Shown here: positions 1 through 64,000 of the stretch, in pieces | Numbering within the stretch: position 1 is the stretch's first letter | Layout of the letters: each line of letters starts with the position of its first letter | Source: Gekko japonicus | Taxonomy: Eukaryota | NCBI RefSeq assembly: GCF_001447785.1 | Contig: NW_015168051.1 | Coordinates: 1,204,877 to 1,268,876 of the forward strand | Reading direction: 5' to 3' | Length of the DNA stretch: 64,000 nucleotides | Position numbers and translations under genes: made by a program | Notes under the pieces: generated by a model | What the model was told of the DNA's origin: nothing | The model's database searches: none | The model's input: the letters and a program-made list of their open reading frames with translations, nothing else

Positions 1-198
1 TTCAACTGGGGAAAATGTCACAGGAGAAAATAGTTAAACCCTACCTTAATTCTGCAGATCTAAAATTAGGGACCCCACTGAGCTGCTATGTATAAAGAAA
101 CAATGTTTGAGAGCTGTGAACATGGAACTCCCAACATCCTTCCTAGTTTTATTCTTCATCCCACTGTATTTAGTAGAACTTATTCCCACATACGCCTA

Positions 199-521
199 GG
201 ACCTGCAGTGGCTCAAGTGGTTAAGACGCTGAACTGAAGACCAGAAGAGACCTGAGTGCCACGTGACGGAGTGAGCTCCCATCGCTGGTTCCAGCTCCTG
301 CGAACCTAGCAGTTCGAAAGCAAGAAATTGCAAGTAGGTAAATAGGTACTGCTTTAGTGGGAAGGTAACAGCGTTCCATGCACCTTGGCGTTTAGTCATG
401 CTGGCCACATGACCACGGAAACGTCTTTGGACAGTGCTGGCTCTTCAGCTTGGAAACGGAGAGGAGCACCGCAACCCTAGAGTTGGATTTGACTGGCTTT
501 CGAGCAAGGGAAACCTTTACC
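199..521 (+). mobile_element. Sauria SINE
   Basis: tRNA-like head (GGTGGCTCAAGTGGTTAAG-type), ACCTTT tail, TSD tattcccacatac (181-193 / 522-534). Confidence 0.9.
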
Positions 522-847
522 TATTCCCACATACAGGAGCACAGGCGTATAACCCAGGCTTGACTCGCAATGCATGACAGCTTACAGAAGTGTTAAAACT
601 AAGCATGCTAATCTTGATCACAGTTCTCTCTTCATTTTAAAGTTTGCAACAAATTACTGCAAGTATTAGCTAATATTAGCAGTAGTTCTTATCTTGGTAA
701 AGCTCATCTTAAACAAAAATCATGAGGATAAGGCAAGATCTGCTTAGTTTAAAAAATCTGTTGATTATTACTTCTTTTAATTCACCATAACTCCTTGGCA
801 ACATCAGGATACAAAGTGTAAACATATTTTTTTTAAATCACACTCAC

Positions 848-928
848 TTGATCCCTTTCCGAGTTACCAGTTTCTCTGAAGTGAAGTTGAAAACTTGTGA
901 AAAGCGCTTTAACTTAAATTCAGTCATT
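848..928 (-). CDS. MPPE1: MPPE1 coding exon (81 nt)
   Basis: [27 protein letters not shown]; cacag acceptor, gtgagt donor. Confidence 0.9.
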
Positions 929-3900
929 CTGTGTATAAAAATAAAGAGTATGCTGCATTTGACTTCGAATTCATTCTAAGCATCTCAAATATTGGCTGTA
1001 AATGAATGGCTAGCAAATGGCAGATTATTTACATGGTAGTTGAGTGTACTATTTTCCCCAGTAACTTTAGTGAAACATTTCACTGCCATAGGTCAGATGG
1101 GATTAATGAAATACACAGGCTTTTTGTGCTTTACAGCATCTAGGGAACTTCCAGACATATGGATTAGAGTCAAAAGAACTGGAACTGAAGCTCCATTGAT
1201 GGAATGGATCGCTTCTATTTCATCCAATGAAACTCTCTGTGCCATCAGAAAGGCTGTTCCCAAGGATCAGGAGATTCCCAGGAACAATGTAGGATACAGT
1301 TTAAGTCAAAGATCTACAAAAATTGGAATCCCTGTCCATTTGTGCAAGCAGAAACACCTTCCCCTCACAGAAGGGCACCTTTTGATCCAACCTTTGGTTC
1401 TTTTTGCTTTTTCATTCTTCCAATTGTTTATTTGTCCCTAGAGTGCACACAAGACAGGCTATAGCAAATACTTCACCTATGCTGTATTCAGACACCACAA
1501 TAAAACAGCTTGAAAGTATTACAGTTTATAATGTACAGTTTATAATGTAATTCAAATGCAAGTTGTCTTCGAAACTGTGGAAACTGTCTTAGAACCTTGT
1601 TTATACCTTGGATCCTAACAGTCATTTATCTTCTGAATTCAGAAATCCCAGTTTTTTCTCTATCCCCGACTTTCTCAGCCACCCTGACATAGTAGTACAG
1701 CATAGCAGAAAGACACAACACAGACTTGTCATAACTGAGTTGCCTCTGACTTTGGTTCTACAAACAGCCAGCTACCCAAGATGAGATGCTGGAAATTTAA
1801 GGGGCTACATGTGGTGCTGCTCCTTGGGGTGTGGGGGTGCAGGCGAAGCAAAGACGACAGGATACAAGCTTGCAGGAACTGTCTGAAACCTCTCGGCTTC
1901 CCAGCATTTATTTATACACCTTTCTTCCCCCTTCTCCCTCCCTCTCCCTCCGTAAGGGAGTTACAAACATTCGAGCATCCTTTTGGAATGTGTGTGTGTG
2001 TTTTCAGGCAGCTGTCTGCTATCTGCCTCTCCCCCTTTCTCAAGGCTAACTGACTGCGTAGTTAGGCAGTCACCAGACTTCTCTTAGCACACAAATACTT
2101 TCGGGTTACCAATCTCCAGGCAGGAGATTGCACTGCTTTCCCACAGCTACACAGGCAAATACTTTGGCAGGAAAACACAGGAGTCCAAACAGGAGAGTAT
2201 TTTCACAGCTGAGGCAGTAAAACTATCTTTGGCCCCAGTCACACGGGTCGGATATCGCGGGGGGGAGGTGTGGCTGTTTGCCCCAGGGCAAAATAACACG
2301 CTGTTGCGTGATCAGACGTCCCGTGGAGGTTCCGTGGAGGTCCCGTGGGTAGGGGGGAGGTGCCGATCACAGGACAATCCTGCGGCGCGGCAAAGAAGTA
2401 GTGCGGTGCGGCAAACGGGTTGTTTTTTTCTGTACACCAAAGTATGCGCATGCTCCGTTGGGTGCTTGTGCGCATCCATGGAGACTTGGGGGGAAAAAAA
2501 CCTTTTTGCAAGGGGACATGGGCGGGTGCCGGATGCCACCGGAAACGCGATCAGACGCCCGCCCTTGCCCCGCGGTTACCGGAAACTAGTACCTCGGAGG
2601 CACTAGTTTTTTACCCTGCATCTTTGGCGGGAAGCCTCGGGTGAGCCACGGGAGCTCTACGCTTCCCAGATGTGGCGGTGAGATCGCGCCTGGAAAATCC
2701 ACCTATCTTCCGTCTCTCTAGCGTGGCTAATGTTCCGTGTGACCGCAGCCTAAGTACAGCATGATGAAGCAGGAAGCTTCACCCCAGATGCACTCTTGGA
2801 AGCACATCAAGAGATGGATCAGGGCTTCAGTGTTAGGACAATACAGCTCTATTTCCCCACACTAATGTTGCTACTTAATCAAACCTGATTTACTATATAG
2901 TCCTATGTCATCCAGATGGCAGAGATTTTATGATGAAGGAAACAATGATGTTTTGAAAGAAATTACTTTGAAGAACAGTATCTGGGGGAAATTTCCCTAG
3001 GGCCCCAGTGCTCTGTAAAAGAGCAGGGAAAGGGCAGAATGCATGGCTGGTATAATGTTCAGTTTTTCAGAGCAATCTTCTTCCATACAGACGAAGACTT
3101 CACACTTACACTGAAGGTTCTACCTTACAATAAAGGTAGGCTTGAATTGTTACAGAAGGCAGTTATTATTCTAATTCTGACAAGTCCCACCATGGTACTA
3201 TATTGTTTTGCCAAATACTCACTCATAATGAAAGCCAATGTCATGGTTGCCAACAATTACAATCAGCTCAGTGTGGGCTGGATGCCTAAACATCTTTTGA
3301 AAGCGTCGTACATCATCTGACCAAGCCTGCAGGAAAATGCATAAAGCTTCAGTTGCTGAATAATGCTATTTAAAAGGTTCTTCACACCTTTTCATCACTG
3401 TCAGATATTGCTATTTGTCCCAGACTTCTGCTAACTACCACCAACACTCCCGTGCCATAACCTGGTTTAAAACCAGCTACCTACACGGTATTAATATTCC
3501 AACTGGGATTGCCCACTCTATTCATCCCCAAGAAAGAAGTTTCTTGGCACAATCTTAGATAAATTGGGCCCCTGCTCCATATCTGGAAAAGTTATACCTT
3601 TACTTGCAGAAGTGGAGGCAGAGTATTCGTACAAGGTTGCACTTTTTGCCCTAGCAACAAAGAATCAAGTTGACTAAATCTTTGCCTGCTAAGTAGCCAG
3701 GGCTATGTCAAGGTATATAAGGTCCTTACTCCAAACCCTATATCCATTCTGTATGTTTTAGTTCTTTATCTTACATTATTTTAAGAATGTAGCCAGCTTT
3801 ATGCTTGACACATATCTTATATTTTTAATCCCTGTGTTTTATGCAGATTTTATTCTGTATTTTATAGGTTCTATTGTATTGTATTGTATTGTATTGTATT

Positions 3901-5214
3901 TGTAACGGCCATTGGCCATATGCAATAAATTGGAAATTGGAAATATTTCAACTACAATTGTGGACAGCTTTCAGAATGCAGGCACTCTGACCAGCTTTCT
4001 GTGAGAGATGCCCACAGCCCTGATACATTTTAAGATAAGCACATACAAACACACACAGAGTAACGCACAAAGTATCTTGTTTTTCAAATGCAACACTATA
4101 TTATAAAAAATGATCAAGCAGCAATTTCCTTCTTGAGCCATTAACTGTTCTGACAACAACAATGACAAAGAATTCTGTAAGCAAAGGATCATTGCTTAAT
4201 TTCTGAGACAACATGAATGGATGCTTTTCAGCAACTCTGTGCTACTGGATGTTGTATTACTGGTTCAGCTTGTGCCCAGATTACACTACTCAGCATATCC
4301 TAGTTCAATCCACTTTCTCTTGAGCATCAATCTAGATTTAAACACACAAAAGACTCCCACACACTACCTAGTTAAAATGAAATGCCAGGATATATGGCAA
4401 GTACAAGAACAATGGTTTCAAAGTAGTTTTCTTTAACTTGATTATGGATTAAGCTACTGATTCACAAACATGGCCACAAAATGAAGACCACATCAAAGAA
4501 ACGTATTCGTTCCCTGACCCTGTGCTTTTGTGCACAACTAATTCAATAAAACCCTATTTTTTCTTCAAGAATACTTTAGCATTGCACACAATACTGACCT
4601 GAGAAGAGCTCCACTTCCCTTCATCAAAGATGTCACCTAGAATAAAAACAACTTCTGGCTGCAGCAGCCGTAGGGCAGTTTGGAAGGCTCTTTCCATTTG
4701 CCATTCTCTAAGAGAAGAAAAAGAGGTACCAGTCCCAAGACTTTCGAATTAATATCACAAAGAGCTTGTCCGGGCCTGTGTTAAAAGGAAAGAGATATGC
4801 AGATATGCAAAGAACCAGCCTTCCTCCTTGATAAAGTTAGGGAATCGTTTTTGTGTGTGCCTCTCTCTCTTCAACAAGTGTCACAGGGCACAATCCAACC
4901 CCCCTCCCCACAAAAAAATCAGTTACAGTCAGTTCTTACCTCCTTAGCTTATCCAACCAATGTCCTTGGATTTCACCAAGCAAATGAGTATCTGCTAAAA
5001 ACATAGCCTTCAAAACAGACTCTGAAGTCTGTTCAGTGCCTTCTAGAGTCTGAGTTTTCAGTTGTGGCCAGTGACACTGAATTATAACTATGTAATAAAT
5101 TAAAAATTCACAGAAGACAATCACAGGAAGAGTAAAACATAACAGTTTCAGGACAAGTGAGCCTCTTTTCCTCCAAAAGAGCTTGCTCACAATACTGAAG
5201 CGCAGAAATGCCAT
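848..5214 (-). CDS. MPPE1: Metallophosphoesterase 1 (PGAP5), 5' part; coding exons 5214-4940, 4707-4599, 3326-3223, 928-848; gene continues beyond the window start
   Basis: Spliced translation MAFLRFS...FCEFLIYY...[24 protein letters not shown]|[11 protein letters not shown]...[13 protein letters not shown]|[16 protein letters not shown]...[10 protein letters not shown]|MTEFKLKRF...KGIN has the DxH, GDxxD and GNHD metallophosphoesterase motifs and matches vertebrate MPPE1. All introns are GT-AG and phase-compatible. An upstream in-frame ATG lies at 5256. Confidence 0.96.
2231..2750. mobile_element. Non-autonomous DNA transposon (PIF/Harbinger-like MITE)
   Basis: Imperfect TIRs GGCCCCAGTCACACGG ... 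CCGTGTGACCGCAGCC; near-identical copy at 34825; superfamily inferred from TIR style. Confidence 0.7.
3223..3326 (-). CDS. MPPE1: MPPE1 coding exon (104 nt)
   Basis: [35 protein letters not shown]; ctgcag acceptor, gtgagt donor. Confidence 0.95.
3873..3904. repeat. (ATTGT)n microsatellite
   Basis: Direct reading. Confidence 0.9.
4599..4707 (-). CDS. MPPE1: MPPE1 coding exon (109 nt)
   Basis: [36 protein letters not shown]; cttag acceptor, gtcagt donor. Confidence 0.95.
4940..5214 (-). CDS. MPPE1: MPPE1 first coding exon (exon acceptor at 5307)
   Basis: TM segment plus ADTHLLG motif; donor AG|gtaaga at 4940/4939; acceptor tcttgcag at 5308. Confidence 0.95.
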
Positions 5215-6073
5215 ATCAGATGACCGTTTCTCCCTGTAGATGGCACTACAATTCATCGATTCAGGCTGTTAAGTCCAATGCAAGTCTCTTCATTTCAACT
5301 GGAAACTCTGCAAGAGACACAGACAATAAAACTGTGCAGCACCTATGCTAAATATTTGTTTATATAGTGAGATACTACAATGCAGGGAGGGCAGGGTATA
5401 AGTAGAATAATAAATAAATTGAATACACAAATAAATAATAAAATTGCTTTAAAAGTCTTGTAGTGATATAAGGAAGCAAAGAGAAGGCAGAGGATTTCAT
5501 TTACCAGGAAAACTTACTTCATTAAAAAGAACAAATGTATATCCAAGATGCATTTAAAGATACAAATACAAGATATTATGTAAGAAGCAGCCTTAAATGT
5601 ATAGCATTGGTATTTTTATGCTAAATGTCTGGTCACTCAAGAACTGTCTTTGCCTTGTCAAGAGAACTGCAAAGGGGTATTAGCCCTGTCAGTCTGTTTT
5701 AGCAAATAAAACAAAAGTCCAGTGGCCCCCTAAACACTAACAACATGTATTTCAAGATGAGCTTTGATGAGTTACAGCTCACTCCCTCAGATATGCGAAG
5801 CAGCGAGCTATGACTTCTGAAAGCTCACCTTAAAAATGTTTATTTTTAGTCTTTAAAGTGCAGTGTAAAGGGCAGTGAATCTCATCACAATTAGATGGAT
5901 CAAGGCCGGCACAGTGTTGTACCAAACCCTTCTTTGGAAGGAAAGGCATGAAAATTGCGGATTAGCTCTCCACTTGACCGTAGTGCAAAAACCGATCTGT
6001 GCTCTAGGAAGTTCTCACCTTAAAGGGGTCATGAACTAAGCAGGGGGTCTGCGGCAAGCCGCCCTGTCTCAAC

Positions 6074-6255
6074 CAGTGTTCCCTCTAAGCTGAGTTAGTG
6101 TGAGCTAGCTCACAGTTTTTTAGCCTCCAGCTCACACATTTTTGTCTTGGCTCAGGAAGGGATGGCTCCAGAGCCCACTAATTTATGCAGCAGCCAAATT
6201 GTTCGCTCACAATTTTAATGCCAGTGGCTCGCAAAATAGAATTTTTGCTCACTAG
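6074..6255 (+). mobile_element. hAT-type MITE, 3' TIR missing
   Basis: 5' TIR and body match the copy at 36415. Confidence 0.8.
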
Positions 6256-7452
6256 ACCCCATCAGCAGGGGGACTGCGGCAAGTCGCCCTGTCTCAACTA
6301 CCCACCCCACCATATGGGGGGAAACCGTTACTGTGCAAGTTCCAGCGCTGTATCCCTGTCTGTCCGCAGCGAAACAAACAAAGGTCCTGTAGTACCTTAA
6401 CAGCTTTTGTGCCATCTTCAAGCCCACTTCATCAGACGCAGTTCAGAAAATCCTGTATGGTTTTTCTTCTTATACGCAGAGAGAGGGAAGGGGGTGGGGG
6501 GAGAGAATCGTGCACCTTAGATTTAAAAATTCCTGGACTTTGCACGACTGTTGTGAGCAATGTTCCCCCTAAGCCTAACATTAAATGCGACGTCCAGTGA
6601 GGAGCGAAAGGCTGCGTGTCGTGACGACACAGCGGCAAGACACCAGGAGAGAGGCGGAAGAAGAACTCCACCGGGCAGCTCCCGCGAGCACCGCCGACCC
6701 ATCTCTAGCGCTCACGGGAAGGGGTCGGAGCAACGCGCAGCCGCCGTTTCTCCCCTTGGCCAGCAGCCGCCTGCGCGGGAAAGGCGCAAAGGGGAGGGCC
6801 TGGCTTCTCGGGAGCCGAAGGGAAGCGTCGATGGCGGAAGTCGAGCCCTCCCCAGCGTCCAGCCAGCCAGCCGAAACGCCCCCGCCGGTCCGGCCAGGCC
6901 TCCTTCCAACCCCACCGTGTGACTCACCCAGAAGGAAGAGCAGGCAGCTCCCGGCGGCGGCGGCGGCGCTGGACGCCGAGTCGGCGTCAGGGGGCTGACG
7001 CTTGCCGCCAAGGCCCGCCCCGGCTGAAGCGCTGCCCGGCGGGCTGAGGGAGGGCGCGGGAAGCGGCTGGCCCAGCAGCCCAGAGGCTGCAAGAGGCGCA
7101 GGAAGCGGCAGGTGGCTCGTGGGGGGAGGCTGCCCTCCCCACCACCACCGGGTCACCCGGCGCCCTTGTGCGGGACTGGTCGGTGCGCAGGAGAGGAGGG
7201 GCTGGTTTGGGCGAGGAGCAGGGCCAGGGCGAAGACGTCGGTGTTGGCACCGGGGCGCGGCCAGGGCAAGTGGAGGCCGGTCAGCCAGGCGGGCGACGCG
7301 TGATCAGGGCGCTGCAGTGCTGGGACGGCGCCAGGCCACTTGCAGGAATCTGCCTTTTGGAAAGGCCTGGGAACAAAGTCGCCGAGGAAGGAGGTGAGGA
7401 GGAGGAGGAGGAGAGTGCTGGAAGCCCCGGCGGTGGGCTCGTCCCGGCAGGC

Positions 7453-7489
7453 GAAATGAAAGCGAAAGCCGGCCTGGGGGGCTATAAAG
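7453..7489 (+). promoter_or_regulatory. IRF/ISRE-like element (GAAATGAAAGCGAAAGC, 7453-7469) and TATA box (TATAAAG, 7483-7489)
   Basis: Tandem GAAAnnGAAA matches the IRF consensus; the TATA lies about 90 nt upstream of the ATG at 7580. Confidence 0.55.
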
Positions 7490-7579
7490 GGCCCCGCCGA
7501 GGATGCCTCCAGCCACTCAGACCCTCCGCAGACCCTTGACGTGCCCAGCAGCTCCACCACTCGCCTGTCCGCCGGCCCG

Positions 7580-7652
7580 ATGGCTCTCTGCCCGCTGCAC
7601 GCCTTGGTCCTCCTGGGCGCCGCCGCCTTCTGCATCCTCCTCTCCGCCCAAG
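7580..7652 (+). CDS. Putative exon 1 of a small secreted protein (signal peptide MALCPLHALVLLGAAAFCILLSAQ-G)
   Basis: Hydrophobic h-region and small-residue cleavage region; 73 nt ending at a phase-1 donor AAG|gtacc; TATA and ISRE-like motif upstream; downstream exons not identified (assembly gap). Confidence 0.5.
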
Positions 7653-7823
7653 GTACCAACGGGGAGGGGCGGCGGTCTCGCAAGGCCAGGCGTGGGCAGT
7701 GCCCGTCGTTGGAGCCCCGAGTGGGCTCTGCCACTGCTGCTTAAATTATACTGCTCTGGAGCCGTCTTTCCTAAGCGAAGACAAACCTGTGCAAGCTGTA
7801 GGCTAAACCCCCCCCCCCCGCTC

Positions 7824-8661
7824 NNNNNNNNNNNNNNNNNNNNNNNNNNNNNNNNNNNNNNNNNNNNNNNNNNNNNNNNNNNNNNNNNNNNNNNNNNNNN
7901 NNNNNNNNNNNNNNNNNNNNNNNNNNNNNNNNNNNNNNNNNNNNNNNNNNNNNNNNNNNNNNNNNNNNNNNNNNNNNNNNNNNNNNNNNNNNNNNNNNNN
8001 NNNNNNNNNNNNNNNNNNNNNNNNNNNNNNNNNNNNNNNNNNNNNNNNNNNNNNNNNNNNNNNNNNNNNNNNNNNNNNNNNNNNNNNNNNNNNNNNNNNN
8101 NNNNNNNNNNNNNNNNNNNNNNNNNNNNNNNNNNNNNNNNNNNNNNNNNNNNNNNNNNNNNNNNNNNNNNNNNNNNNNNNNNNNNNNNNNNNNNNNNNNN
8201 NNNNNNNNNNNNNNNNNNNNNNNNNNNNNNNNNNNNNNNNNNNNNNNNNNNNNNNNNNNNNNNNNNNNNNNNNNNNNNNNNNNNNNNNNNNNNNNNNNNN
8301 NNNNNNNNNNNNNNNNNNNNNNNNNNNNNNNNNNNNNNNNNNNNNNNNNNNNNNNNNNNNNNNNNNNNNNNNNNNNNNNNNNNNNNNNNNNNNNNNNNNN
8401 NNNNNNNNNNNNNNNNNNNNNNNNNNNNNNNNNNNNNNNNNNNNNNNNNNNNNNNNNNNNNNNNNNNNNNNNNNNNNNNNNNNNNNNNNNNNNNNNNNNN
8501 NNNNNNNNNNNNNNNNNNNNNNNNNNNNNNNNNNNNNNNNNNNNNNNNNNNNNNNNNNNNNNNNNNNNNNNNNNNNNNNNNNNNNNNNNNNNNNNNNNNN
8601 NNNNNNNNNNNNNNNNNNNNNNNNNNNNNNNNNNNNNNNNNNNNNNNNNNNNNNNNNNNNN
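7824..8661. other. Assembly gap (838 N)
   Basis: Run of N. Confidence 1.
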
Positions 8662-9159
8662 TTGTTTATTTTTTAAATAAAATAGGGGGATGCTGAATGG
8701 CGGCTTTTGCATCTTTCCACTGACTTACACATGATGAGTTTTCTCTAATTCCCAAAGTTAACTTTTTTTGGAGATGATTTTTCTTAGAATGTATTGAAGA
8801 ACAGAAGCAATTTAACCCTTATATAAGAAAGTGCACACATCTGTCTACCCAAAACATGTGCTTCCTGCGGGAGTAAGAAAGAGTCTGTGCCTGAGAGTTC
8901 GTGTGTCAGCTGTCAGCACTCAGGCAATGACAAGGGGTGCTTATCTCAGTGATTCTATCTTCCTTTAAAAAGGACCATTGCCTCACTTAACATTGCACAT
9001 CAGGCTTACGTTTCTTGCTGATCTTCTCTAGTGCTACCCACCCACACCTGGCAGTCAAAGTCTGAACCTTTAGTGACCCTCTGTTTGCTGCTATAATGGG
9101 CAAGAGCCCAAACACAGCTATCAGATGAGGCCAGGACAGTACAGCTTGCATTTCTTATT

Positions 9160-9523
9160 AGTGAAAGGGAGCAAGAGTCCAACAACACCTTAAAGAAAAG
9201 ACTAACAAAATTTGTGACAGGGCATGAGCTTTCATGAATCACTGCTCACTTATTCATATACAGCTGGAATGTGAGTCCATCTCTCCTTATATCGTGGAGA
9301 GTGAAATGATTTCAGATGCCAAATGACAATAGCGGGCATTGTTAATGAGAGAAACAACCTAGGTCTCAGTTCAGTCCAAGAGTTTGCATTGTCTTGAGCT
9401 TCTTTATCAATTGCAATTCAGTAATCTCTCTTTCTAATCTCCCTCTGAAATGCCTATCTAAGAGAATTGCCACTTTTAGGTCTGCAACTGAATGTCCTGG
9501 AAGGTTAAATTTCCCCCCACTGG
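9160..9523 (-). mobile_element. Penelope-like retroelement, 3' end (GIY-YIG C-terminus plus pLTR)
   Basis: Minus-strand translation FNLPGHSVADLKVAILLDRHFRGRLEREITELQLIKKLKTMQTLGLN is typical of the PLE GIY-YIG tail; followed by the GAAAGCTCA...TTAGTCT...AAGGTG terminal motif. Confidence 0.8.
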
Positions 9524-9665
9524 TTTTTTGTCTTAGCTCAGGAAGGATGGCTCCAGAGCAAACTAATTCATGCGGCAGCCAAATTGCTCTCTCACAACTT
9601 TAATGGCAGTAGCTCACAAAGTAGAAATTTTGCTCACAAAACTCCACAGCTTAGAGGGAACATTG
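9524..9665 (+). mobile_element. hAT-type MITE, 5'-truncated
   Basis: Body plus 3' TIR CTTAGAGGGAACATTG. Confidence 0.8.
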
Positions 9666-10594
9666 GTGGTGGGCCCCCTGAGCAAAATGTTGTTAGCTAC
9701 GGGCCTGCGTCCAGGTCGCGCACGCGAGCCACGCAAGTGACTCCCCACAACAGGAAACGCCTCTGCCAGTGGCTGACAGGTGTCCCTGGCCGGTTGCTGT
9801 GCCTCCGCTTCAGAGTTCGGGCAGCCTGTCCTGGACGCTGGCTCGGCCTCGACGAGGTGACCATCGGCTGCTCCGGGATTCTAGGCGGCTTCTGCTTCGT
9901 GCGCCTCTCACTGGCCCGGGGAAGCGGCCCTTGAGTCCACCCCCCCCCCCCCGTGGTCTTTCTCGGAGTATGGGGGGGGAGATGCTCCTCTCCCGACTGC
10001 AATGGGCAATGCATGGAGAGCTAGGGGGATGATGCAATAGGGCTGACTCCACCACTGCTGCGGGAGAGCTCCAAGTTGTTTCACGTTTGGCATCGGAAAA
10101 CGCTCAGGGTTGCAAATATTAATGGTGGTACTGCATAGCAAACCGGAAGGCTGGATGAAGTGCTGTCAGGGAGAAAACAGTCATTGACCAACAGAAGCTG
10201 GTGCTTTGGGGACGGAGTGATATTTTATTAACCTAGCACATGTACTTAGAGCCTTTCCCGTCTATTTTGTGTCTGTTACAGATTCCAAACGTACAACAGG
10301 GTGCTACTTTATATTGGGCATAATCAACCGAATTTTACTTAAACAGGTTTAAGTTCCATTGATTTACATAATGAGGCATCAGCTGGCTGTGAATTAAAAT
10401 AAAAATGTTTTAAGCAACAAAAACATTTAAGCCACATGCTTAACATTGCAACCCTATACAAGTGACTCCAGTCTTGATTTCCATTGGGTTTAAGAGTGCA
10501 ACATGTCATAAGATTGCAATCCTAGTCTTCTGTTGAAGCCAGAAGAGATGTAACAGTGCTTAACTGTGGCTGGGTCTATATGTTGCCTACCTTA

Positions 10595-10966
10595 GGCCCC
10601 GGCCACACATGCCAGAAAACGTGGGGGGGAGGTGTGGCTATTTGCACCGTCGCATTCTGATCCGCCATTATGCGATCAGACGTGACAGCGGCGCACCGGG
10701 GTTGCATCCTTTGGCGTGTGCTGCAAAGAGGACGGCCAGAGGGAATAGGTGCACACTGGCGCGATCACACCAAACAAGTCTGTCTGCAGCCTGTGGCAAA
10801 CCATTTGCTAGTAGATCTTTGCAGGTACTTTTTAACTGCGCATCTTTGGCAACACGCCACGGGTTGGCCATGGGTGCACTACGCTTCCAAGATGTTGCGG
10901 TGTGATCGCGCCCCGAAAATCCGCCCAGCATTCATGCCTTTCACGTGGCAAATTCTCCGTGTGACA
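10595..10966. mobile_element. Diverged relative of the Harbinger-like MITE
   Basis: Starts GGCCCCGGCCACAC; shares the CTACGCTTCC...GATCGCGCCCCGAAAATCCGCC block. Confidence 0.6.
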
Positions 10967-11461
10967 GTTTCACATGCAGTCTGGGGACTGCTGTTTGAGT
11001 AAAACTAGTCTCAGCCACTATGGGCTGACTGAAGTAGTATCACAGATGTTGGTCAGTATTAACATCAAGTGTTTGTCGGATAAATGGGAGGCACTTCAAA
11101 AGCTGGTTGCTGTTAAATGTAGTATCTTGATAATGTGAGGTACAAGGCACAGTTCCTTCAGATGCAAACCCTGTTTGGCCAGTCTTAGCCACTTGGGTCT
11201 GATGGAAATCTCAACTTGCTGTAAGGTCCAGCTACATTTCAATATTACGGTTCCTCTGCTGTAAAATTGAGAAAATTGAGAATACAAATGCTTATGTTGC
11301 AAGAACTTCTGTGATAGCTAACACCTAACATTTTAATGCAGCTTTCACAAAATTAAAAATGGTTGCATACCCCCTTGCAATTTCAGTGTACTTTCTAAAT
11401 CTTATTGTTATATGAGAACCTTAGAAAGTTCCCACCAGAAGTTACAGTCTTAAACCCCTTG

Positions 11462-11810
11462 TAAAGGTAAAGGTTCCCTTGCTCAAAAGCCAGTCGAGTC
11501 CGACTCTAGGGTTGCGGTGCTCATCTCCGTTTCAAAGCCGAAGAGCCAGCGCTGTCCAAAGACGTTTCCGTGGTCATGTGGCCGGCATGACTAGATGCCG
11601 AGGTGCACGGAACGCTGTTACCTTCCCACCAAAGTGGTACCTATTTATCTACTTGCAATTTCTTGCTTTCGAACTGCTAGGTTGGCAGGAGCTGGGGCCA
11701 GAGACAGGAGCTCACTCCATCATGCGGCAACTCGGGTCTCGAACTGTTGAACTACCGACCTTCCACAGCCTGCAGTTCAGCGTCTTAACCACTTGAGCCA
11801 CCACAGCTCC
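11462..11810 (-). mobile_element. Sauria SINE
   Basis: Reverse complement of the copies at 199 and 62807. Confidence 0.9.
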
Positions 11811-12203
11811 TTGACTGAAAATAAATTTCACTAGAAGTTTTACAGAGAAATCATAGAGGTTTACTTACAATTTAATCCCACCATTCTCCCACGTAAGCAT
11901 GCTAAGGACTGCAGCCTTAGTTACGAATAAAAGGATGCAGGACCAAAGTGTTAATTCAGGCTGTCAATAAAGAGTACTATATTTTTTTTAACGTTCCACT
12001 GCAGGTATTCAACTGAAACAGCCACTGACAGGAATACAAGTTACAGGATACAATTAAAAATAGAGATGATAGGGGCAGAGAAGTACTGCATAAATTATGC
12101 AAAACAATAAAAATGGATTAAATCATGATTTTATTACAAATACAGACCTTTACTCTGAATCGTACTAGATATTAAATGCTATCAGTAATCATGTATGAGT
12201 GTT

Positions 12204-12365
12204 TCATTTCTGTAAACCTCTGTGGTGATTACCACTTGGCAAAATCGATGCAAAAGTAATTCCATATGTTGAACTTAGTTGGTTCAAGCACTTCTCATAC
12301 TGATCATTCAGGTGTAATGATTCTTGAAGAGCATATTTTAAATCTTCTATTTCATCAAAAAAATC
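12204..12365 (-). CDS. Coiled-coil gene, last coding exon
   Basis: DFFDEIEDLKYALQESLHLNDQYEKCLNQLSSTYGITF...QK*; ttttcag acceptor; AATAAA (minus) at 12135-12130. Confidence 0.85.
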   Translation of the reverse strand, partial: DFFDEIEDLKYALQESLHLNDQYEKCLNQLSSTYGITFASILPSGNHHRGLQK

Positions 12366-15300
12366 CTGAAAAGAATGCCAGTACATATCTTTTAATTAAA
12401 TACTACATCCCAATAAAAACATCTAAGATTTTATAAGTTACCACTCAATGTTATTTTTATTATTGGGGGGGATCTAAAAACCAAAAGATTTGCTAAGTAA
12501 AACTGTATAAAGTTTAATTTGGCTCCCATATTACTGTACTTAACTGCTAACTAATTTAGGGTATAATCCTTATCCCATTCTTAATTATGGTAGTTCTCAT
12601 CTAGTACAATACATAGTTGAAAGCGCAGGAAAGCATCACTACCAAATCCTATTTATAGACTTTGTAAAACTGAAAAGACTTCTGTCCCTGCCAAGTGTAC
12701 CTCTGAGGGAATGAAGACTTAATTACAGGAAATACTTTGTTGCTATCTATTTCAGCTGAATATACACAAAGAAATATCGGTCAAAGGAACATTTGCTGTG
12801 TTTCCAAATTAAATCCACTGAATGTGGAACATCTTCACGTACATTCTAATGACAAAGGTATTCATAAGGGGGGGGGGGAGAGAGAGAGACACTGAGTTGG
12901 ATCCAGCCAGCTTTTTCAGTCATTCTCATCTAATTCCTGTCCTTGCTACAGGCCCTGTCCCACACGCTTTTTGTCCCGTGATCCCTAACATAGCCTTTTT
13001 GGTGGTCAAAGGGGGTCCCCCTCCTTCCTTTCCACCAGCACAAAAGCCTTAAACCTAAAAGATGAACACTTCCAGCAAAGAGTCCTTGACTGACAGTTCC
13101 ATAAAGAGGTCATCACAGGTTGCCCGTTGTGAATGCAACAGAAAGGTATATACATGGACTTGCTGTGCATGCAGAACCCTCTCCAGCAGATTGCCAGCAC
13201 GCCCAGTTCTGAGCACCTTTTGAGGAGGGGGGACATAACTAAATAATCTCACCACCACCACCAGAGAGGAACTATTTTAGTCCTCACACACCACAGATAC
13301 TTGGAAAGTACAGGTTCAAACCAAGGCTCTGGATATACAAGAGAATCTAATTATCATAGCAGAATTAGTCATATGTAGCTGACACACCTAAGTCATGGCC
13401 TTAACTTGCAAACAAGTTACCTTGTCTAATGCAGCAAGTTCATTTCTCAGCATTCTTCTCTCTCTAGATAGCTTTTCATTTTCCTTCTTCAGTTGCTGGA
13501 TCTCCAAAAGCAACTGGTCTGCAATTTAAATATATCTTCAAAATCAAGAGCTCACTAAAAAGCATAATCATGATACAACATAATTTTCACATTATATTTA
13601 AAGGCAAGATTGAAGTTGCTTTTTTCTTATAAAATTCTCTCCAGAGAAAGCCTTGCTAGTATGAAGCCCTCCTAGCTGGAAACCTGCACAGATGCTGTTT
13701 AGCCACGTACAGTTTTGTTGGCTCCTCATGACCTGATTCTGCTGAAAAAAGCACCTCATAGGATCAGCTGTGAAGACTGCTACACTGGTAGGAAATTACA
13801 GCTGTAGGAAAGGGCCATATAAAAGCCATGGAAAACCTTGAGCTGCAAATACAGATCACACGCAGCACATGGATTACAGGGTGTGACGACCTCTTATCTG
13901 GGAAGGTCTAGTTTTACTTTAAAAGTTCTTATGGTTTATTTTTCTTTGGGTATTCTGGCTGCCACCAGGAATTTTTAATAAATTCCAATTCTTCTCTTTG
14001 CTTCTGGGCTTGGTATTGTAGCACGGGGTCTAGGCCTTTCGAGGAACTATGTGGTCTGAGGAAGGATTCTTTACTTAGCTGGTAAACTTGAAGTAAATAG
14101 GATTTATTTAAAGAAAACATAAATACGAGGGTAAACAATGTAAACAGTACTGGGAAGGATTTGAACAAATGCTTGGTGTCTCTCACAAGCTTCTCCTTTA
14201 CTGACAGGGAGGTTAAAGCAACCTTGTAACACTTTTCACTGTACTCTTCTTAGACTCTCAGCTTTCAATTGTAACTCTTATAACACAGAACTTAACCGTC
14301 TGCTTAACACAGAGACTTTTACTCTTATATTTCACACAGGAACTTCTCACACAGAGACCTCAGGACAAAACTCATATCAACTGCTTTTACACAGCACACT
14401 CTGCTGACTGACTGTTTCAACACAGAACTAAACAACCCATACAGGGAAGCTTCTTCTTATAACTGTTTTTCTCAACTGTCATACCTAACAGACACACCAG
14501 ATAGACATTCCAATCATCCACACAGCATCCATTCCAAAACCCCTCCCCCTCTCTGTCACTCACCAATCATATCCCTTGCTTGTCCAGCACTCTAGATTCC
14601 TCACACAGCTATGCCAACCAAACTTTTTAAACACACACACACAGTAAAACATGGAATCGTTACACAGGGGTACAAAGTACATCAGGGAAGTGGGAAGGAG
14701 ACAGTGTTATGTGGCAAGTGGAGCTGAGATGTACAGCTCTGGTCCACTTGTGAAGCACAGAAGGTTGGCTTTAGCCGCCACAGTGCGAACCTCCATCTGC
14801 AGTAGCTAAAGGCAATTTATAGTATCAAGTTGCCAGTGGAATACAGTGCCATGTACAGTTCTCCACTTATGCCTCCTACTCAGTCACATATAAGTGTACA
14901 CATGCTAAGAAATTGAATAAAAATAAATATGAGTAGCTATTCAGACAGTACCCAGCCAATTAAACCAAACAACGTTTTCCTTCGGAAGAACAGAGGCAGT
15001 ACAGGAATCCATGTCTACCCCAGAATCTGTTCACTGAAGCCAGTCTGCTGCTGGAAAACAGCCAGGGGAGGGAGAGAAAGAGCCACTGCAAAGGTTGACG
15101 AGGGAGAGACAAAGCACAGGACAGCAGCACAAGGGGAAAGGAGCAACCAGAGGAGAAGTCTGGAAGGTCAGCACTGAGAGCCAGTGTAGGATAGTGAACA
15201 AGAGTGTGGAACTGGTATCTGGGAGACTCGGGTTTCAGTCTCCACTGGTGCCATGGAAGCCCACTGGGTCAATGATACTCTCTCAGCCTAACCTATCACA

Positions 15301-18300
15301 CAGGGTTGTTGTGAGGATAAAATGGAGAGGAGAACGATGTCAGCCACTTTGGGTCCCCATTGGGGAGAGAGGCAAGGTACAAATGAAGTAAATGTGAAGG
15401 CTTTAAAAAAAAAAAAGGGAAATTACAAAAACAACACTGCCCTGGGGCTTTTAAAGAAATGTTCCCAAAAGAAAAACCGGAAATGTTGGGAAGCTCTGAA
15501 AAAGCACCTACAAAATACCAATCTTTAGAATTAATGAAATGCTTTCTGAGACATGTAACTCATTCAGAATGTGTCGTATGAAGATTTTGATGCAGCACAA
15601 ACCTAACAGCATTCGATAATTATATTTCCTGTGTATATAGACAAATGCCCACAGATGTTCTCTGTGCGACTGAACAACAACAACAATTTTATCCACAATT
15701 AACCTGCTATAATATGATAAAACAGTTAAGTGTCTTCAATGTTAGACTTGATATCCAAATATGATGCTAGTTCTATAATTGTGACTGTATGAGTTTCTCA
15801 AATAACAAACTCTATTTTGCTTACAACAAAAGTTGTATTTTGTTTTCAATTTCTCTTTTGTCTTGCTAAGTTTACACAGGATACAGTAGTTTGCAGCAGT
15901 CTCTCTCTCATGTATTAGATATATTCACAATTTTGCATGTACAAAATAAAGACATTTATACTTCTAAATACCATAAATATACTAAATAGTACTATTTTTT
16001 ATTCCAAGTTACAAATTATGTATTTTATGCTGTTAAATTAAGTAGTAGTGGTGGTGGTGGTACTAAATTTCAAAATCTATTAATTCAACACTTCTGGAAT
16101 TTTTATGTCTCCTCTTGAACAAAGGAAAAGATTGGAACAAATTGGAAGTTTGGAATAGAATCCAAAGCGCAAGATCAAGCGTGGAAGGGAGTATGCATTC
16201 AGTGTGGTAGAAAGCACTTCTTTGTATCTGCAGGGGTGATGGTTTGGGAGAGATGCAATGGTTCTTCTAAGTGACTCCTCCTGTGTATTATAGAGTTATA
16301 ACTGCATGCCCAGGATTGCTATACTGGACTTTTTTGTTGGATTTTGGATGTTCCAATAAAAAGGTTTTAAATTGCTCTTGTTTTTGGATTTTTCCCTATG
16401 AATCAACATAAAGGAAAATTTACAAGATGTAATTCTGATGCCCATAAAAACAGTTCTTGGACTTAGGGTTAGTCCAGAAGAAAAGCATACAAGAGACATG
16501 AGGACATTTGTTTGGAACTTGCCACATGGTCTGGTTTAGTAAATTTTTAAAAGAAGAAGAAGAAGAACAGCTCCCTCTTCTTCGTCCAGGGTGGGTCTAA
16601 ACATCTATATCAAGTCTTAATTCCAGAGGCTTTTTTTGTTCTATGTCTGGTAACCTCAAGCTAATGTAAGAATCACAGATTCAGGGTACAGTCTCTTTCA
16701 AGTCACAAAGATAAAGGCCCCATAAGGAAAATTCCATTCCATTCTGGAACTCAGAGCAACCCCCTATTTCCAGAGTTATGGTGCTTTGCAAGTCTATTTA
16801 CAGACAGACAAGGCATCTACAACAACCCAACAACAAAAAGCATCAGGGGATCCCATATTCTTACCTAAATATCTGCAGGAACAGCCCCCCTTCTTTTTGC
16901 ACACACATTTGTGAGATAATGTCTTTCTCCGTGCTGCAGTACCTGGAGCAGTTTTGCCCCCTTGTGTACCCTTTTTGCTTTCTAACTCCTTTCTCTTTTG
17001 GCTTGCCAACTGAAGTTGTTGTTCTAGCTCATTAATTTTAACCTGTGGTAAAACAATAGGACATATTTAATACATGAGAAAATGCATACCACCTCAAGCA
17101 TACATAGAAATATACTTGGTGAATTAATTCCGGGTGAAGTCTTTATCTGTATTAGTGGTAGGCAACAAAAAAACAAAAGAAGAGAATCCCCTCTAGATCA
17201 AAATATGCAAAGCTCAGATAGAGAAAAGGATTTTAAAAAAACAACCCAACCTTTCTACATGTCATGTATTTCATGATACCCAGCTTGTATTTTTTTCTCA
17301 AAACACCAATCCCATGACCTACTGCAAAAGTAAATATAGAATAAATCCAGAGTTAAACACTTTGGGGCAGGCTGGGTTTACATTGCAAAGCTGGTGACAG
17401 ACAGGGCAATGCCAATAAACTGTCCAGAAGGAATGCAGGAATACGTTCAGCCCCAATCCAGCAATGGCACTGCATGCATAGCCACAGATGCAGGATCTTT
17501 TTCCCCATACAGGATCTTAAGCATTCATGGAACAGATCCAAAAGAGGATCTGTTTGGAGAAGTCTGCTTCTGTAAACAGTTGCTTTTGCTATTGTTAATT
17601 CTATTTCAACCCTACCCTTCCCAAGGACAAATAGAGAGTAACTATCATCTCCCTTCTCACTTCTTCTGCATTGGGTAGGGGGTTGGACTAGATGGTCTGT
17701 ATAGCCCCTTCCAACTCTGATTCTATGACTCATGAAAGCTCATACCCTACCACAAGTTTTGTCAGTCTTTAAGGTGCTACTGGAGTCTTATTCTTTTCTA
17801 CTGCTACAGGCAGACTAACACAGCTACCCATCTTATTTATTTATTTATTTAGATTTCAAACCACCCTCCCCCGCCAAGGCAGGGCTCAAGGCGGTGTAAA
17901 AGGTTAAGGTAAAGGTTTCCCTTGCTCAAAAGCCAGTTGAATCCAAGCCCAAGAGCCAGCGCTGTCTGAAGACATTTCTGTGGTCATGTGACTGGCATGA
18001 TTAAACACCAAGGTGCACGGAACACTGTTACCTTCCCATCGAAGCAGTACCTATTTATCTACTTGCAATTTCTTGCTTTCAAACTGCTGCACAACATAAT
18101 AAATTCATAATCCATAGTTAAAACAGTTTAAAAACAATAAAAGACACAGTAATTAACCTTAAGATGCCACTGCCTCATGGGGAAGCAGGGAGTGGGAGTG
18201 CCAGAAGGATGTCTTGATCTATCTTGATCTATCATCTCCCTTGTAGGGCTGACTTGATAACTTCCTTGCCCCCTAGCTCTCTGTATATTGAGACTTTTAA

Positions 18301-21300
18301 GCCTACTGTCACGGAATTAGGGCCTGGGTTGAGCCTCAGTCCTCTGTGAAACTTATGATACTTTAGTTTTCATTGGCATTAGCCTCTACAGTTGAATCTT
18401 TGGCTCTGTTTCCCAGGAGGCTTCAGGACTCTGCCAAGTCCTATGGCCTTCTGGTACCAATAACTCTGTACATGACTTTTGCCTTAGAGGATGTTTATAC
18501 ATTCCAGAAGTTAGTGGTCTCACTATCAGAATCTAGATGGAGAAGGTATTTGAATCTAGCTTCCTTGACTCTCCTTGTGAGCTTCCTGGCCCCAAAGTGA
18601 GAAAGAAGGAGAGTGATTATGCCTTGCCTTGCGTAAGGTGTTGCTGTAGCTATGCCAACATAAGCAGCTACATGCTAAGCATCACACTTGATGGTCCCAT
18701 TTCTGTCAGGAGTACACAATATAGATATAAGTTGCTGCAAACTCGAGAACTCCTGAAACATGCTGATTTTGTTTTTTGCTTGTAAAATAAGAAAGAAATT
18801 AGCTCATCAAGGACTAAGTACGCTCACTGACCTCCAGCAGCCACAGAAAGCTGAGGACACATGACGACACAGGAAAAAGAAAGGGAAGGGGGGCCCTGGC
18901 CACTCCTCCACTTTCACTTGGCTGGATGGCCTTGGGCAAGCCATAGCTCTGATAAGAGCTGTTCTTGAAAAAGAGCAGTCTCTGTCAGAGCTCTCTCAGC
19001 CCCACCTACCTCACAGGGTGTCTGTTGTGGGGAGGGGAAGGGAAAGGAGTTTGTAAGCCGCTCTGAGACTCCTTCGGGTAGTGAAGGGCGGGGTATAAAT
19101 CCAATCTCTTCTTCTTCTCTTCTTCAATTGCAGTGGGGGGGGGGAGGTTAAGGTACAGACCATGAGGCAAGCATCTCCTAATCCCTGCCTCCTGAGTCCA
19201 GGATGCCGTAAACTTCTCAAATGAGTCAAAGCCTAGTACGAGTTGGGGGAAGAAGAGTTACCAGGACCAGAGGAAAAAGACTTCTTTGGAACCTGGCCAG
19301 CTGACCTCCAAGAGGACTTCTTCCATCTATGAAGGGAGCAGAGCTCCCTAACAATCTTTATGTATCCTTGAAGGGGGTGACATAAATCTTACGGAAAGCA
19401 GTGAAACTGTTTCCTTTTGTTCTTGATGTATCTTCATTTCGTTATTATGCCTTCTCTGCAGATTATTGTACATCTGACGCAATCTGGAAAACAAAATATG
19501 CAAAAATAAGAGGAAATCACAGACATTTCAAGCACACACACACAAACATACATAAAACGAAACCACCTATGCAAACCCCACTGAAAGTGCATGGGCGAGG
19601 TTTTGATTGACGACCTTTAAAAGTTGTTGTTTGGGTTCCTTTTTTTTATAAAGAAAAAAGTGAAATAGAGGATGTGTATGATAAGACTCATGCAGGGACA
19701 GAGGGAGTGGCTTGGGAGGACAAATGTAGTAGAATAACAGGAAGACCCAGAGGAGCCTCAACAAGAGGCAGCAGCAGGCCCCAAACTGCCCTTGACATGC
19801 CAGCACTGGCCGCGTTTTCAGGTGAAGTTGAGCTCAGAGATTATGGAGATGACAGGATTACAGCCTTGACAGGTATATACACAGAGGCAGCAACCCTGTT
19901 AATTGGTTGGCGCCTGCTCCTGCAGGAGACAGAGAAAAAAGGACAGTCAAGACAGAGAAACAGGAGGAAGACAGACAGAACAGGTCACCATGCCTAATTC
20001 TGCAGACGTAACAAGGGCTGCAGGAGCTGCGGTGGCTCAAGTAGTTAAGACACTGAACTGCAGGCTGTGGAAGGTCAGTAGTTCAATAAACACAAATACT
20101 GCGTACAGATAACCAAAATTGTAAGAATCAGTTGACTCTTGTAGGTGACTTCAAACAGTTTTAATCTTTCTGTTTTCCAACAAAAGACGCCATCAATGTT
20201 CTAAGGCGACGTCAAGACAACGGAGACACAGATGAACTTCCCCGGAGTTTTACCGCTCATTTCGATATGCTCTTTCTCAAAGCAACGGTTCAATTCTGCA
20301 TCCTTACAATATCTGATACCGGAATTTCTCCAATTCCACGAAACTTCAAGAGCTCTTGACTATATTACTTCTACATACGGACCGTATGTAAGGATGCAGA
20401 ATTGATGGCGTCTTTTGTTGGAAAACAGAAAGATTAAAACTGTTTGAAGTCACCTACAAGAGTCAACTGATTCTTACAATTTTGGTTATCTGTACGCACT
20501 GTTTGCAGTATTTGTGTTTATTGTACCTCAGTTATACTGCTGCACCCCCCTTTTTCTCTTCTGTCGAAGGTCAGTAGTTCAGCAGTTCGAGACCCGAATT
20601 GCCGCATGACGGAGTGAGCTCCCGTCTCTAGTTCCAGCTCCCGCCAACCTAGCAGTTTGAAAGCAAGAAATTGCAAGTAGATAAATAGGTACCACTTTGG
20701 TGGGAAGGTAACAGCGTTCCGTGCACCTTGGTGTTTAGTCATGCCGGCCACACGACCACGGAAACGTCTTCGGACAGCGCTGGCTCTTCGGCTTCGAAAC
20801 GGAGATGAGCACCGCAACCCTAGAGTTGGACTCGACTGGCTTTCGAGCAAGGGAACCTTTAACTTTACTTTAACAAGGGCTGCAGGAGTAGAGGGACCTC
20901 AAACTCCTCCACTGAAGCCCCAAGCAGACAGTCTTGACACAGGAACCTGGGGACTCACACTTGTAGAATGGCCTACATACTGAATGCAAGACTGTACCTC
21001 TGCTTTACTAGAGTAAGAAAAAGCCATAAACAATTTGCTGTACACAGAGATAAACTAGGGAAGACCAGCATCAAAAGGAGAAAATCTCAGAAGAGATTTA
21101 GGCCGTTTCCACCAGGACATTTTACTCTGCCTTGGCTTCCTTACAGAAGTATGGTTTTTGGGAGCACCCACAAGTCATTGTCCTGTTTTCATCTTGTCTC
21201 TGTGTTTTGCTGCAATCTGTGTTTTGCTTTGCTGCAATCTTTCCCAAATATAGTTCGGTATGGTCTTTTTAAAAAGATCATCACAGCCAAAGCACCTTCG

Positions 21301-24300
21301 GATGCTGTGTGGAAAGGAAAGTGTGCATTTTTAAGGCCCTACCTGTATTGACACAACTTTCCTTGCACCAGCACATGCAGCCATTCCAACCAAAACCACA
21401 TGGCTTTTTTTTAAAAAATCAGCAATTGCTAGATCTCTTTAGTGTTATACTGTTGATGTACTGCCACAATCTCCTCTTTCCCAGGAACTCTTTCACCCTT
21501 TTCACTGCAGAACTATAAAGGTTCGGGCTGCACATTCCTCCTTATCACTCCACAATGAAAAGGCTAGACTTAATTTTTTAATGTGAAAGCTGGGAATGAG
21601 TAGATCATGGCAATAAATTGTTATAACATTGTAAAGCTATAGAGATCTAGCAATTCCTCATTTCAAAAAATCTTATGACACAAGAAAACTGTGATTAAAA
21701 GTGCTGTGTGGATGTGGGTGCTCTGTTGTGACTGTGAATGCCTCTCCAGCAGCAGCAGCAGCAAGAGCTACACAAAGAAGTACCTCTGTCAAGAAGTAGC
21801 ACCACATTAGAAAAATGGGGAGCTTTAACATCTGACAATACAGATGCAACTTTGCTTAGGATTGCACTGTTAGACTATCATTGTGTTCTTGCATATATAA
21901 GAGTATAGCTCACTGAATACAGATTGACTTTCAAATAAGTAACAAACATATTGTCCTTGAAAAAGCTTACTTGGCATTTTCCTTTGCTACTTCATGTAGC
22001 CTGGAACGAACTCTATCACTTTTACTCCATACATGAATTTCTGTTTGAACTTGCACACTAAATCAAATAAACACAGTGACTTAATAATGTAATTCTTTCA
22101 ACAAAAGCTATACATTTGTTTACTGAACCTTTTAATCTTAACATTTGCAACTGGAGTTACACTGTTAAAGGTTCATCAAAATACAATTCCATTCACTACT
22201 TTATTATCTAAACTTGGTATTTTTGTAGTTCTGTTCTGAGAGAAACCTTAATTAGAACAGCAATATTGCTACTATACAATATGACATCACTATTTTGCAG
22301 AGTTCCATGGGCCCCAAGTTGAACAGGGCCCATAACATTTTGTAGCCCGGTTTTTCTTGCGGCAGTCCTGTGATTAGCTATAAAGATTCATTTACAGAAA
22401 TCATTATGGCTTTAAGATAAGCCTACTTCACACCTGATTATGAAATGCTAAATATAAATCTCACAAAAACTGAAACATGTCCAGATTACAAATTGCTGTA
22501 TGTTCTGATCCCATATACTCATCTAAATTCTCCAAGACATAAGGAGTTAACAATCTGTACAAGTGTTAAACATCCACAAATCAAGACTCAGTGAAACAAT
22601 GAACTCATGCTTCCTTTCTTCCCCCCCCCCCCCCAAAAAAAAGAGTGCAAATTGGCTCTTGGTTTAAGCTTAAATACATCAATTTGTCAGTAATGCTAAG
22701 TCAGCTTGGATCCAGTGGCTGCTTAGATGGGATGCTAATGAGGCTGTTGACCCCATGGCACTCAGAACGACAGCCAGAGTGAGAGCCCTGGCTGGAAATT
22801 TAGACAGCCGAGTCACTGCCAATCTCCATTTCTTACTTTCTTTTTGCCACACAAACAGGCAGGAACTTATTTTGGGCGCGCAGCTGCTCTTGCGTCTGTG
22901 TCAAGTCATGTTCCAACTGCTTGTTTTTTAGGCGTACGTGCCTCAGCTTCTTATGCAGCAGTTCATTTTCCTGATTAAGCTGAAGAAGTGAGAGGAGGGG
23001 AAAACAAATCTAGGTTAGGGTTATCTGACACAACTGAAGACTCTCACCACATCTGTTTCCATTCTTGAAAGAAGTTCTTGCTTTAATGAAAAGCCTTTTA
23101 CAAAGCCTAACCTGTGCATACCAACCTCATATGATTTTTCACATTTTATACTGCACAAAACGAGGGGTTTTATGAAGTACGTCTCCTACAATATTCTATT
23201 TGTCTAAAACACCAAAGGCATCCTTTCTCTAACCGCCATACATTAGAGAATCATGCTAGAGGTGCCTGTCTACCAAATTGCTTACTAAAGCAGAGGAGCA
23301 TGCTTCAGGTCATCCCCTCTTAATTCCTCTGCTTGATTTCTACACACCCATCAGCTCCCTTTGTCATTTGCCTTTCGTTGTTTGTTACTCATTCTTCCTC
23401 TTCAAAGAACTTTTCAAAACCCAGTTTTTTCATTCAAGAAATCACCTAAATCACAACAGTCACCTCTATGTTCACTTCTAAAGCTACTTCCTTACTTCAT
23501 CATACTGTTATAAGTCTACCTGGCCACACCATCCACTCCTTCCTCATCTAATGCAGATTGTAAACATTGTAAGGTGCATTGCATTTATATATTCTTCTAA
23601 AGCTTTACACACTACCGTGTTAAATCAGCACTTCTCAAACTTTAAGAAAACAAGCACCCCCTTCAAACTCACTAGACAGTACAACTGTTAGCTACTCTGT
23701 GTCATTTTTTTCTCTAACTATCCAGCTTCTCCACACACCTGGTTAGCATTTCTTCCCTGCTCACTACAGACCCTCATCCTAGAACATTTCAGTCCATCTG
23801 AGGTGACTGGACCTTTACAAGTCAGGAACTTGTAATCACACCACCTTCATTTCAGGAATCACTATGGAATCATGACACATGCTTTGGGGGACCCTGTGCA
23901 GTGGCCTTACCAATAAGGGACACAAAATTATTTCCATCCACATACATATACAAGTGTCCTCTAGCCCCCAGCTGGAAGAACACTGCATTTTAAAAGTATT
24001 AAAGAAATATGCCCCTGTATTGCCAGGGAACTCTTGTCTTTACTTGAAGAAAAAGGTCCTATCCATCATATTCACATAAAGACTATGATAGTATAGTGGC
24101 TGATAACATTTATTTTGGAATGGCCCATAGGAGGTTGAGATTTAAACATTGTCCCATGACAGTCAGTCACTGTCACCTATCTTTTAGCACCAGGGTTGTT
24201 GTAAGTCTAACAATCCATTGAAGTCAGTAGGCTTACAAGGATGCAAGTCCACTTACCCAGAGCAGCAAGTTTACTCAGAGATATGTTCCGCTGTATTAAG

Positions 24301-26012
24301 AGTAGCTTACTCTCAAATAAGTATGCACAGAATTGCACTGTAACAGTTACTTCCCTTATTTCAATAAGCACAGCATGAAACAACTATGGATAGTGTTGTG
24401 GTTAGAGTGTTGCACTATGGGAGACCCAGGCTTGAATCCCCACTCTCGTAGAAGCTCACTGGGTGACCATGGGCTAATCCTACAGCTAAATCTTCCTCAC
24501 AGGGTTTTTGTGAGGATAAAATGGAGGAGAGGAGAATGATGTAAGCTGATCTGGGTCTCCATGGAGTGAAAGGCAGGGTACAAGTAAGCAATGCTCCCCC
24601 TAAGCTGTGGAGTCTTGTGAGCAAAAATTCTACTTTGTGAGCTACTGGAATTAAAGTTGTGAGCAAGCAATTTGGCTACTGCATAAATTACGTTTGTTCT
24701 GGAGCCAGAGACTAAAAAACTGTGAGCTAGCTCACACTAACTCAGTTTAGAGGGGACACTGCAAGTAAGTAAAGAAATTGGGTTGCCCTCCAAATGAGAC
24801 CATTTTGCAATGCTTTGTTTACTAGCAAGTGCACAGAAAGCACTGTATGGATCTTACTTTAGTTCATTCTCTGGTAGGCAATAGGTAGATTTAAAGACAC
24901 CTAGAACTGAATACACAAGTGGACAATGATACAATGTCCACTTACAATTAGGCACAATACTTATGTACTTTTAACACCTAAGCATAACATTCAGCACAGG
25001 AACCACTTTTCCCATGAAAAAATGAAGCTGTCATATACTGAATCCATTGGTTCTTCCAGGACACTATTATCTATTTAGACTGACAGTGGCTTTCGAGAAT
25101 GGCAGCAGAGGCATTTCACATCACTTATTTACTCGATCCTTTTAACTGAGAATGCCCGGGGGACTCAACCAGGCACCTTCTGCATGCAGATGCTCTACCA
25201 AAGCCATGGTCCCACCAGCATGGCCGTCGTCGGGAGGGGCTGCTGTATACTGTGAACATTCAGCCAGTTAAAGGAGCATAAGCTCTCAGGTGATCCCTCT
25301 CCCCCGTTGTGTTTCTGAAATGTATATGCGGCAGTCTACACGTGGAGAGATGCTCTTGGGCACTCTGGCGGGGGGAGGGAGCTGTTTCTTAAGAGTCCTG
25401 GAGCCGCCACGCTGACCAAGCAAAGCAAAAGATTCCCTCGCCTGCCACCGGCTTGAACCAAGGCCAGATGCTTCTGGGCGGACCGGGGGAGAAGGGGGCG
25501 CTTGGGGCTCCCCTCCCGTCCAGAGAGCCACCTCCAGCCACTCACTTCAAAGCACCTGTGAATGGAAGGCAGAGTCATCCGCCCCCGGCTTCCCGCTTCC
25601 CACATAAAGCAGAAACCGGCCTCGAAGGAGAGCAGGGCAGGGCCGAAGCCCCCCCTCCAGCCTCTCCACAGCCAATAAAAGCACACGATACGCGGTGCGC
25701 GCGAAAAGAGGGGGGGGGGTTCCGTCTGCAGCACAGAGGCCCTATCTCCAATGGATAGAAGGACAGGCGACGATGTAGCGAAAGGTCCCATATACGGGTA
25801 GCCTTTACAAGCGCCTGTCTGGGCTCATTTGATGTAAATGTCGCATGGGGAATAGGAAGGTTTAATGATAATCAGAAACGGAGATACTACTCGGGGGAAA
25901 GGATTATGTTCTGTCTAAGGAATACTTCCAAAGGGAAAAAAAGTTTACCTTCGCACAGGCAATCACAAAGTACGACTAACACGGAAGCGATTGGCTTTCT
26001 TTTCGATGTCAT
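12204..26012 (-). CDS. Uncharacterised coiled-coil protein with a CEP290-like C-terminus; exons 26012-25949 (tentative), 24900-24858 (tentative), 23150-23048, 22979-22837, 22057-21971, 19483-19393, 17042-16865, 13518-13421, 12365-12204
   Basis: All junctions are GT-AG with matching phases, giving a 969-nt open frame (322 aa). Heptad-rich sequence. C-terminal ELAALDKDFFDEIEDLKY resembles CEP290 ELENFDPSFFEEIEDLKY (recalled, not searched). Alternative starts at 23119 or 23062. Confidence 0.8.
13421..13518 (-). CDS. Coiled-coil gene exon (98 nt)
   Basis: DQLLLEIQQLKKENEKLSRERRMLRNELAALDK; ttgcag / gtaact. Confidence 0.85.
13882..14664 (-). mobile_element. Solo LTR (783 bp)
   Basis: TGTGACGA...TCGTTACA termini; 5-bp TSD caggg; AATAAA on minus strand. 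Confidence 0.8.
15178..15392 (+). mobile_element. tRNA-derived SINE (Squam3/MIR-like); relatives at 18905-19125, 24385-24585 and 47696-47870
   Basis: GAGCCAGTGTAGGATAGTG head; shared CTCAGCC..ACCT.CACAGGGTTGTTGTGAGGATAAAATGG core. Confidence 0.65.
16865..17042 (-). CDS. Coiled-coil gene exon (178 nt)
   Basis: VKINELEQQLQLASQKRKELESKKG...CVCKKKGGCSCRYL; ccacag / gtaaga. Confidence 0.82.
17665..17729 (+). mobile_element. CR1 LINE 3' end
   Basis: GGGGGTTGGACTAGATG...CCCTTCCAACTCTGATTCTATGA terminal motif; another CR1-like piece at about 50075-50200. Confidence 0.7.
17897..18088 (-). mobile_element. Sauria SINE, 3' fragment
   Basis: Matches the 3' half of the other copies. Confidence 0.8.
19393..19483 (-). 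CDS. Coiled-coil gene exon (91 nt)
   Basis: LRQMYNNLQRRHNNEMKIHQEQKETVSLLS; ttccag / gtaaga. Confidence 0.82.
20023..20870 (+). mobile_element. Sauria SINE interrupted by a ~480-bp fold-back insertion (20086-20565)
   Basis: SINE TSD taacaagggctgcaggag (20009-20026 / 20871-20888); inner TSD gaaggtcagtagttca (20070-20085 / 20566-20581). Confidence 0.9.
21971..22057 (-). CDS. Coiled-coil gene exon (87 nt)
   Basis: VQVQTEIHVWSKSDRVRSRLHEVAKENAK; atttag / gtaagc. Confidence 0.78.
22837..22979 (-). CDS. Coiled-coil gene exon (143 nt)
   Basis: LNQENELLHKKLRHVRLKNKQLEHDLTQTQEQLRAQNKFLPVCVAKR; long pyrimidine tract with cttcag / gtaaga. Confidence 0.8.
23048..23150 (-). CDS. Coiled-coil gene exon (103 nt; contains ATGs at 23119 and 23062)
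   Basis: IKCEKSYEVGMHRLGFVKGFSLKQELLSRMETDV; gtgcag / gtgaga; followed by a 68-nt intron with a CCCTAAC branch point. Confidence 0.65.
24589..24761 (-). mobile_element. hAT-type MITE inserted in a SINE tail
   Basis: Same family; 8-bp TSD caagtaag. Confidence 0.85.
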
Positions 26013-26100
26013 TAGAACTAAGTGAGATCATCAGTGTGCGGCGACTGTTTCAGGTCCCCCCAGGCTTCTTGCTAAAGGGTTCCCATGGGAACAGGCTACT
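25400..26100 (-). promoter_or_regulatory. CpG-rich promoter region of the coiled-coil gene, with palindromic RFX X-box GTTCCCATGGGAAC (26079-26092)
   Basis: CpG enrichment, CCAAT boxes, minus-strand donors at 25949 and 25546, and a 14-bp palindrome fitting GTTNCCATGGNAAC. Confidence 0.55.
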
Positions 26101-26309
26101 GAACTGACCCGTGAGGCGAGCAATGTAATAAAGACGGATCCTGAGTCGGTTTTAGAGATAACTGAATAGATGACTCAGACACATAGACCTTTCTGAAATC
26201 ATATCTGCTAAGGTATGAACAACTGAAAGGCCGCTAGTGCTTCTCCACTACTACTGTCATAAGAAAGTCAATTGGGATTTAAAAGGCAGCTACAGACATA
26301 CATAATTTG

Positions 26310-27892
26310 TTTTGTTGTTGTTCAGTCGCACAGTCGAGTCCGACTCTTTGCGACCCCATGGACCAGATCACGCCAGGCCTTCCTGTCTTCCGCCATCCTC
26401 TGAAGTTTGCTCAGTTTCATGTTTGTTGCATCTATGACACTGTCTAACCATCTCATCCTTTGCTGTCCCCGTCTTCTTTGACCTTCAATCTTTCCCAGCA
26501 TCAGGGTCTTCTCCAGTGAGTGCTCCCTTCTCATTTGGTGGCCAAAGTATTTGAGCTTCAGTTTCATTATCTGGCCTTCCAGGGAACAGTCAGGGTTGAT
26601 TTCTTTTAGGATTGACTGATTTGATCTTCTTGCAGTCCAAGGGACTCTCAAGAGTCTTCTCCAGCACCATAGTTCAAAAAAATCTATTCTTCGGCGCTTG
26701 GCCTTCCTTATAGTCCAACTCTCGCAGCCATATATGACTACTGGGAATACCATTGCTTTGACCATGCGGACTTTTGTTGGCAGGGTGATGTCTCTACTTT
26801 TTATCATGCTGTTTAGGTTCGCCATCGCTTTCCTCCCAAGGAGCAGGCGTCTTTTAATTTCATGGCTACTGTCACTGTCTGCGGTGATCTGGGATCCCAG
26901 GAACGTGAAGTCTGTCACTACTTCCATGACTTCCCCTTCCCTTGGCAAATGCCAAGGAGTGATGGGGCCGGATGCCATGATCTTAGTTTTTTTGATGTTG
27001 AGCTTCAAGCCCACATTTGCACTCTCCTCTTTTACCCTGAGTAAGAGGCTCTTTAGGTCCTCTTCACTTTCTGCCATTAGAGTGGTATCGTCTGCATATC
27101 TGAGGTTGTTGATCTTTTCCCCAGCAATCTTAATTCCCGCTTGTGATTCATCCAGGCCAGCATTTCGCATGATGTACTCTGCATATATATTAAATAAGCA
27201 AGGTGACAGTATACATCCTTGTCGTACTCCTTTTCCTATGCTAAACCAATCAGTTGTTCCATATCCGGTTCTAACTGTCGCTTCTTGGCCCTTATACAGG
27301 TTTCTCAAGAGACATGTGAGGTGGTCTGGTACTCCCATCTCTTTAAGGACCTGCCATAGTTTGTTGTGATCCACACAGTCAAAGGCTTTAGCATAGTCAA
27401 TGAAGCAGAAGTAGATGTTTTTCTGGCACTCTCTTGCTTTCTCCATAATCCAGCGAATGTTGGCAATTTGATCTCTAGTTCCTCTACCTCTTCGAAACCC
27501 AGCTTGTACTTCTGGTAGTTCTCTATCCACGTACTGTTGAAGCCTAGCTTGTAGGATCTTGAGCATGACCTTGCTAGCGTGTGATATGAGTGCAATTGTG
27601 CGATAGTTTGAACATTCCTTGGCATTGCCCTTCTTTGGGATTGGAATGTATACTGACCTTTTCCAATCCTGTGGCCACTGTTGCGTTATCCAAATTTGCT
27701 GGCAAATGGAGTGCAGAACTTTAACAGCATCATCTTCTAAGACTTTGAATAGCTCAACTGGAATACCATCACCTCCACTAGCTTTGTTGTTAGTAATGCT
27801 TTCTAAGGCCCATTTAACTTCACATTCCAGGATGTCTGGCTCGAGGTCAGTGATTATACCGTCGTGGTTGTCAAGGACATCGAGGTCTTTCT
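26310..27892 (-). mobile_element. Bov-B (RTE clade) LINE, 5'-truncated, with a stop-free reverse transcriptase domain
   Basis: Translation includes NYRTIALISHASKVMLKILQARL, FIDYAKAFD, GVRQGCILSP, NNLRYADD and GVAKSRTRL; 3' tail CTGAACAACAACAA; frame open from about 27890 to the stop at 26322. Confidence 0.95.
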
Positions 27893-29890
27893 AGTCCAAG
27901 GCCACCATCCCGCGGCTCAGGGAGCTGGGGGATCGTTTAGCGCCCCCCCTCACCCGCGGCCGTTGGAGCTGCCGCCGACAGCGGCAACAGCCATAACTTT
28001 TTAAAGAGCCCCTAACAAGAGTTGGGGGAGCCGTAATGACCTCTTGCGTGATTACACACCAGAATGATCACATGCGAGAGGTGGAATTTGCCCCTAGAAG
28101 TCCAAGGCCACCACCCCGGGGCTCAAGGAGCCGGGGGGATGTTTCAGGCCCCCCACCCTACACGCAGACGTTGGAGCTGCCAATAGTGGCGGCGGCCATA
28201 ACTATTTAAAGAGCCCCTAACGAGAGCTGGGGGAGGCAGAATGACCTGTCGCGTGTGATGTCTCGCGTGTGCGAGAGGTGGAATTTGCCCCTAGAAGTCC
28301 AAGGCCACTACCCCAGGGCTCAGGGAGCCAGGGGAATGTTTCGCGCGGGCCCCTCACCCGTGGCCGTTGGAGTTGCCACTGACAGCGGCCATAACTTTTT
28401 AAAGAGCCCCTAACGAAAGCTCGGCAGCGGCGGACATAACTTTTTAAAGAGCCCCTAACGAGAGCTTGGGGAGCCTGAATGACCTCTCGCGTGATTACAC
28501 GCCCAAATGATCACATGTGAGAGGTGGGATTTGCCTGTAGAAGTCCAAGGCCACCACCCCGGGGCTCAAGGAGCCGGGGGAAGATTTTGTGCCCACCCGC
28601 GGCCGTTGGAGCTGCCGCTAACAGCAGCCATAACTTTTTAAAGAGCCCCTAACGAGAGCTTGGGGAGCCTGAATGACCTCTCGCGTGATTACACGCCCAA
28701 ATGATCACATGTGAGAGGTGGGATTTGCCTGTAGAAGTCCAAGGCCACCCACCCCAGGGCTCAGGGAGCCGGGGGAATGTTTTGTGCCCACCCGCGGCCG
28801 TTGGAGCTGCCGCTAACAGCAGCCATAACTTTTTAAAGAGCCCCTAACGAGAGCTTGGGGAGCCGGAATGACCTCTCGTGTGATTACACACCAGAATGAT
28901 CACACGTGAGAGGTGGAATTTGCCCCTAGAAGTCCAAGGCCACCACCCCGCCGGGGGAAGATTTTGTGCCCACCCGCGGCCGTTGGAGCTGCCGCTAACA
29001 GCAGCCATAACTTTTTAAAGAGCCCCTAACGAGAGCTTGGGGAGCCTGAATGACCTCTCGCGTGATTACACGCCCAAATGATCACATGTGAGAGGTGGGA
29101 TTTGCCTGTAGAAGTCCAAGGCCACCACCCCGGGGCTCAAGGAGCCGGGGGAAGATTTTGTGCCCACCCGCGGCCGTTGGAGCTGCCGCTAACAGCAGCC
29201 ATAACTTTTTAAAGAGCCCCTAACGAGAGCTTGGCGGCGGCGGCAGTGGCCATAACTTTTTAAAGAGCCCTTAACGAGAGCTGGGGGAGGCAGAATGACC
29301 TGTCGCGTGTGATGTCTCGCGTGTGCGAGAGGTGGAATTTGCCCCTAGAAGTCCAAGGCCACCCACCCCAGGGCTCAGGGAGCCGGGGGAATGTTTTGTG
29401 CCCACCCGCGGCCGTTGGAGCTGCCGCTAACAGCAGCCATAACTTTTTAAAGAGCCCCTAACGAGAGCTTGGGGAGCCGGAATGACCTCTCGTGTGATTA
29501 CACACCAGAATGATCACACGTGAGAGGTGGAATTTGCCCCTAGAAGTCCAAGGCCACCACCCCAGTGCTCTGGGAGCCGGGGGAATGTTTTGCGCGCCCC
29601 CTCACCCATGACCATTGGAGTTGGTATTGACAGCGGCGGCAGCCATAACTTTTTAAAGAGCCCCTAACGAGAGCTGGGGGAGCCGGAATGACCTCTTGTG
29701 TGTGATGTCCGAGCAGCAACGCGAGAGGTGGAATTTGCCCCTAGAAGTCCAAGGCCACCACCCCGGGGCTCAGGGAGCCGGGGGAATGTTTCGCCCCCCC
29801 CCAGCCGTTGGAGCTACTTCTGACAGCGGCCATAACTTTTTAAAGAGCCCCTAACGAGAGCTCGGGGAGCCGGAATGACCTCTGGTGTGT
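27893..29890. repeat. GC-rich tandem array of 10 units, ~195 bp each (182-246 bp)
   Basis: Anchor GTCCAAGGCCAC at 27894, 28100, 28297, 28543, 28737, 28932, 29114, 29351, 29546 and 29747; ATAACTTTTTAAAGAGCCCCTAAC-type block in every unit. Confidence 0.95.
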
Positions 29891-29904
29891 GATTACCTCT
29901 TTCA

Positions 29905-30163
29905 GCTCAAATGAGCTTTTGTGTGCATGCACACTTTTCCAAACACATTGGAATGGAAGGTAACAGTTCAAACAGTTCAGACTTATACACTTAAAACATC
30001 TTCACTTAGTTACACGCTAATTTGCTGTTCAGTCTGTCTATAAGTTTGAACTGTTACCTCTTCCATTCCAATGTACTTGAAAAAGTCTGCATGCACAGGA
30101 AAGCTCATGCCTTGAATAAACCTTTGTTGGTCTTAAAGGTGCCACTTGGCTCAAAATTTGTTC
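29905..30163. mobile_element. Penelope-derived palindromic remnant in the IMPA2 promoter
   Basis: 29913-29972 is approximately the reverse complement of 30044-30106; terminal TTGGTCTTAAAGGTGCCAC motif; similar remnants at 5680-5860, 17733-17830, 32085-32230 and 60690-60790. Confidence 0.65.
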
Positions 30164-30199
30164 TTAGGGGGTGAGACATTCCTAAGTCTTCGGGGCAGT

Positions 30200-31150
30200 G
30201 GAGTCCACGACAAAAGCCAGCTACTCCCCCCCCCCCCCGGATACCCTTGAATTCTCCTTAAAGGCCCAGCCAGGCAGCTTGCGCGACTTCCTAAAATTAG
30301 CCGTCAGCGCGCGGGCTCTGAGGCGCTGGCCGGCTTCCCGCCTTGGATGGGTGGAAAAGGCCGTCACTCTGGCCAAGGAGGCGGCGCCGAGGCGGGGTCT
30401 GGGAGTCACTCACTTGCTCAACGCCGTGGAGGAGCGTGAGAGAGCCGCATAAGGAAGAGGCGGGAGGCAGCCGGAGGAGGTTCTGCAGCGGCTGGGAAGA
30501 AACGCCTCGCGAGGCTCAAGCAGGCAGCGGTCCGCCTTTAGGCTCGAGGAGGGAGCGGCAGAGAGCGTCCCTCTCCCTGCCGGGCAGCGGGGGCAGAGCG
30601 GAGGTCCTGCCAGAGCCGGGCAGGCGAGTCAGAGGGGAGGCGAAGAGACCGCGGGAGGAGCGGCTGCCATGAAGCCCAGCGGGGAGCAGGGGGCGGGGGC
30701 GGCCGCAGGAGTGGACGACCCCTGGAAGGAGTGCGTGGAGGCGGCGGTGCAGTTGGCGCTGCGGGCGGGACAGGTGAGTTGGAGCAACGCGCTTCGCCCG
30801 CGTGGGCGTCCTCTCCTCCGGGCCTCCCGTCCGGTGGGCTCTTGGCGCGAGGAAACAGGAGCCCTTGCCTGTTTCGGCGCCAGCTTTTCGCCTCTTTCTG
30901 GGGCTTGGGGGGGGGGGGCTGTTGTGCGCGCTGTGGAGTCAAATCGTGTGCCCGTGCAGAGGGGAGGGCGTGGAGCTCTGCGTCAGCTGCTGGAGCGTTG
31001 GCAGCCGAGAGCCAAAGCCTTGCCTTGTGGACAGTTCTCGGGTCGCAACTTTTGAAAGTTTGGCACGTCGCGGTGCCAGTCTTGTCAAGCCCGAGTCTAT
31101 GCATGTTTACTCGGAAGCAAGCAGGATTCCGTTGAACGGCTCTTGCTGGC
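30200..31150 (+). promoter_or_regulatory. IMPA2 CpG island / promoter
   Basis: GC- and CpG-rich region around exon 1. Confidence 0.85.
30669..30773 (+). CDS. IMPA2: IMPA2 exon 1
   Basis: gccATGA start; CAG|gtgagt donor. Confidence 0.95.
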
Positions 31151-34100
31151 AAGCATTGGGAGACAGCTCCGTTGTGTGTTCCTTTTGAGGCCAAGAGGGG
31201 GTCAGGAAGAAGCGGGGTTGAAATACTGTTTAGAGATGAACTCGGAGAGGAGTGGGTTGAAAGAGTGGGTGAAGAGAGTCAGCTCAAATGAAGCAGGAAA
31301 CCCAAGGGCCTTATATTTCTGGAGATCTCAAAAATAACCTGTTCAGTACTTGATTTAGAAGAACCCACAGGAAAAATGTTCTAAAACATCACAAAGGGAT
31401 TGCTGTGGAGTTGGTGCGTTTATTCTTGGAAGTGTTGATCCTGTGACATAAGGGACTCTTTTCCTTCCTTGTTGATGCAGTCATTCCTCTGTGTTCATTT
31501 AGAGATTTTGCTGCCTCTATACGTATGGATACTTATCTGGGTACTCTAAACTGTCTTTTGTCTACATTTGTATCTTTCTGTTTCTTCTTGATCTGAATGA
31601 AACAGCTTAGAAGAAAAACTATTTTAACAGTAGGGGGGAGGAGTAAAAATTATCCAAGTGATGCTTGGCTATTTTGTTTCACTGACACCTTCCTTTGTCT
31701 ACAAATAACTCCTTATCAGTTATTGTTCTTACCAAAATGTAGGAAATGTTTTATGTAACCTCACACTTGATGATAAGCCAAAGTGTATTAAGGAAGTGAG
31801 TTCATTAATTTAACAATTGCTCTGTATAAAACTGAAACCTGAGATTCAGGTTTATATTGACTCATATTTGTTATCCTTACAATACAGAGCCAAATGCTGA
31901 TGCTGTCATGAAGCAAAATGGCCGAATACCAATTTTCAGTGGAACATATTCTTACCTCTGAAGAATGCTCCCCTTTCATTATATTTGTATAGCAATACCA
32001 CTTTTGCTTTACAGAAAGAATTATTTGCATGCAGCCTGTGAAATGAAAAAGGAAAAGATCAGAAGCCTATAACTTTTTGGATGTGTAACAAAGTTTGAGT
32101 CAAGTGGCACTTTTGAGACCAAGAAAGTTTTATTCAAAGTATTTGAATAAAACTTTCTTGGTCTCAAAGGTGCCACTTGACTAAAACTTGGTTCTGTTGC
32201 TTCTGGCCAACATGGCTACCCACCTGAATCTATCTTTGGATGTGTGTTGGCTGTAGTATTAAAACATGCTACTTACTAACTTGACCTCATGAAACAATAT
32301 AATTACTTTGACATAGTATTATGACGATAAATTCAGTAAAGCCATTAGTAATTAACTGCAACAGGAAGTCACAGTCTTTATTTAGGCTGAAAAGCTACCC
32401 TGGTCCTCCATCTCTGCACAGAATGATCTGCTTTCAGTGTCGCTGTCATTTCCTGTCTACACTAGCAAGGTGTCACTTCAGAACGTTTGTGCAGGCATAG
32501 GTTAGAGGAACTAGACTAAGAACCAGACTTCTTCTTTTGTAGTATATTGTTTGTTGGGTGATTTGAATCAACTGAATGTTTTGTGTTTTTGTGGATTTTT
32601 TTGAGAGTTTGCAGGAAGCACCCTTAAAATAATGTGTTTATGGGATTTTTTCCCCTATGTAGATTATTAGAAAAGCTTTCACTGAGGAAAAACAAGTATC
32701 CACCAAAACATCTGCAGCAGATCTTGTGACAGAAACCGATCACTTTGTGGAAAACTTAATTGTTTCTGCTCTGAAAGAAAAGTTTCCCTCTCACAGGTAT
32801 GTCTACATATGGTGCTGTCTGATGCATGGCCAGTTGGAACTGGAATTCAGAGCATTATTCTGACATTGAACATTCAGGGAGTATTGGTAGAAGCAGATCT
32901 GTTTTAGACTGGGCTGGCGTCAGTATACCCTGAAGTGGAGCAGCTGCCCAGGCCCAGGTCTTCTGTGGGGCCCACTGCTGCTGCCCTGCCATCCGCTCAC
33001 CTCCTTTGCTGTCCATCACCTTGCTGTGAGCCTGACCATCACCCACACTGACATCATAGTCAGGGAAGGGTGTGCAAGCGCTGGGAGGACTGGAGAAGGA
33101 GCAGGTGAGTGGGAGGAGGATGGATGGCGAGGCAGTGGGAGGGGAGAATGCAGGCAGATGGGCAGGGCGGTGTGAGCGGGGAGCTCAGTGGCAAGCAGAG
33201 GAGGGGACGGGGCCCCTGGAGACCCTCTGCCCAAGACCCACTGAAACCTGCAACCAGCCGTGGCCAAGGATGACCTACCGTGGTCTGAGAGAATTATCCC
33301 CCTTTCTCAAACCTGAGACCTTGAAGCAAGACTCTCTATGATAACATAACCAAATTGAACCTAAGTTTGGGTCAATAGATTCACAGCAACACACCACATA
33401 GTAAAATGAGCTTTATCAGAAAGAAAATAAAGAGGGTTTTCAAAACAATATAGTTCCAGTGATGTGTTCAAGTATTCAGAAGTAACAAAAATAACTTCTA
33501 AATACCCTTACTGAACAGGATTTCTGCAGTGCAGGTCTTAACCTCTTAAAACTTCAGCAAATTCAGTCTATGAGCAAACAGCATAGTCCATAATCAGTGT
33601 AGTGTAAGATGTATACAAGTACAAGGGATGGGGAAGGGGAGTAGGATAGGGATGGAAATAAGGCCTAGCAAGATAGATTACATTTTATAGAAAACTTTGG
33701 CCACTAATCTTATGACCTACTTCAGCCAATCATCACACTATCTCCTAAGAGCTTTCTGGAAGAGCAGCAAATCCCCCCTCCCATCTTGTTCCAGTGGAAA
33801 CCAGTGACCTAATGAATAGGCCTGATGGAATGACATTGGTGGACCAGCAGTCTGTGTGCAGGGGTTACCAGCACCTGTTGTTACCTGAGCAGAACAGAGA
33901 AAAGATCTTGCAAGTGGAATTTGACTCAGACATGGCTCTTTTTCTTGACACCTGGATTTAGAAGTTAACTTTTGTAACTGGGGGCCTGCAAGACTTGTGA
34001 GGGGGGAATCCCATCCCCCCCCTTGCCAAACCCAGTGTGGCCCCCGGGCTTTTCAGCAGCCACCGCCAGGTTCAGTGTGGAGTCCTGGGTTGTATGGCAA

Positions 34101-37100
34101 CTGCTGCCAGGCCTGGTGCAGGCCCTGAGCTGTACCACTGCTGGATCAGCACAGCTATGGGATTGCTGCCACCAGGCCTGGCACAGCCCCCTTGGCTACG
34201 CTGCTGCTGCCAGGCCCATCCAAGGTGCAGCATGCCCAGGCTGCACAGCTGCTGCTGCCAGTCCCAGCACAGAGCTCTGAGCTGAACATCCACTGCTGAC
34301 TCACCTGAGGTCAGTACTCTACACTTGCACAGAGAACACTGTTTTACATTGGGAGGGGGGTTTAAATTCCCCTGTGTATTTCTTTTTTTATTTAAGAGTT
34401 CCCCAAGTTTGCTGAAGACTCTCTTTAGTCTCCTTGCAGCTCCAATCCTCAGATTTAGCTATCCACAGATGGGGCCCATGGGTGGCTATTAGAATATAAG
34501 ATGATGTGTGAGTAGGAAAAATGTCTCTTACAGGTTTACTTATCACAAGGCTAGAATGAGCATCAGCAGTCTGTCAGATATACACTTGGAGACAGAACTG
34601 CCACATAATATGAAGGATATCCCATAGTTTCAAGGTGCAATGGTACATATTGTTTTAATCCAAATGCATGGAATAATATGCAGAAACAATTTACGTCTGT
34701 AAATGCCAGTAGATGCACATGGCCAGTAGGGAGCCAGCATGCACAGCAGTTTCAGATCCCAAGTATCTTCCTGATACAAGATGTCCCTTTGGTATAGAAA
34801 CAAAGCAAATAAGTATACAACTGTGGCCCCGGTCACATGGGCAGAAAAATGCGGGGGGGGGGAGCGTGGCTGTTTGCCCCGGAGCAAAATACCGCGCGGT
34901 TGCGCGATCAGACGTCCCGTCGAGGTCCCGTGGTTAGGGGGGAGGTGCTGATCACAGGACAATCCTGTGGCGCAGCAAAGAAGCGGCCTCTCTAGCAAAA
35001 GGCTCCGCGGGTTTAACCCCTTCCAGGGCCGCAGAGGAATGCAAACTGTGTCCTCCGTCCGGTCCCCTCCAGGAGGAGCTTCAGCCGAGCCACCCTCCTG
35101 CCACCTCCCCCCTGCACCTCCCCCTCTGCTGCCCGGTGCAGAGAGTTCCTCTCAAGCAGGCCGAACCAGGAGTGGGGTGGGCGGAAAAGAGGAGGGGGTT
35201 GTGTTGTTTGTTTTTAAACGAAGTGTGCGCATGCGCCATTGGTTTCTTGTGTGCATCCCGTGGAGACTTAAAAAAAAAACCTTTAGCGACGGGACATGGG
35301 CGGGCACTGGATGCCACGACCTACCACTGGAAACGCGATCAGGCACCCGCCCTTGCCCCGCGGTTTCTGGAAACTAGTACCTCAGAGGTACTAGTTTTTT
35401 ACCCCGCATCTTCGGCGGGAAGCCTCGGGTTCGCCATGGGAGCTCTACGCTTCCCAGATGTGGCGCTGTGATCGCGCCCTGAAAATCCGCCTATCTTCCG
35501 TCTCTGTAGCATGGCTAATGCTCCGTGTGACCGCAGCCTATGAAACTCAAGTTTAGTAAAACAGCTGTGAATGATTGTGCTCAATTTTGTTGGTGGAGAG
35601 ATGAAAAAATGGGGATGCATTTTAAAAACCTGTGTAAGAAACTGTGATAATGTTGGGGAAATCAGGGGTGCAAGGACCCTTTCATGCACTCCCATTCTCA
35701 TTCATTTTGGGGAAGTAGAGAAGCTGGCTTCCCAATTGCGTCAAGGGAGAGAGAGAGTTGTTCCAAACCAAAACTCAATTTATTCCATTACACACTCTTC
35801 AGTCAAAACACACCTAATGTGCCTTTTCCATTGTTTGTTCTTCTGGCCTCATCTTCCCTTTTGCCCATTGCTGCCAAGGCAGTTTTCATTAAATCATCCT
35901 TCAGCTCTTTAGGAATGTTGGCAGCGAAGAGGTCCAAGGCCTAGAGAGAGATCAGTCTGGTGAAAAGAAGAGTCTGCTGTGGAAGGCTGAAGGATTGCAG
36001 AAGGATCCTCAAAGTTCTTGTCTAGGGCCAGGTTGATTCTCTTGTCACAAGGATCTCTGGGAAGTCAATCTGCTTCAGGTGGAATGACAGTGTTAGAAGT
36101 GAGATCAGCAACAAGAGCATCTCGCCACAAGGAACCTGAAATGGTCAGCCACTTCCAGAACCAAAAATAGAAATGGGAAGTAATCTGGTAGCTGGCCTTG
36201 GGCCTCCTTTTCCATCTTGACAACCTTGCTGAAAACCAATGGGAAATGAAGACCTAGAGAAGAAGATGGTGCATGAAGAAAGGCTGTTGCCCATTCCAGC
36301 CGTTCTATCCAGATCTGGGTCCTTGCTGCATGGAATTTCCAGGATGCAGAGAACTTTGGGAAATAATTTAGGGAAAGCCTCCTGTGGAAAAAGATGAGTT
36401 TTCAGGGTCGTCACCAGTGTTCCCTCTAAGCTGAGTTTGTGTGAGCCAGCTCACAGTTTCTTAGCCTCTGGCTCACACAGTTTTGGCTTCGCTCAAGAAG
36501 GAGGGCTCCAGAGCAAACTGGTTTTTGCAGCAGCCGAATCACCTGCTCACAACTTGAATGCCAGTAGCTCGCAAAGTAGAATTTTTGCTCACAGGACTCC
36601 AGAGCTTAGAGGGAACATTGGTCGTCACCAGGGGCTCCTGTTCTTCAGCGTTCCCCCTCTACCCTAGATGTGAAGGAATCAGATTGTTCTGGGACTTCAG
36701 AGTCTAGGTCCAGTAAGGGACTGTGTTTTCTATGTCATGCGGAGGACAGAGACCTGTACCTGCAGGAATTCCTAGGATTCGGGCTGAGGAGAGGACTGGT
36801 GCATCTGTAGGCCTGGGTATCTCTCTCCTCTCTGCCACCCGCCCCAGCAGGCCTAGGACGAAAGCAAGACCAGCTTCTGCTTCTAGATTTACTTTTATGT
36901 TTGGTTCTTCTGCATTGGATGCCTGATGGTGCTATACTAATTGAGATGCTAATGTCCTTTTGCACCTGTCCCTTAATGCAGGAAGGGAGGTTAGAGTAAG
37001 CATTCTCACCTAATACGTTAGGCAGTGGCAAGTCCCCCAGTTTTTCCTGGCTGGAGGAGTGGTAATCCTGTTCCCTAGAAGGAGAGGAGGAGTGGCTAAA

Positions 37101-40100
37101 CTGGGAGAAAGCCTTCATCTGGTAGGAGATTGGGTGGGAGGCGCCTCTGCTGTGGTCACAGACTCTCCTCCACTGCCTTGGAGGGAACAACAGGAAGAGC
37201 TCCTGGCCAAAGCACAGAGTCCCTGCAGCCTTCTTTCCCTCCAGGGGAGAGAAACTTGGAGGTGGGGGTCTCATTTCAAAGGGACGACCCAACCCTGGCT
37301 CCTGGTGGTTGCTGAAAAAAAAATACTCCCTCCTAAAGACCCTCAAGACAGAGAGGGTGGGGAGAGCTGGAGGCAGAAAGGCTGTGGAGAAAAAGAGTCA
37401 CCAGACTCTTTAACAAGCACAGTTAATGACCACCTGTCTGCTAGTCAGACAAGGCTGAAAAGTGGGAGACTTGAGGGAGAAGCACCCCCTCCCAGTAGGA
37501 GTCATCGAAAAGGTTAATGACCCTGACTCCCTCTTCCCATTGGTTGTGGCTGCTCCACCTTGGACCACCAGAGAACTAGGCTCCTGATTTAACACTCCAA
37601 GTCTCAGGTACGTTAACCAGCAAAGGAACACATATGACTTACATATCTTCTGTGCCTTATGCGAGTGCCATAAAAAGTGGGGAACTGCTGTGTTGCTGCA
37701 TTGGGTGCACATCCATCTTCCCAGGGGTGAGAGGTTCCCCTCTGCATAGTACATTGAAATATGTATAGGACCCAGAAGTCACTTGAGCGCCTGCTGTATT
37801 TGCTTCTGAATAGCTTTCGTAGGTTCCCTATGAGCTGCCTTTGTCCAGGTCTTGTAATGGCTTTTGTGTAACACCCATTTAAAGCCAAATAAAGTAGGGA
37901 ACAATAATGCGTGTGAACACCTGAACTTTTCTCTTAACAGATGCAAGCACACCTACCTCCAACAAGTAAGAGCTGAATTAGAATTTTCTCCTCCTACATG
38001 TTACAGGTTTATTGCAGAAGAAGCTACTGCTGCTGGTTCAGAGTGTGTATTGAGTGCTAGCCCTACCTGGATTATTGACCCAGTTGATGGCACCTGCAAT
38101 TTTGTACACAGGTAAATACATGGATAGTGCAGTGAAACTTGAAGCTTCCACTCCTTACCTCCTGCTTGTTGAAAGATGCTTTTCTATGTCCAACTGTTCA
38201 AATAAAGCATGTGAGCCAGCTTCGTGGTCACAGCTTCTTTGCGTGTCCAGACTTCCATTTATACTGCTTGACTGATTAATTATTACACTACATGAACAGC
38301 CAAAGATAAGGCTATTAATAAAGGAAGAAATACTGCAAATTTTGAATAATCATGTCTGTCACTTGATGTGCTCCTAGGAACAGTGGCAGCACCAAGCTGC
38401 AAGTGAGAAGGAAAATTCCTTGGGGGGGGGAAGCACTGACTAGGACAAGAGTTTAGAGGTACCATCGCTGTCCTGAATGCAATGAGCATGGGGATTGGCA
38501 TCATTTCCATGAGAATGGCAATGTTGGGAAAATTACAAAATAATTTATTTGCTTTATTGCAAGGCTGTATATGATAGGAGATCTTGGAGGTCATTAATTC
38601 ATACCATCATAAGTTAGAAGCAATCTGATGGCACATAATGTATACATAGAAAAAGTCCATATGGACAGACATTTAACTAGACTGGCCCTTGTGCTGGAGC
38701 AGCAGCTGCCTTTTTCTCACAGCCCATTTGTCACTGAAAGTCCACTGGCTGATGGGTACAATGGCTATAAGAATGGCTCCCAGCTCCTTCTGCAGCATCC
38801 TACAGTTAAAAGGAAGTAAATTCCTGCGAATCCAGGCAGTGTTGCCTATCTCTGCCATCTGACGTGGGAAGTTCATTGCTCTGCTGCTTTGTAAGATCGT
38901 GAAAAAACTGTTGCTCAGCTTTATTGTGAAACCATCATTTTAAAAAATGCTGTGTTATGAGTAGTTAAAAGGTAAAAATTGACAGGGACAGCTTTGCTGA
39001 TATACACAAATAATGAAGATCCTATAAAAATGTAAACTGGAAACCAGGGACAACATTGCTAGTAGCTGAAGATGCCGAAAGTCTGTGTATTAAAAAAGTA
39101 TTAACAAATACAACCTCTTTTATTTGCACAGGTTTCCAACTGTGGCTGTTAGCATTGGATTTGCTGTTAATCAAGAGGTATAAGCTAATGTTCTGTAAGT
39201 TGGTAAGATAGGCTTTTGCTGCCAACAGCTAGGGATAAACATAAAGCTTTACCAAATACCCTGTGATTCTGATGCTGTCAAAATGCAACTTTAACAAATA
39301 TAGACTTAATGTTGATTACACCTTTTAGGCTGTGGCTAGGTTCAGGTCAGTGATGATTTGAAGAAAGCAAGGTTCAAGTCCATGTGCTGGGTGTTAACAC
39401 CCAAACCAGAGCCCTTCAGTGTTCTGTGCAGTTTAACCAAAGCTTTTACTGTGATATGCCATTAGTTGGTTTAACGGTGGTAACGGTATGTACAAGTTTC
39501 TAGCCCACAGTGACAGCTGAGTCCTTAATGCAGAGACTAATTTGTCATGAGGTATTCTTACCTTGTGATTTTAAACATACTCTTTAAAAAGTAGAGTCCA
39601 TTGGAATCAGTGAAGCTACAAGTAAATGCGTTTAGTAGGGGAGTCCCACCACAGCTTCAACAGAGTATGTGTTTGTTATTTACTTGAGGGGGCTTGCAGT
39701 TGCCCTGGTGCAACTAATTGGGTGACAAACTTAGTTGCCTTTCTCATTGCCACATGCTTGCACGTCGAAGCAGAATTTGTAGCTGTGTATAAACGTGCAA
39801 CGAGCCTTCACCACCATTGTTACGCATGTGAAGCCTTCTGCTCAAGGAACCTTCTCCCCCCCCCCCCCCCCCCCCCAGCTCCTTTAAAAAGACCTGGTCT
39901 TGAACAGTATTGATTAGCTTAACCCCTCCTGCTAACTGTCTGATTCTTTTGTCAGTCATGAAACTCCTTGCCTCTGTACTTCTCTTGACCAGTTTTAAAG
40001 GGGAAATACTTAGAGGAAGAAGATCAAGCACTGTAGACATTTTAACTGGGTAAACATGCAGGTGATTTGAGGAGGAAACGGTCCACTTGTTGCTGTTCCC

Positions 40101-43100
40101 TCCCCTACTTCAGTCATCTTTCACTTGGGGGCCAGTAGGGGAAAACCTCTAACTTTTTCCTGTCTCAGGCTACAGTTGAATGCAGCTGCAGGCGATAGTC
40201 AGCTATCATATCTCTGCCCTTTAAGGGCAGAGTAGCTGTGGCCACTGGTAGGAAAATAAAATGTGGTGTGCTTCTTCTCCTCTCCTCCACTCCGTAATGT
40301 AGAACAGGAAGGAGAGCACACTGTGAGGAAAGCATTTAAAACTGGGATTCATCCAAGATTCACCAGTGTGAACCAGTGATGAGTGACAAAGGACAAAACG
40401 GGCTTAGCAGAAAATTTGGCCAAGACGAGCAGGATCTGACGGACTTGGGCTTCATCCTTCTAGCTTTTTTAGCCACCATGGATCGTCCTGTGTATATTGC
40501 AGCCTCATGTGCCTGCAGTTTCATAGGTGGAACTGCACTGATCTTTCAAGACTCGGGTCTGCCACTGATGCAAGTAGTTCTGCTCTTTAAATGGGATTGC
40601 AAAGGTCAGTTCTGTGTCACCATTAGTACAAGTTACCATTTCAATAATGGAGACTGAGTTGATGAGTATCCCAACAATAAGCAGCTACTGACCATAACAG
40701 CTGCCATACAGAAAGAAGCTTGTAAACCCTTCATGTCCTAACATGAGAGAGCTGCTCATCCTGGTAAGAATTCCTTTGTCCCCAGTGTTCCTGGCAAAGG
40801 CTGGGAAGCTTCATGAGATGGTGGAACGTAGATAGTGAGTTGCTCTTGCTTGTTATGAAGAGCACTGAGCAGCTTGTCAAGTAGCTTCCCTGTGATGGCT
40901 GTATGATAAGGATCATCCCTAAGATTAAAGAGATGTAATAGCTGCCTATTAAATGTTGTATGCTATAGGAAATTTTAGAGCAATTAAAATCAGTTTTTTC
41001 ATCTATAGCATGAACTATCATTATTTATATGCATATGATCGCAATCTGTAAGTTGTTTATACTGCTTAATATAATGCAAGTTGCATCCATGTTTTTTCCC
41101 TTTCTCAAAATATTAAAGCTTGAATTTGGTGTAATTTATCACTGCATTGAAGAGCGATTATACACTGGTAGAAGAGGTCAAGGGGCATATTGTAATGACA
41201 AAAGGCTTCAAGTATCAAAAGCAACAGGTTGGTTTAGATTTTGTTGGTATTCTACAGTTATAATATTTATTTTTAGAGGGTGGTTGCTAGTTCTAGATAG
41301 GCTTCTCATGCATCTTTTATTATCACTTCAATAATGCAAACAATAGTCTTTGTTTTCTCTGTTGTATCTTAACAATTCTGCTTAAATGTAACAAATAAAA
41401 CAGTCTTTTATAAATCATGGTAAACTTAGCTACGTTGGGACCAATGATCCATGTTTAATTGAATGGCTCTGCAGTTCTTCAATGGCAGGTGAGTAAATAT
41501 AGCTGAGCTAATGTAATATATACTTAGTTGAACTATTTTGTCTGGTGCTGGCATAAGAAGAATCCATACAGTTGCCATGCTATTATATTAAGTCAGGGGT
41601 CTGTAACAGAAAGCTCATGAGCTACCAGTACCTCACTAGCTGCTCATGCATCCCCTATGTGATCCGGAAAAAGATCACAAAAATATCTGCTCTAGCCTTT
41701 TTTAAACAGCCTTTATTACTTAGGATTTTTCTCTGTGCTTGCTTAGTTGATAGAAGAGCACCAGAAATGAAGCTTAGTCCTTGTTTGTTTTTACGAGAAA
41801 ACAAAACTTGATAACATACCATGTGCGTATGCATGCATGAAAAAGAGTTTTACTATAGAACTTTCAAAATAGGTTAAAAATATAAATTTAAAAATACTAC
41901 TTGGAAAAACTGTTTAACTAATACAAACCTGCCATTGTTTTACAGACATTTCAAAGGCCCTGATCTTAACAGAGATTGGTCCAAAACGAGACACTGAGAC
42001 ACTGAAACTATTTCTTAGTAACATGGAGAGGCTACTCAGGGCCCAAGCTCATGGGTAAGAATTTTCCTACAATGCTCATAGGCCTTCATTAAACAAAATC
42101 AAAACAGACCGTTTTATAAACACTTCGTTAATCAGTCATCCATTGAAATCCGATAAACCCAAATGAAAGCTTTGCAGGTATTCTAATACCAAGTAACAGA
42201 GCTCCCAATGAACCTAGTCTTCACTATTCAAGGCTTATCACGCACAGAAGTTCCTTGGCACTGTCTCCAACGTTGGAGTCAGCACAAAAGCTTTGCTTTG
42301 TGAATGAGATGCACAGATAATTCCATGTTGCAATATCAGCATGGATACGTAAATAATACAGTAGCACATATATCATAAATTGTAAAGATGAGGCAAATAC
42401 TGAGACAGGTATGTGTTATATCAATATCTTGAAAAACAATGTCCTAAAACTTGATCTGTGTTGTGCCAGCTGTACATGTATAATAGCATTATGCAAAACT
42501 GATGACATATTTTCTAAAATCGCTTCATAGACAGGTTTTGTCTCCAGTTTTTATCAAGAGTTTTGTTGTGTTCACAAAAGTGTTCTATCTTTGCTGCCTG
42601 ACCTCCCCTTCCCACTTGTCTACTGCAGGATTCGTGTAATTGGAAGTTCTACTTTAGCACTCTGCCACTTAGCATCTGGTGCTGCAGATGCCTATTATCA
42701 GTTTGGCTTGCATTGCTGGGACTTGGCTGCAGCTACTGTTATTATCAGAGAGGCGGGTGGTGTTGTCATAGATACTTCAGGTAAGCAAAATACACTGTTA
42801 GGTGGAAGCAGTATAGACGCCATGTTTTTAAAAGCACATACTTTTGCTTTATTTATATTCCGTCTCACTGAAATTCAAGGTGGATTACACAGTGCAAGTC
42901 AATGCAATCAATAGGATGAAACATTTAATAAGCAATGTAATAGGACAGGGGATTGCAGAAATCTGAACAAAGCATAAATATCAAACATGATGTTGTACAT
43001 GATGTAAATGGTATTATATAAGTAGAAATACAATACACTGAGAACAAAATACTGTACACAACAACAGATAACGTATACCATACACAGTAGTAAAATCCAC

Positions 43101-46100
43101 AGATCTGTTCCCTTCCCTGAAACACCTGGACCATTCTGTCATAATATAGCCCTATCATCTCTATAAAAATGTGCTCCTGAACAATTCTGTTTTATATAGT
43201 TTGCAAAATGCCAGAAACTTGGGAGCCTTCTCAGATCTCCTCAGGCAGACCATTCCATGGTGGGAGGTACTACAGAGAATGCACATCTACAGGCACTTGT
43301 TGATCTTGCCCATCTGTTGGTCTGCAGAAGGCTATGCTTGGATGATGTGGTGGGGCATAGGAGAGGAAGTCATGCAGATATGCGGATCCAGGGTCATGTG
43401 ATGGTCAATACCTTGAAATTAATCCAGTGGCTGATGGGTAGATAATGGAGCTGCAGCATTTTGTACCATCTGGAGTCTCCCAAGTTGACTTCAAGGCAAG
43501 ACCTAGGTAGAGTGCATTGCAGTAATCTAGTCTCAGTGTAGCAGTGGCATGGCTCCAGGTGGCCAGATCAGCTGAGTCAAGGTAGGGTGCAATCTCCTGG
43601 GCTGAACTAATCTGGAAGAAAGCATTTTTTTCCCAGCTGCATTAACTGCTTCTCCAGCAGTAATGTTAGGTCCAGTATATCCCCAGGGCTCTTAAATTGA
43701 GTCAGCCGAAGGCCAGCTAAACCTGCCTTTAAGACCTGAGGCTTTCCAACCTGCCTTACATCTGCCTTCTTCGGGTTCCATTTCAATTTGTTCACTCTCA
43801 GCCATTTGATGGCAGTCAGGATGTCTATTGTGTCGCCAGGAGATTTTGATAGAGAGCTTGCTGTCATCAGTATATTGATGGCATCCAATTCCAAAACAAT
43901 GAATGATTTCTCCTAAGGGCTTTACAGAGAGAGTGAATAGTGTGGAGGACAAGACTGGGCCCTGATGAACCCCACAGGACAAACCCCAAAGTGAGAACTG
44001 GTCTCCAGCAGCAACTCCTTGAGTCCTGTCCATAAGGGATGATTTAAACCAGTCCAAAACACATCCCCAATACCTGCTTCTACCTGCAAACATTTAAACA
44101 AGATGTCTACTGTATCAAAGGCAGCAGCTAAATCCTGTAGGAGCTGTCCTTGCCCAAGGGAATTTGAATGCATGTGAGAGCGCTTGCCCCTCCTGTCCTG
44201 CTGTACAGGGTAGTGGGCCACCACTCAAACTGTGTCCTTCCTTTTTTCTGTTGGTGGATTGAGGGCACAGATAGGGCTATGTGCATCTCTGTGTGTGTGT
44301 GTACTGTCTTACACACCCCTCCCTCCTGGTCAGCTGTCTATAGGCTAGTCAGGAGTTTCTAGTCCATGTGTGGAATGAGCAGTCAGGTACATGGACTGGA
44401 GTCAAAAATCTCACCTGAGATCTTTAAAAAAAGATCTTTGTTCAGTGAAATACACACTCAATTGATGATGCACAAGGCATTGGAAAACTATATCAAAACA
44501 CTACATGGTAATACAGACTAAGAAAACAGCATCAAACATGAGGTTAAGTAGGTTATATGGCCACTGATGTTACCTTGGCATTCCCTTCTGTAGAATGGAT
44601 AGAGACCTGTAGGAACTTTGAAAATAGACGCTGGTCAAGACGGACATAACTCTATTCACTCCCTTTGTTCATGTGCTGCTGGCAGGATGTTCAGACCATT
44701 TCACTCTTCCTGTCCCAACTGAGCAGGCAAGGCGGGATATAAATCTAAAATAATAAAGTAAATAAATCATGAAATTTGGAGTGGTCCCACATGTACCATT
44801 CTGCACCCCTTTCCCCAATCAAGGTACACAGTCACAACGTTTTATGACCCCCACTCACTATATCCAAATAGCCATCTATCTTGGCCCCTCCTGATAGGTG
44901 GGCATATGGTCATTCCCATCCTGCCTATCTGTCTCCATGAAGGAAATTCATCTCTTTTGGGAATCAGAGATATTTATAGCTCCATTCTCAGAGAGACAAT
45001 GTTTTCTCTGAGAACAGTCATGACTTGGCTGTTGTAATGATAGCAGAGACATAACACTTCATCATTGTTTCTACTGCTTCATAGGTCTTCCAATGAGGTC
45101 TATAGGATGCCCTGTCAGATTCAGTACCTGATTTTCTGTCAGCATTGTTCTGAAGTTCTCCCAGTCCTCTTCATGTGTCACTGAGCTCTGTGGTAAATCA
45201 TAAGGCCAGCTTCCACCCCAAGAGCAGGAGAGGTCAATGAAAGACAATTTTGTCAGCAGCTTCTAAGAGTTTCACTCTCCAAGTTCCCACCACAGCCCAA
45301 CCAGAGTATGTGTTTGGAATTCTACAATCCCCCAGAGCATTCTAGAATCCAGTGGGATTCATAAGGCTCTGGGTGGACCATTTTAAGTGGGCCCCTCTCC
45401 AGCAGGGTATTGGAGCCACATTTCACCTTTGCCTTGATTAGACAGTCGTCATACCATGACTGAGGCCAAATATCCAACCCCAAAACCAAACCTTCCCTCA
45501 AAGACTCGGTTCAAACATTTAAACCCTAAGGTTGGATCTCTTTCATGGGTTTGGCCTGTCATGATTTGAGAGAGGCCCATGTCAGCCATATAAAATTCTG
45601 GGCTGGCCCTGGTGAGGAACCCACAGCCATAAGGGTTGAAGTCCCCTAGTACAATCAGTCCATGAGTCTCTAGCATCACACCCAAGAGTATCCCCATCAA
45701 CTCAGTCAGGGTGCCTACTGGGAAAATAGATATTTGGTAGACAAGCAGAATGTCTAATCCTTAGTCCCCAATTTAAGGAGCATACAATTAGTGTCAGTGA
45801 TAGATTGTACTAGGTGTCTTTGAAAATTGAAGGACTACAACCTTCTCCCTGGCCACTAGCATGGGGTTGATGGATGGCATACTCCGGGGAGTTAATTGGG
45901 ATAAACGCTCCACATCATTTTCTTCCAACCATGTCTCTGTTACACAAACCAGGTCAACTTTCTCTTCTTGTAATAGCCTGGATAGGAATGCAGTGCAATT
46001 TTGTGCCTCTCTGACCTGGTACTGTATACTATTATTGAAGAAGTAGAGGAAATAGGGGACCTTGTATCAGCATCACTTTAAATATTAGATAAGAAGAAAG

Positions 46101-46952
46101 CGTTCTTGCTTTGAAAATTCCTTCCCCCATATCTGCCTGCTCCCATCTGCACTCAAAAAACACATTCATTAAACAGTCCACCCCAGACATCAGTTGCCAC
46201 CTTTCTAGTTCATGGGAGGGATAAGTGATGATGGTGCTAATGATAGTGTTAGGCTCCTTCCTCCTGTTTTAGTGGATCCAGATTATTATCCAAGATGACA
46301 GGGAGAATGCATATTACTTCCTGAGCAGACACTGTACAGACATGAGGACGAAGAAATATATTTTAAATCCCAGTTAATAATATTTAAACGTGTTTTTTCC
46401 CCGTTTTAACTTTGCAAGCAATCCTAATTTAGCAGCTGGTTGTTTTTCTGTACATAAGTGAATTGCACTCATCATCAATGTTCCCTCTAAGCTGTGGAGT
46501 CTTGTGAGCAAAAATTCTACTTCGTGAGCTACTGCCATTAAAGTTGTGAGCGAGTGATTTGGCTACTGCATAAACCAGTTTGCTCTGGAGCCATCCTTCC
46601 TGAGCTAAGACAAAAATGTGTGAGCCGGAGGCTAAAAACCTGTGAGCTAGCTCACACTAACTCAGCTTAGAGGGAACACTGCTCATCATCCCCTAAGTAT
46701 TTGTTCCTTCATGTACCCACAGTGAAATGCAGGAAATGGTTTGAACCTTCCTTGTGCCCTGTGTGGAGGGGTAGGTTTGCACAGCACTAATGAATCTAAG
46801 TGACATTTTCTGTGATCCGATTCCTCTTCTTTATAGGTGGCCCTCTAGACCTAATGTCATGCCGAGTGATTGCTGCAGGTACCCAAGAAATGGCTGCATT
46901 CATATCTCAGCAAATACAGACTATTCATTATAGAAGAGATGATGAGAGTTGA
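30669..46952 (+). CDS. IMPA2: Inositol monophosphatase 2, complete, 291 aa; exons 30669-30773, 32663-32796, 38007-38111, 39132-39177, 41119-41227, 41946-42054, 42629-42780, 46837-46952
   Basis: MKPSGEQ...PWKECVEAAVQLALRAGQ|IIRKAFTEEK...DLVTETD...|FIAEE...WIIDPVDGTCNFVHR|FPTVAVSIG...|...GLHCWDLAAA...|GGPLDLMSCRVIAAGT...RDDES*. IMPase signature motifs present; 876 nt in frame; GT-AG introns; synteny with MPPE1 and CIDEA. Confidence 0.98.
32663..32796 (+). CDS. IMPA2: IMPA2 exon 2
   Basis: IIRKAFTEEKQVSTKTSAADLVTETDHFVENLIVSALKEKFPSH. Confidence 0.97.
34825..35538. mobile_element. Same Harbinger-like MITE family, longer internal region
   Basis: Same TIRs and body as 2231-2750, plus about 190 bp of extra internal sequence. 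Confidence 0.7.
36415..36620 (+). mobile_element. hAT-type MITE
   Basis: TIRs CAGTGTTCCCTCTAAG / CTTAGAGGGAACATTG; 8-bp TSD gtcgtcac. Confidence 0.9.
38007..38111 (+). CDS. IMPA2: IMPA2 exon 3
   Basis: FIAEEATAAGSECVLSASPTWIIDPVDGTCNFVH. Confidence 0.97.
39132..39177 (+). CDS. IMPA2: IMPA2 exon 4
   Basis: FPTVAVSIGFAVNQE. Confidence 0.95.
41119..41227 (+). CDS. IMPA2: IMPA2 exon 5
   Basis: LEFGVIYHCIEERLYTGRRGQGAYCNDKRLQVSKAT; AAG acceptor. Confidence 0.95.
41946..42054 (+). CDS. IMPA2: IMPA2 exon 6
   Basis: DISKALILTEIGPKRDTETLKLFLSNMERLLRAQAHG. Confidence 0.97.
42629..42780 (+). CDS. IMPA2: IMPA2 exon 7
   Basis: IRVIGSSTLALCHLASGAADAYYQFGLHCWDLAAATVIIREAGGVVIDTS. Confidence 0.97.
42845..46000 (-). 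mobile_element. Degenerate L2/CR1-clade LINE fragments in IMPA2 intron 7
   Basis: Frameshifted RT motifs (DLAAAFDTVD, VLDWFKSSL, GVHQGPVLSSTLF, HQYTDD) at about 43600-44140; endonuclease motif LIVLGDFN at about 45640. Confidence 0.8.
46476..46681 (-). mobile_element. hAT-type MITE
   Basis: Same TIRs; 8-bp TSD ctcatcat. Confidence 0.9.
46837..46952 (+). CDS. IMPA2: IMPA2 exon 8 (to stop)
   Basis: GGPLDLMSCRVIAAGTQEMAAFISQQIQTIHYRRDDES*; first AATAAA at 47163-47168. Confidence 0.97.
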
Positions 46953-49900
46953 CAGGACTTTAAATGTTTCTGAAAATATTGAGGAACCTGCCCTTTGAAC
47001 TACTTCACTTTTCTTCAAGAAGGCTTGCTTATAGGGTAAATGGGTAAAGGTGTGCTTTCTTGTACTGGTGGAATTTCAAAAATGTTAGGAAAAGCTTTTG
47101 CTTGCATTATAGGAAGGTGAAGGGAATTTTTTTAATTTTGTAAGCTTCTTGGCTCCTTTTATAATAAAAGTTTATTTCACCTGCACTTTCTTAAATATGT
47201 CACAGGCATCCGGGGTTGAGTTAGTTTCTTGCTTCTTTAAAGATGGAAGAGGCTGTTTGTAACAATGTAATTAAAAACAAAATGCTACTTCTTGCAGATC
47301 TCAGGTCAACTATGTTTTGTTCTGTAGCAGGGAGCAAGTAGCTTACATGGTGTGCCTAAAACTCCCTCATCCATCAATACTTGAGAAGACAATTACAGCT
47401 CTAATTAAATTTAAAAGTATATGCATTAGATTAGATATTTTATAGTTATTTCTGTGGTACACAAGCGCTTACAAGTACATACCTTTTGAATTGTGTGTTG
47501 CCTTTATGTAATAATTAATATAAAGTTAATAGTAATGCGAAGTAGAGGATGGATAGCTTTTTTCTTACAAAATTGTTCAGTGATTCAAGAAGCACAATAT
47601 ATAGCAAAAAATTTAAATTACAGAAATTCTATGATCAGACTTTGTAAGGGTATGACAATTTTAGCTTAACTAGGATTGAGCACAAAGTTGGCTGAGAGCC
47701 AATGTGGTATAGTGGTTAGAGTGTTGGACTAGTTTAAATCACTACTCCTCCGTGAAAGTTGCTGGGTAACCTGGTACCAGTCACTCTTTCAGCATAACCT
47801 ACCTCATGGGGGTTTTCAGATACGATGGAGGAACTGACCTAAGTCCTTGGAGGAAGGACAGCATGGAAATGTAGGTAGGTAGCTACCTGGTATTGCTGTA
47901 CCTAAACTGCAGCCACTAGATTGACAATGCATCAGAAAGGAATTATATTAAGTATATCATACATTAACAAAAGGAAGGCTTGAAGTGCTGAGTGCTCGTA
48001 ATTGAGCTTTTTTGGCTCCCATTGCAGGAGATGTGATTGAAAGACTGATAGAATCTCGTGGTGTTTTTGAGAACCCAACGTGGAAAAAGGGTGCCACTTA
48101 AGCCTAGCTCTAACTGAGGTGTGATATCTTTTTCTGGGATGTACTAATCTGGACTGCAAGTAGGTACTCATATAACGGTGTCCTTGCTACCAAAAAAATA
48201 ACAACTCTGTGCTTGGAAAACTGGAATTCAGAAATGCATTCTAAAAATATTTGGTAGATAGTGAGTCTTAATCCGTTTGCTCAGTCACACTCCATAGGTA
48301 ATGAATGTGAGATCTGTGTGAAATAATATCTCCTTTCCCAAGTACAAAATATTGCAATTTGAGTACTTGGAAAATGCGTTATCTCCTCAGCAGAAGCAAA
48401 ACCTTCAGGAATGTGCATAATACATCATCACTTTACGTTACTAAACTAATGAATGCAGAAAGGCCTTACAAATACAGGTGCTAAAGACTAGGATCAATTT
48501 CATAACTTTAACCTTTTTTTCTTTCAAGTTGGTCAGCTTTTGAGTCCTTTATGTATGTCTGTGTACATAAAAGGGGGGCTAATATTTAATTCTTGTGCCA
48601 ATGCAAAATCCATGCTATATTTGAATGATTGCCTAATAACTTAACTTCTGGCTCATAAGGCAGCCAACACCTTTCTAGAAAGATGTTTCTGTGCTGTCCC
48701 ACTTATATGGTAGTGGAAAAGCAACACTGTAGCCTCTCTAGCCTGTGTATCCCTGAGAATGAAAAATCTGTACATGCCCAATTTGCAATTAGTAGACACA
48801 AGAACCCTATGGACTAGTTGGCAACCTTGTTTTTCAGAGAGTAAGTTCATAATCTGCTAGTAAACAGATGATTATGATAGAATGTGCCATCACTGTGCAT
48901 TATAAGCCATCATGTAACCACTGCAGTCTGAGACTGTGCAAAATGTAATACTGAGACTTCAAGTACTATGCCATAGTATTTAATTTTAAAATGTGCTTAA
49001 GTTTAGAAGAGACATTGAAGGTTTATTCCCAGAACGTACTTTTAAGCACTATTGTGCATTATTAAGCACCTGAGAGTGTTCAGAGCATTTCCCATTAATT
49101 TGTACCCTTTACATCCACCTTGTAAAGCATGTCAGTATTCTTCCATTATTGCTGATGAGAAGACTGAGAAATTGTGGCTAGCCTACAGCTGCCTAGTGAA
49201 CTCATTGCAGAGGTGAGATTGAAAGCAAGGAATTTGTGATTTATAACCAGCAGTGCCATTCCGAGCACAGTTACCCCCTTCTAAGCCTAATGACTTAAGT
49301 GGACTTAGAAGGTTGTAGCTCTACTTGCACTGTAAGTATTTTGGCCATTAGGCCACACTAGCTCCTTCATTTGAAGGTTAGGATTGCAGTCTTGCACACA
49401 GACTATTGTCCATAGTTCATTTATCAGCTGCGAGTAATCCATTTGTTAACGGTGCTTTTGATTTGAGACATATGAAGACCTAAAAGAACAAAGGAGCTTG
49501 ACTCTAGTAAGTGAACTTATTATATTTTTTAAAAAATCAGCCAACCCCAACCCCCCACCACATGCCCCTTAGAAACAATAATACCTGGTCTTTTAATAAT
49601 ATTGATAATATTTTGGTACACAAATTATAGGATGGATTTTTTCACTAGGAACTTACACAAGCAGTATGGAATGTCCATATTCCCAACAGGTATACTAAAT
49701 ATAAAGGGGAAACCACGATTGTGTAGCATTAAATATTTTGTACAGATCAAGCATTGTATAAGGTGCATTTGTATAAAAAATTATTCTGAAAGTATATATT
49801 TCCTTTAATGGCATCTTAATACTGAAATATGAAAGGGACTTGTGAATACTGCCATGTATCATGACTACTGAATTTCAGCTTGTCCACCATTACCTGTCTG

Positions 49901-52900
49901 CTATTAAATCTTACTGTGAGATCTGGAAATGCATACATCTCTACCTCATACAGGACTATGAGCACTAATGTGTGGTGGTAAAGTTCTGTAAATACTACTG
50001 CTTACCATGAATAGTAAAATACAGCCTGTCTATACTGAAACACATGTATTCCCAAATGAACAGATTGGTAATAATGCCTGGAGCACTGCATAGTTATAGG
50101 AGTCACTGCCTCAAGATGTGGTGGTGTCCCATGGCTTAGATGGCTTGAGGAGAGAATTGGACAAATTAATGGAGGATAAACCTATTAGTAATTGCTAGCC
50201 ATAATATCCTTCATTCAGGGTTCTGTTTCTTGTCCCTTCGGAACTTTTGAGCATGTATTGTACCTTGTTGGTTTTCTAGAAAAAACTTGCCTGTGCCTAC
50301 CCAATGAGAGTACAAACAAGAAGGAAGAGCTGTTGTCATCGTGTTCCTCTGTTCTTTACAGGAGTGTTTGATTTACCATTAGTTAGTGGCAGAGGGGCTG
50401 GTCTTGATGGACAATAGCAGTTTTCACTTGCTTTGGTCATCAGTTGTAACAATAAAACAGTTGCAATATAACAAGATTGTTTGGGCACTAAGTATCCAAC
50501 TACGTAAGCAGCAGAAATACTGGCAGTAGGTTATAGCAGCCAACAGCAAATGTAGCCAGAGTGTGAGCAGATAAATTTTTAACTGGAAATTAAAGTAACT
50601 TCTCTAATATTTTATCAGTGTTCCTGTTCTTTAAAGGTGGTGCATTCATGATTGGCAATTTTTAAAAAGTAGTGTAGAAAACCTACCAGTACGTCTTACC
50701 TGTGAATGCAGCGTTTCAAACTGAATGGAAGGTACCATTATTTCCCCATTCAATGCATCTGGTACAATGTGCTGGAATCTTAAAAGTAATGGCTCTCCTT
50801 AATAATCACTTTTAAAAGATGGATCTGTTCAGTAATGTTCTAGTCTGTGCAGCCGTGTCATTTACTAGTTAGTAATTAATATTATACAGTGTTTTCATTT
50901 CAAGTAAGCCCTGTGAGTTAAATAGAGATTATTCATGATTAAGTATTGGAGCCTATCCAGCTCATACATATACACATACTAAATTTGTTGAGTCTTCAAA
51001 ACATTAAATGATCACATTTTCAGAAATGTAACTTCAAGTATACCTATTCCATCAAGTGCACATGAAAACTCAGTATTTGCTCCCCACATCAGCTGGAGTA
51101 AGTGTAGCCACTCCATTAAAATCAATGTCATCATTTCACACCACATGCTTAACTATGACTGTTATGGTTTAAGGGTGACTGAAACCATGAAACTCATGTG
51201 CTGAACAGGTATACCGGGAAATAATTTATTGTACTTTTACTTGAACTAACTTGTTTGTTCTCAAATGTGTGACACAACCAAGAGCTCAGAGTACAATCCT
51301 GAGCATCAGTATGGTTACTCATGTTCTACAGGCTACACTTGAGTCTAAATCATGCCGCTACTCAGACCCTCTGATCTGTGTTCATTGTGCAAAATTGTAA
51401 GCTTCGAGCACAATCCAACGCTTTTGAAATGTTGGGGCTTTTGTCCCACTTTTTAATAAAGGGAAATATGCTGTGCAGATGCAGATACTCCCTGCTCATG
51501 TGAAGAGCTCCCCCTCAAGAAAAAAACTGGTTGGGGGAGGGTTTGACAGCCATAGAGTGCATGAAGGCAGATATAGTGTTAAGTGGTGAGCCTTCTGTGG
51601 ATGTGCAACCAACAAGTTTTATTTGGACATGCATTTTCTACCCTCCTTCTGAGATTAGGCAAAAGAAACCTTCCCTGGCAGCCACCTTTGTCTTCATTTT
51701 AAAAAGTATTGCCAGTGGTTAGGCAACTCTTGCAGACAGAAAGCAATGTACATGAGGGTGCTACAGAGATCAGGTGAGATTATCCTTCCTCTGTTTTCCA
51801 TTGGCAGATTATCCCTTGCATACAGCACAGTCCTTAGACTTTGAGATTGATTTTATTAAAGGAAAGGCAAATGTGCATTTAATTGAAAAAATACATGTGC
51901 TTTAGACTTTTTTTTTTTAAGTTGCCTGACCCATGGGGGGCATAAAAAACAACTCACCAAATTAGTATTTGATTTGTTGGCCTGTGCATCTGTCAAATGT
52001 ATTGTAAACGCACATGGCAACTTGGCGAGAGCCAAATCTGGTCTGCATGTATGTAGAGAGAGATCTTCAATGTCTGAGTAAAGCTAAATAATAAAAACCA
52101 CATATAGGTACAAGGAGTAATGCCTTTTTTAAAATGTAAGGGCAACACTGTTATTTCTCAAGTGTCTGAATTCAGTGTGTACTACTGTGCTGTTCTGTCA
52201 AATTATTGCAAACTTGTGCTATCCTTTATAGGAGGTCTGTATAATACAGTGTAAAAGTTGAATAAGCTGGTACTTTATTTCAAAGTAAAGGTGAAAATTA
52301 TGTTTTACTGTATACAGGTTTACTGTGCACCAGTAGCATGTTATTACATAATATTGGTTTGGAGATGGCACAACTCAGTTCAGTATATAAGGTTTAGCTT
52401 AAGCCAACTTTTCTTCCAGTGCATTAAACTTCCTTCAGCAAACCTCTGTAACTACTACTGGTCAACTTTAACCTCAAATGGCTAAGCTAAAAGGAAAATG
52501 GACTGACTAAAGTCCTTCTGCTCAAAAGTGCTTGTATGTTGTCTATTCATGCAATTTCTATTAAAACATTTTGTTCAACACTCTGTCTTGATTTAAAGAA
52601 AATTACTGTTATAGAAAAGAATGGGGGAAATGATTAAACGTGGATACATAGTGATAAATCCATTCTAGCCAGTGCCATTCCACAATAGTTTATGCTTTGA
52701 TCGCCTTCTTTCTTTTAACCAGTAATTTAGTGTTCTTTTGGAGGAAAACAGAGCTGGATCTGTAATTTTTCCACTTGGGACAGAAAAGCTGCTTGAGGAG
52801 TGGGTTTGAAGGGGAAACGGCTGCTGAGGAAGAAACGTTAAACTGACCCTTTCTTCTCCCTCTCTGCTTTAAATCCACAGGCCTTGACTGGCTGGCTCTC

Positions 52901-53695
52901 TCTTGGGTTTTTTAGGAGCCTGGGGAGGCTGAGGAGTGAAAGCACTCTATAGACAGCATGTGCTCCAAGGCATCCAGTTAGGTGTACACAGTTAAGTGTA
53001 ATATCTAATGACAGAAAAATAAAGCTCAGACTCGCTACAAAAATTACAGGTGTTAAAGAAGCAGATTTTAAAAAATAAGGCTGTGCTGTGCTCTGAATCT
53101 AAAGCCAGTCTTCCATAAACAGATACTTTATTATAGGTACCTTACTAAACGGCACAGGTAACCTGTACATCTTAAGCAAATGAGTAGTTCTAAACATTTC
53201 AGTGGGAAGGTCTTCATATAAAATGATGTATACAGGGGTCATTTTGTAGAAAAAGAGCTGCAGGAGCTCATTAGCATACCTAATAAGCTATTCGCGTAAT
53301 AGTTCATTAGCATATGCCACGCCCCCTGACATCACCGGAAGTGATGTCAGAAGGGGAAGCAAAAGGGGGGAAGGCATCTTCAAAGGCCTCCCCTTCCCTG
53401 CCAAGGCGGGCTGGGGAGGGAAGCAAAGAGTGAAGGGGCTTAAAGTTTAAACTTCTTCTCTCTAGAGTTGCACCGCACTGGCAGCGCGATCTTTCCATTC
53501 TATGGGGCCGTAGAATACAATTGAAAGATCGCACTGCTGCTGCGGCACAACTCCAGAGAGGTTTAAACTTTCTCTTTGCTTTCCCCCCCCCCAGCCTGCC
53601 TTGGCAGGCAGGCTGGGGAAGTGGAGGCTTTTGAAGATGCCCACCCCCTTTTGCTTCCCCAGCTGGCCTTCCAAGGCGGGCTGGGGGGGGGGGGA

Positions 53696-53907
53696 NNNNN
53701 NNNNNNNNNNNNNNNNNNNNNNNNNNNNNNNNNNNNNNNNNNNNNNNNNNNNNNNNNNNNNNNNNNNNNNNNNNNNNNNNNNNNNNNNNNNNNNNNNNNN
53801 NNNNNNNNNNNNNNNNNNNNNNNNNNNNNNNNNNNNNNNNNNNNNNNNNNNNNNNNNNNNNNNNNNNNNNNNNNNNNNNNNNNNNNNNNNNNNNNNNNNN
53901 NNNNNNN
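53696..53907. other. Assembly gap (212 N) inside a GC-rich inverted-repeat element starting at about 53233
   Basis: Run of N after poly-G; 53350-53455 is approximately the reverse complement of 53560-53665. Confidence 0.95.
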
Positions 53908-54321
53908 GTGGCAGGACTCTAGAGAGAAGGAGCACAGGGAGCTGGGGGCAGGGCTTGCCGCCACCGCCATTTGTGCCCGTTCATGGGCTGCTGGAGAAGT
54001 ACTCCGGCCCCAAACGACCCCTGGATCTATGCATCTATCATCACTGATGGGTGAAAGTTAACACTGCTGCCTAGGAGCCAGAACTCCCCGTGCTGCTGCC
54101 CTTCTTGCTCCCTAGATGTTTTTAATTGAGTTGGTATAGGAAGCCTTAAGCATTGTGCACAAAGCTTGCCACACTGTTTAAAAGATGCTTGGGAAATGGG
54201 GAGGGGAAGGACCATTGGATTCTTCGCTTCCTGGGGTAGGGTGGGGGCAAACAGCAAGGCAGCGGTGGTGACTGCTGCCCTCCCTCCATCTGTATCCTCA
54301 CCATGGAGTCTACCATGGATA

Positions 54322-54781
54322 ATAGGGTTGCCAGCTCCAGCTTGGAAAATACCTGGAGATTTTGTGGGTGGAGCCTGAGGAGGTTGGGTTTGGGGCATAA
54401 TGCCATAGAGTCCAACATCCAGAGCGGCCATTTTCTCCAGATGAACTGATCTATGGCACCTGGAGATCAGTTGTAATAGCAGATCTCCAGTTACCACCTG
54501 GAGGTTGGCAATCATAGCATTATGCTTTTAGTAATTGACAAATTACTTTAAAACAAGTTTACTGGGGGCCAGTCCTAATCAGACCAGTTGAGCCAGAATG
54601 TTGGGAAATTCTTGGAGATTTGGGGGTGGAGCCTGGGACGGATGGGGTTTGGGCTGGGGTGGAACCTCAGTGGGGTACACTGCCAAAGCAGCCAGTTTTC
54701 CAGGGGAACTGATACCTGTAGTCTGGAGATTACTTGTAATTCTGGGAGATCTCTAGACCCACCTGGAAGTAAGTAACCCTA
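54322..54781. mobile_element. Two adjacent AGGGTTGCCA-type MITE remnants (related pieces at 56810-57370 and 58310-58560)
   Basis: TAGGGTTGCCAG ... GGTTGGCAA termini and a shared internal GAACTGATCT...GGAGATC block. Confidence 0.55.
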
Positions 54782-55996
54782 TTTAGTAAACCAAAACAGA
54801 AGAGGAAAAAAACCCAACCTGAAGAAACAACGAAGTTGGGTACCTGAAGGTTGGGTGAATATTGAACTAAAAAGTCCTGAATCTATGCAACATGATTCAA
54901 TTCAGTATCTCTAGGTTAACAGCTGTGAACCAATAAAACAGAACATACAATTCAATATCTCTAAGCTGATAACCTTGAACCACATTAAAACAGGACCAAA
55001 TGAGTTTTGGCCTCCATGGCCTTCCTCAGTGCTCAAATTATTAAATACATGCACACTATGACACATAAATGTTGTTAATGCCAGGGCAGATTGATTATAA
55101 AGCCTGAAAAATAATAAAGGATATATTCAATAATTTATATATGAAAAATAAACAATTTTACTACATAGAACTTTTTAAAATGTTTTGAAATTAATTACAT
55201 TTCAAATATTCTGTGTGGCAAAAAAATTAGGTTGTATAAGAAGTTTTCTTTTAAACACACACATCCAGGGAATGCTGATTTAATAATGCTAAATATCTGC
55301 TGTTTCAAGGAGGACCCTGAGACTGCTACGCAAAGAGGGTGGAATATAAATTGAAAAATAAATATTTTTAAAATGACATAAAACAGTTTTAAGAACACCA
55401 CCTTGTTGCTCCGTTGGGATGTACTTTAAACAGTGTCCTTGCAGGAAATGAATGTGTTAACTTTCTACAAGGCTCACCAATAATAAAATCCAGTATCAGT
55501 AAAAACAAAAAAACAAATTGTTTTTAACAGAAAGAGGAGGGCAGACCTAGTCTGGTGCTTAAATGGCCCTGGTGGCCCTGGTGAATCTTGCTAGGAAGAC
55601 CTTGGCACCACTAAACAAGACACCTCTGCCTTCCCTTCCATAGCCACCTATTAAAATTCAGAAGGCAAGGTACCTGGAGTAGAACCTCTGCTTATGATCT
55701 GGGCACTTTCATTAGGGAGGGGCCAGTCCTACAGATACCAAATTCCTAGACTAGTTAAGGTTTTATAGGTCAAAAACAGCATCTTGAATGGTATTCAGAA
55801 ATGAACTGAAAGCCAGAGAACATTCTATATTGGAGTCTTAAGATCAGTTCAGCACACTCTAGTTAACAGCCTGACTGCTGTATTTTGAAGTGTGTATGCT
55901 GCTAGTAGACATGCAATATTGTGTACAAACACAATACTTAAATTCATAGGGGTGGGGGTGCACAGCCTTTAAGAATTTACATTAACCTTCTTGTTA

Positions 55997-56269
55997 TGTA
56001 GTGGGTAGCCGCATGGATGAACGACAGACAACGACGTGGTGCATAGCACGCTTTATTAGCACACAACAAGACAAAGGGATAAACGGCCGGCAGGCCAACT
56101 ATATACACGCCTGGGGACCGCCCCTGGTCACCATTGGTGGGTTCAAATCTCCCGCCACGGATCCCATTGGTTCCCCAGTGGAGGGACTAGGATCCTAGTC
56201 CCCATTGTTGTTTCGGACTGAAGCTAGGGCATATGCGCTGACCTCCGGTGGCGGTCAGCGGACACTACA
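55997..56269 (-). mobile_element. Short solo LTR (Gypsy-like, 273 bp)
   Basis: TGTAGTG...CACTACA termini; minus-strand CCAAT boxes, TATATAG and AATAAA in the expected order; CpG-rich. Confidence 0.7.
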
Positions 56270-59200
56270 CTTCTTGCAGTTGATCTGCATAGCGGCAATA
56301 CCTATCCCAACACTGATTTACAAAAGGCCAAACACTGCTTCATAATTACAACTAACTGCCACAGATCTGGCTTCAGATTATTGAAATGTGAGGAAATGGT
56401 AGAATTTAAACTGGATTATCAGATGGGTAAATCAAAGGTCAGGGGGGAAAAGTGACTACCAGCCAAGATGCGAGGAGGGAAAAAAAAACCTGATGAAACC
56501 CAACACAACTGCAGCAAGGAGAGGAAGCACTAGACAGTCTCTGCTCCCAGGCATCCAGGTCTTCAGTATATGAAAGGTTCAATCTTTGGCTTCTCCAGTA
56601 CAAAACAAAATGAAACCTCCAAGGCTGAGAAAGCCTGAAGTCTTCAAAACTGTAAAACACTGACAATCCTGGGTAGATAGATAACTATTCTAACTCTAAA
56701 TAGGGAAGCTTCATTTGGAAGGCTTGATCACACTGGGAGCAAGAACTACTGATCCTGACTCAATTTGAATCCAAAGGGAAGAAGCTTAAAAAGAAGGAAT
56801 ACTGTAGATAAGATGGCCAACTCCATCTTGGGAAATTTCTGGAGTTATGGGGTCAGTGCCCCAGAGGATGGAGAGGGCAGAAAATCCAAAGCTGATCTCT
56901 GTTGTCTGGAGATCAGTCATAATTCCAAGAGAATCTCCAGGCCCCACCATGAGGTTAGTAAGCACTTTAAAAAGAGTATTGCTAATAGAGTTGGCTGCCA
57001 TCTGCTGGCACACACACACACACACACACACGGAGCCTTTGGGGGCAGGACATGGTTGACATTGTGGTACATGATGCCACAATGGTGCTTCAGGTCAGAT
57101 AACTGGAAATGGCATCATAGTGACATACTAGGACATTCCCAAATCCGTATGATAAAAACCATATGAGACTTGATAAATTCCTAGAGTGTTGCCAAAACAG
57201 TGTAATGTCATTTCCAGGTCCATAACTAGACGTGGCAATGCTACTTTTTTCTTCAGTTTTGTTCCTGGTACTCCCCTGAGCCCCAACAAGAGTCCACAGC
57301 CTGGTGGTGGGAGGTCTCCAGGCTCCCACCTTAGCAGGAGACCTGGCTGCCCAACCTGCCAATTGTCTAGCCATAGCTTGGATGGAAAATTCTAGCATTA
57401 CTTAAAGTTACCCTTTTTACAACTTGACATTTGCAGTGGAATATCTTTAATGTCATGTGTAGGTCAAGAAAGGGGCAGTTAAAATTTAGCCAGAGAAAAG
57501 GAATGCTAGTATATGGACTGAGCTTTTGCTTTGCCTCAAAATTGTCAGAAGCCCAGTGTGAGGTCAGAGACAAGAACCTACCCTGTACTAAATCCAGGAC
57601 ACACGGAGAGTGTCATTGCTAGCACTGCACTGAGCTTTAGAGTCAATCCAGAGCAACAATACTTCTTACTATTTCCAAATACCTTCAAAGCCCAGTACAG
57701 AGTCTGAATTGATCATTGCCTGTAGTTGATTTGTTTTGGGACACAGTAGTGATCAGACTGACAGATATGGCTGACAAATCCATCTGTGTACTCCTGTGTA
57801 TTTCTGCAAACATGATTTTATTACAAAAAACCAAAAGTTTTCCAGTATTCTTCTATTTTCAAAAGAAAAATGGGTACTCTGGAACATTTTACTGCTCAAA
57901 GAGCAGGAGCATGAAACAAGAAGTTCATGCCACCTGCTGGCAAAAATGAATATATTTAACTTTTAATACTGGAGACATAATATTTGCCAATTCATACTAA
58001 ACAACATGGTAAACATTTGACTGAAAATTAATGCATAAATAGAGAACTATAAATATAATTGTACCTGTAATCCTGTGCACATTTCCCTGGAAATAAGTTC
58101 TATTTAATGCAATCAGATTTATTGCTGAGTAAATTTGTATCACCGTTTGAGCTATACTTTCTAATGCAATCACAAACTTTCTATGTCATTTGCCATCTTT
58201 TAGAACAACAGGTCTGATGATAATTGTATTTATTTATTGTATTAAAATATTTATACCCCATCTTTCCTCTTGCCTTTAGGCAGTTTACAAATAACAATTA
58301 AAACATTACCGTTTCCCACCTGGTTGCTGATCAGACTAGGCTTACAGTTTGGCCGCTTTAGGAAATCTCCCAGTGGTCCAGCTGTCCTGCCCACCCACTC
58401 CCGTGTCTAGGCTGGTGGGAGAAATTCAGGCAGTGGAAATTATGTTGTGTCAAGTCTGGGTGAAAACCTGGACCTGACATAAGCACATGAGGTAATACTC
58501 TACAATTTCCCCTGAACTATGAGTTTGGGGGGAATTCCGGAGTGTCACCCAACATGCTGACTCCATGTCTGGTTTTTTACCTCCAAAGTTCCTGGAGGTG
58601 TCAGACAATAGCCTGACAACCCTAGATCAGGCCCACGCTTTTTTATCTTTAGCAAAGCTGCTGCATCAGGTGTACCATACCATTCACTGAGCCCCAGTTT
58701 TGCATATTTCTGGCAGCAGCTTGCATTAATGTGGAAAGCATCCACATGATCCATGAACATAATGAAGAACAGTTCTACAACTGACATGGAGTGCTAGTGC
58801 CCTCTGTGTTGTAAGTGTGGCAAATGTACCTGTCCTGGCTCTCAGTGATGTCTTCAGAGAAAGACTTGGCAGCAAATGCAGAGTCAGAGTTGCCAGACTT
58901 GTGTAGGACCCAATCAAGGTCTGCTAGTTTGATACCATCCTCATCTTTCTCCCACATTAATAACTCTAAGCCAGGATGGGGAGAATTTAATAAAATGGAA
59001 TATAGAACTGGAATATAGAATTGGGGTTAGATGGTTTAGGTTAATAAGTGAGAGCTGTTCTACACATTATACAGAATGGAGAAGTAGAGTGAAAGTGGAA
59101 TTAGTTATTATTTTAGCAAACACATGGTCCCAATCTTATGATTGCTGAGATAATAGCAAGAGGGACACTTGCAAAGAGGATCAGAGGAGGGAGGGGCACT

Positions 59201-62200
59201 TAATCCCTCCCACACCTGCCAGTTCTTCTATGCAATACCCAATTTTATCCAAGGTAATTTTTCTCTTTGCTACTCAGTTTTGGAGTGAGGGAGGGGGTAT
59301 TAGAATTTATGTGCAAGGACCATTTGCAGGGAAGGATTAGAAGATGGGGACAGGGTTGAACACCCCCACCCGACATCCCCTTATTCTTCTAGCAGGTGCT
59401 ACCTTCAGCCCTTTAATGCATGTTGTAAAAGATGCCATTCTACAGATAGGGACAGATCTCTTTCAGATATTCTGGGGAAACTGGTTATTATCTGTGATCG
59501 TGTAAAAATATTATTTGTCAGAAGATAAAGAAAAGTATCTGACACAATATTTTGTATGTACCCGGATTGCAAAAAAAAGAGAAGACATTTGTACAACAAA
59601 TTAGTCTCTTCTTCCTGAGATAATTTGTTTCGAAGGAATCCAAATCTACCTTCGTGTGTGCTTTGACAGTATGACAGCTATTTAGCTAGACTGATCTTAT
59701 AGCTGAATTTTAATTAATTGTTGGTTCATATTGTGATAGCTGTTCGTTTTAAATAGCAAAAAAGATCCACTCACACAATCACGTGGACCTATGTGAGCCC
59801 AATTTATTGTGTAGCTAGTCATAACCTCCCCTGAAATGCCCACAGCTAGGGTCAGTTCTTGGTTGGGTCCATCATAGTTGAATGCAGGCTTTGCATTTCC
59901 CCCCCATCTTTGGCCTGTCTTAAGAAACAGGCTTTTGTCAGAAATTGAATTATATTAATTTAGGCGGGGAACCTACTGAAGTTAATAGGACTTAAGTGAA
60001 TGGGTTTAACACAGGCTCTAACCTAAACCTATAATGCTTCTGCAAAAAGGCCTTGGCAAAGTCTATGCTGCCTTAGCTGATGTGGTCTAGTTAGTCCTCT
60101 AAACAGATCGCCCAGGTCCCTAAATACTCAAAAGGAAAGTAAGATACAGTGTGAGCTGATTGTTTATTACATCTATATCTCACCTCTTTTCTGTATGGAG
60201 GCCAAGGTAACAGACATAAGTTCTCGCAGCCAGGTGCTGACCTGACCCAAATCCGCTTACCCTCACCAAGATCCCTGCATCATGTGTTTTCCAGCCAGAG
60301 ACAACCCAAGGATCAACAAATGGCCTTGGGAAAGTAGCTGTCTGTCAGACAAATTAATGAAAAATTGTAACTCATTCCTCCAATATTTGTATTTTTATGT
60401 AAGGATTACTATTAACATTTATTGATTATGATATATGGTCCATGGCTACTTAATTCTCTGCTGATAATGACAATCTTGTGACTGGGGGAAGAAATAAAAA
60501 AAATCTGAATAATTAAATGCATGTGTCAGCATTACAAAACTATTCAGGAACTACAAAACAAATATATTACTAGCCTGCTGTTCTGCCTAATACTACACAA
60601 AGTGGTTCAGTTGGATTTACTCCCAAGTAAGTGTACATAGGACTGCAGCCTAACAGACAACTCAGTTATACCAGTGAGCTATATCAAAATGGGTAGCCAT
60701 GTTAGTCTGTCTGTAGCAGTAGAAAAGAGTCCAGTAGCACCTTAAAGACTAACAAATTTTATTAGTTTTTAAGGTGCTACTGGACTTTTTTTAGTTATGC
60801 CAGGGATGAGCAATTTCTATATTTTCCAGGCATTGGTTCACAGGGGCCAGAACTATCTGTTGTTCACACAGGTGACTGGATTAATAACAAAAGTTGGTTG
60901 TTGTAGCAGTAAGCAGTAGGAGTCTCTCAGGTATGGTGAACCTATGCTCAGATTGTCCAAGGTCCTCAGTGAAGGGAGGGTGGAGCTGTGGAATGAATAT
61001 CCTTCCTGAAAGATCCACTCAAGGAACAGATAGGCAATCAACCTTTGCCTTTCCCAAAAGAGTATGATAACAAAACAATTTGTGTGTGCACAGTTCTTTT
61101 CTCTACATGCAAGAGCTACTTTTGAAACCATACTTTGATTAAAATTTGGTAGGGCTATTGGGACAACTGGGAGCTGATCCTCACACCCACATACTCAGCA
61201 AGTATCTAACATATACACTGCCAAAACATATTGGCGAGTGTTGCAGTCATTATTGTGAAAATAAAATGCTTATTAAAAATAAAATAATAATAGAATGGGG
61301 AAAGTGGCAAAATTAATTGTCCTTAAATATTTAGCATGCACATACTCTGCTGATATGTGTCTTTTTAAGGCTGCATCCACAAATTCATACTCTCAGTCCT
61401 GATTAATCCAGAATAATTACCATTTCTTGGCCCTAGAGCTCTATCCTATATTTATGGCGATTAATGCTTCCTCAGACCAAATGATCTGCAGCCAGTCACT
61501 CCATTGTTGTACCTAGCTACTGACAACACATCCATGGCCACTGATGAATTTCAAAGTCAAGGAATTTCCAAATGACCATAGTGCTGGGTATATTTTTCCA
61601 CTGGGGTTACCTTCCCTGACCCATCTTGGCTAGATTGAAGAGGACGGGAGACCCTGAGATTGGGTTAAGGAAACGGTATGTGAAGAGGAGTCGTGGGCTG
61701 AAAACACTGTGGGCTGAGAGATGGCATGAGAAGATAAAAATGGCACAGTAGGAATAGGAAATATTCCTAACATGCAGAAATTCTCCTCTTCTACCTTTAA
61801 CCCTGTAATCAAATCACTGGATTTCAATATAAAAAAGGATGGCACTTAATCTGCCTTAAGTCTTCTTTCAACTGTGTTTCTGCTTGCGATTAGTGATGTC
61901 ATCTATATCCTACTAATACCAGTAACCGTTTACAGCTAACCAACGAAGTGTGTGCAGCTTGGTTTTCTCATTATTGCTTACTTTCCAAATACGCACATCT
62001 GGGAATTAAATTTTATATTAGTTGCGGATGCAGATTGTGATGCTAAACCAAAGGCCTTGCAGATAAGATGGGATGTTCAAAGAAGAGAGAGAAATCATTC
62101 TCCTGATCATTCTAATAACTGAAATAAACATTAGTTTCTCATACCCCCTGCCCCAGAGACTCAAGCCTGCAACGTTTTTGTATTATCTTAACCTCAGAAC

Positions 62201-62396
62201 ATGTGACCTAATAATTCACATGAACCTCCACCACACATGCAAGAGCAGCTGAGAGGAAATGAACTTCTTCTGTCACTTGGACAGTCTAAACTATGCATTC
62301 TTCACGTACTTGATTGTAAGTCACACTGAACTCAATGCGCTTTACCTCTCAGTGACATGGTTAGGATAGAAGTGCACTCAAACTTTCAGTATCAAC

Positions 62397-62625
62397 CAGG
62401 TGGGTAGCCATGTTGGTCTGAAGCAGAACAAAGTTTGAGTCCAGTGGCACCTTTAAGACCAACACAGTCTTATTCTGGGTATGAGCTTTCCTGTGCAAAG
62501 AACACTTCTTCAGATACAATGAAATGTTAATAGAAATAACAGTCATACATACACATAGAGGGTGGGCAGTAAATTATCCTGTATGCCTCCAGTAAAACTT
62601 TGTTGGTGTTAAAGGTGCCACCGAA
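62397..62625. mobile_element. Penelope-derived inverted pLTR remnant with a hammerhead-like core (minus, 62513-62487)
   Basis: CTGAAGA-AGTG...CAC-AG-GAAA-GCTCA on minus strand; inverted GTGGCACCTTTAA...TTAAAGGTGCCAC arms. Confidence 0.7.
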
Positions 62626-62806
62626 CCTTTTTTCCAGGATTATTTTAGCAAAACCAGACTCGACTGTGCGACTGAACAACAACAACAACTTTAAAGGGCC
62701 ATCGGTGGCTCAAGTGCTAAACTACCCCGGGCTTCATCCCACGAAAGATTAGGCTTCATTAAATCTGATACATTTCCAATCTGCCTTTCTAAGGGTGTGT
62801 ACAATC

Positions 62807-63152
62807 TGCGGTGGCTCAAGTGGTTAAGACGCTGAACTGCAGGCTGTGGAAGGTCAGTAGTTCAGCAGTTCGAGACCTGAGTGTGCCGCATGACGGAGTG
62901 AGCTCCCATCTCTGGTTCCAGCTCCTGCCAACCTAGCAGTTCGAAAGCAAGAAATTGCAAGTAGAGAAATAGGGACCACTTCGGTGGGAAGGTAACAGCG
63001 TTCCGTGCGCCTGGGTGTTTAGTCATGCCGGCCACATGACCACGGAAACGTCTTCGGACAGCGCTGGCTCTTCGGCTTTGAAACGGAGATGAGCACCGCA
63101 ACCCTAGAGTCGGACTCGACTGGCTTTCGAGCAAGGGAACCTTTACCTTTTT
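62807..63152 (+). mobile_element. Sauria SINE adjacent to the CIDEA promoter
   Basis: Near full-length; ACCTTT tail; TSD tacaatc (62800-62806 / 63153-63159). Confidence 0.9.
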
Positions 63153-63179
63153 TACAATCCACAAAACTGTTTGTAGAGT

Positions 63180-63920
63180 CACCGACCCGCAAGAAAGGAC
63201 AATGCAAGCGACACCCGTTTCAGACGCGGCCAGAGGTCGGATTAAACCCTTGCCTTAAAAACAGGCTGAGCACGTCTTGAACCCGGCGGCCGGGTGGCCA
63301 CAGCGACACTCCGCTGACCGCTTGCGAAACGAACCCCTCGGCCTACTCGGCAGTCACGGAAGGGCGGGCCGGAGGGAGGCCTCGGTGGCATAAGAAGGCG
63401 TGGCCGAGAGCTCCGGGCCATTGTTGCTGCCGGGGCGAGAAGAAGCGGGAGAAGGCGAGCCGGCGTGCGGAGCTGCAGGATGGCTGTGGAGAGCGCCCGC
63501 GACTGCGCCGTGGCTTTGGTCAGGTGAGGCGTGGCTGCACCGCCGCTGAGCGAGAGGCGGGTCCCGTTGGGTTTTCGGTGGGCTGACGACTGACTCCCGA
63601 ATGAGCGCGCCTCGGACGGGGGTCTCTGCTGCGTCTGCAGTGGACTGTGGGGGGGGAGGGAGGGAGGCGCTCTTTGTTTGGCCAGGAGACCGGGCGGTCT
63701 CTTCGCTCCGCTCTAAGGTTCTCAGACTAGGCGGGAGCAGCTTTGGCTCCTATCTGCCGTGAGGGCTTTTGAGACACGCCGCTTCCCGGTCCTTGCCCGG
63801 CAGAAACTCTTCATACGGTGGCTGCTGTTTGCTGCACCCGGACTGTGGTTCTCCGTCCTGCTGCTGGGCAGGAGGGGCCAGCAACATTTTACAAGCCGCC
63901 GAGGCGCTTCAGAATTCAGA
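63180..63920 (+). promoter_or_regulatory. CIDEA CpG island / promoter
   Basis: CpG-rich; GC box GGGCGGG at about 63362. Confidence 0.75.
63480..63523 (+). CDS. CIDEA: Cell death-inducing DFFA-like effector A, first coding exon (MAVESARDCAVALV-R); gene continues beyond the window
   Basis: Resembles human CIDEA N-terminus MEAARDYAGALIR (recalled); phase-2 donor CAG|gtgagg; lies in a CpG island; expected syntenic position after IMPA2. Confidence 0.8.
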
Positions 63921-64000
63921 GTAAGAGGTCCATAAAGAGCCCGTATAAGAAAGTCCATTTGCCTAATTAAACTGCTTATTTTAACGCTCCTGGTAACTGG

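What the first reader, a model, noticed from the sequence alone, without database searches (positions are those of the whole stretch)
7420..8681. Candidate interferon-inducible small secreted-protein gene, head-to-head with MPPE1 and hidden by an assembly gap
Seen on the plus strand, in order: a kappaB-like GGAAGCCCC (about 7420), IRF/ISRE-like GAAATGAAAGCGAAAGC (7453-7469), TATAAAG (7483), an ATG at 7580 opening the signal-peptide-like MALCPLHALVLLGAAAFCILLSAQ, a phase-1 donor after 73 nt, an 838-N gap, and AATAAA at 8676-8681 just after the gap. Knowledge: a ~60-80 nt signal-peptide exon with a phase-1 intron is the layout of chemokine and defensin genes, and ISRE+kappaB+TATA promoters are typical of CCL5/CXCL10. 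Inference: an unannotated immune peptide gene whose mature-peptide exon(s) lie in the gap. An alternative phase-1 exon candidate at 8788-8872 (ECIEEQKQFNPYIRKCTHLSTQNMCFLR, ag/gtaaga) is also possible. The family cannot be named from what is visible.
Basis: partly seen in the sequence, partly recalled or inferred. Interest (0 to 1): 0.8.

Follow-up and report, generated by a model that had tools for sequence, protein, structure and literature searches.

The report
Orphan promoter and signal-peptide exon
Next to the gecko MPPE1 gene lies a well-formed promoter followed by a start codon and a signal-peptide-like first exon that looks like the start of an unannotated secreted-protein gene, but the rest of the gene is not visible, no transcript was seen, and its family and interferon control remain unproven.

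Summary
The set is hard to get by chance in this GC-rich island. In island shuffles TATAAA appears in 0.7%, an IRF core in 3.4%, both in 0.05%, and a leader this hydrophobic in 0.05%. The pieces are also correctly spaced: TATA, an initiator 32 nt on, a 65-nt 5'UTR, ATG, 24 hydrophobic codons, then a phase-1 GT.

The reading is weaker than the observation:
- The donor is the poorest listed candidate in the island.
- Three RNA-seq runs, read only 3-12% and thin across the locus, show 0, 0 and 0.9x over the exon and no splice from 7652.
- No protein of 52-164 aa in the 5.8-billion-protein collection carries this leader.
- The AATAAA at 8676 and the alternative exon 8788-8872 lie inside an unspliced transcribed block that reads cross without a joint.
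- The only six-cysteine ORF after the gap is at chance level.

The gene is boxed in between MPPE1 and a minus-strand CEP290-like gene ending near 12204. Any coding remainder must therefore lie in the gap, which I did not read, or be lost.

Verdict: probably a real leader exon of an unannotated gene. Interferon inducibility rests on motifs only. The family cannot be named.

The parts
7419..7428 (-). kappaB-like 10-mer, GGGGCTTCCA when read on the minus strand (one mismatch from GGGRNWYYCC). It lies about -96 to -87 from the predicted start site.
   Evidence: Sequence. The consensus is from my own knowledge. Motif only; function not tested.
7453..7469 (+). IRF/ISRE-like element with three GAAA units. 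The core GAAAGCGAAAG is at 7458-7468, about -62 to -46 from the predicted start site.
   Evidence: The core occurs in 3.4% of island shuffles. It is not enriched over the whole window (3 found, 1.7 expected).
7483..7489 (+). TATA box TATAAAG
   Evidence: TATAAA on either strand occurs in 0.7% of island shuffles.
7513..7519 (+). Initiator-like CCACTCA. The predicted start site is the A at 7515, 32 nt after the first T of the TATA box.
   Evidence: Sequence. Spacing rule and YYANWYY consensus are from my own knowledge. No 5' end data.
7515..7652 (+). Predicted first exon: a 65-nt 5'UTR plus 73 nt of coding sequence
   Evidence: Inferred from the TATA/initiator and the donor. RNA depth over 7446-7644 was 0, 0 and 0.9 in three runs.
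7580..7652 (+). ATG plus 24 codons, MALCPLHALVLLGAAAFCILLSAQ. This is a hydrophobic leader with an uncharged 14-residue core and SAQ at the end, ending in phase 1.
   Evidence: Hydrophobicity 2.85 ranks 2nd of 711 ATG-led ORFs in the window and is reached in 1/2000 island shuffles. No SignalP was available.
7653..7658 (+). Candidate splice donor gtacca. It is weak, lacking A at +4 and G at +5.
   Evidence: -0.27 bits on a rough matrix. The + strand donor at 7393 scores 6.1 and the MPPE1 exon 1 donor 4.55.
7734..7807 (-). SINE fragment in the predicted intron, followed by a C12 run that abuts the gap
   Evidence: 75-81% identity to copies at 6119-6193, 9527-9578, 36461-36533 and 46563-46636.
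7824..8661 (.). Assembly gap of 838 N, length only estimated. It was neither read nor filled.
   Evidence: One contig of run X1 overlaps 8662-8850 and runs on into the gap (table 8). Its letters were not looked at.
8676..8681 (+). AATAAA, not supported as this gene's polyadenylation signal
   Evidence: RNA depth stays at about 8-12 from 8662 to 9435 in X9.
8788..8872 (+).
   Evidence: No joint listed at either edge and the same depth on both sides.
8662..9435 (.). Unspliced transcribed block of unknown strand with no open frame. It may or may not belong to the candidate gene.
   Evidence: for depth and for stops in all six frames. TTTATT at 8665-8670 reads as AATAAA on the minus strand.
6928..7050 (-). 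MPPE1 non-coding first exon. The 3' end is fixed by the donor tgg|GTGAGT, with the last exon base at 6928. The 5' end is approximate.
   Evidence: RNA depth is about 1 over 6849-7047.
4939..5307 (-). MPPE1 first coding exon. The acceptor is ttgcag|A at 5307 and the ATG is at 5214. The 4939 end is the last codon of the open frame; the donor was not mapped.

Best explanation
This is the 5' end of an unannotated gene for a secreted or type-I membrane protein. It is transcribed divergently from MPPE1 out of the far edge of the same CpG island, but from its own TATA-plus-initiator core promoter.

Shown:
- The elements exist and are correctly ordered and spaced: kappaB-like site near -90, IRF element near -55, TATA at -32, initiator A at 7515, a 65-nt 5'UTR, the first ATG at 7580, a 24-residue hydrophobic leader, and a GT in phase 1.
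- This set is very unlikely in sequence of the island's composition.

Inferred:
- Transcription starts near 7515.
- The leader targets the product to the ER.
- The exon splices after 7652 to one or more exons carrying the mature protein.
- An IRF site and a kappaB-like site next to a TATA box make it an inducible gene (virus, interferon or inflammation). That would fit its near-silence in three unstimulated-looking RNA-seq samples.

The gene is confined between MPPE1 and the minus-strand CEP290-like gene that ends near 12204. No credible coding exon lies in 8662-12200. The mature-protein exon(s) would therefore have to be in the 838-N gap. The family cannot be named.
For: - All motifs are at the stated places.
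- In island shuffles TATAAA occurs in 14/2000, the IRF core in 68/2000 and both in 1/2000.
- A leader hydrophobicity of 2.85 or more occurs in 1/2000. Leader plus donor occurs in 1/1000.
- TATA-to-initiator spacing is 32 nt, and the upstream ATG at 7503 falls before the predicted start.
- Codon position 2 is T-rich and position 3 is 92% G+C, as expected for a coding leader in a GC-rich gene (read).
- The MPPE1 exon 1 donor at 6928 places the two start sites about 0.45-0.5 kb apart, a usual bidirectional layout.
- About 2 reads lie in 7446-7644 in X11 and barely extend past 7645.
Against: - There is no RNA over the exon in X9 and X10 and no joint from 7652. Only 3-12% of each run was read, though, and MPPE1 exon 1 reached about 1x.
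- The donor is weak (-0.27 bits). A much stronger + strand donor lies at 7393, upstream of the TATA box.
- No protein of 52-164 aa shares the leader.
- The leader has no positive n-region and has Q at -1.
- Hydrophobic ATG-led ORFs occur about 8 times per window at a similar score.
- No mature-protein exon is visible.
- Gaps next to a SINE and a homopolymer are usually repeats, not exons.
- Conservation could not be tested.
Confidence: 0.45

Rival explanations
1. Divergent non-coding transcription from the MPPE1 CpG island. The plus strand makes a promoter-upstream or long non-coding RNA, the TATA/IRF elements act as promoter or enhancer pieces for it or for MPPE1 itself, and the leader-like ORF is incidental.
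For: - The strongest + strand donor of the island is at 7393 (GAG|GTGAGG, 6.1 bits), upstream of the TATA box.
- X9 has reads in 7247-7445 (depth about 1.9) but none in 7446-7644.
- The block 8662-9435 is transcribed, unspliced and closed in all six frames.
- The TATA box reads TTTATA on the minus strand, so it could also serve a minus-strand start near 7455.
- The leader has no protein relatives.
Against: - A 24-codon leader this hydrophobic, starting at the first ATG after a TATA/initiator pair, is rare in island-like sequence (1/2000).
- A TATA box is unusual for CpG-island divergent transcripts (my own knowledge).
- Depth of the 8662-9435 block does not track depth in 7247-7445 or 7446-7644 across runs.
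Confidence: 0.2
2. Relic first exon. The promoter and leader are what remains of a gene once present between MPPE1 and the CEP290-like gene, whose downstream exons have decayed or been removed by SINE insertions.
For: - No credible coding exon lies in 8662-12200.
- A SINE sits 82 nt after the donor and repeats fill much of 9525-11811.
- The donor is weak.
- No expression was seen.
Against: - The TATA box, initiator, ATG and open leader are all intact.
- AT-rich motifs in a CpG island would be expected to erode.
- The gap hides 838 or more bases, where a compact two- or three-exon remainder could fit.
Confidence: 0.15
3. Pure coincidence. Unrelated motif matches and a GC-rich ORF rich in Leu and Ala happen to line up, and nothing is transcribed from here.
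For: - The ISRE core is not enriched window-wide (3 found, 1.7 expected).
- Eight ATG-led ORFs in the window have similar hydrophobicity.
- The finding was picked from a very large scan.
- No RNA support.
Against: - The joint rarity in island shuffles is high: TATA and IRF core together in 1/2000, the leader in 1/2000.
- The order and spacing of all elements on one strand are correct.
Confidence: 0.15

Closest known systems
Inducible chemokine genes (CCL5 and CXCL10 type)
   Same: A short first exon ends in phase 1 just after the signal peptide. The compact TATA promoter carries an IRF/ISRE element and a kappaB-like site (layout from my own knowledge; elements seen).
   Different: No CC or CXC mature exon is visible. 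The locus is not a chemokine cluster; it is a single slot between MPPE1 and a coiled-coil gene. The donor is weak and no induction data exist.
MHC class I and beta-2-microglobulin genes
   Same: These have a signal-peptide first exon ending in phase 1 and promoters with kappaB (enhancer A) and ISRE elements (my own knowledge).
   Different: There is no room for an SXY module between the ISRE and the TATA box (13 nt). No alpha-domain or Ig-like exon was recognised in 8662-12200 (no long open frame; the three frames tested gave no Pfam match). A class I heavy chain cannot fit in the space left. A beta-2-microglobulin-sized exon in the gap cannot be excluded.
Beta-defensin genes
   Same: A two-part layout of signal-peptide exon, phase-1 intron and a roughly 40-residue six-cysteine exon. 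A phase-1 ORF with six cysteines does exist at 8828-8950.
   Different: Its spacing, C-x4-C-x2-C-x11-C-x2-C-x8-C, lacks the terminal CC and does not fit the defensin pattern. Such an ORF arises in 67/500 shuffles. Reads cross its would-be acceptor at even depth.
Class II cytokine genes (interferons including IFN-upsilon, IL-10 family)
   Same: Virus-inducible promoters with IRF and NF-kappaB sites near a TATA box, and a signal peptide in exon 1.
   Different: Intron-containing members have all introns in phase 0, and IFN-upsilon lies between ADARB2 and PFKP (PMC8863823). Here the phase is 1 and the locus is MPPE1-IMPA2.
Bidirectional CpG-island promoter pairs
   Same: Two divergent start sites about 0.5 kb apart lie inside one CpG island (GC 68%, CpG observed/expected 0.77).
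   Different: The plus-strand side has its own TATA box and initiator, which is atypical for CpG-island partners.

Membership tests
Chemokine (CC/CXC) gene | Signal-peptide first exon followed by a phase-1 intron | tested here: met
   73 coding nt and then GT. The donor is weak and its use is not shown.
Chemokine (CC/CXC) gene | Mature domain with the four-cysteine CC or CXC pattern | not testable with these tools
   It would lie in the gap 7824-8661, which was not to be read. No such frame was seen by eye among the phase-1 acceptor-led ORFs or the six-frame translation of 8662-9540.
Chemokine (CC/CXC) gene | Sequence relatives among known chemokines | tested here: inconclusive
   The word search with the leader frame found nothing, but a 24-residue leader carries too little signal.
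Beta-defensin gene | Six-cysteine motif C-x(4-8)-C-x(3-5)-C-x(9-13)-C-x(4-7)-CC in the exon after the leader | tested here: not met
   The only six-cysteine phase-1 ORF (8828-8950) has a different spacing and no CC. It is at chance level, 67/500. The motif is from my own knowledge.
Class II cytokines (IFN and IL-10 families) | All introns in phase 0; first exon runs on into helix A | tested here: not met
   The phase is 1, directly after the leader. The rule is from PMC8863823.
Class II cytokines (IFN-upsilon) | Conserved locus between ADARB2 and PFKP | tested here: not met
   The locus is MPPE1 / CEP290-like / IMPA2. The paper was read.
MHC class I heavy chain | Alpha1, alpha2 and alpha3 exons of about 270 nt each, plus transmembrane exons, downstream of the leader | tested here: not met
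   None of the open frames of 55 aa or more in 8662-12200 looks like such an exon, and the three frames tested gave no Pfam match. The space before the next gene is too small.
Interferon-stimulated gene | ISRE or IRF element in the proximal promoter | tested here: met
   GAAAGCGAAAG at 7458-7468, about 50 nt before the predicted start. It is rare in island shuffles (3.4%).
Interferon-stimulated gene | Transcript induced by interferon or virus | not testable with these tools
   No stimulated samples were available. The three RNA runs show 0 to 0.9x.
Secretory protein (classical signal peptide) | n-region, hydrophobic core of 7-15 residues, and small residues at -3 and -1 | tested here: inconclusive
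   The core ALVLLGAAAFCILL is good (2.85). There is no basic n-region. S at -3 is acceptable, but Q at -1 is uncommon. No SignalP was available.
Expressed gene | RNA reads over the exon and a splice joint from its donor | tested here: inconclusive
   Depth was 0, 0 and 0.9 and no joint was seen. Only 3-12% of each run was read, and the neighbouring MPPE1 exon 1 reached about 1x.

The most novel reading that the evidence does not exclude
A gecko- or squamate-specific gene for a small secreted peptide of a family not yet described. It would be switched on by IRF and NF-kappaB from its own TATA promoter inside the MPPE1 CpG island, with its mature-peptide exon(s) hidden in the assembly gap.
Probability: 0.15. 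Interest if true: 0.55.

Novelty: new member of a known kind. Interest (0 to 1): 0.3.

Why it matters
If real, it would add an unannotated, probably inducible secreted-protein gene to a reptile genome. Reptile immune effectors are poorly catalogued. It would also show how assembly gaps beside SINEs and homopolymers can hide small genes. It would be an unusual bidirectional pair: a housekeeping CpG-island gene back to back with a TATA-driven inducible gene. As it stands it is a lead for a cheap bench test, not a discovery.

Tried and rejected
- Word search with the leader frame (7460-7741, scored on residues 41-94, candidates of 52-164 aa): no hit.
- Word search with the overlapping minus-strand ORF 7156-7734, hoping to reach orthologous contigs: no hit.
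- Pfam on the leader frame, the minus ORF and three open frames after the gap: nothing.
- Rfam on the whole window: nothing.
- Route to other species' loci. I left the third word search unused because it could no longer lead to DNA.
- Literature. No paper links MPPE1 with synteny, and the ten papers naming MPPE1, IMPA2 and GNAL together concern mammals. The IFN-upsilon lead was rejected on intron phase and locus.
- Earlier notes of this scan: nothing on this place by sequence or words.
- Six-cysteine phase-1 ORF at 8828-8950: chance level.
- Alternative exon 8788-8872 and AATAAA 8676: not supported by reads.
- The contigs of run X1 look like low-coverage DNA, with about 4-5x on RNA-silent stretches too, so they are not evidence of expression.
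The pieces were examined apart.
- The gap was not filled and its letters were not looked up.
Full report
**Setting**

On the minus strand, the exon translated over 4939-5256 aligns at 61% identity to residues 1-94 of a 400-residue protein. That protein is Pelodiscus sinensis metallophosphoesterase 1 and carries the Pfam Metallophos domain.

The MPPE1 structure at this end is as follows:
- The coding exon starts after ttgcag at 5307, with the ATG at 5214.
- A non-coding first exon ends at 6928 with the donor tgg|GTGAGT.
- The MPPE1 start therefore lies around 7000-7100, inside a CpG island. Over 6500-7823 the island has GC 68% and CpG observed/expected 0.77.

IMPA2 exons lie on the plus strand at about 32.7, 38.0 and 42.7 kb. 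A plus-strand gene starting at 7515 therefore has only about 4.7 kb before it meets the tail of the next gene.

- The kappaB-like site is better read on the minus strand: GGGGCTTCCA at 7428-7419, one mismatch from the consensus as I recall it.
- The IRF element contains a perfect GAAANNGAAA core at 7458-7468.
- TATAAAG is at 7483-7489.
- I add an initiator-like CCACTCA whose A is at 7515, 32 nt after the first T of the TATA box.

With that start site, the upstream ATG at 7503 is outside the transcript. The 5'UTR is 65 nt and the first ATG is 7580. It opens MALCPLHALVLLGAAAFCILLSAQ, followed by G|gtacca (73 nt, phase 1).

**Is it more than chance?**

I tested this with dinucleotide-preserving shuffles of the island:

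| Feature | Shuffles showing it |
|---|---|
| TATAAA, either strand | 14 of 2000 |
| GAAANNGAAA | 68 of 2000 |
| Both motifs | 1 of 2000 |
| ATG-led ORF of 24+ codons with a 12-residue hydrophobic window as high as observed (2.85) | 1 of 2000 |
| Leader plus a usable donor (criteria tuned after seeing the data) | 1 of 1000 |

Two cautions apply:
- Over the whole AT-richer window the ISRE core is not enriched (3 found, 1.7 expected).
- Hydrophobic ATG-led ORFs are not rare in real sequence. This one ranks second of 711, and eight score 2.75 or more.

Even so, such a leader falling within about 100 nt downstream of a TATA/initiator pair on the same strand, next to an IRF core, is improbable. That remains true after allowing for the size of the scan.

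**The gap**

Nothing can be read across it.
- The unspliced frame from 7580 ends at TAA 7742.
- The long 'ORF' 7503-8696 is another frame, kept open only by N read as X.
- The left flank of the gap is a SINE fragment (7734-7807) and then twelve Cs. This is a typical cause of an assembly break.
- The right flank is AT-rich.
- One contig of run X1 overlaps 8662-8850 and continues into the gap.

**RNA evidence**

No run on record as RNA held the stretch. I laid three raw RNA-seq runs of the same species label (X9-X11) and one contig set (X1) on 6650-12600. Only 3-12% of each raw run was read, and the libraries behave as unstranded.

| Region | Depth |
|---|---|
| Predicted exon (7446-7644) | 0 (X9), 0 (X10), 0.9 (X11) |
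| MPPE1 exon 1 zone (6849-7047) | about 1 |
| 8662-9435 | about 8-12 in X9, 0-5 in X11 |
| 9834-10629 | near 0 |

- No joint from 7652 was listed.
- Because MPPE1 exon 1 itself reached only about 1x, the locus is thinly sampled. The negative result is weak.
- X1 covers RNA-silent stretches at about 4-5x and looks like DNA, so it says nothing on expression.
- The even depth across 8662-9435 has no joints at 8787/8788, 8827/8828 or 8872/8873.
- All six frames of that block are closed.
- On the minus strand the block ends with AATAAA (TTTATT at 8665-8670), so it may be a minus-strand RNA. The block stays unexplained.

**Weak points of the gene model**

It is the lowest of the candidates listed.
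- The island's best plus-strand donor is at 7393 (GAG|GTGAGG, 6.1 bits). It lies upstream of the TATA box, in a bin where X9 has about 1.9x.
- A CpG-island-type divergent transcript with a non-coding first exon ending at 7393 is therefore a live alternative or addition.
- The leader lacks a basic n-region and would be cut after Q.
- After the gap, a scan for pyrimidine-rich acceptors entered in phase 1 gave one cysteine-rich ORF: 41 residues with six Cys, spaced C-x4-C-x2-C-x11-C-x2-C-x8-C. An ORF of that kind arises in 67 of 500 shuffles, and the spacing does not match defensins.

**Searches for relatives**

- The leader frame found nothing among proteins of 52-164 residues. Proteins outside that range were not seen by this search.
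- The overlapping minus ORF found nothing.
- Pfam gave nothing, and Rfam gave nothing.
- The decisive conservation test could therefore not be run. The remaining word search was left unused because it could no longer lead to DNA.

**Comparison with known kinds**

- The layout works like an inducible chemokine gene or an MHC-I/B2M-type gene: leader exon, phase-1 intron, and an IRF plus kappaB promoter. That comparison rests on my own knowledge of those genes.
- Membership in any family cannot be shown, because the mature part is unseen.
- Class II cytokines, including IFN-upsilon, are excluded. Their introns are in phase 0 and IFN-upsilon sits between ADARB2 and PFKP (PMC8863823).
- An MHC class I heavy chain is excluded for lack of exons and of room.
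- A defensin reading of the visible six-cysteine ORF fails on spacing and on chance level.

**Verdict**

- The best reading is the real 5' end of an unannotated, probably inducible gene for a secreted or membrane protein (0.45).
- The rivals are a non-coding divergent transcript with an incidental ORF (0.20), a relic first exon (0.15) and coincidence (0.15).
- Interferon inducibility is a motif-level inference only.
- Interest is modest until a cDNA or a conserved orthologue is shown.

Noticed in passing
window 8662-9435: An unspliced block transcribed at about 8-12x in X9 and 0-5x in X11, closed in all six frames and unique within the window. AATAAA on the minus strand (TTTATT at 8665-8670) lies right at the gap edge. 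Strand and identity are unknown.
   Followed up: partly
window 7247-7445, donor at 7393: The strongest plus-strand splice donor of the CpG island (GAG|GTGAGG) lies upstream of the TATA box, in a bin with RNA reads in X9. It may mark a non-coding divergent first exon. A CAG acceptor at 7529-7531 would allow it to join upstream of the ATG at 7580.
   Followed up: partly
window 8828-8950: A phase-1, acceptor-led ORF of 41 residues with six cysteines and a stop codon. It looks like a peptide exon, but such an ORF arises in 13% of shuffles, and reads cross its acceptor.
   Followed up: yes
window 6650-12600 (RNA reads): In the non-repeat stretches (8662-9435 and 10966-11226), the RNA-seq animals differ from the reference at about 1-1.5% of positions, mostly as fixed differences. 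This suggests a different population or lineage under the same species label.
   Followed up: no
window 56554, minus strand: The most hydrophobic ATG-led ORF in the window, MPGSRDCLVLPLLAAVVLGFIRFFFPSSHL. It may be a leader or transmembrane start of another gene beyond IMPA2.
   Followed up: no
window 32726-42734, plus strand: IMPA2 exons recognised by motifs (LVTETDHFVE, WIIDPVDGT, GLHCWDLAAA).
   Followed up: partly
window 26322-27566, minus strand: A 414-residue open reading frame that looks like a LINE reverse transcriptase fragment.
   Followed up: no
window 53696-53907: A second assembly gap of 212 N.
   Followed up: no
window 10587-10965: A GC-rich repeat with copies at 2223-2743 and 35392-35531. 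It accounts for part of the read depth over 10630-11027.
   Followed up: partly

Follow-up and report, generated by a model that had tools for sequence, protein, structure and literature searches.

What gene lies between the MPPE1-like and IMPA-type genes of Gekko japonicus, and is its product a small relative of CEP290, as an earlier note on this DNA proposed? The window, i.e. the whole 64,000-nucleotide stretch of contig NW_015168051.1 that was analysed, contains seven coding exons with GT-AG sites on the minus strand (25605-12204), which join into a single open frame with agreeing exon phases (0/2/2/0/1/0). This locus very probably represents, in gecko, an ancient and conserved animal gene that is unstudied. 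The frame encodes 272 aa (819 nt including the stop codon) from the RefSeq ATG and 263 aa from a conserved Met. The translation of all seven exons is identical (100% identity) to XP_015269859.1 (P0089), and the gene model is thus already known in RefSeq for Gekko japonicus.

Gene structure, transcription and neighbours

The gene consists of the following features.

25546-25718, minus strand: exon 1, 5'UTR and first 20 codons; donor GTGAGT; from RNA contigs
22837-22979, minus strand: exon 2, 143 nt, first coiled-coil helix; donor GTAAGA; XP_015269859.1 residues 21-67; RNA joints
21971-22057, minus strand: exon 3, 87 nt, linker motif RNVQVQTE (spanning exons 2 and 3); XP_015269859.1 residues 69-96; RNA contigs
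19393-19483, minus strand: exon 4, 91 nt; acceptor ttttccag, donor GTAAGA; XP_015269859.1 residues 98-127
16865-17042, minus strand: exon 5, 178 nt; acceptor accacag, donor GTAAGA; XP_015269859.1 residues 128-186
13421-13518, minus strand: exon 6, 98 nt, start of helix 3; acceptor aattgcag, donor GTAACT; XP_015269859.1 residues 188-219
12204-12365, minus strand: exon 7, coding part, 53 codons and TGA; XP_015269859.1 residues 220-272
12130-12135, minus strand: AATAAA, putative polyadenylation signal, 68 nt past the stop codon; read from the sequence

Exon 1 was located via homologues and then confirmed by two RNA contigs. Its translation corresponds to residues 1-20 of XP_015269859.1, where the N-termini of the homologues align, and it provides two start codons, the RefSeq ATG at 25605 and the conserved Met at 25578. 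Exon 5 encodes the end of helix 2, a basic linker and a Cys cluster (HKCVCKKKGGCSC), and exon 7 translates into the FFDEIEDLKYALQES...YG module. Every exon is matched in tblastn with family proteins as queries. For exons 2 and 5, shorter alternatives ending at GTTCCT and GTACAC donors, respectively, are disfavoured, since homologues and RNA point to the longer forms with GTAAGA donors. The Gekko kuhli (355 aa) and Heteronotia (360 aa) models contain an additional N-terminal extension, within which this window has a stop codon.

In two studies, RNA contigs connect exons 1, 2 and 3 exactly (25546 to 22979 and 22837 to 22057). Contigs X1 and X5 both carry the first of these joints and reach 25702 and 25718, respectively, at their 5' ends. 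In a third study, both joints are found in single raw reads of two runs (X20 and X21), in which expression is very low. The spliced-RNA evidence covers these two joints, and exons 4-7 rest on sequence identity and splice sites. The length of contig X1 (1336 nt) suggests that some transcripts extend beyond the AATAAA at 12135-12130. The promoter is located near 25.7 kb and is CpG-rich, with exon 1 inside it, and no transcription is found at 25901-26100 in four RNA runs. One further element lies upstream.

26079-26092, no strand: palindrome GTTCCCATGGGAAC, possible RFX X-box (uncertain); ~360 nt upstream of the RNA 5' ends

The palindrome fits a nematode-derived consensus, GTHNYYATRRNAAC, which has three matches with both strands counted, compared with 0.35 expected. 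It does not fit the strict X-box consensus GTNRCCNNRGYAAC, which has zero matches in the window.

The earlier note had described a hidden, spliced coiled-coil gene on the minus strand with a product of up to 322 aa. The gene is real, and exons 2-7 stand as read with their AG/GT sites and phases; its first exon, however, is 25546-25605/25718, and its frame is 272 aa long. The 'METDV' exon (23062-23048) is unused in the RNA contigs and reads examined and absent from homologues, and support is likewise lacking for tentative 5' exons around 26.09 kb, given the absence of transcription at 25901-26100 in the four runs. The quoted peptide stretches are present in the sequence, the polyadenylation signal placed ~70 nt past the stop is the AATAAA at 68 nt, and the suggested search for junction reads recovers the exon 1-2 and 2-3 joints. 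The gene was not hidden, since the exact protein is a RefSeq entry. Could the exons nevertheless be chance open frames or a decayed pseudogene? Their short sizes would fit such a reading, whose probability is negligible: it is refuted by the complete RefSeq identity, the intact frame, the canonical splice sites, the spliced RNA and the deep conservation.

The flanks agree with the note's placement of a protein-coding gene between MPPE1 and IMPA2, in that they are MPPE1-like and IMPA-type.

850-4706, minus strand: Metallophos-type (MPPE1-like) exons
37858-38112 and 42531-42911, plus strand: Inositol_P (IMPA-type) exons

The coiled-coil gene shares its strand with the MPPE1-like gene and is positioned directly upstream of it; the IMPA-type gene flanks it on the opposite side. 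In the window, the gene thus shows the linkage to MPPE1 expected of the family, as the Metallophos exons follow it downstream. Elsewhere, fusions of both genes occur in bird and sturgeon-type models. In two birds, 'Metallophosphoesterase 1 isoform X3/X4' models hold the whole family sequence. Likewise, a 283-aa model (P0008) combines family exons, which match an Acipenser ruthenus protein (P0111), with Metallophos exons, which match 850-4706 of the window. Such fusion models are what would be expected if the exons were alternative upstream exons of MPPE1 read-through transcripts and not an independent gene. We regard this explanation as very unlikely: the frame terminates at a stop codon of its own, with an AATAAA 68 nt further on, invertebrates conserve stand-alone proteins of 240-280 aa, and the conservation pattern of the C-terminal module requires a position at the protein end.

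Family distribution and conserved motifs

The gecko protein belongs to a small family of RefSeq LOC genes (~250-270 aa) that the NCBI pipeline labels 'CEP290-like' in dozens of species and that has RefSeq orthologues in well over a hundred species. A 12-sequence profile search identifies 171 proteins at E <= 0.001, ranging from Nematostella to birds. Annotated vertebrate relatives are found in squamates, turtles, crocodilians, birds, caecilians, lungfish, coelacanth, sturgeons, bichirs and sharks, and annotated invertebrate relatives in amphioxus, hemichordate, annelid, flatworm and Nematostella. Mammals, teleosts and frogs are absent from the 120 matches listed of the 171. The idea that the gene was kept in reptiles and lost in mammals therefore agrees with the matches listed as to mammals and is too narrow as to reptiles, since the family spans cnidarians to birds. 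Queried with the last exon, phmmer retrieves 56 relatives at E <= 0.001 from 1.84 billion proteins.

Three motifs define the family. The N-terminal motif MxxPx(I/V)HxC takes the form MTLPSIHRC in gecko exon 1. The linker motif R-(D/N)-x-Q-(V/I)-Q-T-(E/D), RNVQVQTE in gecko, is conserved in 48 of 51 members. The C-terminal module, L-D-x-x-F-F-x-E-I-E-D-L-K-Y-A-L-Q-E-S-x-x-L-N-x-x-Y-E-K...Y-G, is present in gecko exon 7, and the gecko protein retains all of its invariant columns (E213, D218, F221, E224, E226, D227, K229, A231, N239 and Y242). Conservation peaks in this module (mean majority-residue share of 0.74) and in the linker motif, whose Q and T are kept in 48 of 51 members.

Pfam searches with single exons and family proteins give no family at or near threshold and only sub-threshold coiled-coil noise (e.g. 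TMF, Rab11-FIP3-like and LRIM1), and a PDB profile search finds no solved relative. The ESM Atlas returns generic coiled-coil look-alikes only (RabGAP1-like, Spindly and CCDC13 clusters) and holds no structure for the gecko protein. In the literature, no paper or experiment on any family member was found, and hits are limited to incidental gene-list mentions or unrelated prefixes.

Comparison with CEP290 and the Clavelina module

CEP290 (NPHP6) is a ciliary transition-zone protein of ~2,480 aa and the most often mutated ciliopathy gene. Its end is presumably a coiled coil followed by FFxEIEDLKY. By the CEP290 end quoted in the earlier note and by the NCBI naming, the gecko protein would resemble CEP290 in a coiled coil, the FFxEIEDLKY string and ~30 loosely similar residues. 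The CEP290-like C-terminus that the earlier note had noticed is the conserved module, which underlies the NCBI family name. Cep162 holds the Cep290 C-terminus on the axoneme, and self-association is described for the mammalian C-terminal fragment (PMC10914257); the gecko protein is likewise predicted to dimerise. The gecko protein is one ninth the size of CEP290 (272 aa versus ~2,000-2,500 aa), does not match the CEP290 coiled-coil Pfam family and has other conserved motifs that are without known counterparts in CEP290. In the phmmer search with the last exon, no CEP290-sized vertebrate protein appears at E <= 0.001; any likeness to CEP290 is therefore short. As far as sequence goes, this likeness appears to rest on the CEP290 string given in the note and on automatic NCBI names.

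Giant coiled-coil proteins of Clavelina lepadiformis (LOC143446922; 2,105-2,710 aa) also carry the family module, with a pairwise E = 2e-9 against a shark member. They share the same ~75 residues, in which a coiled coil is followed by F-N-E-V-D-D-L-R-Y...K-L-N...Y-G-V-P. Unlike in the gecko protein, the module occurs three times in a large repetitive protein, and the remainder is unrelated. A search with the C-terminal part (2250-2551) of a 2,551-aa Clavelina protein retrieves Clavelina paralogues only and no CEP290 relative.

These observations bear on the proposal of a 'mini-CEP290', i.e. a paralogue kept in reptiles and lost in mammals that shares or competes for CEP290 C-terminal partners at the transition zone. 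The NCBI naming, the position of the best-conserved part at the C-terminus, the absence of mammals from the 120 matches listed of 171, and the self-association and Cep162-mediated binding of the CEP290 C-terminal fragment (PMC10914257) all speak for it. However, the family is eumetazoan and not reptilian, vertebrate CEP290 is missing from the phmmer matches at E <= 0.001, and the common part amounts to at most ~40-75 of 272 residues, with no claimed CEP290 counterpart for the N-terminal motif, the QT motif or helix 2. Furthermore, the module occurs three times in unrelated giant Clavelina proteins and so behaves as a unit of its own rather than as a mark of descent from CEP290. We therefore consider a CEP290 paralogue rather unlikely, and the term 'mini-CEP290' overstated.

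Predicted dimeric rod and candidate partners

The monomer model (mean pLDDT 78.9, with helices above 90) contains three helices. They are predicted to be long, at residues 15-59, 83-153 and 183-253, with two disordered linkers between them. The two-copy prediction scores 0.38 against 0.00 for the best control, a value that expresses model confidence on a mostly microbial calibration (of the proteins solved as same-chain pairs, 21 of 30 reach the mark; of those solved as single chains, 0 of 23 do), and a pass by a eukaryotic protein may reflect memory. Between runs, at least 60% of contacts coincide, and the pLDDT of the partner is 61 or higher. Contacts in the two-copy model follow an a/d pattern along all three helices, which are predicted to pair in parallel and in register to generate a homodimeric coiled-coil rod. 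The C-terminal module (LDxxFFxEIEDLKYALQESxxLNxxYEK) would form the end of helix 3, and the model buries its hydrophobic residues and invariant Asn in the core of the dimer, with the invariant acidic residues pointing outward.

What could such a rod bind? LC8 recognises TQT-type anchors that carry a polar residue at position -4, and adjacent coiled coils aid weak anchors (PMC6607443). The QT motif of the family has Q at 0, T at +1, D/N at -4 and E/D at +2, with V/I at -1 in most members, and is located in the predicted disordered linker. The arrangement resembles that of LC8/DYNLL clients, such as myosin Va (PMC6607443), in that Q-T lies in a linker between two predicted parallel dimeric helices. 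A few family members even contain the canonical TQT, whereas most differ from these clients in having V or I instead of T at -1.

We tentatively propose that the rod may serve the centrosome or ciliary base as a small scaffold or adaptor. In this proposal, an LC8/DYNLL dimer would clamp the dimeric rod at linker 1 through the R-D-x-Q-V-Q-T-E motif, and the C-terminal module would engage a partner of the kind to which the corresponding end of CEP290 binds. Such a role is possible, although we do not rate it as probable. A more specific version, in which the family is an unrecognised, ancient (cnidarian-to-bird) adaptor of the centriole or transition zone, would have an LC8-clamped parallel dimer use the CEP290-shared module to dock on an axoneme-side partner (e.g. 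CEP162) or on CEP290 itself, followed by independent losses in mammals and teleosts. This version is distinctly improbable.

Mammals and teleosts have normal cilia and, among the matches listed, seemingly lack the gene; the family is therefore not a core ciliary part. The same observation favours a generic dimeric coiled-coil adaptor outside cilia and centrosomes (e.g. in vesicle tethering or as a nuclear or cytoskeletal scaffold), in which FFxEIEDLKY would be a short shared or convergent helix-capping motif. The sub-threshold Pfam coiled coils, the Atlas look-alikes and the missing CEP290 among the phmmer matches are also consistent with such an adaptor, which is quite plausible, if short of probable. 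However, strict conservation of the motifs across animal evolution speaks for a defined set of partners, proteins with LC8-type motifs and those with CEP290-type ends are common at centrosomes, and a possible X-box lies near the promoter.

The gene model itself adds nothing new. Its interest lies in the blank that the family represents, with no Pfam entry, solved structure or paper, and this blank is notable for motifs that hardly vary between sea anemone and gecko, yet belong to a family in which mammals and teleosts are not among the matches listed. If the module truly corresponds to the CEP290 end, the small protein would provide, as a lead and not as a result, a handy natural probe for CEP290-end binding.

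Gene model and transcription

Seven coding exons of a minus-strand gene were defined by reading splice sites directly from the sequence and by aligning proteins of the family (small 'CEP290-like' coiled-coil proteins, annotated as RefSeq LOC genes) to the window with tblastn.

Features of the gene and its neighbours (window positions)
25605 (RefSeq ATG) to 25546, minus: exon 1, coding part; conserved Met at 25578 (family tblastn, RNA contigs)
22979-22837, minus: exon 2 (splice sites, family tblastn, RNA contigs)
22057-21971, minus: exon 3 (splice sites, family tblastn, RNA contigs)
19483-19393, minus: exon 4 (splice sites, family tblastn)
17042-16865, minus: exon 5 (splice sites, family tblastn)
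13518-13421, minus: exon 6 (splice sites, family tblastn)
12365-12204, minus: exon 7, stop included (splice sites, family tblastn)
12135-12130, minus: AATAAA, read from the sequence
4706-4605, 3323-3222, 939-850, minus: exons of an MPPE1-like gene (calcineurin-like metallophosphoesterase), matched to the phosphoesterase part of P0008; also 7218-7442
37858-38112, 42531-42911, plus: two exons of an IMPA-type gene (Pfam Inositol_P, 2e-10 and 1e-20)

All introns are GT-AG, with phases 0/2/2/0/1/0 over the six junctions and three split codons (N, K and D). The coding length is 819 nt, giving 272 codons ahead of the stop instead of the 322-aa frame of the earlier note. Each translated exon equals the corresponding consecutive stretch of the RefSeq Gekko japonicus protein XP_015269859.1 (P0089) with zero differences, and the gene that the note called hidden is therefore already annotated. 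The note was otherwise accurate downstream: its quoted peptides lie in minus-strand stop-to-stop frames at 12-26 kb, its exons 2-7 are correct by splice sites and family tblastn, although exons 2 and 5 exceed the shortest possible in-phase versions, and the polyA signal that it placed about 70 nt after the stop is an AATAAA at 68 nt.

A search of sequencing runs gave ten small contig sets that contain the 3' exon and three raw RNA-seq runs with the same species label, and RNA from four runs was aligned to 20101-26100 (6,000 letters). Contigs from two separate studies, X1 (1,336 nt, depth 34.6) and X5 (496 nt, depth 33.7), each consist of the pieces 25546-25702/25718, 22837-22979 and 21971-22057. 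Their joints are exact, linking 25546 to 22979 and 22837 to 22057, and each skipped stretch is bounded by CT..AC in plus-strand reading, which corresponds to GT..AG on the minus strand. Both joints recur in raw RNA of a third study, with one read from run X20 and one from run X21 per joint, at very low expression. Joints 3-4 to 6-7 are predicted from splice sites and colinearity with the database protein. The RNA check proposed by the note thus upholds joints 1-2 and 2-3 and lends no support to its 'METDV' exon (23062-23048), to which no RNA joint was found in the four runs over 20101-26100, or to its tentative 5' exons near 26.09 kb, since RNA depth is zero at 25901-26100 in these runs. Together with the contig 5' ends, these results place the transcript start near 25.7 kb, in CpG-rich sequence. 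A genuine, transcribed gene lies where the note put it, but it was known already from annotation, and the proposed exon model had to be given another first exon and a reduced length.

In the CpG-rich region of the first exon, the inferred start of transcription lies between two inverted CCAAT boxes (ATTGG; 25670-25760, minus), an arrangement like that of many NF-Y-driven promoters. N-terminal extensions of 355-360-aa Gekko kuhli and Heteronotia models align upstream of the ATG (25606-25872, minus); the matching frame contains a stop codon in the window, and these longer models are probably over-extended. Two intronic copies of an interspersed repeat (20501-20900 and 24501-24900) carry enormous RNA depth: bins in X20 exceed 1,000 reads and the word depth of contigs passes 100,000, with numerous variant letters and false joints between the two. 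This depth is noise from copies elsewhere and does not belong to the gene.

Genomic setting, family range and relation to CEP290

P0008, a 283-aa fusion model, combines family exons, which match the Acipenser ruthenus family protein P0111, with a Metallophos domain whose identity to minus-strand exons of the window reaches 85%. Likewise, two bird models named 'metallophosphoesterase 1 isoform X3/X4' include the family sequence in full. Read-through proteins that unite the small gene with MPPE1 are thus present in a sturgeon-type model and two bird models. Given these fusions and the Metallophos exons downstream, the gene is the upstream, same-strand neighbour of the MPPE1-like gene, in a linkage that appears old. 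On the other side, the IMPA-type exons carry both inositol-monophosphatase signatures, DPVDGT and WDLAAATVIIREAGG. The location between MPPE1 and IMPA2 claimed in the note therefore holds for an MPPE1-like and an IMPA-type gene, the latter of which is presumably IMPA2 rather than IMPA1, given the MPPE1-IMPA2 adjacency in human 18p11. N runs (assembly gaps or masked stretches) occupy 7824-8661 and 53696-53907.

Searches were run exon by exon rather than with the joined spliced model. The 53-residue last exon matched 56 proteins at E <= 0.001 among 1.84 billion representatives (phmmer), mostly of 200-340 aa and aligned at their extreme end; a Pogona protein search yielded 51 family members and a 12-sequence profile 171. 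Members occur in squamates, turtles, crocodilians and many birds; in caecilians, lungfish, coelacanth, sturgeons, paddlefish, bichirs, sharks and rays; and in amphioxus, a hemichordate, Capitella, Macrostomum and Nematostella. Among the 120 of 171 profile matches listed there is no mammal, teleost, frog or salamander, an absence that falls short of proof of loss. Thus, the reptile-only part of the note's 'kept in reptiles, lost in mammals' fails, and the mammalian part agrees with the matches listed. No member bears a name borrowed from a named human orthologue, and the few names other than 'CEP290-like' or 'uncharacterized' are generic coiled-coil ones (e.g. myosin-11-like, paramyosin-like), which fits the absence of a human counterpart. 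Pfam holds no matching family, the PDB no relative and the literature searched only gene-list mentions.

The same phmmer search returned no CEP290-sized vertebrate protein at E <= 0.001. Its sole giant match is a Clavelina protein of 2,551 aa that lacks a CEP290 Pfam region, retrieves only Clavelina paralogues and contains the conserved C-terminal module of roughly 75 residues three times (pairwise E = 2e-9). Clavelina lepadiformis has several such giant coiled-coil tunicate paralogues (P0006, P0184-P0187; 1,720-2,710 aa), and the three modules of P0006 lie within repeats of about 270 residues. Judged by the CEP290 ending given in the note, the likeness would comprise a ten-residue core, FFxEIEDLKY, and scattered matches over about 35 residues. 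So short a likeness would score below detection in so large a library, and it is compatible with the blank phmmer outcome as well as with the automatic 'CEP290-like' names. The module seems to be a unit that can stand apart, not a sign of CEP290 descent, and the protein belongs to a pan-animal small coiled-coil family, unseen here in mammals and teleosts, that has at most a short C-terminal module in common with CEP290.

Predicted dimer, linker motifs and possible roles

AlphaFold2, given an alignment of 51 sequences with the identical database protein as its first entry, predicts three long helices (15-59, 83-153 and 183-253; pLDDT mostly >90) and disordered linkers at 60-82 and 154-182. The two-copy model scores 0.38 (best of three controls, 0.00), with contact agreement between runs of at least 60% and partner pLDDT of at least 61. 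Among proteins of solved structure, 21 of 30 one-chain pairs and 0 of 23 single chains attained the dimer mark; this calibration is mostly microbial, and a eukaryotic pass may stem from memorisation. Contacts pair the same residues at 3-4 spacing across all three helices, and the protein is therefore predicted to form a parallel in-register dimer. The module contributes F221, I225, L228, L232, L236, N239, Y242, L246, L249 and Y253 to the modelled core. N239 is invariant, and in leucine zippers such as GCN4 an Asn placed in the core sets both the register and the two-stranded state. The invariant E224, E226, D227, K229 and E243 face outward in the model and are a natural candidate partner surface.

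Linker 1 carries a near-invariant motif, (T)(T/S)-R-(D/N)-x-Q-(V/I/T)-Q-T-(E/D), in which 48 of 51 sequences have the Q and 48 the T, and a few members show a canonical TQT. It matches the LC8/DYNLL anchor form (Q at 0, T at +1, polar at -4, disordered stretch) and is a candidate anchor of this type; adjacent coiled coils help weak LC8 anchors (PMC6607443). Linker 2 is basic and in sauropsid members has a Cys cluster, HKCVCKKKGGCSC, without conservation elsewhere in the family.

Such a dimeric coiled coil would serve at the centrosome or cilium, a role that we regard as rather doubtful. It is suggested by the CEP290-type end, the LC8-type motif and a single X-box-like palindrome; the Cep290 C-terminus sits at the axoneme via Cep162, and a mammalian fragment of it self-associates (PMC10914257). 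The palindrome, a perfect GTTCCCATGGGAAC at 26079-26092, precedes the 5' ends of the RNA by about 360 nt. It conforms to one X-box consensus, GTHNYYATRRNAAC, for which 0.35 matches are expected per window, and departs from another, GTNRCCNNRGYAAC. An adaptor role outside cilia is at least as likely, because the family is apparently lost in mammals and teleosts, judged by the matches listed. The family is uncharacterised yet sharply conserved, and it offers two motif-based hypotheses that are open to test.
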